Positions 1 through 64,000 of a stretch of DNA of 64,000 bases are shown one piece after another. The stretch is taken from positions 50,439 to 114,438 of IMG/VR virus record IMGVR_UViG_3300011242_000001; one strand, 5' to 3'. Position 1 is the stretch's first letter, and each line of letters opens with the position of its first letter. Under the pieces are notes generated by a model. The model was given only the letters and a program-made list of their open reading frames with translations. It made no database searches and was not told the origin of the DNA. This DNA comes from a virus. Lineage: Duplodnaviria; Heunggongvirae; Uroviricota; Caudoviricetes. A program made the position numbers and the translations under genes.

Positions 1-120
1 GTCTTCAAAATATGGGGCAATGCCACAACAGGATGCTTTTTCAGCTCGTTCGTTTAATTCTTCAAATGACATATTTTCAATTTTAGCCAAAAATCGTTTG
101 GCTAACTCTGCGTCAAACAT
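1..120 (-). CDS. hypothetical protein, N-terminal fragment (gene continues beyond the left edge)
   Basis: Reverse-strand ATG near 118-120 preceded by AGGTGG RBS; the ORF runs off the window edge; N-term MFDAELAKRFLAKIENMSFEELNERAEK. Confidence 0.4.
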   Translation of the reverse strand, partial: MFDAELAKRFLAKIENMSFEELNERAEKASCCGIAPYFED

Positions 121-144
121 AATACCACCTAAAATAATTTATGA

Positions 145-813
145 TTATATCCTTTTAAAAATATTTTTTGTAAAAATACATTTAATTAAAAAATACACAT
201 ATATCATAAAAATAATTTGACCTAAAATTGGTATTAAAAATATCAATTTATTTTTAATAATTTGACCAAATTCACGATCCATATATTCTGATAATGTTTC
301 ATCAGTAGCCACTATAAGAAAATTATCATCTTGACCATTTTCAAATGTATATGGTCGATCTAATACTTTAAGCGAATCCTTAATAATAACATTATAAAAA
401 TCCTCTAATAAATCTTTATTCTTTAAATGATGTAATATTTCTTGTCCCTTAAGTTTATCATTGTCATAAAAGCATCTAGTTTTATAAAAATTGATATCAA
501 CTCTACATCCATTATTATTAGCTCGAATTAAATGAATAGATATCAATAAATCCCTCATATTAATTACAGAAGGATTTATAGATTTTGCAGGCGCAAACGT
601 TTTAAATGAATAACTATCAGTATCAATATTACCGGTCAAAAAATAAATTGCTTCCGCTACTTCTTTATGATAACCATGAATAACTGATACAATATCATCT
701 TTAAATTGACTTTTTTCTAAAGCCTTAGCCATATCTAAGTTTTCATATTTAGATTTTAAGTCCAGATTCAGCATATAACAGTCTCTTTTTTGTACATATA
801 AGACATTCGCCAT
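145..813 (-). CDS. hypothetical protein with hydrophobic C-terminus
   Basis: 222-aa ORF; C-terminal stretch is TM-like; no recognisable motifs. Confidence 0.45.
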   Translation of the reverse strand: MANVLYVQKRDCYMLNLDLKSKYENLDMAKALEKSQFKDDIVSVIHGYHKEVAEAIYFLTGNIDTDSYSFKTFAPAKSINPSVINMRDLLISIHLIRANNNGCRVDINFYKTRCFYDNDKLKGQEILHHLKNKDLLEDFYNVIIKDSLKVLDRPYTFENGQDDNFLIVATDETLSEYMDREFGQIIKNKLIFLIPILGQIIFMIYVYFLIKCIFTKNIFKRI

Positions 814-1106
814 CCAAAATCATTTTTAGCTTTCATAAAAAAGAATGCACCATCTGGAAACTTGCCCGTTTCAGCCCAGCTATTTATAATATCTGACGCC
901 CGCGATTGCAATGTATCCAATGGCTCTTCCATATATTCAACTAAAAATTTAGTAAATTCATCTATCGCATCTTTTATAGAAATTCGAGTTGCTAATACAA
1001 ATTGTAGTTCTCGAATTTCTATATCATTGGTACCTTTCATAATAAAAGTATGAATTTTAGTTGGCACTGCTGAATCTGACATATTATTTATCCTGTGAAA
1101 GTCCAA
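768..1106 (-). CDS. hypothetical protein
   Basis: 112-aa ORF in a co-directional minus-strand gene run. Confidence 0.45.
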   Translation of the reverse strand: MDFHRINNMSDSAVPTKIHTFIMKGTNDIEIRELQFVLATRISIKDAIDEFTKFLVEYMEEPLDTLQSRASDIINSWAETGKFPDGAFFFMKAKNDFGWRMSYMYKKETVIC

Positions 1107-1354
1107 TCTGGCGGCATAGTAACTAATGTACCTTTATACCGTTTTTTCTCAAACTTTTCTTCATTAACATTTACACGACCTTGATATTCCTGCCGCATAT
1201 ACCAATCAGGCGCAGAACTCGCTGTATTATATTTTTCGTCATATTTACGACAAAATTCTAATGCTAGCTCTTCAGTTGGAAACAGATATTGATCTTCACG
1301 GCGGGATCCCCATCCGCGTTCATATTCCATCTCATCTACTAGATACACAATCAT
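1088..1354 (-). CDS. hypothetical protein
   Basis: 88-aa ORF; start overlaps the upstream gene. Confidence 0.45.
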   Translation of the reverse strand: MIVYLVDEMEYERGWGSRREDQYLFPTEELALEFCRKYDEKYNTASSAPDWYMRQEYQGRVNVNEEKFEKKRYKGTLVTMPPDWTFTG

Positions 1355-1366
1355 ACGACACTCCTT

Positions 1367-1822
1367 TTAATAGTCATCATCTTCGTCTTCGTCTTCTTCA
1401 TACCAATCATCTTCAACATCTTCATCATCTTCTTCTGGACGAGTGTCAACTGTAATATGACCGAACTTCATATTACCATCGTTATTACTACATTGTACAT
1501 TATTTTCAAATGTAACAACTACAGAACAATCGGCATTTGATTTAATTACTTTCTTAGTAAGTACAGATGTCGGAATAATCGCAATCTGTCCACTATCAAC
1601 TAAAATATTATTGTTATTAAAGGTATTTGGGTAACCGCCATCACCATATGCAGTTCCGAAGACAACCATATTTTTACCTTTATAAGTAAATTGATTTTCT
1701 TTCATATGACTGGTACTATAGATAGTATCAACCATATTTTGATAAGCATCATCAGGCATTACATAGCATGGATCAATAATAATATATTCGCCTGCTGGGA
1801 GTGTAATTGTATTTGTAAACAT
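1367..1822 (-). CDS. hypothetical protein with poly-acidic C-terminal tail
   Basis: 151-aa ORF ending EEDDEDVEDDWYEEDEDEDDDY. Confidence 0.5.
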   Translation of the reverse strand: MFTNTITLPAGEYIIIDPCYVMPDDAYQNMVDTIYSTSHMKENQFTYKGKNMVVFGTAYGDGGYPNTFNNNNILVDSGQIAIIPTSVLTKKVIKSNADCSVVVTFENNVQCSNNDGNMKFGHITVDTRPEEDDEDVEDDWYEEDEDEDDDY

Positions 1823-1909
1823 GTTAATATACCTCTATATTTGTATAAAATCATTATATAATATAATTGTTTAAACGTACATACATTTTTATATTTTAAG
1901 GAAAATATT

Positions 1910-2284
1910 ATGCCTATTAAATTAGATGAAGCAGCTGTAACTATTACAGTACCTGACTCTACCAAATATAACATGGATTTAATGATGGATTTAACAATAG
2001 TATTAGCTAGTCGACACTATTGGGATATCAACGGCAAGGCTGTGTATAAAATATTTCATAAAAAATATAAAAATGTTAAAAAATCAAGCCTTGATAATTC
2101 AATAGGTGAACTATCAAACTATGAACACTATAAAGATCTTTGTAAAATTAAAACCGCACTTGACTTTTTTAAAGATAAATCGGAAACAGATATTTTAGAT
2201 TTACAGTTTAAAGCTGAAATGGGTAAACCATATAATAAGTATATTACTCGTCTATTTGTATATCGTAAAATTATGTGGATTTAA
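1910..2284 (+). CDS. hypothetical protein
   Basis: 124-aa ORF; AAGGAAAAT RBS before ATG; followed by a terminator hairpin. Confidence 0.5.
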   Translation: MPIKLDEAAVTITVPDSTKYNMDLMMDLTIVLASRHYWDINGKAVYKIFHKKYKNVKKSSLDNSIGELSNYEHYKDLCKIKTALDFFKDKSETDILDLQFKAEMGKPYNKYITRLFVYRKIMWI

Positions 2285-2305
2285 AAAAAGGACCTCGAGG
2301 TCCTT

Positions 2306-2758
2306 TTAAAATATTAAAGATGTGTAATTAAAATCTATCACTAATGCGGTTATCAATCCATCTGAATTTTTACAAGCACTTACATCAATTTGAGTTTGAT
2401 GATATGGGATTAATGTACTAGCTACCATATATTGAGATGACAAAACAAATTTTATATTATCTTCACGATTTAGTTTAATACCATTACTTCTAAAAAATTT
2501 ATCATCATCACCAATTACAATATAGCTATTGCTATTTGATAAAGTGCAATAAATAGTTTTTAATTTTTCAGGGATAAACAATCCATAATGAGGATGATTT
2601 AAAATAATTTTAGCAATATTTCTATTGTCGTCATAAAAAATATCACAATTATATTCGCCAGGAACACATAGATAACTATTTTCTACATCATATTCATTTA
2701 ATTTAGTAGTAAATGAAATACGTTTTTCTAATTGAATAGATAGCAAAATGAACTCCAA
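2306..2758 (-). CDS. hypothetical protein
   Basis: 150-aa ORF. Confidence 0.45.
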   Translation of the reverse strand: MEFILLSIQLEKRISFTTKLNEYDVENSYLCVPGEYNCDIFYDDNRNIAKIILNHPHYGLFIPEKLKTIYCTLSNSNSYIVIGDDDKFFRSNGIKLNREDNIKFVLSSQYMVASTLIPYHQTQIDVSACKNSDGLITALVIDFNYTSLIF

Positions 2759-2802
2759 AAAATGGGATAATAATATTATTATCCCATTTTTATTAATTTA
2801 AA

Positions 2803-4104
2803 TTATTTTTTCATTGCGATACGTTGGCTATCGGTTTTGACAATCTTTTTATAATTGTCTTGTAAATCTTTTAAGCGAGTAACTGCTTTTTCGCGCTCAC
2901 TCACACCCTGTTGCTGAATTTGAATTACTTCATTAACAGTTTTAATTAATGTACTTTGTACATATTCTAAAGTTGATACGTCAATAACTGAACGTTGGTT
3001 TGCTTTAGCCGTACTTACAGAGTTGGTGTGCAATAAGTCTGCATTACGTTTAAGAATTTCATTTGTAGCGTCATCAATAGTATTCGCTAATTGAACACTA
3101 TTCTTTTGCTCATTCAATGAAATCGCAAGTGTAATCTGGTTTTTCCATGCTGGAATCGTGATATTTTTGATTGCATAGAACTTATCAACAAGCATCAAAT
3201 TGTTTGCTTGAATAATACGAATCATTGGCAATGTCTGTAATGCTGATTGCTGTAATACATGAAGATCGTGTAAACGCTTTTCTAAGTTATTGCAAACATG
3301 GTTCAAGTCATAAATACGTTGAATTACATTTTGATCTTGTTGATTGCCATTAGATAAATCTTTAATTTCGTCTTTAAGTTCTTGTAACTTTAAATGGCCT
3401 GCTGCAATATGTAGACCTAATGAACGATAATCGTTGTTTACATTGTCAAACATATTATCGAGTAAGTGGACACGATTAGTAAGGCCAGATTGATTGGTTT
3501 CAATTTCACTTACAAGCGCTTTAATTTGTTCTTCTGTAGTATTAAATTTAGTTAAGAAATTATTACGAGCTTTTTCAACAGATTTAAATAATCCACCAAT
3601 AATTGGTAAGCGCGAAAATGAGCTTTGTTTACCAATAAAGTTGCTGCTATTAATACCTTTAGCTACATGAATAACCTGGTTTAATTTTTCGCCGGTTTGA
3701 TCAATGTCTTTATTGTTTACTAAACCCAAAATTTCTGATGTACAGTCATTTGTAGCTGATGAAATATCTTTACCATATTCAGCAACTGCTAATGCATCCA
3801 TTGGACCTAATTTATTTTTTAGTTCCATTACATCTTTTACATCAGCGTCAGTCAAGCCAAGATCAACCAAATTCAATTTTGATGCAGCGAGATCCAAATT
3901 TTTAATTGCCGGCAATGCAGGTTCTTCATTTACAGATTTAAGAATTTGATTATTTACATCTTGCTGAATAGCCGATGGCTCGTCTGCAACAATAACGTCC
4001 ACTTTACCAGTCTCAGATTGAGACATAGCAGCGCGTTCTTTCAATAGTTTTTCTAGTAAAGCGTCGGTTTGTTCTTTATTAAGATCGTTAATTGATGATA
4101 CCAT
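2803..4104 (-). CDS. putative TelA/KlaA-like (toxic anion resistance family) protein
   Basis: 433-aa, largely alpha-helical/coiled-coil protein with overall resemblance to the TelA family; assignment from memory is tentative. Confidence 0.35.
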   Translation of the reverse strand: MVSSINDLNKEQTDALLEKLLKERAAMSQSETGKVDVIVADEPSAIQQDVNNQILKSVNEEPALPAIKNLDLAASKLNLVDLGLTDADVKDVMELKNKLGPMDALAVAEYGKDISSATNDCTSEILGLVNNKDIDQTGEKLNQVIHVAKGINSSNFIGKQSSFSRLPIIGGLFKSVEKARNNFLTKFNTTEEQIKALVSEIETNQSGLTNRVHLLDNMFDNVNNDYRSLGLHIAAGHLKLQELKDEIKDLSNGNQQDQNVIQRIYDLNHVCNNLEKRLHDLHVLQQSALQTLPMIRIIQANNLMLVDKFYAIKNITIPAWKNQITLAISLNEQKNSVQLANTIDDATNEILKRNADLLHTNSVSTAKANQRSVIDVSTLEYVQSTLIKTVNEVIQIQQQGVSEREKAVTRLKDLQDNYKKIVKTDSQRIAMKK

Positions 4105-4175
4105 GATACATATTCCATTTAGGTTTTAAGATAAAACAAATATACCATAAAGAAGTATATTTGTATATACATATT

Positions 4176-5711
4176 TTACAATAAATTATAAACTTTGTTA
4201 AATTCATCATTATTGATTTTCATATTCATTTCAATTGCAGGTTTTAAGATTTTTTCAATCGCTGTAAACTTGTCAATCAAAATACCAATATTGTTTTTAG
4301 CTAGCTCATATTGCATTGCTGTTGTACGTGACAATGTTTGAGCCGCCAATAAATCATTTTTTCGTCGTAATAAACGTTGCTTATCACTATCCGAATATTG
4401 ATCATCTTGCATATAAGATTCTAATAATTTGATATCTTCATCAAATTGTGTATGTAAATCTTTTAATGAATCATATAATTTAGCAAATGATTCATATTGA
4501 TTGGATAATACAGTTACTAAATTACTGCCTTTGTCTAATAAATTTTCGAAGTCAATAACTGCAATTGTAATATTGGCCTTAATTTCAATGTCTGATTTAA
4601 ATATTTTGCCCCAAAAGCCAATAGTAGAATACTTTTTATATTTTTCTACTGCAGATTTAAGATTTACAATTACACTACTCATTCTTTCCAGGTTATCACT
4701 AGTAATTTCCATGGTAATTGTATTCATTTTATCGATAGTTGTTACACCAACTGCAAAAATACCGGTATTTGTATCCATATCTATTTCAGCCTTTTCTATT
4801 TGTTCATCAACAACTGTATTGTCGGGCTCTTTAAAAGTACCCATTAAGTTGTTATATTGTAGACTGTTTATAATAAGTTCGTACATACGTGGGCTAACAT
4901 AAAACTTAATTATTCTATCAAATAATTTTTTATGTTGCTCATTTAGCATAAAGTAGTCATATTCAATGCATCTTAATATAAAAACTCTAATGGCAGATAA
5001 ATCATTAGATCCACCTGTCATGTATATAAATGGAATATACTTATTTTGATTTAAAATAGATTCTATCTTATCTGGTCTAATGTCATCATTTAAAAATTCA
5101 GATATAAAGTTACAGTAATCGATGAGACCTTTATAGTCATCATTTACATAAAATCTTAAATTAATGATATCATTAATAATAGCAATATGTTTATGTAAAT
5201 CCCTACTTCTAGTTTGTTGTAAATTTCGCACATAACTTGAAATATATCCATCATTATAGCCAAACCCACTAATTTTATCTAAATTTTTAAATATGTCATT
5301 TATTGAAAGTGTGTTATACGTATGAAAATATGCAACTGTTTCCGAAGTAGGCTTCGTTTCATACATTGGTAAATGTAAAATAAAATCTTTGCTTATAAGT
5401 TTTGAAAATGTATGATATGTATAAATTTGATTAATATAATTGCGATATATTGTATCAGCAACATGATTTAAATCTTTTGCTTTGGTTGTTAAACAATATT
5501 TTAAAATTAAGGCCATACGTTTATGTAATGAGCTATTATCATCATACGAAATCGGATTTACAACAGCTGCATAAATATCGCCTAAAGCGGGCTTTAGATC
5601 ATTAGGTAAAGAATTAAAATGATATTCAATTTTGTCAGTCAAATAAAAGTTTTCATCACGAATATCGTAATGTATAAAAGATAGAAAATAAAAATATACA
5701 TGCATATTCAT
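4176..5711 (-). CDS. large hypothetical protein (511 aa)
   Basis: Long uninterrupted ORF directly upstream of the TelA-like gene on the same strand. Confidence 0.5.
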   Translation of the reverse strand: MNMHVYFYFLSFIHYDIRDENFYLTDKIEYHFNSLPNDLKPALGDIYAAVVNPISYDDNSSLHKRMALILKYCLTTKAKDLNHVADTIYRNYINQIYTYHTFSKLISKDFILHLPMYETKPTSETVAYFHTYNTLSINDIFKNLDKISGFGYNDGYISSYVRNLQQTRSRDLHKHIAIINDIINLRFYVNDDYKGLIDYCNFISEFLNDDIRPDKIESILNQNKYIPFIYMTGGSNDLSAIRVFILRCIEYDYFMLNEQHKKLFDRIIKFYVSPRMYELIINSLQYNNLMGTFKEPDNTVVDEQIEKAEIDMDTNTGIFAVGVTTIDKMNTITMEITSDNLERMSSVIVNLKSAVEKYKKYSTIGFWGKIFKSDIEIKANITIAVIDFENLLDKGSNLVTVLSNQYESFAKLYDSLKDLHTQFDEDIKLLESYMQDDQYSDSDKQRLLRRKNDLLAAQTLSRTTAMQYELAKNNIGILIDKFTAIEKILKPAIEMNMKINNDEFNKVYNLL

Positions 5712-5888
5712 GATAATTGCCTTATGATTTACGAATTTTTGATACGTCTAACTTTTTAATTTTTTCAAGATGATCTGATGCATTAATTGCATCTAAAAGA
5801 TTATTTGCATTTCGATTGCTACGATTAATCGCTTGCTTTAAAATAATTGGACCAGTCCCAATCGCTTGCATCATATTATATGTACTAT

Positions 5889-6353
5889 TCATTTTGATAA
5901 ATCCCGTGATAGTTTAGCCATTTTATTTTTAAAAGCCATATCATAAAGAGCTTCCGACGTTTGACCATATTTTTTAGTAATTAACGTATGAGCCTTAATA
6001 ATTGCTTCTTCATAAGTATAACCGCCACAATCAAGGTCTGTATCATGGGTTAAAGCAAACTTACGACCTTTTGTATATGCATATTCACTACTAGGAACGC
6101 TCCAATCAATTTCAAATGGGACTAATACTTCTACCCAATATTGTAAGGTATCATTTAAAGATGCATCATCTTCAATGCGATTAGTTTTTTTGCAAATAAG
6201 ATGAGGATCAATTAAAACAATAATTGTCTCTTCTGGATAAGCAAACAGAAATTTGTGGTGATTTTTAAGTTCCCACTCTTTTTTAATAAAGTCTTTAATT
6301 TCATCAATAGTCATAATAAAAAAGCTCGCTAAAATGTATATACATAATAACAA
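5889..6353 (-). CDS. hypothetical protein (true start possibly the internal Met MTIDEIK)
   Basis: 154-aa ORF. Confidence 0.4.
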   Translation of the reverse strand: MLLCIYILASFFIMTIDEIKDFIKKEWELKNHHKFLFAYPEETIIVLIDPHLICKKTNRIEDDASLNDTLQYWVEVLVPFEIDWSVPSSEYAYTKGRKFALTHDTDLDCGGYTYEEAIIKAHTLITKKYGQTSEALYDMAFKNKMAKLSRDLSK

Positions 6354-6372
6354 GCTTTTTTATATTTGTAAA

Positions 6373-6924
6373 CTATTTTACTTCAATGTACGGCAACTTT
6401 GAATAATATAGAATAGGTTTACCAGTTGTATCTTTAGTATAGCAATCTTGTTGCCAATCCCAACCTGCCAAAAACCATTTGTCTTCGCCAGTATCGGACA
6501 ATGAATTAAAGCCAATTGTAGTTGTATATAAATCATCCTGGGTACCAACATTTGATGATTCAACTAATACAATATATTGTTCACCATCTTTAATTGAATC
6601 ATCAATGTATCGCCATCCCATCTTCAAATATGTAGTAATTACAGCTTGTCGATGTTGATCATGCATGCCTTGTAATTTAGTATGCATGAGCTTAATAATT
6701 TCCATTGAAACATTATCAGGGTGATCTTTTGAAATATCAATGCCATTAACTAATTCAGGTACCCATTCGGTTGACCATAAATTATATTCATTTCGAATAT
6801 CCTGACCTAATGACGAATGTAATGAAATAAGATCATCACTATCTAATGCTCCCAATTGAATTTTTGCATTATCAGACAATTTATCAATTAAGCCATCTGC
6901 AATTTTATTAATATCTACTTTCAT
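6373..6924 (-). CDS. hypothetical protein
   Basis: 183-aa ORF. Confidence 0.5.
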   Translation of the reverse strand: MKVDINKIADGLIDKLSDNAKIQLGALDSDDLISLHSSLGQDIRNEYNLWSTEWVPELVNGIDISKDHPDNVSMEIIKLMHTKLQGMHDQHRQAVITTYLKMGWRYIDDSIKDGEQYIVLVESSNVGTQDDLYTTTIGFNSLSDTGEDKWFLAGWDWQQDCYTKDTTGKPILYYSKLPYIEVK

Positions 6925-7040
6925 ATTATTCCTAATTCATCATATATTGCGCTGTATCACACTATATCAAAGATGGTTGCGGTTTGTATACATTTTTATT
7001 AAGTATTCCATATGGATCAACCAGGATCAAATATGGAATA

Positions 7041-7412
7041 CTATTCTGGCTTCCAAAGCTTAGCAAACTTTAATACGTTAGGTATATTGCCAGTGCTTAC
7101 GGGTAATGTAACTAAACAAGATTTTTTACCACCCAAGGTATTATTTTCATGACCGGCGTAACATACTAATTGGGATTGTATTTTATTAAATTCTTTTTGA
7201 TTTACCTTAACAACCACCTTTTTAAATGATTCTGTTTTCCATTTTGAATATGTATCGGGAATATTTGTATTACCTAAACAATTAAATTCAATCGAATCTA
7301 AAAAATAGCTATCAGCCGCTAATACAGCATGCGCTACTAAAGTGGGTACCATATAAGATGGGAATTCATCTAATACAGCAATATACATTTTTAAATATGG
7401 TTCTTGGCTCAT
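7041..7412 (-). CDS. hypothetical protein
   Basis: 123-aa ORF; AAGGAGA RBS upstream on the minus strand; start abuts the 5' end of structured element A. Confidence 0.5.
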   Translation of the reverse strand: MSQEPYLKMYIAVLDEFPSYMVPTLVAHAVLAADSYFLDSIEFNCLGNTNIPDTYSKWKTESFKKVVVKVNQKEFNKIQSQLVCYAGHENNTLGGKKSCLVTLPVSTGNIPNVLKFAKLWKPE

Positions 7413-7432
7413 TCTTAATTTCTCCTTTATTT

Positions 7433-8045
7433 GGGTATGACTCGACCTTTATATCCGTGATTTGAGTAAAATTAAATTAAATTTAATAATAAAATTAAGA
7501 ATGATAATAAAAACTTAAAAATATTATTAAAGTAATTACTAATGATGATATACATATGGAAAAATGATAAGAAAACATATTTACAATAATTTGTACTTTG
7601 ATTCTCTATTTCTACAATGAGAAATCAATTTAAATCAGGGCTGGTCCAACAATACCAATATCACCGTGTAGAGCGGCTTATTACAAATTTACATCTCGTC
7701 TCTCGACACATTCTTTGCCGTAGAATGTATATCCCCTAAGAATTTGTTCCGGCTTCTTAGGCACCAAACTATATACTAGTTCAAATGGATCAATCAAATA
7801 TCCATCCTATCAGTTATTATAGAGTTATATTCTATGACGAATATATTGAAACTACGGTTGGTGTGGCGGATTCTAAACTATCTATGCAATTATATAATTT
7901 AGAATCTGTTCTTTACCTCTATAAAAGATTATATTATCTGATTAAAGTAAAGTCTTCGTTTCAAAGTGGTTGATTACCGTATAACCATGATTGGATCACG
8001 TCGCCTGTTGTTAGGTCAAACATTGCAGGCACTTTATTTTTTAAT
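7433..8045 (+). ncRNA. ORF-free conserved structured element A (candidate novel ncRNA or cis element); homologous to the inverted copy at 36598-37298
   Basis: About 610 nt with no conserved ORF. It shares multiple blocks with the reverse complement of 36598-37298: tatgactcNacctttatatccgtgatt, ccaacaat, cacattctttgccgtagaatgtatatcc, ctaaga..cggc.tcttag.cacc, ctatgacga..gttggtNtggcgg, gtggttgattaccgtaNaacca, ggatcac. Perfect hairpin ACATTCT-ttgccgt-AGAATGT. Covarying stem CTAAGA(A)/(T)TCTTAG versus CTAAGAG/CTCTTAG. Confidence 0.45.
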
Positions 8046-8170
8046 TGCAAAGATATTATCAATCTTCATTCTTTTCTCTATTATTTCGCGCCCAAGAAAA
8101 GTAAGGCAGGCTGCAACTTAGGTTGAGACTTATTTATATTTTATATCACATTTGATTATATTTGTAAATA

Positions 8171-8197
8171 AAAAAACTCCCGAAGGAGTCTTTATTT
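8171..8197 (-). terminator. rho-independent terminator (hairpin ACTCC-cgaa-GGAGT with flanking A/T runs)
   Basis: Stem-loop plus T-run on the minus strand immediately after gene 8208..8465. Confidence 0.55.
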
Positions 8198-8207
8198 TAT
8201 AAAATCT

Positions 8208-8465
8208 TTAGTTATAAAATGGATCTTTCATTAATGCAATTAATAATGCGTTATGCTGATCAACCACTAAAAATGTTGTGAACGGTTGATATTCTCTATT
8301 ACATCGTGTAATAAAGTGACCAAACAAGCGTTCGCCTTCTTCGGCACCAAAAATGCTTTGGAATTTACGCAAATCCGATTTATATTGGAATTTAATAATT
8401 CTTCCATTAAATGAGCTCCAATTTCTTAGAACTGTTAATTCATCATTTGATAATTCATTAGACAT
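8208..8465 (-). CDS. hypothetical protein
   Basis: 85-aa ORF followed by a terminator. Confidence 0.45.
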   Translation of the reverse strand: MSNELSNDELTVLRNWSSFNGRIIKFQYKSDLRKFQSIFGAEEGERLFGHFITRCNREYQPFTTFLVVDQHNALLIALMKDPFYN

Positions 8466-8480
8466 ATAATTTACTCACTT

Positions 8481-8924
8481 TTAAACATAATAAACGACAA
8501 TTTCTAAATCTGGTGTAACTTCATTAATAATTTGTTGAATTGTAGCCCAATCACCGCCAGCAAGACCTGCACCAATACGAGGTATACATGCAGTTTTGCC
8601 TTTAAAGTCTTCATTTAATAATGCGAATCCTTTTCGAACAGCGTCATAATCTACTTGAATTTGATGTGTACCAAAATCATATTGTGTATATAAGTTAATT
8701 ACAGTACCAAATTCTGTTACAGCCATTGAATAAAGACCAAGTTTATTTTTTGTACCAATTGGAGTTTTACAATCTGCTTGATAAGCATTAGGGTATCTGT
8801 ATTTTACAATAGCTGCGATTCCACCTCCCATGGTATGGAAGCAATTACAACCATGTACTAGTATATCATATTCTTTCTTTTCAAATGGTACAAATAAGTT
8901 TTCTTTAATTTCAGCAACGATCAT
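8481..8924 (-). CDS. macro-domain protein (ADP-ribose binding/hydrolase, MacroD-like)
   Basis: Motifs VHGCNCFHTMGGGIAAIV and IPRIGAGLAGGDW match the macro-domain Gly-rich loops; start set at the internal Met MIVAEIK, which has an AGGAAA RBS. Confidence 0.6.
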   Translation of the reverse strand: MIVAEIKENLFVPFEKKEYDILVHGCNCFHTMGGGIAAIVKYRYPNAYQADCKTPIGTKNKLGLYSMAVTEFGTVINLYTQYDFGTHQIQVDYDAVRKGFALLNEDFKGKTACIPRIGAGLAGGDWATIQQIINEVTPDLEIVVYYV

Positions 8925-8982
8925 GTGTTTTTTCCTGGCCAAATATAATAATATATATAAGCAATTATATCGGAGATACATA

Positions 8983-9555
8983 GTGATTAAAATAGAAGAT
9001 TTTAAAAAAGAACATTCTACAAATATGAAAATGCTGAATAAGTATCTAAATGATGATTTAATGGGACCTATAGCAGAATGGATTATGGAAGAAAAAGGTA
9101 ATCCATTAGTTTGGATGGATCCTAACTATTATAATCAAATGCGAACTTTGGGTGGTCTTATTAGCATTTTACACAATATTCAACATGCTCTTGTGGATGA
9201 TGGAGAAATGTGCTTTCCAATTGTTGAAGGCGAGCAGCAAATTCGATTCATGGACAAATGGGATTATATTCGTACTATTGGCGAACCTGATGCATGGGCC
9301 GAAGATATTTATGACTTTATTGAAAATATCGAAATAATTCATCGTGAATGGTTACGCAATGCATTTGCGTTTGATGCGGCTGATATTGGGATTGAGTCTG
9401 CAATGGATCAATATTTATCACGATATGCAGACTTTGATCCAGCCTGGGGAACTGAGATTTTAACGCTAAAACGCATTCATATCAAAGCTAAGTTAAGAAA
9501 AAAATTACAATTAATAAATGAACGGAAGGCTAAAAATAATGATCCACAAGTATAG
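8983..9555 (+). CDS. hypothetical protein (start uncertain: GTG ~8983 with GGAG RBS, or ATG ~9025)
   Basis: ORF 8830..9555 overlaps the convergent macro gene at its 5' end, so a later start is more likely. Confidence 0.4.
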   Translation: MIKIEDFKKEHSTNMKMLNKYLNDDLMGPIAEWIMEEKGNPLVWMDPNYYNQMRTLGGLISILHNIQHALVDDGEMCFPIVEGEQQIRFMDKWDYIRTIGEPDAWAEDIYDFIENIEIIHREWLRNAFAFDAADIGIESAMDQYLSRYADFDPAWGTEILTLKRIHIKAKLRKKLQLINERKAKNNDPQV

Positions 9556-9904
9556 TTATGGCAAAGGATATAGCACTGTTGATATAGAAGTTTATGAAAA
9601 AGAACTTACTATTAAAAGTGATGAATACGGTTATTTCTTACAATTTTATAAAGGCGACGAATTCTTAAACATTCTTGAACTTATAGAAATTAACTTTGCT
9701 AAGAATGAATGGGATCAACATACAGAGACTTATTTTAAACATGAATTAGAAGCTTTTAAGATAGATTTTGATATAAATGTACCACATCATGCATATACTA
9801 TTCAAAGTCTTGCAGATGAAGATCATCGGTTATGTGTATCATTGAATGAATGGAATGAATTTTTAGCTACTTTATATACAATTCGTGAAGATTTATTCAG
9901 ATAA
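9539..9904 (+). CDS. hypothetical protein
   Basis: ATG with GGAAGG RBS; 121 aa. Confidence 0.4.
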   Translation: MIHKYSYGKGYSTVDIEVYEKELTIKSDEYGYFLQFYKGDEFLNILELIEINFAKNEWDQHTETYFKHELEAFKIDFDINVPHHAYTIQSLADEDHRLCVSLNEWNEFLATLYTIREDLFR

Positions 9905-9972
9905 TATATGTACTTATGTATGTACATTTGTTATAATGTATATACATTATAACAAAACACAAAGGTGTTAAA

Positions 9973-10308
9973 ATGACAGACTATCCTGAAGGAACAACCC
10001 ATAAAAATCCATGGTTAAATCGTTACGGTTCAACTTGTTTTGACTGGTTTAAGATTGATCAGGAAACTGGAGAAGTTTTCCAATGGTATATTCCGTATAT
10101 GGAACATCAATATCGATGGGCCCCACCTTTATCACAAATGGTTAGTCGCGAAACATGGCACAAGACTTTAATTCCAGTTGACCAGGAATGTAAATTGGAA
10201 CCAAAGCCTTGGCATAAAGCGTCATATTTAGCTGGTGGTATATCTAAAGCTTATGACCGACCAGAAAACCCTTATTACCCTAACAGTACAGGATATCAAG
10301 GAGATTAA
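9973..10308 (+). CDS. hypothetical protein (Trp/Pro-rich)
   Basis: 111-aa ORF; AAAGGTG RBS. Confidence 0.45.
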   Translation: MTDYPEGTTHKNPWLNRYGSTCFDWFKIDQETGEVFQWYIPYMEHQYRWAPPLSQMVSRETWHKTLIPVDQECKLEPKPWHKASYLAGGISKAYDRPENPYYPNSTGYQGD

Positions 10309-10685
10309 ATTTTCTTTTTCTTCTTTTTTGGTTTACTGAAATTAATTGATACTTCATTATCTTCAGTGGTGATAGTAAGTTTTTTAGATTTATCACTTTC
10401 ATAATAAATGGTACCTTCAGACGTTATATCTAATTTATTAGCTAGTGCTTGAAGGGCCGTTTTTATAATATTTTTATGACCTAAACCAGTTACTGACATT
10501 CTATTAATATAAAAAATATTTTCAACATTTGGATGTGTGCTATATGTTTGTATAGTTACACCGCGCTGTTCTAAAAAAATAAAAATATCTTCTAAATCAA
10601 TTATATCATATTCGCTTGATAAAAGTAATTCGTCATTACTTGCAAAATAAGTAGTTGGCCCTTTTAAGAAATTTGTATATCCCAT
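10305..10685 (-). CDS. hypothetical protein with Lys-rich C-terminus and possible HhH-like GLGHK motif
   Basis: 126-aa ORF. Confidence 0.45.
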   Translation of the reverse strand: MGYTNFLKGPTTYFASNDELLLSSEYDIIDLEDIFIFLEQRGVTIQTYSTHPNVENIFYINRMSVTGLGHKNIIKTALQALANKLDITSEGTIYYESDKSKKLTITTEDNEVSINFSKPKKKKKKI

Positions 10686-10687
10686 TA

Positions 10688-10987
10688 TTATTCCTCGATG
10701 TTCAAAATATCTATTAATAGAATCTTTTCATATATACTATGCTTTTCTATTGGAAATATACAAATATATTTTTCATTTTTATAATTTGTATAAATACCTT
10801 CACTAAATGATTCAAATAATTCTTTTGTAATTTGTAGATGTTCAAACTTTTGATTTAATTCCCAATCATTAAATTTGAGCATACTAGCCCAATGTAAATT
10901 TAATGATTTAAAATAATCTGATGATTCAATTAATGCAATATCGGTATTTATTTCTTCATACGAAATAATATAAAGTACGTATTCCAT
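10688..10987 (-). CDS. hypothetical protein
   Basis: 99-aa ORF adjacent to the previous gene. Confidence 0.4.
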   Translation of the reverse strand: MEYVLYIISYEEINTDIALIESSDYFKSLNLHWASMLKFNDWELNQKFEHLQITKELFESFSEGIYTNYKNEKYICIFPIEKHSIYEKILLIDILNIEE

Positions 10988-11049
10988 TCATTTGCCTCGA
11001 CTACTTATATATTCTATTATTTATTCATTAAATGTATGTGCCTAAAATA

Positions 11050-11082
11050 GCTGTACAAACAAATATAAAAATATATAATTCG
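11050..11082 (+). promoter_or_regulatory. promoter-like TGTACA...AAATATAAAAATATATAAT upstream of polB part B
   Basis: TGTACA -35-like element and TATAAT -10-like element; member of a recurring motif. Confidence 0.3.
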
Positions 11083-11104
11083 ATTAAGAATGACAGGAGC
11101 AAAC

Positions 11105-12352
11105 ATGAATACTCAAATTTCAGATTTGAAATTTCAAATAACACAGCTGCAGCAATCTATTAAAGATTTAGATGATGAGTGTGAACGATATTCAGCAATG
11201 GAACAAGCCGTAAAGATTGTTTTAAACGGTGGATATGGAGCATTAGGGGCAGCTGCATTTAGATGGTATGACGAAACAATTGCGGAAGGTATTACTGCAA
11301 CCGGCCGTGTCGGAATACAATATATTACTAAAAAAATTAATGAATTTGTAAATGAGAAAGCCGGAACAGCCGGCATCGACTATGTTGTAAGTTCTGATAC
11401 AGATTCAGTTTATTTTGAAGTTGACGCAATTGTAAAACATAGATGGCCCGAAGTTACCGATAAACAGCAAATTACTGATTTAGTAAATGAATTTGCTGAA
11501 AATGAAGCTGGACCATATATTGATCAATGCTATAAAGATCTTTCCGATTATCTAAATTGCGACGTAAATTTATTAGATATGAAGCGCGAAGCAATTGCTG
11601 ATACATTTATTATCAGGGCCAAGAAAAATTATATCATGCGAGTATTTGATAATGAAGGAATTCGTTATGCTGATCCGTATTATAAAATGATGGGTATTGA
11701 AGTTGTTCGTACATCTCACCCACAAATGATTCGTGACGCTTTAGAGGATACTTTAAAGATGGTAATTGAAGGATCAGTTGAACAAGTTCGATCATATGTA
11801 AAAGAATTTAAAGCAAAGTTTATGAATTCGCCATTAAATCAGATTGCTGCACCCCGCGGTATTTCCGATATTACAAAATATATGAATAGCGAAGATTATT
11901 CAATTAAAGAATTTGAATATGTTACTAATGAATTTGGTAATAAAGTTAAATCTAAAATTACTATTCCAATTCATGTAAGAGCTGCTATTAATTATAATTA
12001 CCTAGTTAATAAATATAAGTTATCAAATAAATTTGAATTTATTAAAAACGGTTCTAAAATTAAATTTTTGCCATTAAAAGAGCCGAATCCAATTAAGAGC
12101 CATGTAATTGGATTCATTGATAATATTCCAACTGAATTTGGTTTAGATGAGTTTATTGATAAAGAAGCTCATTTTAATAAAATGTTCATTAGTCCGCTAG
12201 AAACTTTCTTAATTTATAATGGATGGACAATCCAGGAAAATACCTTATTAGATATGTTCGGATCATCCGATATTGATATGGCGACAGCTGCAATTAATAC
12301 AAAGAAAAAGACAATAAAAAAAGTCGATAAAAAGACAACTTCATTGTTTTAA
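11105..12352 (+). CDS. 43: family-B DNA polymerase, C-terminal fragment (gp43 part B: fingers motif B, palm motif C, thumb)
   Basis: KIVLNGGYGALG (motif B, KxxxNSxYG) and VVSSDTDSVYFEV (motif C, DTDS) align to T4 gp43 INSLYGALGN...YGDTDSIYVS; GGAG RBS before ATG; N-terminal 40 aa heptad-like (QISDLKFQITQLQQSIKDLDDE). Confidence 0.85.
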   Translation: MNTQISDLKFQITQLQQSIKDLDDECERYSAMEQAVKIVLNGGYGALGAAAFRWYDETIAEGITATGRVGIQYITKKINEFVNEKAGTAGIDYVVSSDTDSVYFEVDAIVKHRWPEVTDKQQITDLVNEFAENEAGPYIDQCYKDLSDYLNCDVNLLDMKREAIADTFIIRAKKNYIMRVFDNEGIRYADPYYKMMGIEVVRTSHPQMIRDALEDTLKMVIEGSVEQVRSYVKEFKAKFMNSPLNQIAAPRGISDITKYMNSEDYSIKEFEYVTNEFGNKVKSKITIPIHVRAAINYNYLVNKYKLSNKFEFIKNGSKIKFLPLKEPNPIKSHVIGFIDNIPTEFGLDEFIDKEAHFNKMFISPLETFLIYNGWTIQENTLLDMFGSSDIDMATAAINTKKKTIKKVDKKTTSLF

Positions 12353-12356
12353 AAAA

Positions 12357-12378
12357 AGGTCTTCGGACCTTTTTTTAA
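12357..12378 (+). terminator. rho-independent terminator
   Basis: AGGTCTTCGGACCT hairpin followed by TTTTTTT. Confidence 0.6.
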
Positions 12379-12465
12379 TGTATACACTTAGTTTTATTGT
12401 ACAAATATAAAAAATAATAGTAAAATATGTTCATTGGATTAGTTCAATATAATTGATTATACATA

Positions 12466-12500
12466 TATGTACAAATATAAATTTTAATATGCCTATAATA
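12466..12500 (+). promoter_or_regulatory. promoter-like ATGTACAAATATAAATTTTAAT...TATAAT upstream of uvsX
   Basis: Nearly identical to GTGTACAAATATAAAATTTTAT at 18559-18581; TATAAT downstream. Confidence 0.3.
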
Positions 12501-12561
12501 AAAGCAAGCGTGTAACGATTATAAATAGATGTTTAATTTATAATTCGGAGCATATATAATT

Positions 12562-13644
12562 ATGTCATTATTGGCAAAGTTAAAGAAAAATTCAACTATT
12601 AAAATGTCAAACTCAATGGCCGACTCTAAATTCTTTAATGAAAAAGATGCAGTTACCACTGATTTGCCATTATTAAATCTTGCATTATCTGGTTCTATTC
12701 ATGGTGGTTTAAGCTCTGGCTTAACTGTTGTTGCAGCTCCAAGTAAACACTTTAAATCAAATATTTCGCTATTTATGGTAGCGGCGTATATGAAAAAATA
12801 CCCTGAATCAGTATGTTTATTTTACGATTCAGAATTTGGTTCACCACCTGATTACTTACATTCATTTGATATTGATCTTGACCGCGTATTACATACACCT
12901 GTTGCTACTGTTGAAGAATTACGTTCAGACTTAACAGTTCAGCTTGATAACATTGAACGTGGTAAAGATAAAGTCGTAATTTTTATTGACTCTATTGGTA
13001 ACTTGGCATCTAAAAAAGAAACCCAAGATGCATTAGATGGTAAAGAAAAAGCGGATATGACTCGTGCTAAAACGATTAAATCATTATTCCGTATTGCTAC
13101 ACCACAATTTATTTTGAAAGACATTCCATGTATCGTAATTAACCATACGATTGAAACAATGGAAATGTTCTCTAAAACAGTTATGACTGGTGGTACTGGT
13201 ATTTTGTATTCTGCAAATACAGTTCTATTTGTGACTAAAGCACAAGAAAAAGATGGTACTGATCTTGCTGGATTTAAGTTTACCTTGGTAGCTGAAAAAT
13301 CACGTGCTGTTAAAGAACGTTCTAAATTCCCTCTTATTGTTACTTTCGAAAAAGGTATTAATAAGTATTCTGGTATGCTTGAATTGGCATCTGATTTAGA
13401 CTTTATCAGAAAACCAAAAATGGGATGGTATTCTCGTGTAATTGACGGCGTACAAGAAGAAAAATTGTGGCGTGCTAAAGATACAAGCACAACAGAATTC
13501 TGGAATCCTATTTTCAACGATCCAGCATTTGATGATGCATGTAAAGCAAAATATCGTTTATCTTCAGGCGCGAAAGTTACCGAAGATAGTATCGAAGAAG
13601 AATATGAATCCGATCTCGATTATGTCGATGATATGGACTATTAA
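12562..13644 (+). CDS. uvsX: UvsX RecA-like recombinase
   Basis: Near-colinear match to T4 UvsX (SKFFNEKD, GGLSSGL, FYDSEFG, DSIGNLASKKETQDAL, MTRAKT.KSLFRI, WRAKDT); GGAG RBS. Confidence 0.9.
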   Translation: MSLLAKLKKNSTIKMSNSMADSKFFNEKDAVTTDLPLLNLALSGSIHGGLSSGLTVVAAPSKHFKSNISLFMVAAYMKKYPESVCLFYDSEFGSPPDYLHSFDIDLDRVLHTPVATVEELRSDLTVQLDNIERGKDKVVIFIDSIGNLASKKETQDALDGKEKADMTRAKTIKSLFRIATPQFILKDIPCIVINHTIETMEMFSKTVMTGGTGILYSANTVLFVTKAQEKDGTDLAGFKFTLVAEKSRAVKERSKFPLIVTFEKGINKYSGMLELASDLDFIRKPKMGWYSRVIDGVQEEKLWRAKDTSTTEFWNPIFNDPAFDDACKAKYRLSSGAKVTEDSIEEEYESDLDYVDDMDY

Positions 13645-13645
13645 T

Positions 13646-13676
13646 AAAAAGGACTCTTAATTGAGTCCTTTTTATT
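13646..13676 (+). terminator. rho-independent terminator
   Basis: GGACTC-ttaatt-GAGTCC hairpin plus T-run. Confidence 0.6.
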
Positions 13677-13737
13677 TGTATGTACAATAATTAAATCTTA
13701 CGGCATAATATTTTTATTATATATAGGAATAGCGACT

Positions 13738-14181
13738 ATGAGCGAGCAATTTACAATACAATCAGTTGCACTTACTTCTAATACAAATATTGAAAACCTA
13801 TGTCTTGTCGGTTTTTTAGGCGATCTAGATTTATCAATTGAATACGTGTCGTCTTCTTATATTCATGAGAAAATTAATAAAACATTTTTAATTTTAGATG
13901 AATGCGAGGATTATATCCATAAGTTATTAGATAATAAAAACCGCTATTTTGAATTAAAATATATTTTAACACCTGATGAATTAAAGCTAATATTTAATGA
14001 TCAGATTGATATTTATGAAAGCGGTGAAATTGATAATATTAATGTCAATCAAATTAAAGAAGTTGAACAATTACGTTATATTTTATGGCGTAACGATAAA
14101 AGACATCAATTTAATAGTAAAAATGAACTTATTGGTTATTTGATTGATTATATTGAGTTAGATATTTTTATTAAAGAATAA
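13738..14181 (+). CDS. hypothetical protein
   Basis: 147-aa ORF; AGGAAT RBS. Confidence 0.45.
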   Translation: MSEQFTIQSVALTSNTNIENLCLVGFLGDLDLSIEYVSSSYIHEKINKTFLILDECEDYIHKLLDNKNRYFELKYILTPDELKLIFNDQIDIYESGEIDNINVNQIKEVEQLRYILWRNDKRHQFNSKNELIGYLIDYIELDIFIKE

Positions 14182-14204
14182 TAATCTTTAAATATAATAT
14201 AAAA

Positions 14205-14228
14205 GGATACATTCGTGTATCCTTTTTA
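14205..14228 (+). terminator. rho-independent terminator
   Basis: GGATACA-ttcg-TGTATCC hairpin plus TTTTT. Confidence 0.55.
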
Positions 14229-14258
14229 ATAACAATAAATAAAGCCTGGAGAATTATT

Positions 14259-14645
14259 GTGTCATTTGTAGAATTTTTAAAAAATGAAACTGAACTTATT
14301 AATGAGAGTTGTAAAGTAAAAATTACTGATGAATTAAAAGCATTGGTAACTAAAGAATTACATAATGGATATTTTGGAGCCGAACATCGTCATCTTATTA
14401 AAATTAAAAAAGTTGACGATAGTAAATATTATGCATTAGTCGGCCATCATGTTGATGAGCATCAAGTTAGTTTGTCAAATATAGAAGGCTTAAAAGTCGG
14501 CGACGAAATTTATGAAATATTCGAATTTGATGGTATCGAAGAACATAATATAAGAGCAGTCGATATTATACCTGGTGAAGATGATTCTGGTATCTATACT
14601 AGTAAAACAAAAGCGTTAGAATATTTTAACTCATTAAAAAGTTAA
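14259..14645 (+). CDS. hypothetical protein, GTG start, weak CTS-like N-terminus (MSFVEFLKNE)
   Basis: GGAG RBS 8 nt before GTG; 128 aa. Confidence 0.45.
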   Translation: MSFVEFLKNETELINESCKVKITDELKALVTKELHNGYFGAEHRHLIKIKKVDDSKYYALVGHHVDEHQVSLSNIEGLKVGDEIYEIFEFDGIEEHNIRAVDIIPGEDDSGIYTSKTKALEYFNSLKS

Positions 14646-14672
14646 AAAAAGGACCACACGGTCCTTTTTAAA
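14646..14672. terminator. bidirectional rho-independent terminator (GGACC-acac-GGTCC)
   Basis: Hairpin flanked by A-run and T-run between convergent genes. Confidence 0.6.
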
Positions 14673-14682
14673 TTCTTATATT

Positions 14683-14922
14683 TTATGCAATGATATGGAA
14701 ATCAAAGTGAATACCAAGTGATACTGCTTCAGTGCCAATCGCAACTGGGATAAAACGACCATAATGATTTTTATTATTGCAGTTATCTTCGTCTAATTTT
14801 ACCACGATATAAGAAATATCAACTTGACCATATTTTTTTAAAAACGCGGCACTTGCATTTTCGTATGAAGCATAAGTTTTAGTAGTTGAACATGTATCTA
14901 ATTTACGTAAGGTTGCAGCCAT
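14683..14922 (-). CDS. hypothetical protein
   Basis: 79-aa ORF. Confidence 0.4.
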   Translation of the reverse strand: MAATLRKLDTCSTTKTYASYENASAAFLKKYGQVDISYIVVKLDEDNCNNKNHYGRFIPVAIGTEAVSLGIHFDFHIIA

Positions 14923-15009
14923 GATATTTACTCCATCGAGTCAGTATGTTTATTTGATAAAATCATTATACCACAAAAATTTTATTTGTGTATACGTTTT
15001 TTTAAATTA

Positions 15010-15321
15010 TTATCGAATATAAATTTCGCCATTTAAATGTTTAACAAGAGATAAACAATCTTTTTCGCTAGATACAGTAGGATCTAAGCTTACTAGATTT
15101 TTTACAACGCCAGTTGATTTTTCAACAGTTAATTCTATATAACGAGTATTAATTAATACGTCATGGTCGTTAGTTGTGGCTAATACTGTAATACGACGTT
15201 GACTTCCATCATTAAGAGTCCAATATTCACCATTATCAAGCATTGAAACTACAGTTGAAATTACTAAATTTTCCATATTTTTACTCCAGCAAGTATATTT
15301 GATATGGACATCATACCGCAA
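15010..15321 (-). CDS. hypothetical protein
   Basis: 103-aa ORF. Confidence 0.45.
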   Translation of the reverse strand: MRYDVHIKYTCWSKNMENLVISTVVSMLDNGEYWTLNDGSQRRITVLATTNDHDVLINTRYIELTVEKSTGVVKNLVSLDPTVSSEKDCLSLVKHLNGEIYIR

Positions 15322-15437
15322 TAATTTAATTGTGTATACGTTTTTAATAACTCAAAATAAAATCATATATGTATATACAAATATATGCGTACATAATATA
15401 ATGACGATAACTTAAATGATCCATATGGATAAACTCA

Positions 15438-15713
15438 ATGAAAGACACCGTTTTAATTTTTAAAATTGACGATACTATCTATCACGTAGAGATTCCTGCT
15501 ATGTATAATGATAGAGCTATTCCTGCGAATGTCATAAATCAATTTGACGCTGCAATTTTAGAAGATAAAATTAATAAAGGTCATTTTGTTGATATCCATA
15601 AAATTGAATATGCGTATCGAGTGAACCGTACAAAGCAAATTATGTATAAAGACTTTGATCGTGCAATTCAATTTAAATCATCTGATGTAAAAGAATTTTT
15701 ATCAAAATTATAA
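15438..15713 (+). CDS. hypothetical protein
   Basis: 91-aa ORF. Confidence 0.4.
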   Translation: MKDTVLIFKIDDTIYHVEIPAMYNDRAIPANVINQFDAAILEDKINKGHFVDIHKIEYAYRVNRTKQIMYKDFDRAIQFKSSDVKEFLSKL

Positions 15714-15721
15714 GGTACTAT

Positions 15722-16081
15722 ATGAAAACAGTAAAATTTTTAATTAATGGTAATCTATTTGGATTTGCCACAGATAGTAATGATGAATGGCAACATATAG
15801 TTTGTACGCAGATTGTGCAAATGTGTGAATTTGTATCTATTGGCGATGATATTATTAAATGCCGTTATCCTAATAAATATACAGTACATGCAGATATTAA
15901 TGAACAATATAATCAAGGTCATTTTACGCAATTACCGGTTAATGTATTAAAGCCTTCGAGATTTGATTCTTTAATATATGATAATTTAACTGGCTTCCCT
16001 GAAAGAAATAATCATTTGATGGGATATGATCACATTCGTAATATTTTTGATTTACTCATTAAAAAAGATATTCTTGTTTAA
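15722..16081 (+). CDS. hypothetical protein
   Basis: 119-aa ORF; AAGGT RBS. Confidence 0.45.
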   Translation: MKTVKFLINGNLFGFATDSNDEWQHIVCTQIVQMCEFVSIGDDIIKCRYPNKYTVHADINEQYNQGHFTQLPVNVLKPSRFDSLIYDNLTGFPERNNHLMGYDHIRNIFDLLIKKDILV

Positions 16082-16083
16082 TA

Positions 16084-16108
16084 AAAAAGGACCTTAAGGT
16101 CCTTTTTT
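16084..16108. terminator. bidirectional rho-independent terminator (GGACC-ttaa-GGTCC)
   Basis: Hairpin with flanking A/T runs between convergent genes. Confidence 0.6.
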
Positions 16109-16121
16109 AATTTTAAAACTA

Positions 16122-16556
16122 TTAACACAAAGCACGTAACACTTTGAGCTGTGATGCTAAGATACGTGGAGCACCATCACCTAACTGGATCGATTTAGCG
16201 GTTGCAATTGTTGATACAAACACTAAAGCACCATTGGATGCGGCATCATAAATACCGAGTGAAACCACTGTTCCCCAGTTACCAGTTGGGACTGGAAAGA
16301 TTAATTCAGCTGTATTGTTATATTCCTGGTTAGTACCGGTTGGTCCAGTCCAAGTACCAGCAACGCGAGGCAACTCTACACGTGAATATCCTGTACCTGA
16401 CGCCGAAACCTCTACGCCGCCAGTACCATTTAGGTTAGGTGTTGTAGTAAATAACGCAAGCCATAAGCTTGATGGCATTGAAGGCATCGCGACACCTTTT
16501 AAAAGGTAGTCGAGGAAATTCTGTGAGGTTGTATAAGAGAGCGTACTAGAAGGCAT
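16122..16556 (-). CDS. hypothetical Gly/Thr/Pro-rich protein in a locally GC-rich segment
   Basis: 144-aa ORF; the segment reads clearly GC-richer than its flanks by eye; beta-rich, fibre-like composition. Confidence 0.45.
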   Translation of the reverse strand: MPSSTLSYTTSQNFLDYLLKGVAMPSMPSSLWLALFTTTPNLNGTGGVEVSASGTGYSRVELPRVAGTWTGPTGTNQEYNNTAELIFPVPTGNWGTVVSLGIYDAASNGALVFVSTIATAKSIQLGDGAPRILASQLKVLRALC

Positions 16557-16675
16557 GTATAATTCCTCAATTTGATTTTTTATAATTATATTTATGCAAC
16601 TTATTTATGTACTTTTAATTATATTTGCTTTAATATAAGTATGTTTTGTAACCTTCTAAAATTGGTATTTAAATC

Positions 16676-16858
16676 ATGCATAATAAATTTGCTGACGCCG
16701 CTAAAGCTAAATCTGAATTGCCACGTAAAGAATGTATTCCTTATATTACAAAAGATGATACATCTATTAAATATGATTGGTTCACACAAGAAGAATTTCA
16801 AAAAACTGGATATATCCAGGTTAATTTATCAGGTTTTGCCGATCATAAAGATGAATAA
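16676..16858 (+). CDS. small hypothetical protein
   Basis: 60-aa ORF. Confidence 0.3.
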   Translation: MHNKFADAAKAKSELPRKECIPYITKDDTSIKYDWFTQEEFQKTGYIQVNLSGFADHKDE

Positions 16859-16867
16859 GGACTATAA

Positions 16868-17098
16868 ATGATAAAATGTTTATTAAAATCTCTAGCGTGG
16901 CGCATTTTAGATAAAGAATTGCGTCAACATTATATTCAGCGATCACACTTCAATGAATATACTAAATGGATGAGTCGAGATTTTCCTATCATGGAAGATA
17001 TGTTTGAACATTTTAAAGATGAGCCATATGGACAAGCTCGTCGCATTGATGTTCATAGAGAAGAAATGAAAGAAAAATATTTTCCTAAAGAAAAATAA
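16868..17098 (+). CDS. small hypothetical protein
   Basis: 76-aa ORF followed by a hairpin terminator. Confidence 0.35.
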   Translation: MIKCLLKSLAWRILDKELRQHYIQRSHFNEYTKWMSRDFPIMEDMFEHFKDEPYGQARRIDVHREEMKEKYFPKEK

Positions 17099-17118
17099 TT
17101 AGGAAATATTTTATTAAA

Positions 17119-17145
17119 AGGTCTATTTATAGACCTTTTATTTTT
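17119..17145 (+). terminator. rho-independent terminator
   Basis: AGGTCTAT-ttat-AGACCT hairpin plus T-run. Confidence 0.55.
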
Positions 17146-17210
17146 ACCAATATAATTGTACATACAAATTTATATATGGTATTATTACTTTACTTTAGAT
17201 ATGAGCCTAT

Positions 17211-18236
17211 ATGATGAATATTTTAAATTTATCGGCTAAAGATATTTTAGCGATTAAAATATTTTCTGAAATGTTCACCGGAACAGAAGATGAAAATAAA
17301 AAAACATATCGTATGCTTTTAAAAAAATGGCATCCAGATATGAATAGTACGGATACAAGCGATGTATTTGTACATATTACACAATTGTATGATAGCTTAT
17401 CTATTAATATAATTCCGAAATCTGTAGAGATTAACGGCAAGTCATATGATTATATATATGATGTTGTAAAAGATTTATATACAATTTACTATACTGATAA
17501 TGGTACAGGATTTTTAATTAAGTTCAATCAAAAAGCAGATGGACTTAAACAAAATTATAAATCTAATTTAACTAAGCTTCAATCTTTATTGAAAAATCAT
17601 AAATTTGAAGATCGTTATAAAGATTTGTTATCTTGTAATATTTATGAAAATAAAGAATTTGCAAAAATCAGAGTACCTGCAGGTTATGTTCCTTTAAACC
17701 TGGCTTTAAAATATATTATATCTTTTAAAGATTGGAAAATTTCAGCATACATTATTTCGCGTTTATATGATACAGCGTTATTGTATAAAAATGCAGGTCT
17801 ATCATGTATCGGATTTGATCCTGATTTTATCTTTTTAGATACTAAAAAACATCAAATTATTGATTTATCAGCATTATTTTTCTCTACTGAGAGCAATAAA
17901 TCTTTAAGTCTTGCACTTACTCCAATGCAAGCATCCGCATTTATTAAAGATGACCTACAAAATAAAAAGTGTAGTGATGATTCTATTAATAGTATGATTA
18001 ATTCATTAGGCTTAATGTTATCAGGTGATTTAAATCGATTTGGTAATATTAATGTATTAGATGATTCTGCAAATAAAGAAATGGTTAAAATTATTAGTGG
18101 TATTGGTATTAATGTTCCAATTCGCAATAATTATGAAGCATGGCAAACTAAACTAGTACAACGTATTTTTAATGAAAGATCTTTTTATAAAAAAGAAATT
18201 GTATTTGGTGATTTAACAAAATATATTGGTAATTAA
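17211..18236 (+). CDS. J-domain (DnaJ-like) protein
   Basis: N-terminal segment KKTYRMLLKKWHPDMN...QLYDSL matches the J-domain helix II/III with an invariant HPD tripeptide; 341 aa. Confidence 0.6.
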   Translation: MMNILNLSAKDILAIKIFSEMFTGTEDENKKTYRMLLKKWHPDMNSTDTSDVFVHITQLYDSLSINIIPKSVEINGKSYDYIYDVVKDLYTIYYTDNGTGFLIKFNQKADGLKQNYKSNLTKLQSLLKNHKFEDRYKDLLSCNIYENKEFAKIRVPAGYVPLNLALKYIISFKDWKISAYIISRLYDTALLYKNAGLSCIGFDPDFIFLDTKKHQIIDLSALFFSTESNKSLSLALTPMQASAFIKDDLQNKKCSDDSINSMINSLGLMLSGDLNRFGNINVLDDSANKEMVKIISGIGINVPIRNNYEAWQTKLVQRIFNERSFYKKEIVFGDLTKYIGN

Positions 18237-18237
18237 T

Positions 18238-18552
18238 ATGAATATTCAAATTGATGAAATTATTAAAGCATTAAATTATATCTCTGAAAGTACACGGGAT
18301 ATTAAAGCTTTTAACTTTAATAAATTTATTTCAATTTATCAACGACCAACAATTATGCCTCGGGAAGGTGTACTAGTTGGGCAATATGAAAAATGGTGTT
18401 ATAAAAAGATTTATTTTTTATCATGCTTCGGCGTTAACATTCAGCTGTTTTCATATTGGGAAGATGAGGTTGTATTTACTGAACAACATGCGAATGATAT
18501 TTTAAATCATATCCGCAACACGCTTGAAGAAATTAAACACATTTATTTTTAA
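18238..18552 (+). CDS. hypothetical protein
   Basis: ATG overlapping the upstream stop; the track ORF from 18226 uses a TTG. Confidence 0.4.
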   Translation: MNIQIDEIIKALNYISESTRDIKAFNFNKFISIYQRPTIMPREGVLVGQYEKWCYKKIYFLSCFGVNIQLFSYWEDEVVFTEQHANDILNHIRNTLEEIKHIYF

Positions 18553-18558
18553 AATCGC

Positions 18559-18600
18559 GTGTACAAATATAAAATTTTATAGCATTATATTTGTACATAC
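18559..18600 (+). promoter_or_regulatory. promoter-like motif upstream of the vWA gene
   Basis: GTGTACAAATATAAAATTTTAT...TTGTACATAC. Confidence 0.3.
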
Positions 18601-18630
18601 TTTAAAACAAACGTTACGAGGAGTAACAAT

Positions 18631-19551
18631 ATGGGTGGTTCATCTTTTAATTATGATGATTGGCAACAGTCTTCAGCAACGACTAAAACACAATCGATTA
18701 ATCAAATTTATAGCTCATCTCTACAAGATGATGTAAATCCACTATTAATTAAAAATGGTGTACGTGAATCATGTGATAGCGATGCTAATCCTAATTCAAC
18801 GCCTATTATTATTGGTCTTGATGCAACTGGTAGTATGCAAACTATTCCAGAATACATGATCAAAACCGGCCTGGGTGAAATGTTTAAATCTATTTATGAA
18901 CGTCAACCAGTAACAGACCCACAAGTTTTATTCTGTACAATCGGGGACGTAATTGCAGGCGATCCTGCACCATTGCAAGTCGGCCAATTTGAATCTCAAT
19001 GTGATCTTCTCATTGATGGACTAAAAAAATTCTGGCTTGACGGTTGTTGGGGTGGTGGTAATGATAAAGAAAGCTATGACCTACCATATTATTTTGCAAT
19101 TAACAAAACCCGTACTGACGCATTAATTAAACGCGGCAAAAAAGGTTATCTAATTACTATTGGTGATGAGCCACCTCCACAATTATTAAAACGCGAACAT
19201 ATTGATAAAGTATTTGGCGGTCGAGCTGAAGGCGACTTTACATTTGAACAATTAGTGACACAGGTCCGTCGTTCATATATTCCAATTCATATTGTAATTG
19301 AACAAGGTAGTCATGTTCAATCATATGGATTAGATCATGTATATAGCCCATGGAAACGCTTATTGGGTGAAGATGCGATCGTTTGTAGCGATTATACTAA
19401 ATTGGCCGAAATTATTACTAGTATTTTACAAGTAAAAGCTGGTATTAATACTAACGATGTAATTAATAGTTGGGATGGTAGCACTTCAGTTGCTGTTGCT
19501 AAAGCAATTGGTTCGCTTACAACAACACAAGATACAAGCGTTGTATTTTAA
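18631..19551 (+). CDS. von Willebrand factor A (vWA)-like domain protein
   Basis: IIIGLDATGSM (MIDAS DxTGS), downstream TIGD and ITIGDE motifs; GAGGAG RBS; 306 aa. Confidence 0.5.
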   Translation: MGGSSFNYDDWQQSSATTKTQSINQIYSSSLQDDVNPLLIKNGVRESCDSDANPNSTPIIIGLDATGSMQTIPEYMIKTGLGEMFKSIYERQPVTDPQVLFCTIGDVIAGDPAPLQVGQFESQCDLLIDGLKKFWLDGCWGGGNDKESYDLPYYFAINKTRTDALIKRGKKGYLITIGDEPPPQLLKREHIDKVFGGRAEGDFTFEQLVTQVRRSYIPIHIVIEQGSHVQSYGLDHVYSPWKRLLGEDAIVCSDYTKLAEIITSILQVKAGINTNDVINSWDGSTSVAVAKAIGSLTTTQDTSVVF

Positions 19552-19614
19552 TAATTGAAGGTTGGATGCTGTAATAAATATTATTATGGCATCCAATATT
19601 AAGTGGTATAATAA

Positions 19615-19911
19615 ATGATTACACAATTCTTTAGATATAGAAAAATATTTGTTACATTAGGGACAGAACGCTTTTGTATTATTATTCCATTTTATGAAAA
19701 TAATACATATCTTGCAATGGATCCAACTGGTCAAATTTTTACCTATGATTCACTCCCTGTATTCGATAAATCAGTAAATCAATATATAATTGATGAAAAG
19801 GAACATTCATATGATTTAGTTGCTACCTATAATGGTGACGCATCTAAATTTGTAAATAATATTATTGCAATTGCAGACAAGCAATACGAATATAATTTTG
19901 TGGAAACCTAA
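19615..19911 (+). CDS. hypothetical protein, paralog of 20386..20682
   Basis: 98 aa; shares the LAMDPTGQIFTYDSLP / VAMNKNGDIFMYDSQP block with the paralog. Confidence 0.45.
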   Translation: MITQFFRYRKIFVTLGTERFCIIIPFYENNTYLAMDPTGQIFTYDSLPVFDKSVNQYIIDEKEHSYDLVATYNGDASKFVNNIIAIADKQYEYNFVET

Positions 19912-19913
19912 TT

Positions 19914-20276
19914 ATGAGACTAGAACTGGAATCCGTTATTAATACCGATCAATTTATTGGTAAAAAAGTTTATGTTTGCGCTTATCAAGAGCCAGACTTA
20001 CATAGTCGTCGTGCCGTACAAAATGTACATGTGACAGAATGTATTGTTGCACCAATGGATGAATATTTACAAAACGCATCCACCAAAAAAACTATTTATC
20101 ATAGTAAAAACGCCTTATTAAAGTTAACAAAAACTAGGCGGGTCATTTATAATAATCCAGTTCAGCCATATGCATATAATGCATCATATCATACATGGAC
20201 CAAAACAGGCGGCATCAATATATTTGATGATTTAGATGAATGTAAAGAACATTATATTTCTTTACTAAAAAGTTAA
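19914..20276 (+). CDS. hypothetical protein
   Basis: 120-aa ORF. Confidence 0.45.
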   Translation: MRLELESVINTDQFIGKKVYVCAYQEPDLHSRRAVQNVHVTECIVAPMDEYLQNASTKKTIYHSKNALLKLTKTRRVIYNNPVQPYAYNASYHTWTKTGGINIFDDLDECKEHYISLLKS

Positions 20277-20292
20277 ATTCAATTATAAAAAA

Positions 20293-20314
20293 GAGGCTTT
20301 AAGCCTCTTTTTTA
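20293..20314 (+). terminator. rho-independent terminator
   Basis: GAGGCTTTAAGCCTC hairpin plus TTTTTT. Confidence 0.6.
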
Positions 20315-20385
20315 TTTAAATGTATATACATTAGTAATAAACTTATCTATAATAAAATGTATATACATATTAAGAAGAGATAAAA

Positions 20386-20682
20386 ATGATTAAATCTACT
20401 TATAAGCACACGTTAACTCTTATTGTGGGTGACGAAGAATTAGAAATAAATATTCCTAATTTTGAATATCCATATTTTGTGGCCATGAATAAAAATGGTG
20501 ATATTTTTATGTATGATTCACAACCGGCTCGAGCTGGCTACGATCATAATCCACTTAACTGTAAGCGATATATGCATATTGCAAGCGCGATTGAGGTCGA
20601 TACACAATCATATATCGATCATTGTATTGAAGTTGATATGTTTGATACAATTGTTGATTTTAATAGTGGTACATCTCGATAA
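20386..20682 (+). CDS. hypothetical protein, paralog of 19615..19911
   Basis: 98 aa; AAGAAGAGA RBS. Confidence 0.45.
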   Translation: MIKSTYKHTLTLIVGDEELEINIPNFEYPYFVAMNKNGDIFMYDSQPARAGYDHNPLNCKRYMHIASAIEVDTQSYIDHCIEVDMFDTIVDFNSGTSR

Positions 20683-20747
20683 TTGTATATACAAATGAAA
20701 TATTTACTGTTATAATAAGTTATTAATTAATCTAAATGAGATAACAT

Positions 20748-21941
20748 ATGAACGTTGTTGTAATCGGCGCCAACTATGGTGATGAAGGTAAAGGTCGTAC
20801 TGTTGATTTTCTTGCCAAAGACTTTTGTGGGCTTGAAAATCGACCTACTCTGAATGTAAGATTTTCTGGTTCAAATAATGCAGCACATACCGTATGGCAT
20901 AATAATACATCATTTGTATTTCATATGTTAGGGGCTGCTTCTTTTCGTGGGCATCCAACATATTTGAGTCAACATGTTGTTGTTGATTTTGTTGCACTAG
21001 AAACAGAAATTAATGAATTTGAAAAAATTACTGGATTTAAACCAGTCGTTTATGTCGATCCGCGGTGCCGTATTAATCTGCCATATGATGTAATGAAAAA
21101 CCGTATTAAAGAAATTCTTAAAGGTAATGATAAACACGGTTCAACTGGTAATGGTCTAAATGAAACTATTGACCGGCATCAACGTCTTCCAATTTTAGCA
21201 GGTACATTTGAATTTGCATTACCTATGTTAATTCTCACACAAAGTGATTTTCAGCAATTTGTTGAAACTGAGTTAAAGGATATTGAATTAGAATATCGAC
21301 ATAAAGACTTTATTGAATTTTTATGTGAGAAAAATTCAGTATCGTTTATTTTTGATAAAATTAGACATATCCTTAATAATCATCCTCAAATTGTATGCGA
21401 TACACCAAATCTTAAAATTTATAACTGTATCTTTGAAGGGAGTCAAGGGTTAGCTTTAGATGAATATAGCAAATTTTTTCCTCATGTAACTCGTACACGT
21501 ACTGGTACAACAAATGTAATAGATTTATGCCGTGAGCATGATATTGTAATTGACAATGTATATTATGTATCACGACCGTATTTCAGCCGTCATGGTGCAG
21601 ACAAATACTTTGAAGAATTTGATAGAATTAGTGACGTTTATAACATTGTAGATGAAACTAATATACCAAATGACTGGCAAGATAATTTAAAATTTGGTAT
21701 TTTAAATGTAACTGAAATGGATGAACGTATTAATGATGACTTTAAAATCATTAAAAATTTATTCCCAAATGTAAATAAGCAGCTGGTGTTTACTTGTATG
21801 GATCAATGTGGCGGTGGGTCTGGTATTTATATTCGTAACGGTCGACTATATCAAACAAGCGATCTAATAAATTCATTAAATTTATATTATAGATTTAGTG
21901 ATATTAAACCAATCTTTTTTGATAATAAGGAAAATATATAA
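20748..21941 (+). CDS. adenylosuccinate synthetase (PurA) family homolog; candidate PurZ-like enzyme
   Basis: N-terminal NVVVIGANYGDEGKGRTVDFL matches the PurA P-loop GDEGKGK; GSNNAAHTV matches GGHNAGHT; FEGSQGLALDE matches FEGAQGTLLD; the C-terminal region is divergent; 397 aa. Confidence 0.65.
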   Translation: MNVVVIGANYGDEGKGRTVDFLAKDFCGLENRPTLNVRFSGSNNAAHTVWHNNTSFVFHMLGAASFRGHPTYLSQHVVVDFVALETEINEFEKITGFKPVVYVDPRCRINLPYDVMKNRIKEILKGNDKHGSTGNGLNETIDRHQRLPILAGTFEFALPMLILTQSDFQQFVETELKDIELEYRHKDFIEFLCEKNSVSFIFDKIRHILNNHPQIVCDTPNLKIYNCIFEGSQGLALDEYSKFFPHVTRTRTGTTNVIDLCREHDIVIDNVYYVSRPYFSRHGADKYFEEFDRISDVYNIVDETNIPNDWQDNLKFGILNVTEMDERINDDFKIIKNLFPNVNKQLVFTCMDQCGGGSGIYIRNGRLYQTSDLINSLNLYYRFSDIKPIFFDNKENI

Positions 21942-22714
21942 TGTCATATGATATTATCAGTAAATGGCCACAAATGCTTGTGACCGGTCAAACTATTACT
22001 AATCGTGATACTATTATTGAAATTCTTTTATTAACAGATTCATTTTTAACAGATACATCCCAATATAGTGGTGGTAATAATCACGCATTTAATTTAATGT
22101 ATCGTACAAAAGCCGGCCTAGAATATGTAGGTAAATTTGAAAGATATATTAAAGAAAATAATATTACATTAAATGATGATTTTAAATATTTTTCATATGA
22201 GTTTGAAAAACTTTTAAAAGCTGAATTAGGTGTTATTGATAATGAATATGTATCTAATAGATGGGCGTCATCGTGTTTCATTTATGGTGCATATGGTTGG
22301 TGCTCACCTGAAGGGAAAATATTATATACAGATAATGTTGGTAAATGGCCTTCAACAGAAGAAATTGTTGAAGAATGGGAATTTATTGCAAAAAAATGGC
22401 CCTTCCTTAATATTAATGTTACCATTTTTGATGGTGAAAGTTGCGAAGATAATAAAAACGCATTATTTAATTTAGCTATTAAAGACGGTACTGTTGAAAT
22501 TAAAGCACCTGATACAAGTGTACATTGTCATTTAACAGATATGGATTCTAATTTTAATCAGATTAATCGATCATATTCTGAACGTAATGAACAAGGTATT
22601 CCAGATGATATGATTGATGAAATAGCATCAATTGTTAAAAATAAAGTTCATGAGGTATTAAAGAAAATTCCAGAAAAAGAGTTAGTCAAATATATGGAAT
22701 TAAATCCATTTTAA
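21941..22714 (+). CDS. hypothetical protein, translationally coupled to the PurA-like gene
   Basis: TAATG overlap; 257 aa. Confidence 0.5.
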   Translation: MSYDIISKWPQMLVTGQTITNRDTIIEILLLTDSFLTDTSQYSGGNNHAFNLMYRTKAGLEYVGKFERYIKENNITLNDDFKYFSYEFEKLLKAELGVIDNEYVSNRWASSCFIYGAYGWCSPEGKILYTDNVGKWPSTEEIVEEWEFIAKKWPFLNINVTIFDGESCEDNKNALFNLAIKDGTVEIKAPDTSVHCHLTDMDSNFNQINRSYSERNEQGIPDDMIDEIASIVKNKVHEVLKKIPEKELVKYMELNPF

Positions 22715-22719
22715 ATAAA

Positions 22720-22740
22720 GGACCTTAGGGTCCTTTTTAT
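22720..22740 (+). terminator. rho-independent terminator
   Basis: GGACC-ttag-GGTCC plus TTTTT. Confidence 0.6.
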
Positions 22741-22834
22741 ATTTGTGCACACCAAGTTTTTTACAAATATAAAAAGAAATATAATACAATACTTCATATT
22801 GTATACTTTTATATTTGTAGGAGATAATTAACGC

Positions 22835-24769
22835 ATGTTTTATACATCAGTTGTAAAAATGGGAAATAATATTATTCACCGTTATATCAAAGATGGAAAG
22901 CGTTATCAAGAAATTATTAAGAATTTTGATTATGATTTATATGTGCGAAGCGAATATTCGCGAGACGCTTTAGATGTACATAAAAACCATTTAAAACGTT
23001 ATAATTTTGACAATATTTATGATATGAGTCAATTTATTAATGAAAATGGTAATGACAATGTTTATGGTAATACTGATCCAGTAACACAATTTATAGCAAA
23101 AACATATCCTGATGAAATTAAATTAACTAATGATTATGTAGTTCTAAACTTCGATATTGAGACCGAACACGGCGAAGGCTTTATCAAATATAAAGACCCT
23201 CATATTATCCAGGTTCAAGAAGATAAAAATGAACCAATTAAAATGGCATTGGGTGAATTTAAAAAGATCGATCTAAATGTACATGAATATCATGTATATG
23301 ATGAAGAAAAAAAAGATTGGCTTCTTTATGAAAATTCATGTTATGCGCCGCAACAACTAGGATTCCCAGACCCAAATTTAGCTTTATACCAGGTAATGTC
23401 GGTATCATTAATTTCATCTTTAGAAAATATAATTTATGTATATGGTACTAAAGAATTTAAAGGTGCACGCACAATTGAAGGATCTGATTATACTATTCGT
23501 CATATTTATTGCGCAAATGAAAAAGAACTTTTAGTTAAATTTATTCAGAAATGGCGTGAAATTAAACCTGATATTTTAACTGGCTGGAATGTTGAAGGAT
23601 TCGACGTACCATATATTATTAATCGTATTGTGCGTGTACTTGGTAAAAAGTTTGCTAATATGCTTAGCCCATTTGCTAATGAATCACAAAACTGTATTCG
23701 CGAACGCCAAAAAGAAGATGCCGTTTATTATAGTATTTCAGGTATTACCATTTACGATTACCTGTCTGTATATAAAAAGTTCTCGCGTGAAAAACGTGAA
23801 AGCTATAAATTAGACTGGATTGGTAAAGTAGAAGTAGACCATCAAAAGATTTCATATGACGAATATGATAATTCACTAATGAAATTATGGGAATACGATT
23901 ATGATAAATTCATTCTATATAATGCTATCGATACATTAATTGTTAATAAGCTAGATAAGAAATTAAAGTTTATTAATCTTGCAATTACGATTGCTCATAT
24001 TACTAAATCAGATTTAAGTGATGCTTTAGGTACCATTAAAATTTGGGATAATATGATTTATAACTTACTACGTAAGCGCGATATTCAAATTCCACCAAAT
24101 ATCAAACAAGAAAAATCTAAAGAATTCTTGGGTGCATTTGTAAAAGAGCCATTACTTGGTCGACATGGTTGGACTTTAACATTCGATTTAACATCGCTAT
24201 ATCCAAGTATTATTCGTATGTTAGGTATGTCACCGGAAACACTTATTGATCGTGAAATTGGTAATGATTTCACTGCAAATAGTGCCGTGCGAAAAGTTAT
24301 TAAATCCAATATGGATATTGTTGCCAATATTATTATGGACGGTGAATTTGGCACAGATAATGAATTATCAGAAGATTTATATATTCTTAAACGATTTGAA
24401 TCAGCCGATGTTAATAAAATTAAATCATTAGATAAAAATACAATGATTTATGTTTTACAAGAATTACGTCGGGCAGATGAATATTATAATTCTGGTCATA
24501 ATCATATTCATGGTGTTAAAACAGTATTAGAAAATGTTGAAAACTTTATTAATATGGTGACCGATCTTTCTTGGGCTAAAGAAAAAAATGTCACTGTAGC
24601 AGGTAATGGTTCAACATATGATAAATCCACTGAAGGCGTAATTCCTGAAGCGATGACTCACTTATTCAATTACCGTAAACTACTTAAGAATAAGATGAAG
24701 GAAGAAAAGAAAAAATTACAGCTAAAAATTGAAGAGCTACATAAGTTAGAATCACAGCTAACATCTTAA
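22835..24769 (+). CDS. 43: family-B DNA polymerase, N-terminal fragment (gp43 part A: 3'-5' exonuclease domain and palm motif A)
   Basis: MFYTSVVKMGNNIIHRYI matches T4 MKEFYISIETVGNNIVERYI; FDIETE exo I; LTGWNVEGFDVPYIINRI matches LTGWNVESFAIPYVYNRI; GAFVKEPLLG...FDLTSLYPSIIR matches GAFVKEPIP...FDLTSLYPSIIR (motif A); ends with a coiled-coil-like tail KKKLQLKIEELHKLESQL; GGAG RBS. Confidence 0.85.
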   Translation: MFYTSVVKMGNNIIHRYIKDGKRYQEIIKNFDYDLYVRSEYSRDALDVHKNHLKRYNFDNIYDMSQFINENGNDNVYGNTDPVTQFIAKTYPDEIKLTNDYVVLNFDIETEHGEGFIKYKDPHIIQVQEDKNEPIKMALGEFKKIDLNVHEYHVYDEEKKDWLLYENSCYAPQQLGFPDPNLALYQVMSVSLISSLENIIYVYGTKEFKGARTIEGSDYTIRHIYCANEKELLVKFIQKWREIKPDILTGWNVEGFDVPYIINRIVRVLGKKFANMLSPFANESQNCIRERQKEDAVYYSISGITIYDYLSVYKKFSREKRESYKLDWIGKVEVDHQKISYDEYDNSLMKLWEYDYDKFILYNAIDTLIVNKLDKKLKFINLAITIAHITKSDLSDALGTIKIWDNMIYNLLRKRDIQIPPNIKQEKSKEFLGAFVKEPLLGRHGWTLTFDLTSLYPSIIRMLGMSPETLIDREIGNDFTANSAVRKVIKSNMDIVANIIMDGEFGTDNELSEDLYILKRFESADVNKIKSLDKNTMIYVLQELRRADEYYNSGHNHIHGVKTVLENVENFINMVTDLSWAKEKNVTVAGNGSTYDKSTEGVIPEAMTHLFNYRKLLKNKMKEEKKKLQLKIEELHKLESQLTS

Positions 24770-24774
24770 AAAAA

Positions 24775-24796
24775 GGACCGCAAGGTCCTTTTTTAT
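24775..24796 (+). terminator. rho-independent terminator
   Basis: GGACC-gcaa-GGTCC plus TTTTTT. Confidence 0.6.
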
Positions 24797-24855
24797 TGTA
24801 CTTACAATTATATACGCGATACAATTTATATAAATTAATGATAGAGATCATACAA

Positions 24856-25494
24856 ATGAATATTCCGCACGAAGTATATCAATTATTAGCAATTCTTAAA
24901 GAATATAATCCGCTATTGGTTGGCGGATGTGTGCGTGACTATTTAATGGGTAATGAGCCACATGATTATGATTTAGTTGTGCCACATGTACATCACCAAA
25001 TGCTGCTTGAAATAATTGAAGCTGGATGGCAAACTAAATTAACCGAAAATAATGACACAGAAATTTGGAATGTAACCAAAAAATTTCCGGTATATGATAC
25101 TATCTATTATAAAGGTTCACCTATCAATTATGTTAAAGGCGAAAAATCTTATGTAATTGAGTTGCTTTCATATAGAGGCGAAACATTAAGCGATGATGCA
25201 TCTAATCGCGACTTAACAGTTAATTCGTTATATTATGATTATTTTAATGATAAAATATTTGACCCGACTGGTCGTGGATTGGAAGATATTCAAAATAAAG
25301 TTGTTCGCTTTAATAATAAGCAAGTAGTGGAAAAAGATCCATTGCGTATTATGAGAGCATATCGTTTCGCTAAAAAATTTAATTTTACTATTGAAGATAA
25401 AAGCCTAAAACTATGTAGAAATGGATTTGATTCAATGATTAAAGAAATAAGCCCAACCAGAATACTTAAAGAAATTGAAAAACTTTGTCTATAA
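24856..25494 (+). CDS. class II CCA-adding / poly(A) polymerase-type nucleotidyltransferase, head+neck domains only
   Basis: LLVGGCVRDYLMGNEPHDYDLVV matches GGAVRDxLLG..xDxD; NRDLTVNSLYYD...FDPTGRGLEDI...DPLRIMRAYRFA matches RRDLTINALA...IDPxxGLxDL...EDPLRxLRxxRFA; no HD body domain; start taken at ATG rather than the track's TTG inside the terminator. Confidence 0.6.
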   Translation: MNIPHEVYQLLAILKEYNPLLVGGCVRDYLMGNEPHDYDLVVPHVHHQMLLEIIEAGWQTKLTENNDTEIWNVTKKFPVYDTIYYKGSPINYVKGEKSYVIELLSYRGETLSDDASNRDLTVNSLYYDYFNDKIFDPTGRGLEDIQNKVVRFNNKQVVEKDPLRIMRAYRFAKKFNFTIEDKSLKLCRNGFDSMIKEISPTRILKEIEKLCL

Positions 25495-25509
25495 ATTTGG
25501 AGATATTAT

Positions 25510-26082
25510 ATGTTAACTTTTGATCAAACATTTGAAGATGGCGATGATGTACAATATGTATTAAAGGATAACTCATATCATTGTGGCGTTGGTACTGTAA
25601 AGTTTTCTAATAATGAATTCGCCGGTATTATTGTAAATAGTAAAATATTTTATGCACCACATAAAATTTATGCTATGCATCACCATAGCCGTGACTTTGA
25701 TTTAGGTCGTTATCTTAAAAAAATTGAACTTCCTATTAAAGCACAAGAATATATTTTTGATGAATATAAAAATGTAGATACATCTAAATTACAATTAATG
25801 GACTTTGAATCCGACTATATTCATCATACACCGTTTCAGCGGGTATTATTTGAACAGTCATATTGGGATAAATCTCATTTAGAACATGTCAATTGGTTTG
25901 CTCCATCTGCATGTTATTACCCAAAAGGATGGTATAACCTGGGTGGTGAAAGAAGTGAAGAAAGCGATACTATTGGCGAACAAGTTGATTGGCAGTGGCA
26001 AGCGTGGCGAAATGCACTTTTACAAAATATGTGGCTCGACACTATTAAAGTAGAAAAAGTTACATATCAGGTATTAGTATGA
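25510..26082 (+). CDS. hypothetical protein
   Basis: GGAG RBS; 190 aa; overlaps the downstream gene (ATGA). Confidence 0.45.
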   Translation: MLTFDQTFEDGDDVQYVLKDNSYHCGVGTVKFSNNEFAGIIVNSKIFYAPHKIYAMHHHSRDFDLGRYLKKIELPIKAQEYIFDEYKNVDTSKLQLMDFESDYIHHTPFQRVLFEQSYWDKSHLEHVNWFAPSACYYPKGWYNLGGERSEESDTIGEQVDWQWQAWRNALLQNMWLDTIKVEKVTYQVLV

Positions 26083-26522
26083 AAAATATTGATGTTAGAA
26101 ATTTTAATTTTAAAGTTAAAAATTATTCAATTCATAATGCTATTCAACAAATAGATAATAAAGAACTGTTATTGCAATATTATAATGGTAAAAAATCCAC
26201 TGATTGGGATAATGTTCAAAAAAGCAAATATATTGAATCTATTCTAATTCGGGCGCCTGTTACACCCATTATTTTATATAATGACTTTAATAATCATATA
26301 GTAATTGATGGCCTTAATCGATTAAATGCTTTATATGAATATATGAATAATGAATTCGAACTTACAGGTTTGGATTTTTTGTTGGAGTTTAATAATAATA
26401 AATATTCTGATTTTGGCCGAGCATTCCAACGGCGCATTGAAGAAACTCAAATAATTATTCATGTCATAGAATGTTACAATGAGAATGGATTAGCAAATAT
26501 ATTAATAAATAGATATTTTTAA
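26079..26522 (+). CDS. DUF262 / ParB-like nuclease-domain protein (N-terminal GmrSD-type domain)
   Basis: APVTPIILYNDFNNHIVIDGLNRLNALYEY resembles the DUF262 core (PIP..IDGQQRLTAL); 147 aa. Confidence 0.45.
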   Translation: MKNIDVRNFNFKVKNYSIHNAIQQIDNKELLLQYYNGKKSTDWDNVQKSKYIESILIRAPVTPIILYNDFNNHIVIDGLNRLNALYEYMNNEFELTGLDFLLEFNNNKYSDFGRAFQRRIEETQIIIHVIECYNENGLANILINRYF

Positions 26523-26585
26523 AAATGTATATAGTAGTATAATACATTTACAAATTTAATCCAATTGAAATTAATGAGTATATAA

Positions 26586-27029
26586 ATGAACAATATTGTT
26601 AAAGTGAAATTTATTTTTGAAAATTGTGAATCACTTACTTATGAAGCCGTTGATATTGCTAAAATTGCATTTTTTGGCTTAAGTAAACAATTTTCCAAAT
26701 ATTCAGGTAGTCTTCATAAAAATAACTACGTTTCCGCATTTGAATTTATTTTAAAAAATAAATCAATTCCATGTAATGAAACATTACATTCTCCATTAGA
26801 CAATCCATCCTTTCGATTTGAAGAACACGACGTTGCACAAATTTGTTTTATCTATGAAGATGAATCTCATGAAGCATATTTGGTAGAATGGCCAAACGGT
26901 GATGCATGCACCCATTCTAAACAGCAATATAATATGTCATTAAAAGGCAATATTCATTTTACATCATATATTAAGAAAAAGCATTTTAAAAAGTTTGCAA
27001 CAATAGAAACGGTAGATTATTTTTCTTAA
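26586..27029 (+). CDS. hypothetical protein
   Basis: 147-aa ORF. Confidence 0.4.
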   Translation: MNNIVKVKFIFENCESLTYEAVDIAKIAFFGLSKQFSKYSGSLHKNNYVSAFEFILKNKSIPCNETLHSPLDNPSFRFEEHDVAQICFIYEDESHEAYLVEWPNGDACTHSKQQYNMSLKGNIHFTSYIKKKHFKKFATIETVDYFS

Positions 27030-27099
27030 TTGTATATACACATATAATTTTTTATATTATAATATCTCCATACAATATAAATCTTGATGGAGATATGCA

Positions 27100-27450
27100 A
27101 TGAACATTACTATTAAAGCTAAACCTGTAAAATATTCTGCAGCGACTAAACAAGCGTTACTTAGCAAAATTGATAGACAATTTAGTTACTCTGGTGGTGC
27201 CTTAGTTGGATTGTTTGATTATAACCGTAATGTAGTTCGTGTTTATAATCTTCATAAAATTAATGCAAAATATGATCATAGCGCAAAATTTAAAAGCGGG
27301 CCTCGTAAAGGACAACGTAAGCCAAGCGTAAAAGTGCGCGATAGCCAATGGATTGCCTATGTATATGATTTAGATCGTACATTACTTAATCTCGCTAAAT
27401 TACAAGTTACTCAAAACCACCGCAATTTTACTATTAAATCTCGGAACTAA
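27100..27450 (+). CDS. hypothetical basic protein
   Basis: GGAG RBS; 116 aa. Confidence 0.4.
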   Translation: MNITIKAKPVKYSAATKQALLSKIDRQFSYSGGALVGLFDYNRNVVRVYNLHKINAKYDHSAKFKSGPRKGQRKPSVKVRDSQWIAYVYDLDRTLLNLAKLQVTQNHRNFTIKSRN

Positions 27451-27451
27451 T

Positions 27452-28069
27452 ATGTCATATCATAAATTAAAAATTTGTAAACATCATGTCGGCAGCCCAT
27501 GGAAATTACAAGAAGAAGTTCTTGAATACATTGATGCTGTATCAAATGATAATCCTGTTATGGCAGCTAATGAGTTATCTGATTTATATGGTGTCATTGA
27601 AGAAGAAGCTAAAAAATACGGTCTGACAATGGATAATTTAAAAACCATGTCAGACTTAACAAAGCAAGTATTTAATAGCGGGCATCGCAAAGGCATGTCT
27701 TTATATGAAGATATTAAAGCTAATGCTATTAAAGTTGGTTTTATCGACGATTTAGCTATTGCATTTATGCCAAACGAATTTGTATATCTTTTTGTTAAAG
27801 ATGGACAATCTTATTCAGATGATATTACAGAAATGCAAATTGTAGTAGAAACAATTAAAGGCGAATGTCATATTACAGATGGCTCAAATAATGAAAATCA
27901 TCTAAAATTAAATGTACAAATGCTATTAATTGACTCGCCCACTACAGAGATTTATTTTGCAGACAATACTATTATTAAATTTAAAGCATTTAACGGCCAA
28001 TTATTAAATGCAGAATTTGATGCTGATGAAGAAGCACTTTTTTATATTAAATCGGTATGTGAGGCTTAA
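27452..28069 (+). CDS. hypothetical protein with possible N-terminal MazG/HisE-like all-alpha NTP pyrophosphatase segment
   Basis: LQEEVLEYIDAV...ANELSDLYGVIEEEAKKYGL resembles the EExxE...ExxD MazG signature; weak. Confidence 0.3.
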   Translation: MSYHKLKICKHHVGSPWKLQEEVLEYIDAVSNDNPVMAANELSDLYGVIEEEAKKYGLTMDNLKTMSDLTKQVFNSGHRKGMSLYEDIKANAIKVGFIDDLAIAFMPNEFVYLFVKDGQSYSDDITEMQIVVETIKGECHITDGSNNENHLKLNVQMLLIDSPTTEIYFADNTIIKFKAFNGQLLNAEFDADEEALFYIKSVCEA

Positions 28070-28630
28070 ATGAGTAATATTAGCGCATCATTATTATATT
28101 CAGCAATGACATTTTTTAAGAACGCTGGATATCATTTTATTACTGTTCCAATGTTAATCGATGAAGATGTTATTCGCCTTACATTACCACCTGATCGATT
28201 ACCAAAATTTCATAACAATAAATGTTATGTTGGAAGTGCTGAACAATCAATTTACCAACTTATTAAAGAAGGTAAAGATTTACCTCCTAAATTATTAGCT
28301 ATTACACCATGCCAACGCGACGAAATGGTTCTTGATGAATTACATCAAGAAATATTTTTAAAAATTGAGTTGGCGTGTACTGATAATACTATTACATATC
28401 GTGATATTGCAAATGATGTAATGAATTTTTATAGTCAATTTACAGATAAAGCAAAAATTGTTGATTTTGTAGACTTTGATAATAGCTGCGATATCGAAAT
28501 TGGTGGTATCGAAGTTGGTAGTTATGGACAGCGTGAGTATAAAGGCCGCACTATTCATTTTGGAACAGGTGTAGCATTACCGCGTTTAGCTCAAGCACTT
28601 AATAAACTAATGGTTAATGAAAATGAATAA
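28070..28630 (+). CDS. minimal class II aminoacyl-tRNA-synthetase-like catalytic core (AsnA/EpmA-like ligase)
   Basis: YHFITVPMLIDE (motif 1-like), CQRDEMVLDELHQEIFLKIEL (motif 2-like FRxE...H.EF..E), HFGTGVALPRL (motif 3-like GxGxGxxRL); 186 aa. Confidence 0.45.
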   Translation: MSNISASLLYSAMTFFKNAGYHFITVPMLIDEDVIRLTLPPDRLPKFHNNKCYVGSAEQSIYQLIKEGKDLPPKLLAITPCQRDEMVLDELHQEIFLKIELACTDNTITYRDIANDVMNFYSQFTDKAKIVDFVDFDNSCDIEIGGIEVGSYGQREYKGRTIHFGTGVALPRLAQALNKLMVNENE

Positions 28631-28829
28631 TCATAGAATTATTAGATTTTTAAAAGTATATTCTATTTTTAATGGTGGTATATATGATGAGTCGACAAAA
28701 AATTTGTCGGACCATTATGAAATATATATAGATATATATCCAGAAGAATCTAATAATCCTAAACAAGAATTCGATCAAATGAAAGAATTTATATTAGCAA
28801 AAAAATGGAACACATATGCGAAACGTTAA
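28617..28829 (+). CDS. small hypothetical protein
   Basis: 70-aa ORF overlapping both neighbours. Confidence 0.3.
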   Translation: MKMNNHRIIRFLKVYSIFNGGIYDESTKNLSDHYEIYIDIYPEESNNPKQEFDQMKEFILAKKWNTYAKR

Positions 28830-29343
28830 ACAATTAATTACTAGTATTGAATCTGGTAATGATCACGAATATATTTATTTTTGGGGACACCAAGGTAGTA
28901 AAAAAGGTTGTTTAAGCCAATGGTTTGAATCAAGTTTTGTTATTAATGGTGTAACATATAAAACAGCTGAACATTGGATGATGGCTCAAAAAGCCAGACT
29001 ATTCGGCGATGCCACATTAGCAAATCAAATTGTACAATGCAGACACCCGCGTGATGCAAAACAATTAGGGCGGGCCGTTAGAAAATTCAATAATGATATT
29101 TGGAATAAACATAAATTTGCATATGTTGTCGATGGTAATATCGCTAAATTTCAGCAAAATCCTTCACTAAAGAAATTTTTATTATCTACTGGTAATAAAG
29201 TGATTGTAGAGTCATCTCCTGTTGATTCTATTTGGGGTGTTGGTTTGCATATGACAAATCCTGATATTAATAATCCTACTAAATGGAAAGGCGAAAATTT
29301 ATTAGGATTTGCTTTGATGGAAGTTCGGGAACAATTAAAATGA
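28816..29343 (+). CDS. NADAR (YbiA-like, DUF1768) domain protein
   Basis: FWGHQ...SQWF...TAEHWMMAQKARLFGD...LGRAVRKF...SPVDSIWGVG...GENLLGFALMEVR matches the YbiA/NADAR pattern along its length. Confidence 0.65.
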   Translation: MRNVKQLITSIESGNDHEYIYFWGHQGSKKGCLSQWFESSFVINGVTYKTAEHWMMAQKARLFGDATLANQIVQCRHPRDAKQLGRAVRKFNNDIWNKHKFAYVVDGNIAKFQQNPSLKKFLLSTGNKVIVESSPVDSIWGVGLHMTNPDINNPTKWKGENLLGFALMEVREQLK

Positions 29344-29750
29344 GTAATCGTGAACATTATCAAATAGAAGCAAATGAATATTTTAATAAGCCCTTTAATA
29401 TAGATGACTTTATTGAAAAACTTTGCTCATACGATGATAAATGGGCGTGGGTAATTTTTGTAGGTAATTTCACGCGTTATGTTGATTCCAGAAGTTTTTG
29501 GGAGTTCATGTTCCTGGGTGAAGAGCCTAGCGACAATCATAAGCAAAATACCAAAATTGATATTATCAAAGAATTTATGATTAAAATCATGAATCAAGAT
29601 AATATCTACCTATTACAATTTGTAATTACAGGTCTTGCCCCTATACGATATTATGTTCGTGAAGAATATAAACAAATGCAATTGGATTTTAATAAAATAG
29701 TCAATAAAAACTGTTTTACTAATATACATTTATATACAAGAGTTAATTAA
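29340..29750 (+). CDS. hypothetical protein
   Basis: ATGA overlap with NADAR; 136 aa from this start. Confidence 0.4.
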   Translation: MSNREHYQIEANEYFNKPFNIDDFIEKLCSYDDKWAWVIFVGNFTRYVDSRSFWEFMFLGEEPSDNHKQNTKIDIIKEFMIKIMNQDNIYLLQFVITGLAPIRYYVREEYKQMQLDFNKIVNKNCFTNIHLYTRVN

Positions 29751-29879
29751 ATTAGAATTAGATAATATTAAATCTAAACTAACTCAAATAATACCGCATT
29801 AATAAAATTTAAAAATGTATATACATTTTTAAATTATTGTATTATAATTTCTTTATTATATGTACAAAGAGATTATACT

Positions 29880-30116
29880 ATGACTCGTCAAGAATTTTAT
29901 GAAAAATATAAAGATGTTGAATTTACCTTAAACGGATATAACAAATATGTTTTTACGTTTGTTGGTGATTACAATGGCCAAACGGTTTATGTTGGTGTTG
30001 GCGGTAATTCAGATTCAATTTACCGCCAGGAATTTGCAGTTGATTGTAAAGAATCAATTGAAAGTTTAGAGCCTTTTGAAGGTCAATGCGGCGACGATTC
30101 ATTCTACGATTATTAA
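29880..30116 (+). CDS. small hypothetical protein
   Basis: 78-aa ORF. Confidence 0.4.
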   Translation: MTRQEFYEKYKDVEFTLNGYNKYVFTFVGDYNGQTVYVGVGGNSDSIYRQEFAVDCKESIESLEPFEGQCGDDSFYDY

Positions 30117-30126
30117 GGATTTTATA

Positions 30127-30417
30127 ATGTATATTTTTCGATATAGTTATGAAGGTGCCTGGAATAATACATGCATTAAATATGCGGATGAATTGACCAC
30201 TGAAAATGTTAAAAAGTTTTTATTAAGTCTTCCACCATTTAAAGAAAATTGGACTACTGAATATGAAACTAAATTTATGGATCAAATTGATATATATCAA
30301 GTTGATGAAAATTTTGTTATAAGCTCATACGATGAGGATGGCGATTTATTTTTAAAAATTGAAGATGAAAATTGCGATAATCATTGGTGTTTTGTTAAAA
30401 AAATAGAGCCCGTATAA
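30127..30417 (+). CDS. hypothetical protein
   Basis: AAGGA RBS before ATG; the track ORF from 30076 uses a TTG. Confidence 0.4.
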   Translation: MYIFRYSYEGAWNNTCIKYADELTTENVKKFLLSLPPFKENWTTEYETKFMDQIDIYQVDENFVISSYDEDGDLFLKIEDENCDNHWCFVKKIEPV

Positions 30418-30428
30418 GGAAAAACCCT

Positions 30429-31031
30429 ATGTTCGATTTATTTTTACACCATCAAAACATGCCATTTAGTATTGCAATTGCAGTCGCATTATTAATTGGT
30501 CTTGTTGAAATCATTAGTCTATTATTAGGCGGATTAGTTAGTATTGATAGTATTATCCCTGAAAAAGATATTGGGGTTGATGCAGATATTAATGGATTTT
30601 CAGTTGTCGATTATCTTTGTATCGGTAAAATACCATTATTAATGTGGTTAGTTGTATTTCTATTGTCATTTGGTATTATTGGTATTATTTTCCAATCAAT
30701 ATTTGCATTAAATTCAACAGTTGCTGCTATTATTGTATTATTCATCTCTGCATTCCCTGTTCGATATATATCGTTATTGTTGCAAAAAATTGTTCCTAAA
30801 GATGAAACAACTGCAATATATGATATTGATTTTATTGGATATAAAGCGGAAATTATCCTTGGTACTGCACGTCGTAATTATCCAGCCCAAGCTAAGTTTA
30901 AAGATGTTCACAATCAAACACATTATGTAATGGTTGAACCTTTATCAGATACAGATGAATTTGTTACTGGTGATACTGTTGTCTTATATGAGAAAAAAGG
31001 CACAATTTTTCTTGTATCGGATTATAAATAA
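30429..31031 (+). CDS. NfeD/YqiJ-like membrane protein (TM helices plus C-terminal OB-fold)
   Basis: Three to four hydrophobic helices followed by a beta-rich C-terminus; located immediately upstream of a flotillin gene, as in the bacterial yqiJ-yqiK / nfeD-floT pairs; AAGGA RBS. Confidence 0.5.
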   Translation: MFDLFLHHQNMPFSIAIAVALLIGLVEIISLLLGGLVSIDSIIPEKDIGVDADINGFSVVDYLCIGKIPLLMWLVVFLLSFGIIGIIFQSIFALNSTVAAIIVLFISAFPVRYISLLLQKIVPKDETTAIYDIDFIGYKAEIILGTARRNYPAQAKFKDVHNQTHYVMVEPLSDTDEFVTGDTVVLYEKKGTIFLVSDYK

Positions 31032-31121
31032 ACTTTTTTAAAAATATATGTGTACATATATGTTAAATTATATTATAAATGTACACACAATTTAACGTAA
31101 CTTACAAACAAGGTTAATATT

Positions 31122-32903
31122 ATGCCAAATCTTATGAACATTTTAATTATTGCGGGAATTATCGTCGCTGGTATTATTATCATGGGTGTCATTATCGCCC
31201 GACTATATAAGCGCTCAACAAAAGAAGTTTCTTTCGTTCGTACCGGTTGGGGCGGAGAAAAAGTAATTCTAAATGGTGGTGCAGTCGTTCTACCAGTATT
31301 GCATGAAATTATCAATGTAAATATGAATACACTTCGTCTTGAAGTATCACGTATTAATGAACAATCATTAATTACTAAAGATCGTATGCGTGTTGATGTT
31401 CAAGCTGAATTCTACGTTCGTGTTAAACCAACTGCTGAATCTATTGCTGCAGCTGCACAAACATTAGGTCGTAAAACAATGTCTCCACAAGAATTGAAAA
31501 ATCTTGTAGAAGGTAAATTTGTTGATGCTCTTCGCTCTGTAGCAGCTGAAATGGATATGGAAGAATTGCATGAAAAACGTACCGACTTTGTTCAAAAAGT
31601 ACAGCAAGCTGTTACTGAAGACTTAACTAAAAACGGTCTTGAACTTGAAACTGTATCTCTTACTGGTCTTGACCAAACTGATGTACGTCATTTCAATCCT
31701 CAAAACGCATTTGATGCTGAAGGTCTTACTAAACTTACTGAAACAATTGAAGATCGTCGTAAAAAACGTAATGAAATTGAACAGAATACTGATCTTGCGG
31801 TTAAAACCAAAAATCTTGAAACTGAACAAGCTCGTCTGCAAATTATTCGTGAAGAAGAATATGCTAAGATGGAACAACAACGCGAACTATCTAATCGTCG
31901 TGCTGCTCAACAAGCTGAAATTGCAATGCAAGAAGCTGAAAAGCAACGTGAATCTGAAGAAGCTCGTATTGCTGCACAGCGTGAAGTTGAATTAAAACAA
32001 ATTGCTGCTCAACGTGATATTGATAATGAAAATATCTTAAAAGAGCAACAAATTCAAAAAGCGAAAGTTGAACAAAAGAAAACTATTGAAATTGCTGAAC
32101 AAGATAAAGCCATTGCGATCGCTCAAAAATCACAAGCTGAATCTGAAGCAAAAGCAAAAGCTGACTTGGCACGTGCCGAAGCAGTAAAAGCTGAAGAAGA
32201 AGTAATCACAGTTCGCCAAATCCAACAAGCAGAACGTCAAAAATCTGTAGAATTGGTACAAGCCAAAGAAAAAGCTGAAAAAGAAGCGATTGCAATTACT
32301 GTTGCGGCTGAAGCAGATAAAAAAGCTGCTACTGACCGTGCTGAAGCTACTCAAATTGCATCATCTGCACAAGCTGAATCGATTCGTATTGCTGCTAAAG
32401 CAAATGCTGATAAAGAAGCGATTGCAATCACTGTAGTTGCAACTGCAGAAAAAAATGCAGCTCAAGCTCGTGCTGATGCTCGATTACTTGAATCTAAAGC
32501 TCAATCTGAATCTGAAATTCTTCTTGCTGATGCGGCAGAACGTAAATATGCAGTTGATGCAGCTGGTAAACGCGAATTGAACGAAGCGGATAACTTACTA
32601 TCTGCAGAACAAATCGCAATGAAAATTAAGCTTGAACTTATCAAAGCTCTTCCAGAAATTATCGCTCAAAGCGTTAAGCCAATGGAAAACATTGAAGGTA
32701 TCAAAATTCTACAAGTTAATGGTCTAACTGGTGGCCAATCTGGTGGTGATACTGTTGAAGGTGAATCTACTAACTTGGCAGATCAAATGACTAACTCAGC
32801 ACTTCGATACCGTGCGCAAGCTCCATTAGTTGATTCACTAATGACTGAACTTGGTATCAAAGGTGGTGACATCAACGGTTTTACTAAAGGTCTAAATGAC
32901 TAA
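31122..32903 (+). CDS. flotillin-like SPFH/band-7 protein (YqiK/FloT family)
   Basis: N-terminal TM helix; SPFH core (EVSFVRTGWGGEKVILNGGAVVLPVLHEI...RVDVQAEFYVRV); about 300 aa of Ala/Glu/Lys-rich coiled coil (AEAKAKAD, EKAEKEAIAIT repeats); 593 aa. Confidence 0.7.
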   Translation: MPNLMNILIIAGIIVAGIIIMGVIIARLYKRSTKEVSFVRTGWGGEKVILNGGAVVLPVLHEIINVNMNTLRLEVSRINEQSLITKDRMRVDVQAEFYVRVKPTAESIAAAAQTLGRKTMSPQELKNLVEGKFVDALRSVAAEMDMEELHEKRTDFVQKVQQAVTEDLTKNGLELETVSLTGLDQTDVRHFNPQNAFDAEGLTKLTETIEDRRKKRNEIEQNTDLAVKTKNLETEQARLQIIREEEYAKMEQQRELSNRRAAQQAEIAMQEAEKQRESEEARIAAQREVELKQIAAQRDIDNENILKEQQIQKAKVEQKKTIEIAEQDKAIAIAQKSQAESEAKAKADLARAEAVKAEEEVITVRQIQQAERQKSVELVQAKEKAEKEAIAITVAAEADKKAATDRAEATQIASSAQAESIRIAAKANADKEAIAITVVATAEKNAAQARADARLLESKAQSESEILLADAAERKYAVDAAGKRELNEADNLLSAEQIAMKIKLELIKALPEIIAQSVKPMENIEGIKILQVNGLTGGQSGGDTVEGESTNLADQMTNSALRYRAQAPLVDSLMTELGIKGGDINGFTKGLND

Positions 32904-32914
32904 TAAAGCAAAAT

Positions 32915-32946
32915 AAAAAAAAGGACCGCAAGGTCCTTTTTTTATG
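32915..32946. terminator. bidirectional rho-independent terminator (GGACC-gcaa-GGTCC)
   Basis: Hairpin flanked by an A8 run and a T9 run between convergent genes. Confidence 0.6.
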
Positions 32947-33415
32947 CTTTTTTAATAGATTTAACTATATTATATTCGGATTTAGTCGCTAATAATACAG
33001 TTTGCGGTGTTAAATGACCATTTGAATTTTTATAACTTAAAGATATTGTTCTACTATATCCGTATGTATCAGATGATTTTCCTTCTTGATGAGCAATCAA
33101 TGCGAAAGTATGAGCTCCTTTCTTATTTTCATTTGAGTCAACTAATTCATATCCTTTTTTAAGTAATTCAGCCGGCTTAGCCGATTTTAATACAGAAGAC
33201 TCTTCAATTGAATCTAAGAAATCACTATAATTATCCCATTTTGCATCAGATTTATTTTGTACTTTACTTTGTACTATATAATTAAAACCTTCTACTACGG
33301 CTTTAACTATTGTACCGTCATCTAATTCAATAGTTAATAGATCACCTTTATTGTAATTTGTAAATTTTACACTTTTATCATTCGATGATTCATTTAAAAA
33401 TTGTTCAAAATTCAT
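32942..33415 (-). CDS. putative capsid-targeted internal protein (CTS family), 157 aa
   Basis: N-terminus MNFEQFLNESS matches the window-wide MxFxxFLNE motif, which is analogous to the T4 CTS MKTYQEFIAE. Confidence 0.5.
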   Translation of the reverse strand: MNFEQFLNESSNDKSVKFTNYNKGDLLTIELDDGTIVKAVVEGFNYIVQSKVQNKSDAKWDNYSDFLDSIEESSVLKSAKPAELLKKGYELVDSNENKKGAHTFALIAHQEGKSSDTYGYSRTISLSYKNSNGHLTPQTVLLATKSEYNIVKSIKKA

Positions 33416-33486
33416 TTTTTATTGCTCAATAATATTTATATATATATATTTATATAATAAAATAACTTTTAATTAAGATTTAAAAA

Positions 33487-33510
33487 GGATGCAATATGCA
33501 TCCTTTTTTT
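33487..33510 (-). terminator. rho-independent terminator (GGATGCA-tat-TGCATCC)
   Basis: Hairpin with flanking A/T runs after the minus-strand gene 33512..33763. Confidence 0.5.
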
Positions 33511-33511
33511 A

Positions 33512-33763
33512 TTACTTATCGCTAAAGTGTTCAGCGATATATGATTTTAAATCTTCATTATCATCACATATATAAGTATCAAGATGTTTTTCACCTTTAA
33601 AGAGAATACATTCATATTCTCCTTTGTCAAATTCAGTAATATATAAAGAATGTGTGGAATTAGTAATTAAAGTTGCTTTACCAGTATGTACTTTTGCGGT
33701 GCTAGGTACTGCAGATTTAATAGCCGAAGTTGTAATTTCATTTAGGAAGTTAGTGAAGCTCAT
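33512..33763 (-). CDS. putative capsid-targeted internal protein (CTS family), 83 aa
   Basis: N-terminus MSFTNFLNEITT. Confidence 0.5.
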   Translation of the reverse strand: MSFTNFLNEITTSAIKSAVPSTAKVHTGKATLITNSTHSLYITEFDKGEYECILFKGEKHLDTYICDDNEDLKSYIAEHFSDK

Positions 33764-33856
33764 TTTTTATCTCTTTATTTACGTTATTATATTATTTTAT
33801 TTAATAGAGTTTTTTTTATTAAATAATAAAAAACCCCATACCAAAGGTATTAACAA

Positions 33857-34588
33857 ATGAATTTTGAACAATTTTTAAATGAAGCATCACCCGCGCGTGA
33901 ACGTACTGCTCGACTCACTTTTTCTAAAAAAGTAGCTGACGGGCTTGATAAAGCAGCGGGCGACCCAGAAAAAGAACGTCGCTTCGGTAAAGCTATTTTT
34001 AAAGAAATGTATAAAAAATATGGCGTCGGCTATGATCATTTATTAGATTCACTTGAAGGATCAACAGCTGAAAAATTAGAACAAGCAAATGCATGGGCTG
34101 CTTTAGAAGGTGTTCGCGATTTTTATGCTGAAAAAGGTGATACAAAAACAGCAGAATCTTATCAACGTACAATTGATAAAATGGATCGTGAAACTACTAC
34201 TAAAACCGGATCGGCTGCTTTAATTAAAAATATTATTGCGGCAATTAAACCAGGCGGTAAGTTTAACGAATTTGCCGAATATGATACTAACAAATTTGAT
34301 ATTGTTTTCCCAAAACATAGTCCAAAAACCACTGAAGTTAAAGAATCTGTTAGTAAAGCAACAGCGAACTTATATTTTCAGCATAAAACTACTACATATA
34401 AAAAAGTAAGTACAATATCATATATGGCGAATATTATTATTGCTTATAATGGACCTCGTGCTGGTGAAATTATGCATATCATTTATAATGATAACGGCGT
34501 CACAAAAATTAAAACATTCGGTACGGAAAATTTATTAGATGACGCTTTAAAAGGTACATTTAATAATAAAACGATTACAAAAGTTTAA
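33857..34588 (+). CDS. putative capsid-targeted internal protein (CTS family), 243 aa
   Basis: N-terminus MNFEQFLNEASP. Confidence 0.5.
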   Translation: MNFEQFLNEASPARERTARLTFSKKVADGLDKAAGDPEKERRFGKAIFKEMYKKYGVGYDHLLDSLEGSTAEKLEQANAWAALEGVRDFYAEKGDTKTAESYQRTIDKMDRETTTKTGSAALIKNIIAAIKPGGKFNEFAEYDTNKFDIVFPKHSPKTTEVKESVSKATANLYFQHKTTTYKKVSTISYMANIIIAYNGPRAGEIMHIIYNDNGVTKIKTFGTENLLDDALKGTFNNKTITKV

Positions 34589-34601
34589 AAAGTTTAAAAA
34601 A

Positions 34602-34622
34602 GGACCATTTGGTCCTTTTTAT
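34602..34622 (+). terminator. rho-independent terminator
   Basis: GGACC-attt-GGTCC plus TTTTT. Confidence 0.6.
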
Positions 34623-34718
34623 TTTACTGGTGAAAATCAGTTATTTTATAAAAATGTATATACAAATTTAATTTTATATATTATAATGATATCATATTCA
34701 ATCATAATGGTGATTAAA

Positions 34719-35027
34719 ATGAGATTAGTTCGTGAAGCTGCTGGTAAAGAATATAAAGGTAAACGTCATGCATTTCGTATCATTGGCGCTGCTGAAGATA
34801 AAGCTCGCATTGAGCATATTGAAGATCTACTTGGCCAATGTCTAACTGGTAATATGATGTTCTCTGAATACCACCAAAAAATGGTACCTGAAACTTATTA
34901 TCATCGTTACAGTGATTGGTGTGCCGGATGTGAATATTCTGGTGCTGGATGCGGTTGGTATGTTGATATCGAAGATATTGAAGAATTCAAAGCAAATTGG
35001 AATGATATTAAAAAGCGTATACAATGA
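34719..35027 (+). CDS. hypothetical Cys-containing protein
   Basis: ATG MRLVREAAGKEY; contains CAGCEYSGAGCGW. Confidence 0.4.
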   Translation: MRLVREAAGKEYKGKRHAFRIIGAAEDKARIEHIEDLLGQCLTGNMMFSEYHQKMVPETYYHRYSDWCAGCEYSGAGCGWYVDIEDIEEFKANWNDIKKRIQ

Positions 35028-35464
35028 AACTATTAGAAACTCATATGCATCATCAATATCCGGCACATTTTAAAGAATTGTGCCGTGAGCTTAATACTAA
35101 TACTATTAGTGATATTAATTCGCAATCAAATATATATTATGGTGATACCAATTTTTTACAAGAATTTGGTATCTATAAAAATCCTAAAGCATATGATACA
35201 ATAATTAGTCGTATCATTGGAAATATACCGCCTCATGTAGATAATTTAGAGGATTATTCAAAGAACGCATATCTTCTTGTATTAGATGTTAGTATAGGTA
35301 ATCAATATGTTGATTCTCAAAGTTTACCAATGTTATATCAAAATAAAGAATTTTTAGGCTTACGTAAAGGTGATCTAGTAGAATTTAATCAAAGAGCAAC
35401 ACATGCTTTATTTTGGGATCGGCGCATTGATATCGCCGTATTTTGGAAAAAAATTTATTATTAA
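35024..35464 (+). CDS. hypothetical protein (possible HxD...H double-stranded beta-helix oxygenase-like)
   Basis: PPHVDN then ATHALF about 40 aa later; speculative. Confidence 0.4.
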   Translation: MKLLETHMHHQYPAHFKELCRELNTNTISDINSQSNIYYGDTNFLQEFGIYKNPKAYDTIISRIIGNIPPHVDNLEDYSKNAYLLVLDVSIGNQYVDSQSLPMLYQNKEFLGLRKGDLVEFNQRATHALFWDRRIDIAVFWKKIYY

Positions 35465-35477
35465 GTGAGTATATGAT

Positions 35478-35921
35478 ATGGATCCAAAAAAAGTTGAAGA
35501 ATATTATGAAAAAATTCAAGAAGTAATTGAAAAATGTGGTTATGCAATCCAGGGCGTATTTGGCGACGGAAAACCTGTTTGCTATACAATTGGATTAACC
35601 CCATTACTTGGTGCTGAAATTCTTACCACTGCCCCAATATCATTAGATACATTATATCAAATGTTACGTACTAATATTGATGGCTTTATTAAAAATAATC
35701 AATCAATTCCTGATGATGTATTTTCAGGTGGCTATTTAAAAAATGGCGATGAATTGCGATGTAAATTGGTAGATGTATCTACAAATAAAGATGTACTAAA
35801 CTTTATAACTGTTCGTACTTGTAATGTAGATAAAGTTTATCAATTATATTTTGGCGATATTAATAATATTCTGCCAGGTGAAGACGGTTATGATAATAAC
35901 TTCGATCAAGAACTAAAATAA
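35478..35921 (+). CDS. hypothetical protein
   Basis: 147-aa ORF followed by a terminator. Confidence 0.45.
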   Translation: MDPKKVEEYYEKIQEVIEKCGYAIQGVFGDGKPVCYTIGLTPLLGAEILTTAPISLDTLYQMLRTNIDGFIKNNQSIPDDVFSGGYLKNGDELRCKLVDVSTNKDVLNFITVRTCNVDKVYQLYFGDINNILPGEDGYDNNFDQELK

Positions 35922-35925
35922 AAAG

Positions 35926-35948
35926 AGGCTAAAGCCTCTTTTTAAAAA
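35926..35948 (+). terminator. rho-independent terminator
   Basis: GAGGCTAAAGCCTC hairpin plus TTTTT. Confidence 0.6.
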
Positions 35949-35994
35949 CATTTTTTTCATCTGTATGAATATGATCTTCAATAATAGATATATT

Positions 35995-36411
35995 TTATGC
36001 GTCTTTTTCTTCGGTTGGTTTTAAATCTTCAATCAATTCACCAAGGTAACCATATAATTCATCTTTACCAAATTTCTTCTCTAATTCAGTAATGAACGCT
36101 TCAATATCTTTACCACCACCAGTAATAGGAGCGCCTTCATCGTCATTCACATCAACATCGCCATCTTGTGAAATACCAGCTTCTACTGTTACTGTACCCG
36201 TTTTGCCATCTTCAGTTGTAACTTCAAATTTAACTTTAGCTAAGTGGACTAATTCATCACCACCAAACTCATCATATGCTTCATCAGCATCGCCGTCAAA
36301 TCCACCAACTAAGCCATAACGAATAAATACATAGCTTTTAGCATATTTAAAAGCATTATCAAAAGCAGCGGTTGCACCTTTTGCTTCATTTAAAAAATCT
36401 GCAAATTTCAT
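35995..36411 (-). CDS. putative capsid-targeted internal protein (CTS family), Gly/Asp-rich, 138 aa
   Basis: N-terminus MKFADFLNEAKG. Confidence 0.5.
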   Translation of the reverse strand: MKFADFLNEAKGATAAFDNAFKYAKSYVFIRYGLVGGFDGDADEAYDEFGGDELVHLAKVKFEVTTEDGKTGTVTVEAGISQDGDVDVNDDEGAPITGGGKDIEAFITELEKKFGKDELYGYLGELIEDLKPTEEKDA

Positions 36412-36597
36412 TTTTATTAATCCTAATAATTTTAATAATATTATTTAATAAAAATAATGTACATTTATTTACAGCTATGTTATAAATACAACATGATAAA
36501 AGTCTTATGTAGTAATGCATACAGCCTGTCTTTATTATATCCGGACGCGAAAAATAGGATATAAGATGTGAATTGATAACATTCATGCAATCGAAAT

Positions 36598-37298
36598 TAA
36601 TAAAGTCTGGGCAACGACGACCCCTGTCGACCTAGGACGGTGATCCCACGAAAGTGGTTTACGGTAATCAACCACCTGAAGATGAAGAATCTAATATTAT
36701 TCCATATGAATATAAAATATTAGATTCAGTTATTATAAAGAATGATTGCACAGTTTTTATAATAACCGCCATACCAACAGTAATCTTCATATGATCGTCA
36801 TAGATCATAACTTATATAAGAATGATAAGATAAGCATTTAATTGGTTTATCTGAACTGTCTATATTATTTGGTGTCTAAGAGGCCGTAATAAGCTCTTAG
36901 AGGATATACATTCTACGGCAAAGAATGTGCTGAAAAGCAAGGCAAACTTAAAAGCAAGTCCATCTACAGGATTATGCGAGCATTGTTGGGCTCAACGTGG
37001 TTCTAATTAAATGAATGTGTAGATAATAGTTCATTTAAAGTAATTATCTTTTTATAAATTAAAATTTATAAATTGAATAAAGATAATATGCAATCTCATC
37101 ACTATTTGTCTTCGACAAAATGACACGACTTTCAGTCGGTCAAACTCCATATGAATTTATAGTTTATTAATTGATAATCATTTCTTTTAATATATTTTAA
37201 ATTAATTATATATAATCATTCTTTTTCTATTTTTAAATTCTAATTTTATAAAAAATATATTTTACTAGAATCACGGATATAAAGGGGTGAGTCATATC
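36598..37298 (-). ncRNA. ORF-free conserved structured element B (inverted homolog of element A at 7433-8045)
   Basis: The reverse complement aligns block by block with 7433-8045, including the conserved hairpin ACATTCT-ttgccgt-AGAATGT and a covarying CTAAGAG/CTCTTAG stem; no ORF over 60 aa; the 5' end (element orientation) abuts the divergent gene 37391. Confidence 0.45.
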
Positions 37299-37328
37299 TA
37301 AAAGAAAGTAAAAAAGAATATAAGAATA

Positions 37329-37356
37329 AATGTATATACAAATATAATAAAATATA
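37329..37356 (+). promoter_or_regulatory. promoter-like palindromic motif TGTATATACAAATATAAT upstream of 37391
   Basis: The same core recurs at about 4161, 20683, 27029, 29811, 34651, 38571, 48103 and 61097. Confidence 0.3.
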
Positions 37357-37390
37357 GTATTATTGCCTTTATTTTTTAAAGGATTTAGTT

Positions 37391-37954
37391 ATGCGTTATC
37401 TTGCAGCTTTTTTATCAATGCCTAATGCTGGTTCGTGGAATGGACGTTGGAGTGGTGAATCTAGACCATATGTATCATTAATTCGCGTATCAGAAGTTAA
37501 TAAAGCAAAAATGGAACGTCAATTATCAATCATTGGATCATATTACTATGATTTTGGTGATGGATGGGGTGCAAGCGTAAATATTAAAGAAGTAACCGAA
37601 AGTGAATATAAGCACTATAAAAAGATTACCGCTGGTTTTTCTGGTTATGACTGGATGGTTTCATCAATTATCAAGTATAAGCGTATCGTGAATTCAACGG
37701 AAAAGACCTTTTTAGATTTTAAAGAACTTGCAGAAAAACATTTAAACCATGTTGAATTAACTGATCATAACTGTTATGAAGAATTACGGTTTGATAATGG
37801 TCGTAATAAATTTAGCTTGCGCTTATATAATCAATATAATGATCATGCAAATGAACATATGTACTTATATGTAGATGGTCGTGAATATTGCAAAGTAACA
37901 AGTGCATCATTAAGCTTAATGGAAAGTCTTAAACATATGGCAGATGCGGCTTAA
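37391..37954 (+). CDS. hypothetical protein
   Basis: 187-aa ORF. Confidence 0.45.
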   Translation: MRYLAAFLSMPNAGSWNGRWSGESRPYVSLIRVSEVNKAKMERQLSIIGSYYYDFGDGWGASVNIKEVTESEYKHYKKITAGFSGYDWMVSSIIKYKRIVNSTEKTFLDFKELAEKHLNHVELTDHNCYEELRFDNGRNKFSLRLYNQYNDHANEHMYLYVDGREYCKVTSASLSLMESLKHMADAA

Positions 37955-38040
37955 TCAGTCGCATTTGATCCTAATTGATAAACATAGACAAACATATATG
38001 TTTTATTTAAAACTCCATATAGAGCGAATGGGAAGATCTA

Positions 38041-38247
38041 ATGACTCATAGAAAAATTAATATTAAAGACTTTATTAAATTAAAAGGCGAGCGCAAAGCT
38101 AAAAAGATATTTTTAGGGCGTGGCACATTAACTACATATATGTGGTATGAATATAATTTAGAAACAGGTCAGGGTCAAAATATTTATATTTGTATTGATG
38201 AATTATGTAAATATTTTGAACAGGTAATTAAAAATGAAACTATTTGA
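38041..38247 (+). CDS. small hypothetical protein
   Basis: 68-aa ORF. Confidence 0.35.
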   Translation: MTHRKINIKDFIKLKGERKAKKIFLGRGTLTTYMWYEYNLETGQGQNIYICIDELCKYFEQVIKNETI

Positions 38248-38290
38248 AGAAATTCAAATTTTAATATCTAAAAGTATAGGTGAATAAATT

Positions 38291-38569
38291 ATGTGTAACC
38301 ATCATAACAAATATGTACATTTAAATGTAGATCTTAGTAAGTTTAAAATTACTTATTGCGATAATCAATCAATTATTTTTAATCATATTGATGACACAGA
38401 TATGGAAGATCGTATTCGAGACTCATATGTTGTAATATATTCAGATAGTGCTTGGATGGGCGGCAACATAGGTGTTAATTTATATTTGGATGGATTTACA
38501 CAAGGATCTGACTTGCAATTAGATCAAGCTTTATTGGAACTTGATAAACATTTTATTAATAAAAAATAA
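38291..38569 (+). CDS. hypothetical protein
   Basis: 92-aa ORF. Confidence 0.4.
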   Translation: MCNHHNKYVHLNVDLSKFKITYCDNQSIIFNHIDDTDMEDRIRDSYVVIYSDSAWMGGNIGVNLYLDGFTQGSDLQLDQALLELDKHFINKK

Positions 38570-38570
38570 T

Positions 38571-38606
38571 ATGTATATACAAATACATTTATATGTTTTA
38601 TAATGC
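38571..38606 (+). promoter_or_regulatory. promoter-like ATGTATATACAAATACATTT...TATAAT upstream of the dexA-like gene
   Basis: Core palindrome plus TATAAT 30 nt before the RBS. Confidence 0.3.
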
Positions 38607-38635
38607 CATCAACATATTTATAAAAGGAAAAGAAT

Positions 38636-39184
38636 ATGAACTTTAAAATTATTGTAGATGTCGAGGCAACATGTACAAACAAAGATGAATTTCCACGAGA
38701 TGAAATGGAAATTATTGAAATTGGCGCGGTATGTTTAGATGAGAATGATGAAGTGCGAGATACTTTTCAGTCATATATTCGACCATTAAAACATCCACAA
38801 CTTACAGACTTTTGTAAAGAGCTAACTACGATTAAACAAGAAGATATTGATCTATCTTATACATTTAATACGGTTATGCCACAATTTCTTCAATGGGTAA
38901 AAAATATTACAGGTCGTAATGATTATATTTTTTATTCGTGGGGTAATTTTGATAAAAATATTTTTAAACGTCAATGTATTGAAGATAATATTGACGCACG
39001 TGTATTTTTATCAAAACATAAAAATGCTAAAACATTATTCGCTGCTGAAAATCAACTTAAAAAAGAAGTTGGTGTTGGTGGAGCATTAAAAATCAAAAAA
39101 ATGAAGTTTGTTGGAACTCCACACCGTGCTATTGATGACGCTATCAATATTGCGAATTTAGTTTTAACATTAAAATCTGCTTAA
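38636..39184 (+). CDS. dexA: DEDDh 3'-5' exonuclease (DnaQ-like; DexA-like)
   Basis: IVDVEAT (exo I, D-x-E), YSWGNFD (exo II), HRAIDDA (exo III, H-x4-D); AAGGAAAAG RBS; 182 aa. Confidence 0.6.
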   Translation: MNFKIIVDVEATCTNKDEFPRDEMEIIEIGAVCLDENDEVRDTFQSYIRPLKHPQLTDFCKELTTIKQEDIDLSYTFNTVMPQFLQWVKNITGRNDYIFYSWGNFDKNIFKRQCIEDNIDARVFLSKHKNAKTLFAAENQLKKEVGVGGALKIKKMKFVGTPHRAIDDAINIANLVLTLKSA

Positions 39185-39196
39185 TAGGATAATTGT

Positions 39197-39700
39197 ATGG
39201 GCTTAGATATTAAGTGGATTCCAGAATATAAAGATACAGCTAGTGGCGATTGGCTATTTTTTAATGTGCCTGAAGATCATCCTATAAAAAGTAGAATGAG
39301 CAATCGTGATTATCAAGTATTTTCTTTATTAGGACCAAAATGGAAGGATGAATATAAAGATTATCCTACATTACCACTTTTAAGAGACTTGCCTGTACAA
39401 ACTTTAGACAGATTTGAATCTAATACATTTAAACATAAATACACATCGTTTTCTATGACTGATGTGTATAGAAACATTGAATTATATGATTGTAGTGAAG
39501 AATTTGCTTTACACTACAATCCAATGAATTCAATGTTTAATAGCACTATATATATCGACGAAGCATTATCATTTGATTATAATCAGCTTGCAGTCAATGA
39601 TTTAACCTGGAATGATCTTTTAAAAGATTGGTGGATTCCTATTATGGAATATTTTAAATCAATGGGCGTATCCCAAGTACATATTTCATTTGGACATTAA
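39197..39700 (+). CDS. hypothetical protein; C-terminal block paralogous to 40672..41088
   Basis: IDEALSFDYNQLAVNDLTWNDLLKDWW versus ISDALAFDYDQIAYDDITYRDALHDNYF. Confidence 0.45.
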   Translation: MGLDIKWIPEYKDTASGDWLFFNVPEDHPIKSRMSNRDYQVFSLLGPKWKDEYKDYPTLPLLRDLPVQTLDRFESNTFKHKYTSFSMTDVYRNIELYDCSEEFALHYNPMNSMFNSTIYIDEALSFDYNQLAVNDLTWNDLLKDWWIPIMEYFKSMGVSQVHISFGH

Positions 39701-39702
39701 TT

Positions 39703-40668
39703 ATGACAACTATTACATTAAACGAGTCTTTATCATTTGTAGATACTTCTAATCATCGACAAATTGAAGCAAGTCGTATTGCAAAATATTTCCCAGTAAA
39801 GCGTCATACAAAGCTTGACTATATTAAAGGTTCTATTGACACACTTAATTTAAAAAATCATGGCTTATTTGGTCTTATTTCTCATGCTTATACATATCAT
39901 AAGCCATTAACTATTAATCCAACTGATGTATGGATTTTAATTCTATCTCAATTTAAAACTATTATTAAAGATAATGCGGAAACATATCGCCACTTATTTA
40001 CCGATTCACCGGACAAAAAAACATTGGCTGTACCAACTAATAGTTTATATGAATTGCCAGTTGATCTATTAATTAAAACTCTTAATGAATATATTAATTT
40101 CGATTCTAAATTAATTCAAGTTGAATTTAGTACAGATACAGCCATTGCAAATGAAGTGAAAAACCACTTGCTATTGGACATGGCATCTCCATATTACAAT
40201 TATGCAATGTTTCTATGCGGCATTCCATCTATTAAAATCGGTGGTCATGTAGAAGATTGGGAGCGATTATACAGCGCATTCTTAAAGTTAAATGAAGTAT
40301 TCTATCTTAAAGAAGAAGATGAATATTTGTTATGGCAATGTTCTGTAACTCATATTCTTGATATTCTATTAATGGCGTCTCAAGGCAATTATGATATTGA
40401 TTTTTTCCGCGATATCTTTACACAGAAAAATATTGGTTCTGGTGGAGAATTGGAAATTAAGGGATGGATTACTAATCTATTCTATAAAATGCCGAAAGTA
40501 GCTAAAATTGAAAACTTTAATTCACATGTATCTTGTGTAGAATATAAGAATTTAACAACCCAAAAAGAATATGTAATGATTTCAGGTGGATTTAGTTATA
40601 CACTTGATGAAGATGGCTATCATGCGTTATCTTATTCAAAACATATCTTTGAAATTATAACGGTATAA
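39703..40668 (+). CDS. hypothetical protein (321 aa)
   Basis: Long ORF. Confidence 0.5.
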   Translation: MTTITLNESLSFVDTSNHRQIEASRIAKYFPVKRHTKLDYIKGSIDTLNLKNHGLFGLISHAYTYHKPLTINPTDVWILILSQFKTIIKDNAETYRHLFTDSPDKKTLAVPTNSLYELPVDLLIKTLNEYINFDSKLIQVEFSTDTAIANEVKNHLLLDMASPYYNYAMFLCGIPSIKIGGHVEDWERLYSAFLKLNEVFYLKEEDEYLLWQCSVTHILDILLMASQGNYDIDFFRDIFTQKNIGSGGELEIKGWITNLFYKMPKVAKIENFNSHVSCVEYKNLTTQKEYVMISGGFSYTLDEDGYHALSYSKHIFEIITV

Positions 40669-40671
40669 CAT

Positions 40672-41088
40672 ATGATTAGCTTTATCATTTATTTGGAAAA
40701 ATATGATAACGGTCGTTGGACGGGTATTGAATTATGCGATTTGAATGAAGAAATTGAAGATAATTTCATCGGTTGTAATTCAATATATCCATTCTTTGGC
40801 TATAATAAATATCGTAGCTCATTTAAATATCTTGAATTTAAAGTTGATCCATTACCGTTTATTCAACTTATCCCGCAAGATATTTCACCAGAGTTTGATG
40901 AATATTATTTTGCTGGTTGTGAGCAGTCACCGGGTATGTTCTTAATATCTGATGCATTGGCGTTTGATTATGATCAAATTGCATATGATGATATAACATA
41001 CAGAGATGCATTACATGATAATTATTTTGCTCTATTAGAATTAGCTAAATCAAATAATATGAGCAGAATCCTTTTTTATTTTTCATAA
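40672..41088 (+). CDS. hypothetical protein; paralog of 39197..39700
   Basis: Shared C-terminal block. Confidence 0.45.
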   Translation: MISFIIYLEKYDNGRWTGIELCDLNEEIEDNFIGCNSIYPFFGYNKYRSSFKYLEFKVDPLPFIQLIPQDISPEFDEYYFAGCEQSPGMFLISDALAFDYDQIAYDDITYRDALHDNYFALLELAKSNNMSRILFYFS

Positions 41089-41152
41089 AAATATAAACAA
41101 AAATGGTTCTGTTCGTAGTAAAATATAAACAGAACTATTTTGTGAGAAAAAG

Positions 41153-41704
41153 ATGACACTGCAAATAACAAGTTTAAACGTGGATATTGATGGCGTATTG
41201 TATGACTATGCTGCACAAATGGCATCAATGGACGGTTTTAAATATCAAGGTCGATGGTTTGAATACATTCAAACAGGTGGATATAATTTACATGATTATA
41301 TGAAAATCAAATTTGAAGAGTATGCTGCACATGGTCTATTTTTAAATGGTAAACCATGCGATGGCGCCTATGACTTAGTAAGCATGCTTACTTTATTGAA
41401 AAGCAAATATGATCTAAAACTTAATATTTTAGGTGCATTGCCTTATAATAAATCATATAGTAATACTGTACGTTGTCATAAAATTTCTTTTTTAAAAACT
41501 TATGGCTTATGGGATAAGTTTGACGAAGTTATTTTTGTAAACGGATCACGATCAAAAACAGATTATGCCAATAACCAATCTATTTTAATTGATGACTATC
41601 CTCGCACGAAAAAACGATTTGATGATTTAAACGCACCGATGGTTTTATATAGAAACCCATCAGATACTATGAAAGAACTTGAAAAATTTGGTTTAACACT
41701 ATGA
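41153..41704 (+). CDS. HAD-superfamily 5'(3')-deoxyribonucleotidase-like protein
   Basis: NVDIDGVLYDY (HAD motif I, DxDGxL) and C-terminal ILIDDY (motif IV); GAGAAAAAG RBS; 183 aa. Confidence 0.5.
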   Translation: MTLQITSLNVDIDGVLYDYAAQMASMDGFKYQGRWFEYIQTGGYNLHDYMKIKFEEYAAHGLFLNGKPCDGAYDLVSMLTLLKSKYDLKLNILGALPYNKSYSNTVRCHKISFLKTYGLWDKFDEVIFVNGSRSKTDYANNQSILIDDYPRTKKRFDDLNAPMVLYRNPSDTMKELEKFGLTL

Positions 41705-41922
41705 ATATTAAGGATCAAGAAATTATTGTTTTAAAGCATTTATTTAACGGTACATTTTGGAACGGTTCTAAATGGATTATTCCTAGCACATATGAAGAGC
41801 TAATGGAATGTAAGAATTGTATTTCAGATAAAACGTTAGGTCAATTATGTGAAGATGCCGGTGTAGATTCATTTCGTTGCATCTTTTCATCTATTATTGT
41901 ACAAATGAGATTTATTTTTTGA
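41701..41922 (+). CDS. small hypothetical protein
   Basis: 73-aa ORF overlapping the upstream stop. Confidence 0.3.
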   Translation: MNIKDQEIIVLKHLFNGTFWNGSKWIIPSTYEELMECKNCISDKTLGQLCEDAGVDSFRCIFSSIIVQMRFIF

Positions 41923-41975
41923 CATACTTTGAAATTGTATCACAACAATTTAATAAAGTTAGACCATTATTAAAA

Positions 41976-42293
41976 ATGTATAAAGAGAACTGGAAAAAAG
42001 AAAATAGTGAAATAGAATTTCATGAATATCTTGGATTAACATCTTCTCTTTATACATTGCTTATAACAAATGAAGAAAACTTTTTTAAATTGATGGCTTC
42101 ATATTGGCGACTAACTACTAGTAGCAATATTAAGCTTATTGACGGTTTACCTCATAGATTACGTCGCGGTAACTGGGTGCCTATCAATCTTGATTGGTTA
42201 GGACAAATTACTACTCGCAAAACTATTCGTAATAGGCCGAGCAAACTTACTAATAAATTAAAAAATGGAAGAAAGCGATGCAAGATCATTTAA
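41976..42293 (+). CDS. hypothetical basic protein (start uncertain)
   Basis: Internal ATG of track ORF 41877..42293; no clear RBS. Confidence 0.3.
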   Translation: MYKENWKKENSEIEFHEYLGLTSSLYTLLITNEENFFKLMASYWRLTTSSNIKLIDGLPHRLRRGNWVPINLDWLGQITTRKTIRNRPSKLTNKLKNGRKRCKII

Positions 42294-42673
42294 TTAAATT
42301 TCTTAAAAGCGCCAGGTATTATGACTGTGATTGGAATACTATCTATGCAGATACTCCGCGCCAACAATTTTTAAATGCATTAAATGAAAATATTTTATTA
42401 GTAGATTATTTTTTAAAGAATTATAATGAATTTGAACGCTCAGCCGAAAATATATTTCATTTAATGCGTATTTCAAATAGATCATTGTTTTTTTCTATTA
42501 ATGATATTAAAGAAATCCTTTTTAAAGAAACGGATGATTGTACTATTGATTCCATTTTACAGTTTTTAGAAACATATAATTTAGATTATAAAATTGATTT
42601 ATCATTTTTAAAAAATAAAAAGTATAAATACAAATGGCTTAAAGACTATGCACATTCTATAGCAGATCATTAA
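42278..42673 (+). CDS. hypothetical protein
   Basis: 131-aa ORF. Confidence 0.4.
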   Translation: MQDHLIKFLKSARYYDCDWNTIYADTPRQQFLNALNENILLVDYFLKNYNEFERSAENIFHLMRISNRSLFFSINDIKEILFKETDDCTIDSILQFLETYNLDYKIDLSFLKNKKYKYKWLKDYAHSIADH

Positions 42674-42693
42674 TTAAATATACGAGGTAAATA

Positions 42694-43227
42694 ATGTCGA
42701 TTGAATATTTATTAAGCGAATCATATGAAGGTAAATATTTTAAAATAAAAAGCCCAGATGGCTATTTTAAAGACGGAATTGTTGTTTCAGTTGAAAAAGA
42801 TTTTAATAATAATTATGTATTTGATCCTATTTTGGCAGATGTATATATTAATTCCAATGACCCTACCTGGGAATTATTAGAAGAATTACCTGAAGAAACT
42901 CATATACATCATTGTGATACATGTCGACGCAATTCTATTTCATATATAGATGAATCAGTAGAAGAATATGATTGTGAAGACTGTAGAAATAAACACAAAC
43001 AATTAAGCTCATATTTAATTGCCGACGATATTTATATGTTTAGAACTAATAATGATCTTAAAATTATTCAATCATTATTAGATGGTATTTCATTACACTT
43101 TAATGATGAAGAAACATTATTTAAAACTGAATCTGGTTTAGTAGTTGCTCATACAGAAATGGGTGAATTTGATTCATATCCTACTAAATGGTATAGAATT
43201 ATCCCGAAAGAAATTATTAAATTTTAA
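42694..43227 (+). CDS. hypothetical protein with CxxC pairs (possible Zn binding); N-terminus MSIEYLLSE weakly CTS-like
   Basis: HHCDTCRRN...CEDCRNK. Confidence 0.45.
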   Translation: MSIEYLLSESYEGKYFKIKSPDGYFKDGIVVSVEKDFNNNYVFDPILADVYINSNDPTWELLEELPEETHIHHCDTCRRNSISYIDESVEEYDCEDCRNKHKQLSSYLIADDIYMFRTNNDLKIIQSLLDGISLHFNDEETLFKTESGLVVAHTEMGEFDSYPTKWYRIIPKEIIKF

Positions 43228-43329
43228 TAAAAGTCGTATACATAATTATTATATACGCGTTAAAATGATTTTACTAACGTTATGTTATAAAGACTTTAAT
43301 TAGTCGTATGAAATCTTATAATTGGATAT

Positions 43330-43629
43330 ATGTATTATATTAATTGTAATTGGATATATACAGAAATGTCAAATGTAAGTGAAAAGTCTCGTAAGGTAGC
43401 ATTGAAGCAATCTATTATTGAAATTAGCAATGCTTGGCTGCAAGCCGAGTCGCATAATTTACATGCTAAAGAAGTGATTAAACACGTCGCTGAAGAGTAT
43501 GAAATGGATAAAGCTTTAGTTAACTCTCTTGCGAAAATGTACCACAAGCAAAACGCCAATGAAATTAAAGCGAAAGCTGATACAGTAATTGACGAATATG
43601 AATCTTTATTTGGCTCAACTGACGAGTAA
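43330..43629 (+). CDS. hypothetical protein
   Basis: 99-aa ORF followed by a strong terminator. Confidence 0.4.
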   Translation: MYYINCNWIYTEMSNVSEKSRKVALKQSIIEISNAWLQAESHNLHAKEVIKHVAEEYEMDKALVNSLAKMYHKQNANEIKAKADTVIDEYESLFGSTDE

Positions 43630-43640
43630 AGATTTAAATT

Positions 43641-43668
43641 GGAGGATCTTCGGGTCCTCCTTTTTATT
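43641..43668 (+). terminator. rho-independent terminator
   Basis: GGAGGATC-ttcg-GGTCCTCC plus TTTTT. Confidence 0.6.
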
Positions 43669-43705
43669 GCTTAAATAATAATAAAATTAAAGGAGTGCTT
43701 ATACC

Positions 43706-44053
43706 ATGAGTGCTAAATTGTTTGCGATACAAATTTTTGCTTGGTTAGCGATTATATTATTAAATTCTATTTTGGTATATGCATATTTTAATTTCATTAT
43801 TGTTGATTTATTACCACATTATATGAATTTTCAGATACCTTTAATTGCTATATTTTCAACATTCTTAGGAATATATATTTTTATAAATAATTTACAAATA
43901 CCTTTTTTTGATTATAGTATATTAACTACTGAATCAACTGATGAAGATATTGAATTATGTATACAGCTTGAATTGGCTGATATTACATATCATTTAATGC
44001 AATCCGGTGGACTCACAGCAGGTCTAATCATTTTCATGGGCATATTTGTATGA
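43706..44053 (+). CDS. small multi-pass membrane protein
   Basis: Three predicted TM helices in 115 aa. Confidence 0.45.
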   Translation: MSAKLFAIQIFAWLAIILLNSILVYAYFNFIIVDLLPHYMNFQIPLIAIFSTFLGIYIFINNLQIPFFDYSILTTESTDEDIELCIQLELADITYHLMQSGGLTAGLIIFMGIFV

Positions 44054-44469
44054 CCGATAATTTAATAGATGCATCGGATTTATTAGAAGCGATATCTAAT
44101 AAAGATTTACCGGCAGCCGTACGTTATAATAAGCGTAAAGTTGTTTTCTTAATAACGCCGGATCCATTTGAAAATCATAATAAGATAATGGATTATTTGA
44201 GGTACGGTATGCGATGCGCTACCGATTCAGGCCGTAGAACAGAATGTCCTGTTTTATGCTATACCATAAAATTAGGTCTATATGGATTTAATCAGTGGAA
44301 TTTACAGGCTGGACCATTTTCGCATCAACAGCTGTTTGATATGCAAGTATCACAGATGTTAAGATGTAATTATGTTGCTGTATATGGTAATGAATATACA
44401 GAATCAATGAATAGATTATTAAACGTGGCGAAGCTAAATATACCACGTATAGATTTTAGAACACTTTAG
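44050..44469 (+). CDS. hypothetical protein
   Basis: 139-aa ORF. Confidence 0.45.
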   Translation: MTDNLIDASDLLEAISNKDLPAAVRYNKRKVVFLITPDPFENHNKIMDYLRYGMRCATDSGRRTECPVLCYTIKLGLYGFNQWNLQAGPFSHQQLFDMQVSQMLRCNYVAVYGNEYTESMNRLLNVAKLNIPRIDFRTL

Positions 44470-44479
44470 GAACATACTA

Positions 44480-45217
44480 ATGCTATTAATGACCAAATAT
44501 ATCGATGATCAAGGATTTTTAAAAAATATCTTTTTTAAAATTTCACATAATATTAATAATGCTGAACAGCTTAAAATTTTTAAGCATACTATTTTAAGTC
44601 AATATAATAGTAATGTATTAATTTTACGCGGTATTTCAGACTTTGGTAAATTAGCCACATCAGCATCGCGTTTAATTACCGATCAATATGATATTGATAT
44701 TAACGCAAATAATTTTAATATTCTTACTTTACCGGAACCGGCATTTGGATCGGCCGTTGAATGTATTACTACAAATTTGACATTACAAACACAAATTGAA
44801 TGCCAAAAAGTACAATCTTATTTTGAAAGTATCAGAATTAAGTTAGTACCAATTGATACTAAAGCTGATGCATTAGTTGTTTTATTAAATGAAATTCGTA
44901 GTAACGGTATCCATACACATAAGTATGAATTAAAATTTGAATTTTCTGAAGACTGGTCTCCGACTTGTAATACATGTCAAACTGGCATGCAATATCTTCA
45001 GCAAGAATTAGCTAAGTTATCTGAAGAATTATATTGTGCAAAAGATATGTTTAATTTAGACGGTCGTATTATTACTGATCTTTCCGTAAATAATATTAGT
45101 GTACTTAAAGACGAAATTAAGTTATTATTGACTAATGCGTTATTAAATGCACGGGTACGAGACTTTACTATAACAGATGTATCAGATACAATTGGAGAAT
45201 TTGGAGATGAAACATAA
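44480..45217 (+). CDS. hypothetical protein
   Basis: 245-aa ORF. Confidence 0.45.
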   Translation: MLLMTKYIDDQGFLKNIFFKISHNINNAEQLKIFKHTILSQYNSNVLILRGISDFGKLATSASRLITDQYDIDINANNFNILTLPEPAFGSAVECITTNLTLQTQIECQKVQSYFESIRIKLVPIDTKADALVVLLNEIRSNGIHTHKYELKFEFSEDWSPTCNTCQTGMQYLQQELAKLSEELYCAKDMFNLDGRIITDLSVNNISVLKDEIKLLLTNALLNARVRDFTITDVSDTIGEFGDET

Positions 45218-45322
45218 CTTTGTCGCTAAACACATGAACGATGTTTGTAAACCTGCTGTCATGATCGATCGCAAGAAAGATTCTAAAAAAGGTAAACAAA
45301 AACATAAAGTAAACTACAAAAA

Positions 45323-45343
45323 GGACCTTAATCGGTCCTTTTA
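45323..45343 (+). terminator. rho-independent terminator
   Basis: GGACC-ttaatc-GGTCC plus TTTT. Confidence 0.55.
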
Positions 45344-45401
45344 ACATTTATAGTAAAAGCAAAAAGTCTCATACTAAATAACAATAAAAAGGTATTCTCA
45401 A

Positions 45402-45800
45402 ATGAGTTTTGAACAATTTTTAACTGAAGCAGCTGAACCGCCATATGAAACAGTTAATACGGATCAATTAAATGTTTTACGTCAAGAGATTGATCGCAGC
45501 GCATTACGTGTAGAATTAAATAAAAAGTATATTGATAAATCTGATCTTAATATTAGTTTATTTAATAATGACTATTATATTGGTGGCATGCGATTAGATA
45601 ATGATGATAATGTTATTGTTAAAGTTGCAATTATAGTTGAAGTAACGGAAGAGGACGGTTATTTATATTATAAGATAGCAAATATTGTATATGATATCAA
45701 TCAAAATAAAATTATTAAGATAATTGAAAATGATAAGATTCGTGATGAAAATTGGAAAACAGTTCAAGGCGAAATTTTAAAAACCGCCATTAAATTATAA
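45402..45800 (+). CDS. putative capsid-targeted internal protein (CTS family), 132 aa
   Basis: N-terminus MSFEQFLTEAAE. Confidence 0.5.
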   Translation: MSFEQFLTEAAEPPYETVNTDQLNVLRQEIDRSALRVELNKKYIDKSDLNISLFNNDYYIGGMRLDNDDNVIVKVAIIVEVTEEDGYLYYKIANIVYDINQNKIIKIIENDKIRDENWKTVQGEILKTAIKL

Positions 45801-45865
45801 AATTACATACATTTTAAAAAATACGGCTTATTATATGAGTCGTATTTTACATTTAAGGCGTTATT

Positions 45866-46501
45866 ATGTCATATTCTTCAATATACATTATTGATCAAGA
45901 TACTCATTTATCAAATACAATTGAATATTCAAATAGCTGGCTATTCGCACCAGTTGTATGGGAAATTATTTTAAATTCATATATCCAGGATGAACTACGT
46001 ACATCATATGGTATTGCTAAAAGTTTATTTACTAGTGATGGTGATCACTTATTCAGGATGGCAAATAAAGCAGTTAATAATTCTTCTATTATGTCTGATC
46101 GTGTGGCATGGGAAGTATCTAATCAGCAAATAATATTAGTTAAAGATAAAGAGTTTATTGCCGATTCTTTATTAAAATTTGTAGATGATCATAAAAATGA
46201 TGTAATGCTTTATAATAAAGAAAATAATTTGCAATATGATCATATTGCAAATAGATTTAAAAAAATTGCGGAAGATATAAGAAATATTGATTCAGATAAA
46301 AAATATTTTATTTTTAAAAACACTTCTGTTGATGATAGTATTGAATATTTCTTTACCAAATACGATGAAGAACTTGATGATTGTGTTCCAACCACATTAG
46401 AAGAAGCATCTAAAGAGTATGAAATGGAATTAGTTATTTTTTCAGACGATTATTCTAAAATGAATTTTATTAGTTCAAATAATCCAGAATTTAAACTCTA
46501 A
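45866..46501 (+). CDS. hypothetical protein
   Basis: 211-aa ORF. Confidence 0.45.
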   Translation: MSYSSIYIIDQDTHLSNTIEYSNSWLFAPVVWEIILNSYIQDELRTSYGIAKSLFTSDGDHLFRMANKAVNNSSIMSDRVAWEVSNQQIILVKDKEFIADSLLKFVDDHKNDVMLYNKENNLQYDHIANRFKKIAEDIRNIDSDKKYFIFKNTSVDDSIEYFFTKYDEELDDCVPTTLEEASKEYEMELVIFSDDYSKMNFISSNNPEFKL

Positions 46502-46520
46502 ATAAATATAAAAACTTTTT

Positions 46521-46547
46521 GGGGATTAAATTAATCCCCATTTTTTG
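46521..46547 (+). terminator. rho-independent terminator
   Basis: GGGGATTAAATTAATCCCC hairpin plus TTTTTT. Confidence 0.6.
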
Positions 46548-46762
46548 TATAAATAAAAATAATATGGAAATAAATTAACTTATACTAATACTTATACCGG
46601 CGAACGTGATTCAGTACAAAGTTTTGAACGCGAATTTACAAATATAAATTTTAATAATACGCGTCTTGTTGGATTTAGTAATGATTTAAACTGTCCAATT
46701 AATGATAATTCTGTTATATATACTGCAAAAATCATTAAATAATTGTAAAAAAAGAGAATACT

Positions 46763-47410
46763 ATGAAATTTGCAGACTTTCTATTAGAAGCGCCATTACC
46801 AGATACTTGGGATAAAGACAAGTTTAAAGGCAGGCTTGACTTTAAAGGTATGGTTGAATACGCATTAGAACGCTCAAAATCTTTAGGTGAAGGCTCATCA
46901 CGTGTTGCATTTAATATTGAATATAAAGGTCGTGAAACAGCTTTAAAAATTGCAAAGAATCCAAAAGGCGTTGCTCAAAACGTACAAGAAATATTGTACT
47001 TAAATGATGAAAAAATTAAAAAACTTAATATCACAATCCCTTTAATTGATTATGATACAACCAACCATAAAGCACGTTGGTTACATACAGAAAAAGCTGA
47101 TAAAATTCATGACGCATATTTTGAAGAAGAATTAGGTTTACCTTTGCGGGACGCAATTCTTTATATTAACCGTGATATTAATCCACCAAAGTTGTCAATA
47201 GGTTCTAAATTACAAGCCGAACGAGGCGAAAAGCTTAAAAAAGATTCCCCTATCGTTAAAGCAATCTATAAATTATTAACAGATTTTCCAGAAATTGGTT
47301 ATGGTGATTTAGCTCGCATTCAAAATTGGGGTATGTATAAAGGGCACCCGGTTATTTTAGATATCGGATATGATTCAACCTCGGCAGTATTATATAAGTT
47401 GGCAAAATAA
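46763..47410 (+). CDS. CTS-bearing protein-kinase-like (RIO/KdoK/APH-type fold) protein
   Basis: N-terminus MKFADFLLEA; LGEGSSRVAF (Gly-rich loop), TALKIAK (beta-3 Lys), YGDLARIQNWGMYKGHPVILDIGYD (HGDLxxxN catalytic loop followed by IDFG-like metal-binding Asp); 215 aa. Confidence 0.55.
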   Translation: MKFADFLLEAPLPDTWDKDKFKGRLDFKGMVEYALERSKSLGEGSSRVAFNIEYKGRETALKIAKNPKGVAQNVQEILYLNDEKIKKLNITIPLIDYDTTNHKARWLHTEKADKIHDAYFEEELGLPLRDAILYINRDINPPKLSIGSKLQAERGEKLKKDSPIVKAIYKLLTDFPEIGYGDLARIQNWGMYKGHPVILDIGYDSTSAVLYKLAK

Positions 47411-47847
47411 TGAAATTTGTAGATTTTTTAAATGAAGTTAAGCTTTATAGAGGTGGGGTAATTCCACCTGGTAAAACACTTATTTGGTATACAGAAGATT
47501 CAGATTTTGCAACAACTTATAGTCATTTAAAAGGTGACTTTGTATTTCATGAATTAGATGCCGATTTATCAAAATACAATATATGTGATATTGGCAGAAT
47601 TGAAAATGTAACCAGTATGACATATTTATGCGGCATTTTATGGAAGTATGCTAATATTAAGGATAAAGAAATTTTTGATAAAGCTAAAAAATTGATGCAA
47701 GAAATACGAGGGTCTAGTAAAGATCATTTACATCAATTGATATTCAAAGAGCCTAGATTTATTGACTATATGAAATTATTAAAAATAGATGGTATTAAAG
47801 CAACGGAAAACAAATCTGTAACATATGGTTTTATTAATAAGCTATAA
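47410..47847 (+). CDS. putative capsid-targeted internal protein (CTS family), 145 aa
   Basis: N-terminus MKFVDFLNEVK; ATGA-coupled to the upstream gene. Confidence 0.5.
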   Translation: MKFVDFLNEVKLYRGGVIPPGKTLIWYTEDSDFATTYSHLKGDFVFHELDADLSKYNICDIGRIENVTSMTYLCGILWKYANIKDKEIFDKAKKLMQEIRGSSKDHLHQLIFKEPRFIDYMKLLKIDGIKATENKSVTYGFINKL

Positions 47848-47852
47848 AAAAA

Positions 47853-47870
47853 GGACCGTGAGGTCCTTTA
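47853..47870 (+). terminator. hairpin GGACC-gtga-GGTCC (weak T tract)
   Basis: Same hairpin family as the other terminators, but followed by only TTTA. Confidence 0.4.
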
Positions 47871-47890
47871 CCAAATTACAGTCTCAGATT

Positions 47891-48115
47891 TTATAGCAGG
47901 CCTAATCTGCATCTCTGCATCTCTGCAATACAACCAGGCTCTAAAGGATATTTATCAATATTCCACTCAAAATTCGCCATAAAGGTGGTACCTTGATAGA
48001 TCAAGAAATTTTTAATTAGCGGTTTAAGTATCATTTTTTTAATGTCCTTTTTACTCTTATTTAATAAAAAAGCTATATACTTATATAAAGTCACGTTATA
48101 TAATTGTATATACAA
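47891..48115 (-). CDS. small hypothetical protein (doubtful)
   Basis: 74-aa ORF in an intergenic segment that also contains a CTGCATCT x2.5 tandem repeat. Confidence 0.25.
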   Translation of the reverse strand: MYIQLYNVTLYKYIAFLLNKSKKDIKKMILKPLIKNFLIYQGTTFMANFEWNIDKYPLEPGCIAEMQRCRLGLL

Positions 48116-48133
48116 ATTTAATGGAATAGATGC

Positions 48134-48526
48134 ATGAAATATTTAGCAATTATATTTTTATTATCTAGCATGAATGTAACGGCTAAAGCTGACACGATTT
48201 ATATTGGTGATTATACACAATACCAAGCAAAGTATTTAAAAAACATTGATTTGCATCAATCACCTAAAGGCGTCTTAAATAGTTTAACATCGTTAGATTA
48301 TAAAAAAATTGATAATGTGGTATTATCAACTGGCGTATCTAATAGATGTGCTGATTATAAAGTCGCAGAGGCACAGATTAAATTTTTAGCATCAAAAAAC
48401 ATTAATTTTATAGTTATTAAAGATAAATCATGCTTTGGCGTAGAAAGCGTATTACGAAAAGCATGTGAAGCGTCTACTAAGTGTAAGTATAAAGAGTTTA
48501 ATGAATTAAGATTTAATGAATACTAA
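48134..48526 (+). CDS. secreted/periplasmic protein with N-terminal signal peptide
   Basis: MKYLAIIFLLSSMNVTAKA signal-like N-terminus; Cys-containing mature part. Confidence 0.45.
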   Translation: MKYLAIIFLLSSMNVTAKADTIYIGDYTQYQAKYLKNIDLHQSPKGVLNSLTSLDYKKIDNVVLSTGVSNRCADYKVAEAQIKFLASKNINFIVIKDKSCFGVESVLRKACEASTKCKYKEFNELRFNEY

Positions 48527-48568
48527 ATTGATCGACACACATAGATTTAAAAACATGGATTATATATT

Positions 48569-49189
48569 ATGGTAAAATATTACGCTGGGATTGGTAGTAG
48601 AGAAACGCCACCTGACATTTTTAAATTGATGACAGAAATAGCTTCAATTTTAGAAGTAAATAACTTTATTTTAAGAAGTGGCGCTGCGACAGGTGCGGAT
48701 ACCGCATTTGAATCTGGTATATCTGATTTTAAAAATATGAATTTATTTTTACCCAAGCCAGTATTTAATGATCATAATTGGTATGATAAAGGCTGTATTT
48801 ATATAAATGATACACACCCAAATTATCAAGCTGCATATGATAGTATCATTATTCATCCAGCTGGATTTAAATTATCACTAGGTCCCCGCAATATGATGAT
48901 CCGAAATTATTTCCAAGTAATGGGTATTAATGACGAACCAATATCTTCATTTGTTATATGCTGGACACCAGATGGAGCTGATGGTATTACTAAGCTAACA
49001 TCGCGTGAAACTGGTGGAACGGGTCAGGCCATAAGGATAGCAAGTAAGTATAATGTGCCGGTTTATAATTTAAATAGTGATTATGGTGAAATGGATGCAC
49101 AATCGATTGTTGATATGATTTTGAAAAACCTGAATGAGGGTATTAACCCTCATATCAGAATTCAACGAAAGACAACTTCACTTTTTTAA
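48569..49189 (+). CDS. DprA/Smf-like (SLOG superfamily) Rossmann-fold protein
   Basis: YAGIGSRETP...LRSGAATGADTAFESG matches the DprA/LOG-type GxGSR...SGxAxGxD nucleotide-binding pattern. Confidence 0.45.
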   Translation: MVKYYAGIGSRETPPDIFKLMTEIASILEVNNFILRSGAATGADTAFESGISDFKNMNLFLPKPVFNDHNWYDKGCIYINDTHPNYQAAYDSIIIHPAGFKLSLGPRNMMIRNYFQVMGINDEPISSFVICWTPDGADGITKLTSRETGGTGQAIRIASKYNVPVYNLNSDYGEMDAQSIVDMILKNLNEGINPHIRIQRKTTSLF

Positions 49190-49935
49190 AGTATTTCTAA
49201 AAACTCTTCCCAACGGTCGAGTAAAACAGCTACGCATGGTCCACCAATCCAAAATTCACATTTTCCGTGAATTTTGGATATCTCATTTGACTTAATAGCG
49301 GTAAAGTTTAATTGCTTTGGGTCATATGTATATGACAAATATTTTTCAACATTATTAACATCATGTTTAAATAGTTCTGCCACAAATTCTTCTTGACTAC
49401 TACTATTATCATTAATATTTTCAATAATATGTTTAATATCGCGTACTATTGATTCATAACTACTTGAATCAATATTGCATTCTAAAAATAGGGTGTTATA
49501 TTGTTCTAAATCACCAAAGTCATCACCAATAGATGTTTCAGTCATCCAGATATCAGGCTTATTAACGCATCCAATAATAGTATCGTCATAAGGTAATATT
49601 ACATACATATTATCGCCAAATATTTTTGCTTGACGTTTATTGCTAATATTAGTACAAATAATAGAAGCCGATCTTAATGGTAAATTTGATTTAGTTTTTT
49701 TAATAAAATGATCGATCATTACAGTGTAATAATTACCATTACTATCTTTATTGCGGGATTCACGATTGCCTTTTTGTCCTTCAAATATATAGTATTGTCC
49801 AGTATTATTAGCTCCACGAATAATATAATTATCTTTATCAATATGGGAGCAATGTTTTTTTACAAGCTCAATAGCTTCGGCTTGTGTTATTGTTGTTCTG
49901 TATGAAGATTCATTTAAAAAAGTTAAAAAATCCAT
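49186..49935 (-). CDS. putative capsid-targeted internal protein (CTS family), 249 aa
   Basis: N-terminus MDFLTFLNESSY. Confidence 0.5.
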   Translation of the reverse strand: MDFLTFLNESSYRTTITQAEAIELVKKHCSHIDKDNYIIRGANNTGQYYIFEGQKGNRESRNKDSNGNYYTVMIDHFIKKTKSNLPLRSASIICTNISNKRQAKIFGDNMYVILPYDDTIIGCVNKPDIWMTETSIGDDFGDLEQYNTLFLECNIDSSSYESIVRDIKHIIENINDNSSSQEEFVAELFKHDVNNVEKYLSYTYDPKQLNFTAIKSNEISKIHGKCEFWIGGPCVAVLLDRWEEFLEIL

Positions 49936-50009
49936 TGTATTTTCTCAAAGGTATATACGTTTATTTATTCATAAGGTATAATTGCACCATTATGTAAGGG
50001 TCAATTAAT

Positions 50010-50351
50010 ATGCTTAAAGATATTTATAAACGTTTGGCGGATCTTCCAAACGGAAAATATGCAATTCAATCAAAATTTTTATTTATCAATTGGACACATG
50101 GATATATTTCGGTTGAACGTGATAAAGATGGTAAAATGACATTTATGACAACAAGTCATGAAAATTACCATTACCGTATTGCTGACTTCGCATGCTTTAA
50201 TGTTGTATTGAATCCAGATCTAAGCGAATGTATTTTTGCTCGCTATTATGCAGTCTCATTTTGGGATCAATTAGGCAAAGAATCATATAAGGAAGAAGCT
50301 AGACAATTCTACAATCAGCTTAAAGATAAAACATTTAAAGTGGTGAAATAA
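50010..50351 (+). CDS. hypothetical protein
   Basis: 113-aa ORF. Confidence 0.4.
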   Translation: MLKDIYKRLADLPNGKYAIQSKFLFINWTHGYISVERDKDGKMTFMTTSHENYHYRIADFACFNVVLNPDLSECIFARYYAVSFWDQLGKESYKEEARQFYNQLKDKTFKVVK

Positions 50352-50352
50352 T

Positions 50353-51141
50353 ATGAGAATGACTGAAGAACAATTGAATAAAGCATACTTTGAATGCTAT
50401 ACCGGCATGATTACGTCCACTTCTAATGAAGAACGCGGTATCGGTAACGGTAAAAATATTTCTGTTGCTAAATTACCATATGGTAAATATATTATTAGAA
50501 ATGGTCGAAAAGATATTATTTCTTATAAGATGCCAAACGATGATACTTTATATAATATGGGTGCAAAACATCTTATTTTAAATGAAATACCATCATCATT
50601 TTATGTACATGAATTGGTTACATCTGACGATTTAAAACCAGGATATGATATTACTCCGTCTGAAATATCAGTTAATCATAAAATTAATAAAATCAGTAAT
50701 GATTTAATTTTTAATGTCAAGCAAGATGTTATTGATAGATTTTTTATTACCGATTCATATCAAAATGATATACCGAATGGCTATTTATATAAAGCTGAAA
50801 TTGAAGAAAAATTAGTAAAATATGCGGTATATAACGCGGCAACTAGATCAGTTAATTTTGAATTTTATATCGTAGATGGCGACCCTATACAAGCATATAA
50901 AATACCAAATTCTTTTTATTCATCTGATAATCCTAATGTAATTTTTACAAATAACATTTATAGACTTAAAGGCTCAATGCAATCAGCATTAAATTATATT
51001 GAACGTTATATTGATAAACAATCAATTGTTCGTCGATCAATATTACAAAGTAATGTCAAATCACTTGTAAATAATAAAATTAATTTGATGACAAATGAGC
51101 AAATCGATAATTTAGTAAAATATGTTAATGAATTAGTATAA
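50353..51141 (+). CDS. hypothetical protein
   Basis: 262-aa ORF. Confidence 0.45.
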   Translation: MRMTEEQLNKAYFECYTGMITSTSNEERGIGNGKNISVAKLPYGKYIIRNGRKDIISYKMPNDDTLYNMGAKHLILNEIPSSFYVHELVTSDDLKPGYDITPSEISVNHKINKISNDLIFNVKQDVIDRFFITDSYQNDIPNGYLYKAEIEEKLVKYAVYNAATRSVNFEFYIVDGDPIQAYKIPNSFYSSDNPNVIFTNNIYRLKGSMQSALNYIERYIDKQSIVRRSILQSNVKSLVNNKINLMTNEQIDNLVKYVNELV

Positions 51142-51188
51142 ACGTATGTACAAACTCGTATATATGGTATATATTTTATATATCTTAT

Positions 51189-51989
51189 ATGCGAGTTGTT
51201 GCTATGAAATATTTTACAGTAATTAATTTTGAAAGCTTATCCTCATCTGGTATTGATACATCTAAAATTATTGATGTAAAAATAGATCAATTAAAAGATG
51301 GACAGTATATTAATGATCTTAATAAACCAATAAAACATCTTTGTCTTACTTTAAAGTTTGATAATAACTATATTGTTGACTTTTTAAATAAAAATCCTTT
51401 ATTAAAACATCTTTTTGACTGGGGTGAATTCAAAATTCTACTTGAATCAGTAACACCAGAATTCTTTAAATTTATTGAAAAATTTTATTTGGTGCATTAT
51501 ATTGATAATGAATATCGTGACAACCGCCAATTTGCTCTATTATCTCAATTAAAATATGACCAATATAGTTTTTTGGAATATAATGGTAATTCAGCATTTT
51601 ATAAAAATATGTTTTTTGTTTCTAATGCTACTGAATATAATGTTATTCCATATGATAAAGATCGATATAAATCTATTGATAATTTAATTCCTGACTATAG
51701 TCGTGGCAAAAATTCGCAACCTGATTTTAGAGACTTATGGTTTAAATTATTAGCGTATATTATGAATAATGTAGATCGCCATATGGATCCTACTGAAGGT
51801 CAACAATTTATATTTTGTGATGATCTAATGATGGAAATGACTCATTTTGGATATACACTTCATAAAAAAGGCAAAACTCGCTCTTTTTATGAAACTACAA
51901 ATATCAATAAAGCCGTTAATTATATTACAAATTATTTTTTACAAAATGATGGTCGTTATAAAATATTAAACAATATGTTGGAGAACTAA
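51189..51989 (+). CDS. hypothetical protein
   Basis: 266-aa ORF. Confidence 0.45.
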   Translation: MRVVAMKYFTVINFESLSSSGIDTSKIIDVKIDQLKDGQYINDLNKPIKHLCLTLKFDNNYIVDFLNKNPLLKHLFDWGEFKILLESVTPEFFKFIEKFYLVHYIDNEYRDNRQFALLSQLKYDQYSFLEYNGNSAFYKNMFFVSNATEYNVIPYDKDRYKSIDNLIPDYSRGKNSQPDFRDLWFKLLAYIMNNVDRHMDPTEGQQFIFCDDLMMEMTHFGYTLHKKGKTRSFYETTNINKAVNYITNYFLQNDGRYKILNNMLEN

Positions 51990-51990
51990 G

Positions 51991-52698
51991 ATGGACGCAT
52001 TTATACTTAATTCATGTGATGACCTTAAAACATATATATCAGATGATATATTAATTGGTGATATTAACGTGCAATATGATGAATGTTTTATTATTACATT
52101 GCTTAACTGTAAGGGTCTTAAATCTGTTGCTAAAAATTACCCATTTATGCAACCTTACATTTATAATGGTTACAGTATTAAATTTAAAATTAAGAACACG
52201 CCTTCAATTAAAGAACTATTATCTTTAATTGGGAGATCCGAAACTAAATATGCAGTATTATCTTTAAATCCAACTTATGACAATATAGCATATAAGTCTA
52301 TTTTATTGTCAACCTTGTCTAATAAATCATATACTAAATTGACAAATAGATTATATAAATGGGGCGATATATTTTTAGTTAGTGATGAATCAATTTATAA
52401 TATAAAAGATTATATTGATACATATATTAATTTAAAGTTGACTCGATTATATATTTCAAAGTTTTTGGCTAATTTGTATTCATATAACAAATATAATGCA
52501 AATAATTTGTATATACATCCAGATTTGCGGTATAATCTTACTATTGATACATATCTTAAAGTATGTATAGATGATAAATGCATTGCGTCATTCAATGAGA
52601 TAGAGGATGCAGTAAAATATTTAATGTTTTTAACATTTACTGACAAAGAAATGTACAATAAATATATTGCAACATACCCAAATTTTATAGAAGGTTAA
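51991..52698 (+). CDS. hypothetical protein
   Basis: 235-aa ORF. Confidence 0.45.
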   Translation: MDAFILNSCDDLKTYISDDILIGDINVQYDECFIITLLNCKGLKSVAKNYPFMQPYIYNGYSIKFKIKNTPSIKELLSLIGRSETKYAVLSLNPTYDNIAYKSILLSTLSNKSYTKLTNRLYKWGDIFLVSDESIYNIKDYIDTYINLKLTRLYISKFLANLYSYNKYNANNLYIHPDLRYNLTIDTYLKVCIDDKCIASFNEIEDAVKYLMFLTFTDKEMYNKYIATYPNFIEG

Positions 52699-52701
52699 TA
52701 A

Positions 52702-54060
52702 ATGAATAGTAATAAAGTATTTGAATCATTACAGGAAATCGCACAAACATCTGCGACTAGTCAAAAACAGCAGCTTGTTGCATCATTTATTGAGAATGAG
52801 CAATTTCGATTGGCTGTTGAATATGCTTTTAATCCTCATAAAGTTTATGGTATTATTCCAGAACATAGCTGGATTACTACTAATGGTACTGCTGTATTTG
52901 ACGAAACTACTTATACTTTATTGAATTCATTAATTGAACGCAAATTAACTGGTAATGCTGCTCGTGAGGCTATTCGCCAAGAATTAAGTCGCTTGCAAGC
53001 TGAATCAGCAAATCTTTTAGTTGATATTATTAAAAAAGACTTGCGAGCAGGTTTTTCTGAAAGTACAGTGAATAAGGTATATAAGGATTTAATTCCTGAA
53101 TATAGCTATATGCGTTGTAGCACTTTAACAAAAATTAAGCCGGCAAAATTTAATTGGAAAAAAGGTGTTTTTTCTGAGCTTAAATTAGATGGTATGTATG
53201 CTAACGGTAATATCCTTGATGATCTACAATTTGTATCACGACAAGGTTCGGTTATGCCAATGGAGCATTTCCAAAATATTGCCAATAGTGTTAAACATAT
53301 TAATGGCTATCAAACGCATGGTGAGCTTCTTGTAAAACAAGATGGTAAAATTTTACCCCGTACTACTTCGAACGGTATTTTAACATCTGTTATGAAAGGT
53401 GGTAAATTTGAAGATAATCAAGTACCAGCTTATGTAGTATGGGATATTATTCCAATTGAATTTGCAAAGAAAAAAGGTAAATACAAAGTACCTTATCATA
53501 AGCGTTTAGAATTACTTGAAGAATTATTTGCAGAAAATTCATATATTGACGTTGTAGAATATAAAGTTGTATATTCTCTACAAGAAGCAGTTCAACATGC
53601 GATGGAGCTTATTACTTTAGGTCATGAAGGCTCTGTATTTAAAGACCCAGATATGCCTTGGGAAGATGGTACAAGTAAATGGCAAGTAAAAGTAAAAATT
53701 GAATTTGAAAGCGATTTAGAAATTGTTGAAATCATTCCAGGTCGAGTCGGAACAAAAGTAGAAGGTCGTCCTGCAGCATTATTATGCAGATCATCAGATA
53801 ATGCATTATCAGTATCAGTTGCTGTTAAAAATGATAAAATGCGTGACACTATTGAAAAAGATCCAAGCGATTGGATTGGTCGTATTGTACCAGTGGTAGC
53901 AAATGATTTAATGCTACCAGGCGATAATAATAAATTACATAGCTTATTTTTGCCTCGCTTATCACAAGCTGTATATCGTGTTGATAAGTCTACAGCGGAT
54001 GATATTGGGCGTATTAAAGATAGCTTAGAAGCGGCTAAACAAGGCGTCGTATTAGAGTAA
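52702..54060 (+). CDS. 30: ATP-dependent DNA ligase (T4 gp30-like)
   Basis: ERKLTGNAAREAI matches T4 ligase TRKLTGNAAIEEL; SELKLDGMYANGNI contains the KxDG adenylation motif; AAGG RBS; 452 aa. Confidence 0.8.
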   Translation: MNSNKVFESLQEIAQTSATSQKQQLVASFIENEQFRLAVEYAFNPHKVYGIIPEHSWITTNGTAVFDETTYTLLNSLIERKLTGNAAREAIRQELSRLQAESANLLVDIIKKDLRAGFSESTVNKVYKDLIPEYSYMRCSTLTKIKPAKFNWKKGVFSELKLDGMYANGNILDDLQFVSRQGSVMPMEHFQNIANSVKHINGYQTHGELLVKQDGKILPRTTSNGILTSVMKGGKFEDNQVPAYVVWDIIPIEFAKKKGKYKVPYHKRLELLEELFAENSYIDVVEYKVVYSLQEAVQHAMELITLGHEGSVFKDPDMPWEDGTSKWQVKVKIEFESDLEIVEIIPGRVGTKVEGRPAALLCRSSDNALSVSVAVKNDKMRDTIEKDPSDWIGRIVPVVANDLMLPGDNNKLHSLFLPRLSQAVYRVDKSTADDIGRIKDSLEAAKQGVVLE

Positions 54061-54104
54061 TAAAGAATATGGGGTATAATACCCCATTCTTTTTGGAGAA
54101 ATAA

Positions 54105-54452
54105 ATGCACATTTATGAATTTCAATATGATTTTGGTCCATATGAAGGAAATTATGTTTTCTTTTTAAAACAAGGATCATCTAGCACTAAAGAATTTCGT
54201 CAAAATGCAATTAATCATTGCAAAAAACTTATTGAAGATGAATTAGCATCTGAACAAAATTTAATGTTAGAATATAGTAAACATTATCCAAATGAAGATA
54301 CTACATCTATGTTTAATCATTCTTTATCATCGTTACAAGAAAAATTGGATGATTTAAATAATCATATTGAAGTTTTTATAGAGACTGGTAGTGCTTATAT
54401 TAGTACATACCGCAATATAAGATTAATCCAGCGTGAGCTTTTAATATTATGA
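54105..54452 (+). CDS. hypothetical protein
   Basis: 115-aa ORF. Confidence 0.4.
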   Translation: MHIYEFQYDFGPYEGNYVFFLKQGSSSTKEFRQNAINHCKKLIEDELASEQNLMLEYSKHYPNEDTTSMFNHSLSSLQEKLDDLNNHIEVFIETGSAYISTYRNIRLIQRELLIL

Positions 54453-54943
54453 AAACTATTATTATTGAAATAGATATTCCAGATTTTGAAGAAATTCAAG
54501 CGCCAGCATCATGGAAAACTGATGTTGGTGTATTTGACAATATGTTGGATATTTATGCAATTGAATCCACAATTAATTATTTTAAAAATAATAACGACCG
54601 TGATTATTTAATTAATGCTCACCACGATATCCGAAAATTATTAGTTAAAGGTTTATTGGAACGTAATGCCCCATACGGTTCTACTTTAAGTGATAATCAT
54701 CATTTAGTTGAAGCCATTAGTTCATTGATTTTTGGATTCCGTAATGGAACCGGATATAAAATTGATGACTATACCTTTACATGGGATGAATATTGTAAAG
54801 GAACTAAAATTTCTATTCCTGGTACTAATTATATATATGATAGTGTTGATAAATTAGTAGAAACTGCAGTATCTAATTATACGCGATCCGGTCACTTTAA
54901 TAGTAAAATGTTCAAATATAAATTGATTGAAAAAGAGGCTTAA
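54449..54943 (+). CDS. hypothetical protein
   Basis: 164-aa ORF followed by a terminator. Confidence 0.45.
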   Translation: MKTIIIEIDIPDFEEIQAPASWKTDVGVFDNMLDIYAIESTINYFKNNNDRDYLINAHHDIRKLLVKGLLERNAPYGSTLSDNHHLVEAISSLIFGFRNGTGYKIDDYTFTWDEYCKGTKISIPGTNYIYDSVDKLVETAVSNYTRSGHFNSKMFKYKLIEKEA

Positions 54944-54958
54944 GCCTCTTTTTTTAAC
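54935..54958 (+). terminator. rho-independent terminator
   Basis: GAGGCTTAAGCCTC hairpin plus TTTTTTT. Confidence 0.6.
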
Positions 54959-55025
54959 TATAAATAAATGTTTATTTTTTATAAAATATAGTAAAATTAG
55001 ATATTAGTTGAATAGGAAAAAGATT

Positions 55026-55745
55026 ATGCCGGCAGGACAATATAGTAAAGAGATTACACATAATACAGGTCGTGTATTTGTAATCGGTGATTTACATGGT
55101 GAAATCGATAAACTTTATGCGGCTATGGAATCTGTTAATTTTAATTATGATGAAGATATTATTATTGCGGTTGGTGACCTGGTAGATAGAGGCCCTAAAT
55201 CACTTGAATGCTTTAATTTAATTTATAAATCATGGTTTAAAACTGTTCGTGGAAATCATGAACAATTTTGTTTAGATCGTGTATATGGTAGCACACCCGC
55301 AAATATTCATGAAGGTAATGGCGGAGAATGGTTTAGTTATTTACCTGAAGATGTGCAAGTTAAAATTGCTGATGAAGTAGAACAATTGCCGATCGTATTG
55401 ACATTAAATAGAAATAATAAAAGATATGGCTTTGTGCATGGTGATATTCCAATTATTATTAAAGATTGGAATGAATTAGTATCGTTTTTAAGTGGTCCAT
55501 CAAAAGATACATATGCGACTCAATGCTTATGGGGCCGAACTCGTATTAAGCAAACCATGAACACCCCATTATCATTAAAGGCTAGTATTGATAATATTGC
55601 ATCAGTGAGAAATGTCGACCAAATTTATATTGGTCATACTGTTATTAAAGATATAAAAACATTAGGTAATATGACATTCATTGATACAGGCGCATGTTTT
55701 GATAATTTTGGTTACGGTAAATTAACAATTATAGAGCTAGAATAA
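55026..55745 (+). CDS. Ser/Thr protein phosphatase (PP-lambda / calcineurin-like metallophosphoesterase)
   Basis: VIGDLHGE (GDxHG), VGDLVDRGP (GDxxDRG), RGNHE (GNHE), later HGD and GHT motifs; AGGA RBS; the track start at 55008 is a TTG. Confidence 0.7.
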   Translation: MPAGQYSKEITHNTGRVFVIGDLHGEIDKLYAAMESVNFNYDEDIIIAVGDLVDRGPKSLECFNLIYKSWFKTVRGNHEQFCLDRVYGSTPANIHEGNGGEWFSYLPEDVQVKIADEVEQLPIVLTLNRNNKRYGFVHGDIPIIIKDWNELVSFLSGPSKDTYATQCLWGRTRIKQTMNTPLSLKASIDNIASVRNVDQIYIGHTVIKDIKTLGNMTFIDTGACFDNFGYGKLTIIELE

Positions 55746-56057
55746 ATGGTTATAACATTACTTTTTATTTTATTGTTAGTAAGTGGTTTAGCATTCTTAT
55801 TTCTTAAAAAAAGAAATAAAAAAATTAAAATATCTAATCCACTTAATAATGATTCACAACATTATTATATGTTTAATTTAGATGATTATAATTTTCTTAT
55901 ATATGTAACATCAACAGAAAAAATGCAAGAAGACAAGATTCAAAGCATAAAATATACTATTATAGAGAAGCTAAATATAACTAAAGACGTTAGCAATGAA
56001 ATCGGCGTCAGCTATTTAGGTTATATTTCAGAAACTGAATTTAAGAGTAAAAATTAA
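55746..56057 (+). CDS. small membrane-anchored protein
   Basis: N-terminal TM helix VITLLFILLLVSGLAFLFL. Confidence 0.4.
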   Translation: MVITLLFILLLVSGLAFLFLKKRNKKIKISNPLNNDSQHYYMFNLDDYNFLIYVTSTEKMQEDKIQSIKYTIIEKLNITKDVSNEIGVSYLGYISETEFKSKN

Positions 56058-56248
56058 TGCATCTAGGTTATCTTGTAGTACATAGAAGTGGTACAGATTC
56101 AGAAATTTATAGAATTAGTAAATTTAATGATGATGATACTTGCGAAATAATTTCGTATGTTAATGGTCGTGTAAAAACATTATCTATATCCCAATTACGT
56201 GAAGCTGATGATATTGAAGTCATGATTGGTAGCAGGATGAAAAAATGA
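56057..56248 (+). CDS. small hypothetical protein
   Basis: 63-aa ORF with overlapping start/stop couplings. Confidence 0.3.
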   Translation: MHLGYLVVHRSGTDSEIYRISKFNDDDTCEIISYVNGRVKTLSISQLREADDIEVMIGSRMKK

Positions 56249-56580
56249 AATTTAGTGATTATATTGCTGAAGCAAAAGAACAATATACGTTATACGTAGA
56301 TAAAAAACAAACAGTTGTACTTGATGATGCACCACCGTGGATTGATCATCGTAATGATGATTATGAAAAATATGTTGAAGTATATATTAAAGTAAAAGGT
56401 AATGATAAAGATAAAATTGCTTTATTAGTTGGTGTTAATATTGACGACGGTGAATATACGGTTATTGATACAAATATTCATGTTGATAAAGACAATAAAG
56501 ATCTTTTAAAATTCGTTAAATTAAGCACAGAACAAATTGAAGATTTATCTAAAGAAGAAGCTGAAACCGCAACCTCTTAA
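56245..56580 (+). CDS. putative capsid-targeted internal protein (CTS family), acidic, 111 aa
   Basis: N-terminus MKFSDYIAEAKE (IAE exactly as in the T4 CTS). Confidence 0.45.
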   Translation: MKFSDYIAEAKEQYTLYVDKKQTVVLDDAPPWIDHRNDDYEKYVEVYIKVKGNDKDKIALLVGVNIDDGEYTVIDTNIHVDKDNKDLLKFVKLSTEQIEDLSKEEAETATS

Positions 56581-56677
56581 AATCTTTCTATTTATTTTAT
56601 ATAAATACGTGTTATAGTTAAGTGTCTCTTACGGGACACTTAAATTTTTGTAAATTAAAATATATAATGGTAAATAA

Positions 56678-58498
56678 ATGAGTGAATTTAAAATTCTGAG
56701 TGAGCGTGATCATATCAGAACTAGAAGTGCGATGTATATCGGCTCAATTACATCGGAAGAAATTTCTGGTATTTTAAATTTTAAATATCAGACTAAAAAA
56801 TATATTCCTGGCCTAGTTAAAATTATTGAAGAAATTTATCAAAACTCGGTTGATGAAGCTATTCGTACTAATTTTGAATTTGGCAATGAAATTACAGTTA
56901 CTATTAAAGATGACTTTATTAACGGTTGGTTCGTTGAAGTCAATGATAATGGTCGGGGTATTCCAACTAAACAAATAGATGGCAAATATCAAGCTGAATT
57001 ATCTTGGACTCGAGCTCGTGCAGGTTCTAATTTTAGTGATGATAATCGTACTACAATCGGTATGAACGGTATCGGCAGCTATTTAACAACATGTTTTTCA
57101 AAACAATTTGTTGGCCAATCATGCGATGGAAAAATTAACGTAATTGTTAAATGTCTAAATGGTTGTGAAACAATTGAAACTACAGTTGAAAAGTCTAAAT
57201 CACGCGGTACAAACGTAAAATTTTATCCGGACTTAAAACTCTTTAATACAAAAACTATTGATAAAGAATTAATTGATCTTATTGAAGATCGACTAATGAA
57301 CTTAGCAATTTGTTATCCTAAAGTAACTTTTAAATTTAATGATAAAAAATTATCTATTAAAAATTCTACTCAATTAGCTAAGTCTTTCCATGAAAGTGCA
57401 TTGGCATTTGATGACGAAAATTTTAATATGGTTGTTGCTCCAGCTGGAGATGATGAAGAATTCCGTCATTTATCCTTCTTTAATGGTATTGCTATTAAAA
57501 ACGGTGGTAATCATATTGATTATTTTATCGGTGGTTTATGTAATGAATTAATTCCACTTATTAAACGTAAATGGAAAATTGAAGTATTACCTAACCAAAT
57601 TAAACAACATTTATTATTGGCATTTTGGGTACGTAATTTCCCTAATCCTAAATTTGATTCGCAGTCTAAAGAGCGTATCACAAATACGATTGGTGAAATT
57701 AAAACATTCATGGATTTAGACTTCAATAAAATTGCTAAGAAAATTTTAGCAACTGACGAAATCATTATGCCGGCAATTGATTCAATTCTTCGTAAAAAAG
57801 AAGCTATTGAAAAGCGTGCAGCCACTAATGCATTGAAGAAAGTTCAAAAGAAAAAGATTGCAAATCATATCGCTGCAAATGATAAAGATCCGGAAAAGAA
57901 AACTCTTTATATCGCAGAAGGTTTATCTGCTTCAGGCATGGGCCTTTCTGTACGTGATCCAAAATATCATGGGTTCTATTCTTTACGGGGTAAAGTATTA
58001 AACACACATGATATGTCGGCTTATGACATTCTTAAAAATAAAGAATTAGCTGAATTGCTTGCTATTATTGGATTGGATTTAAGTGATCCAGAAATATTGG
58101 AATCTGAATTGAACTACGGTAAAATTGCAGGCTTACAAGATATGGACCCGGATGGTAATGCGATCTTCTGTTTATTATTAATGTTCTTCTCTCGTTGGCC
58201 ACAACTATTTAAAGATAAACGTATTTTACGTGTTCAAACTCCTTTATTTGTAGCAAAGAAAAAAGGCAAACCAGCAAAGTATTATTATACGTTTGAAGAA
58301 TATGAAAATACGTCCGATAACTTAACTGGATATGAAATTACATATATTAAAGGTCTTGGATCTTTAGAAAAAGAAGACTATAAAGAAACTGTAATTGTTA
58401 ATCCACGCTTTATTGCAGTTACACTAGATGACATTGAAAAATTAAATATGACATTTGGTAATTCCGCTGATGCTCGTAAAGAGTGGATGATGGGATAA
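56678..58498 (+). CDS. 39: DNA topoisomerase II large subunit (GyrB-like; T4 gp39 and gp60 equivalents fused)
   Basis: ILSERDHIRTRSAMYIGS, NSVDEA, NDNGRGIP (GHKL ATPase); Toprim region (YIAEGLSASG, DMDPDGN) in the same ORF; 606 aa. Confidence 0.85.
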   Translation: MSEFKILSERDHIRTRSAMYIGSITSEEISGILNFKYQTKKYIPGLVKIIEEIYQNSVDEAIRTNFEFGNEITVTIKDDFINGWFVEVNDNGRGIPTKQIDGKYQAELSWTRARAGSNFSDDNRTTIGMNGIGSYLTTCFSKQFVGQSCDGKINVIVKCLNGCETIETTVEKSKSRGTNVKFYPDLKLFNTKTIDKELIDLIEDRLMNLAICYPKVTFKFNDKKLSIKNSTQLAKSFHESALAFDDENFNMVVAPAGDDEEFRHLSFFNGIAIKNGGNHIDYFIGGLCNELIPLIKRKWKIEVLPNQIKQHLLLAFWVRNFPNPKFDSQSKERITNTIGEIKTFMDLDFNKIAKKILATDEIIMPAIDSILRKKEAIEKRAATNALKKVQKKKIANHIAANDKDPEKKTLYIAEGLSASGMGLSVRDPKYHGFYSLRGKVLNTHDMSAYDILKNKELAELLAIIGLDLSDPEILESELNYGKIAGLQDMDPDGNAIFCLLLMFFSRWPQLFKDKRILRVQTPLFVAKKKGKPAKYYYTFEEYENTSDNLTGYEITYIKGLGSLEKEDYKETVIVNPRFIAVTLDDIEKLNMTFGNSADARKEWMMG

Positions 58499-58503
58499 AA
58501 AAA

Positions 58504-58525
58504 GGACCGTGAGGTCCTTTTTTAT
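58504..58525. terminator. bidirectional rho-independent terminator (GGACC-gtga-GGTCC)
   Basis: Hairpin with A-run/T-run between convergent genes. Confidence 0.6.
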
Positions 58526-58538
58526 TTTACAAGTTTTA

Positions 58539-58775
58539 TTACTTACTCATTTCTTTTTCGTATTTTTCAATATCTTCCATGGAAAGCCATTCAGGTTTTT
58601 TATCCAATGCGTTCCATAATTCTTTCATTTTTTCAATTTGTTCTTTAACACTGCCAGCCCATAAACTTGACTCAGAACGACCACCAGCTTTTAAAAAATA
58701 TTCACAGTCGCTTCGTAAACGACTCAATAACATATAATCGCCTTTGCTTTCATTTAAAAAGTCTTGAAAATTCAT
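58539..58775 (-). CDS. putative capsid-targeted internal protein (CTS family), 78 aa
   Basis: N-terminus MNFQDFLNESKG. Confidence 0.45.
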   Translation of the reverse strand: MNFQDFLNESKGDYMLLSRLRSDCEYFLKAGGRSESSLWAGSVKEQIEKMKELWNALDKKPEWLSMEDIEKYEKEMSK

Positions 58776-58883
58776 TGATATATCTCACTATTTTATTATG
58801 TATTTATTTAGTCAAATAAAATAAAATAAATAAGATCATATTTGCGTTAAAATAGAAATTCATTTTAAAGGACCTTAATTTAA

Positions 58884-60203
58884 ATGAACCCCGTAGTAAA
58901 CAAAACAGTAACTGAAATTATCGATAATGAATATAAAGCGTATGCAATGTATGTTTTAGAGAATCGGGCAATTCCAAGTTATATTGATGGATTTAAACCA
59001 TCTCACCGAAAAATTTTATATTCGATGCTTAATTATTATAAAGGCAAAAAGGTTAAAGTTGCTGAATTAGGCACTAGTATCAGTCAGTTTAATTATCACC
59101 ATGGTGAAACATCCGCAATGGGTGCAGCAATCACACTTACAGCAAATTGGAATAATAACATGCCAATTTTCCGTGGGCATGGTAATTTTGGTACTCGACT
59201 AATTCAAGAAGCTGCTGCACCTCGTTATATTTTTGCTGATCTAAATCCAGATTTTTATAAATATTTTAACGATTTTGAGGTATGTAATAAACATCTTGAT
59301 TTAGAAAATCCTGAACCACAACAATATTTGCCAACTATTCCATGGATTTTAGTAAACGGTATTGAAGGTATTGCTGTCGGATTTGCTTGTAAATTTTTAT
59401 CTCATTCAACTAAAGATATTGCTAAAGCATGCGCATTAGCAGTAAAAAATAAATTAAAAGATTCTTATGTTTTACCTGTTACCTTACCTGGTTTTAAAGG
59501 TGAAATTATTCAAGAAGATCATAATAAAATTATTACGCGTGGTGTTGTAAACCGTACTAAACGTAATACATGGACTATTACGGAAGTACCATGGGGATAT
59601 GATCGTGAAAAATTCTTTAATCAATTAGATAAGATGCTTGAACAGAATAAGATCGTTGATTTTGAAGATATGTGTGATGAAAGCGGATTTAAATTTGTTG
59701 TTAAAATGGATACTGCAACAGATGCTAAATGCGAAAAAGATCCAATTGAATTCTTTAAATTAGAAAAAGCATTTACTGAAAATTATACGGCATTGGATGA
59801 AAAAGGCCAAATTATTCTGTTTAATAATAAATTAGAAATTATTCGGCGATTTGTAGATTTTCGTATTATGAAAGTTGGCGAACGTATTGCCTATGATTTA
59901 CGAAAATTAGCTGGCGATATTCTATGGCTTAAAACCAAGCATGCTTTTGTTAAAGATGTGGTTGGCAAGAAAATCAATTTAATGAACTTTTCTCGAGCGG
60001 AATTACTTGAGAAATGTATTGAAAAATATAAAGTTGAAAAAGACATCGCTACTAAGTTACTTTCTATTCCAGTATATGATATGACAACAGATATGATTGC
60101 AGAACTTGAAAATAAGATTGCAAAACTAGAAAATGAACAGAAAGAGCTAAGTGAATCAAACGCTACGGATGTTTACTTATCAATGCTTAAATCTATCTCT
60201 TAA
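58884..60203 (+). CDS. 52: DNA topoisomerase II medium subunit (GyrA-like, T4 gp52)
   Basis: AYAMYVLENRAIPSYIDGFKPSHRKILYSM (catalytic-Tyr region); AAAGGA RBS; 439 aa. Confidence 0.85.
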   Translation: MNPVVNKTVTEIIDNEYKAYAMYVLENRAIPSYIDGFKPSHRKILYSMLNYYKGKKVKVAELGTSISQFNYHHGETSAMGAAITLTANWNNNMPIFRGHGNFGTRLIQEAAAPRYIFADLNPDFYKYFNDFEVCNKHLDLENPEPQQYLPTIPWILVNGIEGIAVGFACKFLSHSTKDIAKACALAVKNKLKDSYVLPVTLPGFKGEIIQEDHNKIITRGVVNRTKRNTWTITEVPWGYDREKFFNQLDKMLEQNKIVDFEDMCDESGFKFVVKMDTATDAKCEKDPIEFFKLEKAFTENYTALDEKGQIILFNNKLEIIRRFVDFRIMKVGERIAYDLRKLAGDILWLKTKHAFVKDVVGKKINLMNFSRAELLEKCIEKYKVEKDIATKLLSIPVYDMTTDMIAELENKIAKLENEQKELSESNATDVYLSMLKSIS

Positions 60204-60213
60204 TTCTCATTAT

Positions 60214-60287
60214 TTGAGCCATATCGCATAATTATTGTTAACATATATAAACATATATGTTATATTATATTGCACGATATGGCTCAA
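60214..60287. repeat. long-loop inverted repeat TTGAGCCATATCG ... CGATATGGCTCAA
   Basis: 13-bp perfect arms separated by about 45 nt of AT-rich sequence, between gp52 and the MazG-like gene. Confidence 0.5.
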
Positions 60288-60321
60288 TTCACAAGTCATA
60301 AACATATATAATGGAGTATAC

Positions 60322-61044
60322 ATGAGTATATTTACACATCTTGAATACATCTCAGTTCTTGCTAATAATGCAACAACAGAATCAGATTCAGGACATTTTA
60401 CAGATATTGACGTTTTAAAAAAATATACTGATAATGAAGTAGATACAGTTGTTTTCGGTGGACCAATCCGCTGCTATTCAAAATTTCAAATCACGCCACG
60501 CGACGTAACTTATGGCGATGAAGAGCATACTTTCCGTATTGCTTGTCTTAAAGAAGAACTACGCGAATTGAATGATGCAATTAATGAAAATGATATTCGT
60601 GAGACTATTGATGCATTAGTTGACTTATTAATTTTTGCTATTGGTACAAGCTATCGTGCAGGTAGTGTATTCCGTTCTATGTTTGCTTATAAAAATCACG
60701 CAACATCTGTTGGGTATCTAATTCATCAGCATGCGAAAAACTTGAATCTTTCTCCAGTTAAAGCAGCTCATCATGTTGCTGAAGGTTTTGTAAATGATCT
60801 TCAACATATGGATCATCGCCATTACTTAGCTTATCAAAATAAAATCGATCAAATCATTGCAACAGTATTGACATTCTTGCTTAACGAGTTCGATCGTGAA
60901 ATGATTCTCGAGTATTATGAACGTGTTACACAAGCAAATTTATCTAAAGAATTAGGTTCATTACCAAAGCGTGGATCATTCTCTATTGATCTTAAAAAAC
61001 CTGAAGGTTGGAAAGCACCATCATTTGAAGGTTTATTAAATTAA
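60322..61044 (+). CDS. MazG-like all-alpha nucleoside triphosphate pyrophosphohydrolase
   Basis: LKEELRELNDAINENDIRETIDALVDLLIFAIGT matches the MazG EExxE...ExxD...L core; start moved to an ATG with GGAG RBS (the track ORF starts upstream at 60235 inside the inverted repeat). Confidence 0.55.
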   Translation: MSIFTHLEYISVLANNATTESDSGHFTDIDVLKKYTDNEVDTVVFGGPIRCYSKFQITPRDVTYGDEEHTFRIACLKEELRELNDAINENDIRETIDALVDLLIFAIGTSYRAGSVFRSMFAYKNHATSVGYLIHQHAKNLNLSPVKAAHHVAEGFVNDLQHMDHRHYLAYQNKIDQIIATVLTFLLNEFDREMILEYYERVTQANLSKELGSLPKRGSFSIDLKKPEGWKAPSFEGLLN

Positions 61045-61064
61045 ACTAAATTGTAAGTACAAAA

Positions 61065-61092
61065 GATACACAATTGTGTATCTTTTTTTATG
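61065..61092 (+). terminator. rho-independent terminator
   Basis: GATACACA-at-TGTGTATC hairpin plus TTTTTTT. Confidence 0.6.
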
Positions 61093-61096
61093 TTTA

Positions 61097-61135
61097 TTGT
61101 TTACAAATATTAATGTATATACTATTATATTTTTA
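61097..61135 (+). promoter_or_regulatory. promoter-like GTTTACAAATATTAATGTATATACTATTATAT upstream of cd
   Basis: GTTTACA -35-like element (T4 early promoters use GTTTAC) and TATACTAT -10-like element. Confidence 0.3.
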
Positions 61136-61157
61136 TTGTTTATACGGAATATGATTC

Positions 61158-62273
61158 ATGATTTATTTAAATCGATATGCATTTAAAGATGAAAACATTA
61201 GTGCTGTAAAGGTATTAACTACAAGTCAAATTAAACAAAATGATGTAACAGTTGATGATTTATCTGGTGTGACTGATTTTAGTATTGTTAATACTATTAA
61301 ATTATATTCTGGTATTAAATTTAGCATAACAGCAGATGAATTTAATAATTTAATTATTACGGGCGATTTAACTGATGAACAATATACTTATATTACTAAA
61401 CTATTATGCGAGCCGTTACAACATTTAATTCGTAATAATATTATTAATCTTGTTTGTAATATTGATGAAGATAAACAAGTGACTATATTATATGGCTTTT
61501 GTAATAATGATATATATTTACCACATGATATTAAAGCGATCTTGGGTGATGCTTTATTAGTAGATAATATTTCAATTGCGGCTTCATATCGTACTGCAAT
61601 GTATGATGTAATTCATCGTGCTACAATAGAAAATAGTTATAATCATCTTATTGCAACAGATGAAAAGTTTTTATTAAAAATTATTAATGATAATCCTATA
61701 AATAATACATTTGATTTAATTCGTCAAGAGGTTCCACCTGAACATCTTGATCTTGCAACGCCAGAAGAAATGGATACACTTATTGAATATTATGAAAATG
61801 GCAAAGAACATAAAAATGTAATTGCTGATTATGATATTCGTTATATGCGTCTTGCTCGTGAATTTTCAACTTGGTCAAAAGATCCAAGCACTCAATTAGG
61901 TGCAGTTGCAATTTCCAACGAAAATAAAATTGTTTTGGCACAAGGATATAATGGTTTTCCTCGTGGTATTGAAGATGACTATAGATTATACATTCGTTCA
62001 TTAAAATATTCAATGGTTGTTCACGCTGAAATGAACATGATTTTCAATGCAGCAAGAAATGGTACATCATTAGAAAATTCTTCAGTTTATATTTATGGAT
62101 TACCTTGTTGCTCAGAATGTGTTAAAGGATTAATTCAATCAAAAGTTAAGCACATTATTATGTGTGATATTAAAAATGACCCACGATGGAATGAATCATT
62201 TAAAACTTCAGCTTTATTATTAAATGAGGCTGGAATCGAATATAAATTTATTAAACCGGAATATCTTGACTAA
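61158..62273 (+). CDS. cd: dCMP deaminase with about 215-aa N-terminal extension of unknown function
   Basis: C-terminal 150 aa: LGAVAISNENKIV, QGYNGFPRG, HAEMNMIFNAARNG (HAE zinc motif), GLPCCSECVKGL (PCxxC) align to T4 Cd; the N-terminal 215 aa has no recognisable motif; single continuous ORF. Confidence 0.7.
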   Translation: MIYLNRYAFKDENISAVKVLTTSQIKQNDVTVDDLSGVTDFSIVNTIKLYSGIKFSITADEFNNLIITGDLTDEQYTYITKLLCEPLQHLIRNNIINLVCNIDEDKQVTILYGFCNNDIYLPHDIKAILGDALLVDNISIAASYRTAMYDVIHRATIENSYNHLIATDEKFLLKIINDNPINNTFDLIRQEVPPEHLDLATPEEMDTLIEYYENGKEHKNVIADYDIRYMRLAREFSTWSKDPSTQLGAVAISNENKIVLAQGYNGFPRGIEDDYRLYIRSLKYSMVVHAEMNMIFNAARNGTSLENSSVYIYGLPCCSECVKGLIQSKVKHIIMCDIKNDPRWNESFKTSALLLNEAGIEYKFIKPEYLD

Positions 62274-62539
62274 TGAATTCTCTTATTGAAAAATATAGAA
62301 AAGATTGTTATAAACTTATTAATACTGAAAAAAATATTAATCCACAACAACTTATCGGTGATGAAACTAATCCAATTCATTTATTATGGATGCTTGATCA
62401 AATTGAATATAATAGTGACCAATCTGAAACTAAAAAACATAGATGGCTCGGTTATATTCAGGGTGTATTAGTATGTAAAGGCTCTTTTACGGTTGTAGAA
62501 GAACGCAATTACACCAGAAATATTTTGGATGGTAAATAA
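62273..62539 (+). CDS. hypothetical protein
   Basis: 88-aa ORF coupled on both sides. Confidence 0.4.
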   Translation: MNSLIEKYRKDCYKLINTEKNINPQQLIGDETNPIHLLWMLDQIEYNSDQSETKKHRWLGYIQGVLVCKGSFTVVEERNYTRNILDGK

Positions 62540-63804
62540 TGTCTAATTTTATTTTATTACCTGAATATGCTGAAGCGATTCAGTCAATACAAACGAACCC
62601 AGTTACATATGTAAGTGGAGCTGGCGGGACAGGTAAAAGTACGTTTATTCGTTATATTCGTTCTAAAGTTAAAAATTCAATCCTACTTGCACCGACTGGG
62701 ATTGCTGCTATTAATATTGGCGGTCGTACAATTCATTCTGTATTTAAATTTCCTCCTGCGTTCTTAACACCGGATGATATTAAACGTACAAATAAGACTA
62801 CTCGTCAATATTTACAAAGTACAAATTTACTTATCTTTGATGAAATTTCAATGGTATCATCAAATTTGTTAGATGGTGTGGATGAGTTTTTACGTTTAAA
62901 CATGAATGTAAATAAACCGTTTGGTGGCATTCCAGTATTAGTTGTTGGTGATTTATTTCAATTACCACCAATCGTGTCAGATAATACTAAACCATTATTT
63001 GAAAAATATTATGAATCAGCATTCTTTTTTGATTCAGCTTGTATTAAAGAATTGATTGAAAAAAATCAATTTAAAATGGTACAATTGAAAACAGTTTTAC
63101 GACAAAAAGATGACAAATTTATCGGAATTTTAAACAGAATTCGTACAGGAACAGACGTTGAAAATGCAATCGATGAGTTAAATGATCTTGTTACTTACGC
63201 TAATTCTGCACCAGAAGGGTATGTACAAATTACCCCTTATAATGACGTAAGTGATATAACAAATAGCAGAAAACTTGAAGAAATTGTATGTACACCTCGT
63301 ACATATTATGGTAATATTACAGGACAGTTTAATTCTAAAAACTTTCCAGTTGCACAGGCAGTAATGTTAAAAGTTGGTGCTCAGGTAATGATATCAAAAA
63401 ATATTTCTCGCGAAATTATTAATGGTACAATTGGAACAGTTACACAATTAAAGGATAGTTCAGTTATTGTCAAAACAGACCATGGCAATATTGAAGTATT
63501 CCCTGCAACATGGGAAGAGTATGGCTATACATTAGCAAATGGCAAATATACGTCTGGTGTAGTTGGTACATACTCACAAATTCCTATCAAGCTAGCCTGG
63601 AGTATGACGATTCATAAAGTGCAAAGTGCAACTATTGAACGTTTATATATTGATATGGACAGAGGTTCATTCGCACCAGGTATGCTTTATGTAGCACTAT
63701 CAAGAGCGACTTCATTAGATGGATTAATTTTGTCTAAACCATTAGACTATGAAGATGTGATTGTAGATCAACATGTAATTAACTTTTATAACACATATAT
63801 CTAG
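62539..63804 (+). CDS. dda: SF1 RecD/Pif1-like DNA helicase (Dda-like)
   Basis: SGAGGTGKST (Walker A), LLIFDEISMV (motif II), VVGDLFQLPPI (motif III), VLRQKDD (motif IV), C-terminal ALSRATS; 421 aa. Confidence 0.75.
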   Translation: MSNFILLPEYAEAIQSIQTNPVTYVSGAGGTGKSTFIRYIRSKVKNSILLAPTGIAAINIGGRTIHSVFKFPPAFLTPDDIKRTNKTTRQYLQSTNLLIFDEISMVSSNLLDGVDEFLRLNMNVNKPFGGIPVLVVGDLFQLPPIVSDNTKPLFEKYYESAFFFDSACIKELIEKNQFKMVQLKTVLRQKDDKFIGILNRIRTGTDVENAIDELNDLVTYANSAPEGYVQITPYNDVSDITNSRKLEEIVCTPRTYYGNITGQFNSKNFPVAQAVMLKVGAQVMISKNISREIINGTIGTVTQLKDSSVIVKTDHGNIEVFPATWEEYGYTLANGKYTSGVVGTYSQIPIKLAWSMTIHKVQSATIERLYIDMDRGSFAPGMLYVALSRATSLDGLILSKPLDYEDVIVDQHVINFYNTYI

Positions 63805-63814
63805 GAGATATATT

Positions 63815-64000
63815 ATGACCGACGGTAAAAAGTCTAGCATCCTTAACTTTCGTATTGCTAGTGACCTCAAAGATGAATCTAAAGAAGTTTTAGCCAAATA
63901 CAATTTGGACCATTCTAAAGCAATTCGATTATTTTTAAGTTACGTGGCAGAAAAAGGCCAATTACCTGAATCAATAAATGAATATTTAATTGAGCAAAAA
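63815..64000 (+). CDS. RelB/DinJ-family antitoxin-like protein (5' part; continues beyond the window)
   Basis: ILNFRIASDLKDESKEVLAKYNLDHSKAIRLFLSYVAEKGQLP resembles DinJ (RHH followed by an amphipathic helix); AGGAG RBS. Confidence 0.45.
   Translation, partial: MTDGKKSSILNFRIASDLKDESKEVLAKYNLDHSKAIRLFLSYVAEKGQLPESINEYLIEQK

Follow-up and report, generated by a model that had tools for sequence, protein, structure and literature searches.

The kinase-like gene and its setting

The window (the whole stretch of phage DNA that was analysed, 64,000 nucleotides) has a G+C content of about 29-30% and carries T4-type replication genes, namely gp43, gp39, gp52, Dda and DNA ligase. A megablast search of the 4.5-kb neighbourhood of the kinase-like gene against 50,697 phage records returned zero nucleotide-level matches. 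The T4-type replication genes and the lack of a match among deposited genomes together indicate that the source is a large phage of the T4 superfamily that has not been brought into culture. Head genes gp20-24 do not occur within the 64-kb window, and neither does a protease gene; a gp21-type protease is assumed for this phage because its replication genes are T4-like. The features of the locus and the principal neighbouring genes are as follows.

11090-12352 and 22835-24769: gp43 DNA polymerase, split
46734..46742, plus strand: putative late promoter ATTAAATAA, which contains TAAATA, 21 nt 5' of the kinase ATG
46763..47410, plus strand: kinase ORF, a leader followed by a minimal protein-kinase-like module
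47410..47847, plus strand: downstream ORF of 145 aa with leader MKFVDFLNE; start and kinase stop share 1 nt (TAATG)
52702-54060: DNA ligase
55008-55745: Ser/Thr phosphatase
56678-58498 and 58884-60203: topoisomerase II subunits gp39 and gp52
62539-63804: Dda helicase

Translation of the window shows that the kinase ORF is complete, starts with ATG and has 215 codons, giving a protein of 215 amino acids. The motifs quoted in a first-pass annotation of this DNA (MKFADFLLE, GEGSSRVAF, ALKIAK, YGDLARIQNWG and VILDIGYD) are all present at the expected coordinates of this ORF. The 145-aa ORF that begins at its last nucleotide is presumably co-transcribed with it, and the pair is kept in 5 independent contigs. 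Scans of the 145-aa protein against Pfam, PHROG and NCBIfam gave no family match. A candidate identification of this protein (KLYRGG...WYTEDSDF) as an ART was dropped, since these scans and a BLASTP comparison with P0133, a relative of the kinase fused to ART-PolyVal, were empty.

The Ser/Thr phosphatase that the first-pass annotation had pointed out in the same region is a real gene (Metallophos, E = 4e-18; NinI-like phrog_246, E = 3e-65), but the suggested link to the kinase is unsupported. The two genes are 7.6 kb apart, the phosphatase carries no leader, and there is no evidence of adjacency or co-occurrence, so it was rejected as a partner.

Predicted fold and active site

Neither the window protein nor any of 41 aligned relatives has a Pfam match, even with the cut-off relaxed to E ≤ 10. 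PDB sequence searches with the protein and with a profile of the 41 sequences gave nothing meaningful, and NCBIfam gave no match above threshold. In a few homologues the N-lobe matches Pkinase, PrkT or PglW weakly and below threshold, the best Pkinase match in any of them (P0145) scoring 17.9 bits against a cut-off of 31.7. Because the sequence searches are empty, the kinase assignment rests on the fold and on motif conservation.

The AF2 model has a mean pLDDT of 87.9, with residues 1-9 disordered (pLDDT below 50). Foldseek searches of the PDB with this model returned exclusively eukaryotic-like protein kinases (E about 2e-4), and searches of viral models returned uncharacterised phage proteins first, followed by Ser/Thr kinases of giant viruses. 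Fold comparison values were 9.2 for APH(2'')-IVa, 8.8 for a plant receptor-like kinase, 8.5 for JAK, 8.4 for Rio2, 8.3 for PknB, 8.0 for the tRNA 2'-kinase ArkI (216 aa) and 7.8 for Rio1. The elements follow one another in the canonical order: b1, the G-loop and b2 (39-54), b3 with K62 (57-64), helix C with E76 (67-81), b4 and b5 (94-110), four helices (117-174), the catalytic loop G-D182-x5-N188, b7 and b8 (189-198, as strands 189-192 and 195-198) and D200-I-G202. All parts of the protein-kinase-like (PKL) core are found, that is, a five-stranded N-lobe sheet, helix C, the catalytic loop, b7-b8 and the Mg-binding loop. The prediction is consistent with the kinase-like core proposed in the first-pass annotation, and the window protein almost certainly has a PKL fold.

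Conservation was measured over 266 near-full-length homologous modules, and equivalence of residues to PKA was assigned from the order of secondary-structure elements together with conservation. The protein is divided as follows.

46763..46789, plus strand: leader MKFADFLLE, residues 1-9, a candidate propeptide that resembles the T4 capsid-targeting sequence (CTS) and ends in L-x-E; E9 94% conserved
46790..46813, plus strand: N-terminal extension APLPDTWD; P11 90%, L12 86%, P13 97%, W16 94%
46886..46912, plus strand: Gly-rich loop GEGSSRVAF, b1-b2; G42 99%, G44 100%, S45 95%, S46 93%, R47 100%
46946..46948, plus strand: K62, the b3 'VAIK' lysine, in strand 57-64; 100% conserved
46976..46990, plus strand: Q72-N73-x-x-E76 in helix C (67-81); Q72 100%, N73 98%, E76 100%
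47300..47332, plus strand: catalytic loop YGDLARIQNWG; D182 95% (plus 3% E), N188 92%, W189 98%, G190 98%
47360..47368, plus strand: D200-I-G202, with the DFG-equivalent metal-binding Asp; D200 99%, G202 99%

The Gly-rich loop goes with model strands 39-43 and 47-54, K62 lies in the string ALKIAK (46940-46957), and D200 lies in VILDIGYD (47351-47374), for which the family motif is D-[IVLMA]-G. E76 is presumed to be the glutamate that pairs with the lysine, and D182 would be the equivalent of the catalytic base. Each member of the catalytic set (Gly-rich loop, Lys, Glu, Asp plus Asn, and the Asp of DFG) is retained at 92-100%. The lysine and aspartates on which the first-pass annotation had based its assignment are therefore conserved in homologues (K62 in 100%, D182 in 95% and D200 in 99% of the 266 modules). 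The APLPDTWD-type extension marks the start of the kinase module in N-terminal and internal copies alike. R47, Q72, N73, D96 and W106 are, with this PLPxxW extension, the invariant residues specific to the family, and the region between the hinge and the catalytic loop (residues ~117-174) is its most variable part.

Judged from this conservation, the window protein is likely to be catalytically active. A non-catalytic or ATPase-only kinase fold, of the RIO-like or pseudokinase type, that bound or inhibited a host factor in a nucleotide-dependent way, or that had a structural role among the internal proteins, is very improbable. Pseudokinases typically lose at least one catalytic residue. Here the G-loop, Lys, Glu, Asp, Asn and Mg-binding Asp are kept at 92-100% over several thousand diverged clusters, and the retention of the full set across such clusters argues for selection for catalysis.

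The protein departs from ordinary kinases in several respects. The spacing from the catalytic-loop Asp to Asn is D+6 against the canonical D+5, and several residues occur at position 180 (L 30%, A 12%, Y 12%, also V; Y in the window protein), so that there is no conserved catalytic-loop His. Only 13 residues follow D200-x-G before the protein ends, and the model places a single low-confidence helix there (205-214). A profile match to Pkinase (PF00069), the HRD His, an activation segment with APE, and helices aF-aI after DFG are all absent. With the activation segment and helices F-I, most of what forms the C-lobe and the peptide-binding surface in ePKs is missing. The window protein is a member of a distinct minimal PKL family that is unannotated and lacks the C-lobe.

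The HGDLxxxN...IDFG pattern that had been read from the sequence thus stands for the Asp, the Asn and the DxG, which are conserved, but not for the His or for the spacing of Asp and Asn. Attribution to a RIO/Kdo/aminoglycoside-kinase-like group proved too specific, because the HxD His is absent, the spacing is D+6, the C-lobe is missing (only one helix follows DFG) and the family has invariant residues of its own. Identity to RIO1/2, APH(2'') and ArkI is about 15% over 113-134 structurally aligned residues, and the window protein ends sooner after DFG than any of them. The N-terminal helix and flexible loop of RIO kinases are absent from it, as are the C-terminal helical subdomain and the HGD brace of APH.

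A protein substrate is about an even prospect. The protein could instead be packaged and injected and yet act on a small molecule or a nucleic acid, the candidates being a defence nucleotide second messenger, a sugar, an antibiotic-like toxin or, as for ArkI, a tRNA 2'-OH. We regard this as unlikely. The PDB matches to the fold are exclusively protein kinases, the helical substrate-binding subdomain of APH is missing, and the hypervariability of residues ~117-174 is more in keeping with macromolecular targets that diversify than with a single fixed metabolite. Iyer et al. also placed comparable truncated kinases of polyvalent proteins closer to protein kinases (PMC5512222).

The N-terminal leader

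A leader of the form M-x-F-x-x-[FY]-[LI]-x-E opens 10 ORFs in the window, including the kinase and the 145-aa ORF behind it. The other eight are listed here.

32942..33415, minus strand: IpIV homologue, MNFEQFLNE; phrog_3155 'internal virion protein', E = 8e-25
33512..33763, minus strand: MSFTNFLNE, 83 aa
33857..34588, plus strand: MNFEQFLNE, 243 aa
35995..36411, minus strand: MKFADFLNE, 138 aa
45402..45800, plus strand: MSFEQFLTE, 132 aa
49186..49935, minus strand: MDFLTFLNE, 249 aa, phrog_12810
56245..56580, plus strand: MKFSDYIAE, 111 aa
58539..58775, minus strand: MNFQDFLNE with LPD11 (PF18824, E = 2.4e-32)

Among the 19,439 ORF residues of the window there are 13 matches to F..[FY][LI].E, of which 10 begin exactly at residue 3 of an ORF, a position that chance does not explain. 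Family searches indicate that the bodies of the 10 leader proteins are mutually unrelated. A CTS-pattern leader common to unrelated genes of one phage, as in the internal proteins of T4, is therefore present in the window. LPD11 is a domain of 'polyvalent' proteins that are predicted to be injected (PMC5512222). The isoelectric points of the leader proteins are mixed, from 4.2 to 9.3, and are uninformative.

In T4, proteins bearing the CTS are cleaved by gp21 after Glu, and the processing of Alt at ITE-6 and LTE-619 is of the same kind (PMC5694885, PMC3012670). Read directly from the T4 genome, IPII and IPIII start with MKTYQEFIAE followed by A. The window leader shares with this sequence an aromatic-x-acidic-F-[I/L]-x-E followed by A or S, and is one residue shorter. 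The L-x-E9 that precedes A10 is, by analogy, the presumed cleavage site of the prohead protease.

The protein encoded at 32942-33415 provides a direct comparison. By tblastn it has full-length homologues in 470 Tequatrovirus-type records, at 34-41% identity and E values down to 5e-23, and those T-even-type records annotate them as 'internal virion protein / ipIV'. The IpIV of Shigella phage Shfl2 starts with MKTYQEFITEAA (MKTYQEFITE), and the window copy starts with MNFEQFLNESS. This difference indicates that the window leader takes the place of the experimentally defined T4 CTS on an internal protein. The CTS-like character ascribed earlier to the N-terminus of the kinase accordingly holds up: it fits the T4 pattern, it recurs on 10 unrelated ORFs, it replaces MKTYQEFITE on the IpIV homologue, and it goes together with a late-promoter-like motif. 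The leader is conserved as a peptide with differing codons, as in TTTCTATTAGAA and TTTTTAAATGAA.

The T4 late promoter, TATAAATA, has TAAATA at its core. Taking the T4 consensus to hold for the window phage, TAAATA lies 18-40 nt upstream of the ATG in 8 of the 10 leader genes and in 8 of 84 other ORFs (Fisher p = 4e-6). The ORF at 47410 is one of the two leader genes that lack it. The 9-mer ATTAAATAA is not enriched across the window as a whole, and the significance lies only in the positional association of TAAATA with leader genes.

To compare leaders among phages we used 80 IMG/VR loci that encode relatives of the kinase. These loci contain at least 39 different kinase leaders, for example MKVKDILKE, MKIKELFEA, MKLDNLYRT and MRAFEFLKE. 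In the 39 loci with distinct leaders, 43 neighbouring ORFs within 10 kb share the kinase's own leader, against an expectation of about 9.1 obtained with leaders taken from other, dissimilar loci. For roughly half of the related loci, no neighbour within 10 kb has the same leader. MKID(N/S)LY..LLE opens three adjacent genes of Alishewanella phage Slickus01, one of them the kinase. Because neighbours share the leader of each kinase, the leader behaves as a tag particular to each phage that changes in step in nearby accessory genes, as would be expected of a signal read by the assembly machinery of each phage. Such phage-specific leaders could be used to pick out, simply from sequence, candidate injected effectors of uncultured T4-like and jumbo phages.

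Since the N-terminal tag of the kinase is the same as that of the internal head proteins of this phage, the kinase is probably packed into the capsid and injected; packaging in the virion is, on the strength of the leader, a fairly probable outcome. The alternative is an active kinase that stays in the producing cell and acts there, the leader being part of a translation-initiation or regulatory cassette, a recombination handle for swaps of accessory genes, or a targeting or degradation tag. This is improbable. In its favour, the window holds no head genes, the leader genes are scattered among replication genes and not beside structural genes, and conserved leader DNA could promote cassette exchange. 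Against it, the leader agrees with the experimentally defined T4 CTS both in its pattern, down to the final (I/L)-x-E|A, and in its place in the protein, and is carried by a full-length IpIV homologue whose T-even copies carry the T4 CTS itself. The late-promoter-like motif is specifically associated with leader genes, leader conservation lies at the level of the peptide and not of the codons, and leaders co-vary among neighbours in other phages.

Relatives in other phages and a possible delivery route

A word-indexed search identified 106 homologues with identities down to 27%, all of them metagenomic. When a profile was run exhaustively against 1.84 billion cluster representatives, 3,147 clusters (50% identity) matched at E ≤ 1e-3 and 2,038 at E ≤ 1e-10. 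The ORF is therefore a real gene. The identical protein is present on many contigs, the largest of 381 kb. Among cultured phages, close homologues occur only in the Xanthomonas jumbo phages Xoo-sp13 (QDJ96353.1) and XacN1 (ORF170, BBA65318.1) and in two Alishewanella phages, one of which is Slickus01 (WGH49852.1); all are annotated as hypothetical. A tblastn search of the 50,697 phage records with the family consensus gave these 4 close records and one weak partial match (RM378); RaK2, which has a distant structural relative, was not among them. The sole PHROG match of the kinase, 4301, is without function annotation, and one JGI homologue record is already labelled 'predicted Ser/Thr protein kinase'. 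The family therefore comprises thousands of clusters from environmental large phages, almost none of them cultured, and no database gives its function. The text of the XacN1 virion proteome paper, which describes a gel-band analysis of limited extent, does not mention ORF170.

In multidomain relatives a leader (MRATEFITE and similar) is followed by an ART-PolyVal, GNAT or ParB-like region, and the kinase module comes last. P0133 combines ART-PolyVal (E = 4.6e-25) with the kinase, and P0117, P0136 and P0138 combine GNAT with it; P0197 has a weak match to NTP_transf_2. Some relatives contain two to four kinase modules. Because the same module is fused to ART-PolyVal or GNAT behind the same kind of leader, the family links the internal-protein/CTS system of T-even phages with the effector repertoire of polyvalent proteins, which had previously been treated separately.

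The junction in front of the module is also conserved. Of 253 modules, 184 of 192 N-terminal and 58 of 61 internal ones have [LIV] at -4 and E at -2 before PLPxxW, and in some proteins the motif is repeated in tandem, for example MRAFEFLKE-EVIDE-M|PLP. We read [LIV]-x-E as a processing site because gp21 cuts after such a Glu and because E9 is 94% conserved yet disordered in the model. Being kept across very different phages, the motif could instead belong to the structure of the domain and not mark a cleavage site.

We lean slightly towards the view that the window protein is a minimal protein-kinase-like phosphotransferase used by a T4-like large phage as an internal head protein. The gene would be transcribed late. 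Like the T4 CTS, the leader would bring the precursor to the prohead's scaffold core and dock it there. Cleavage after L-x-E9 by a prohead protease of the gp21 type would follow, and the mature enzyme (A10-K215) would stay in the head with the DNA and be ejected into the next host cell. This 206-residue mature module would rank among the smallest kinase cores known. Once injected, and before phage gene expression sets in, the enzyme would phosphorylate macromolecules of the host with the cell's own ATP, its most likely targets being host proteins that serve transcription, translation or defence. Other phages would deliver the same module inside polyvalent precursors (leader, ART-PolyVal or GNAT, then kinase), from which it may be released at the preceding [LIV]-x-E. 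The scheme would join the kinase chemistry of T7 gp0.7 to the route by which T4 Alt and IPI are delivered.

More tentatively, and with rather less than even confidence, we suggest that the more than 3,000 clusters of C-lobe-less kinases are an enzymatic class of injected internal proteins, made singly or excised from precursors, and that internal-protein cassettes and polyvalent proteins form one effector repertoire. T4-superfamily and jumbo phages would then load kinases by means of phage-specific CTSs, with the prohead protease cutting at [LIV]-x-E, and host defence or expression machinery would be phosphorylated seconds after DNA entry, independently of phage transcription.

A close parallel is the set of T-even internal proteins, among them IPI, IPII, IPIII and IpIV (CTS MKTYQEFIAE), in which a leader of about 10 residues likewise stands on unrelated small accessory genes of a T4-like genome. 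Ip1-3 are injected anti-restriction proteins (PMC12373910). The characterised internal proteins are small, non-enzymatic inhibitors of GmrSD-type restriction (PMC12373910), whereas the window protein has the fold of an enzyme. Its leader, M-x-F-x-x-F-L-N-E in the consensus of the window, differs in sequence from the T4 CTS, is one residue shorter, and is a putative packaging signal. T4 Alt represents the same concept, being an injected, host-modifying enzyme that is packaged, is processed by gp21 at (I/L)-x-E, and acts ahead of phage gene expression (PMC5694885, PMC5512222). Alt differs in its reaction (ADP-ribosylation, as against phosphorylation), in its fold and in its size (~75 kDa, as against 24 kDa), and it lacks the IP-type decapeptide.

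T7 gp0.7 and JSS1_004 are phage kinases that act on host or defence proteins at the start of infection and provide the functional model (PMC13645617, PMC12345140). Kinases of this kind disarm many defence systems (PMC13645617, PMC12345140). Homology of the window protein to gp0.7 was rejected (hhalign probability 0.5%), and the T7 kinase is expressed early from injected DNA and not packaged, has DPV instead of DFG, and carries a C-terminal shut-off domain. The gp0.7-family kinases, whose wide action against defences is a recent finding, need transcription and translation first. A pre-made kinase arriving with the DNA would act before a restriction, CRISPR or abortive-infection response. A limited literature search found no paper on a kinase among T4-type internal proteins or on a virion-packaged phage kinase. 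What appears to be new here is an unannotated family of minimal kinases that would be deployed through the internal-protein route of T4.

The closest concept is the kinase clade of polyvalent proteins described by Iyer et al. (2017, PMC5512222), who predicted truncated kinases in injected polyvalent proteins. These belong to the Ser/Thr/Tyr-kinase superfamily and, as in the window family, have lost the whole C-terminal subdomain while keeping the catalytic residues. They also keep company with ART-PolyVal, GNAT and NTase domains, the same partners to which homologues of the window protein are fused. Judged from the secondary structure of our model, and not from the alignment of Iyer et al., the window family lacks the clade's Glu before strand 2, its Gln in the last N-lobe strand and its insert between the conserved His and Asp. 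The family shows no conservation at position 43 (consensus GxGSSR), its last N-lobe strand reads W-[IL]-H-T-E without Gln, and no conserved His precedes D182. The hosts also differ: the window family is found in T4-like and jumbo phages, and the polyvalent clade in prophages of Verrucomicrobia, Chlamydia and Bacteroidetes.

Leader-bearing genes and their upstream motif

Ten ORFs in the window begin with the leader, an N-terminal M-x-F-x-x-[FY]-[LI]-x-E sequence resembling the capsid-targeting sequence of T4, and they are grouped in three clusters (32942-36411, 45402-49935 and 56245-58775). Interspersed with replication genes, these clusters look like a large internal-protein repertoire. Among the leader carriers are:

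32942-33415, (-) strand, full-length homologue of IpIV, an internal virion protein of T-even phages (34-41% identity; DUF7412, phrog_3155)
58539-58775, (-) strand, 78-aa stand-alone LPD11 domain with a CTS-like leader (PF18824, E 2e-32)

The leader of the IpIV homologue reads MNFEQFLNE where the T-even-type copy of Shigella phage Shfl2 has MKTYQEFITE. LPD11 is known elsewhere as a domain within giant polyvalent proteins, whereas here it makes up a single protein carrying the leader.

The motif TAAATA occurs 18-40 nt 5' of the start codon in 8 of the 10 leader genes, compared with 8 of 84 other ORFs (p = 4e-6), and before leader genes it often takes the form ATTAAATAA or ACTAAATAA. Examples of these sites upstream of leader genes are:

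46734-46742, TAAATA site
33797-33805, (-) strand, TAAATA site
33818-33826, TAAATA site
36441-36449, (-) strand, TAAATA site

The motif is a candidate late promoter of the leader genes. The ORF at 42694-43227, which starts with MSIEYLLSE and also has TAAATA upstream, is possibly an eleventh member of the set.

The kinase and its neighbours

Two other genes were considered with the kinase ORF (46763-47410):

47410-47847, (+) strand, leader-bearing ORF of 145 aa whose start codon shares one base with the kinase stop codon (TAATG)
55008-55745, (+) strand, Ser/Thr phosphatase resembling NinI (phrog_246, E 3e-65; Metallophos, E 4e-18)

The kinase and the 145-aa ORF are kept as a pair in five contigs. 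Scans of Pfam, PHROG and NCBIfam gave no family match for the 145-aa product, and an ART-like identity was supported neither by these scans nor by BLASTP against P0133, an ART-PolyVal fusion. In the ORF list the phosphatase gene begins with TTG, and its product is without the leader. A 130-aa ORF (48134-48526, +) has a signal-peptide-like N-terminus (MKYLAIIFLLSSMNVTA) and is followed by a gene for a DprA-like protein (48569-49189, +; phrog_768, E 5e-45).

Relatives in other phages

In some metagenomic homologues of the kinase (P0107, P0108 and P0110) the kinase module is repeated in tandem, with two to four copies per protein, and [LIV]-x-E, the presumed prohead-protease cleavage site, stands before every copy. 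In Alishewanella phage Slickus01, three adjacent genes (locus L002, 4456-6609) share the leader MKIDxLYxxLLE. A search of a phage genome collection gave a weak match in Rhodothermus phage RM378 (NC_004735.1, 111483-111596; 40 residues aligned at 52% identity, E 6e-4) that covers the G-loop/b3 region of the kinase, and this similarity suggests that the thermophilic T4-like phage encodes a distant member of the family.

Other genes of the window

The T4-type DNA polymerase gp43 is divided between two genes that are separated by about 10.5 kb and whose order is inverted: the product of 11090-12352 (+) corresponds to positions 496-853 of phrog_262, in its C-terminal part, and that of the downstream gene, 22835-24769 (+), to positions 9-504, in the N-terminal part. 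An auxiliary gene at 2803-4104 (-) encodes a protein of 433 aa with a match to phrog_5890, annotated "tellurite resistance" (E 7e-86).
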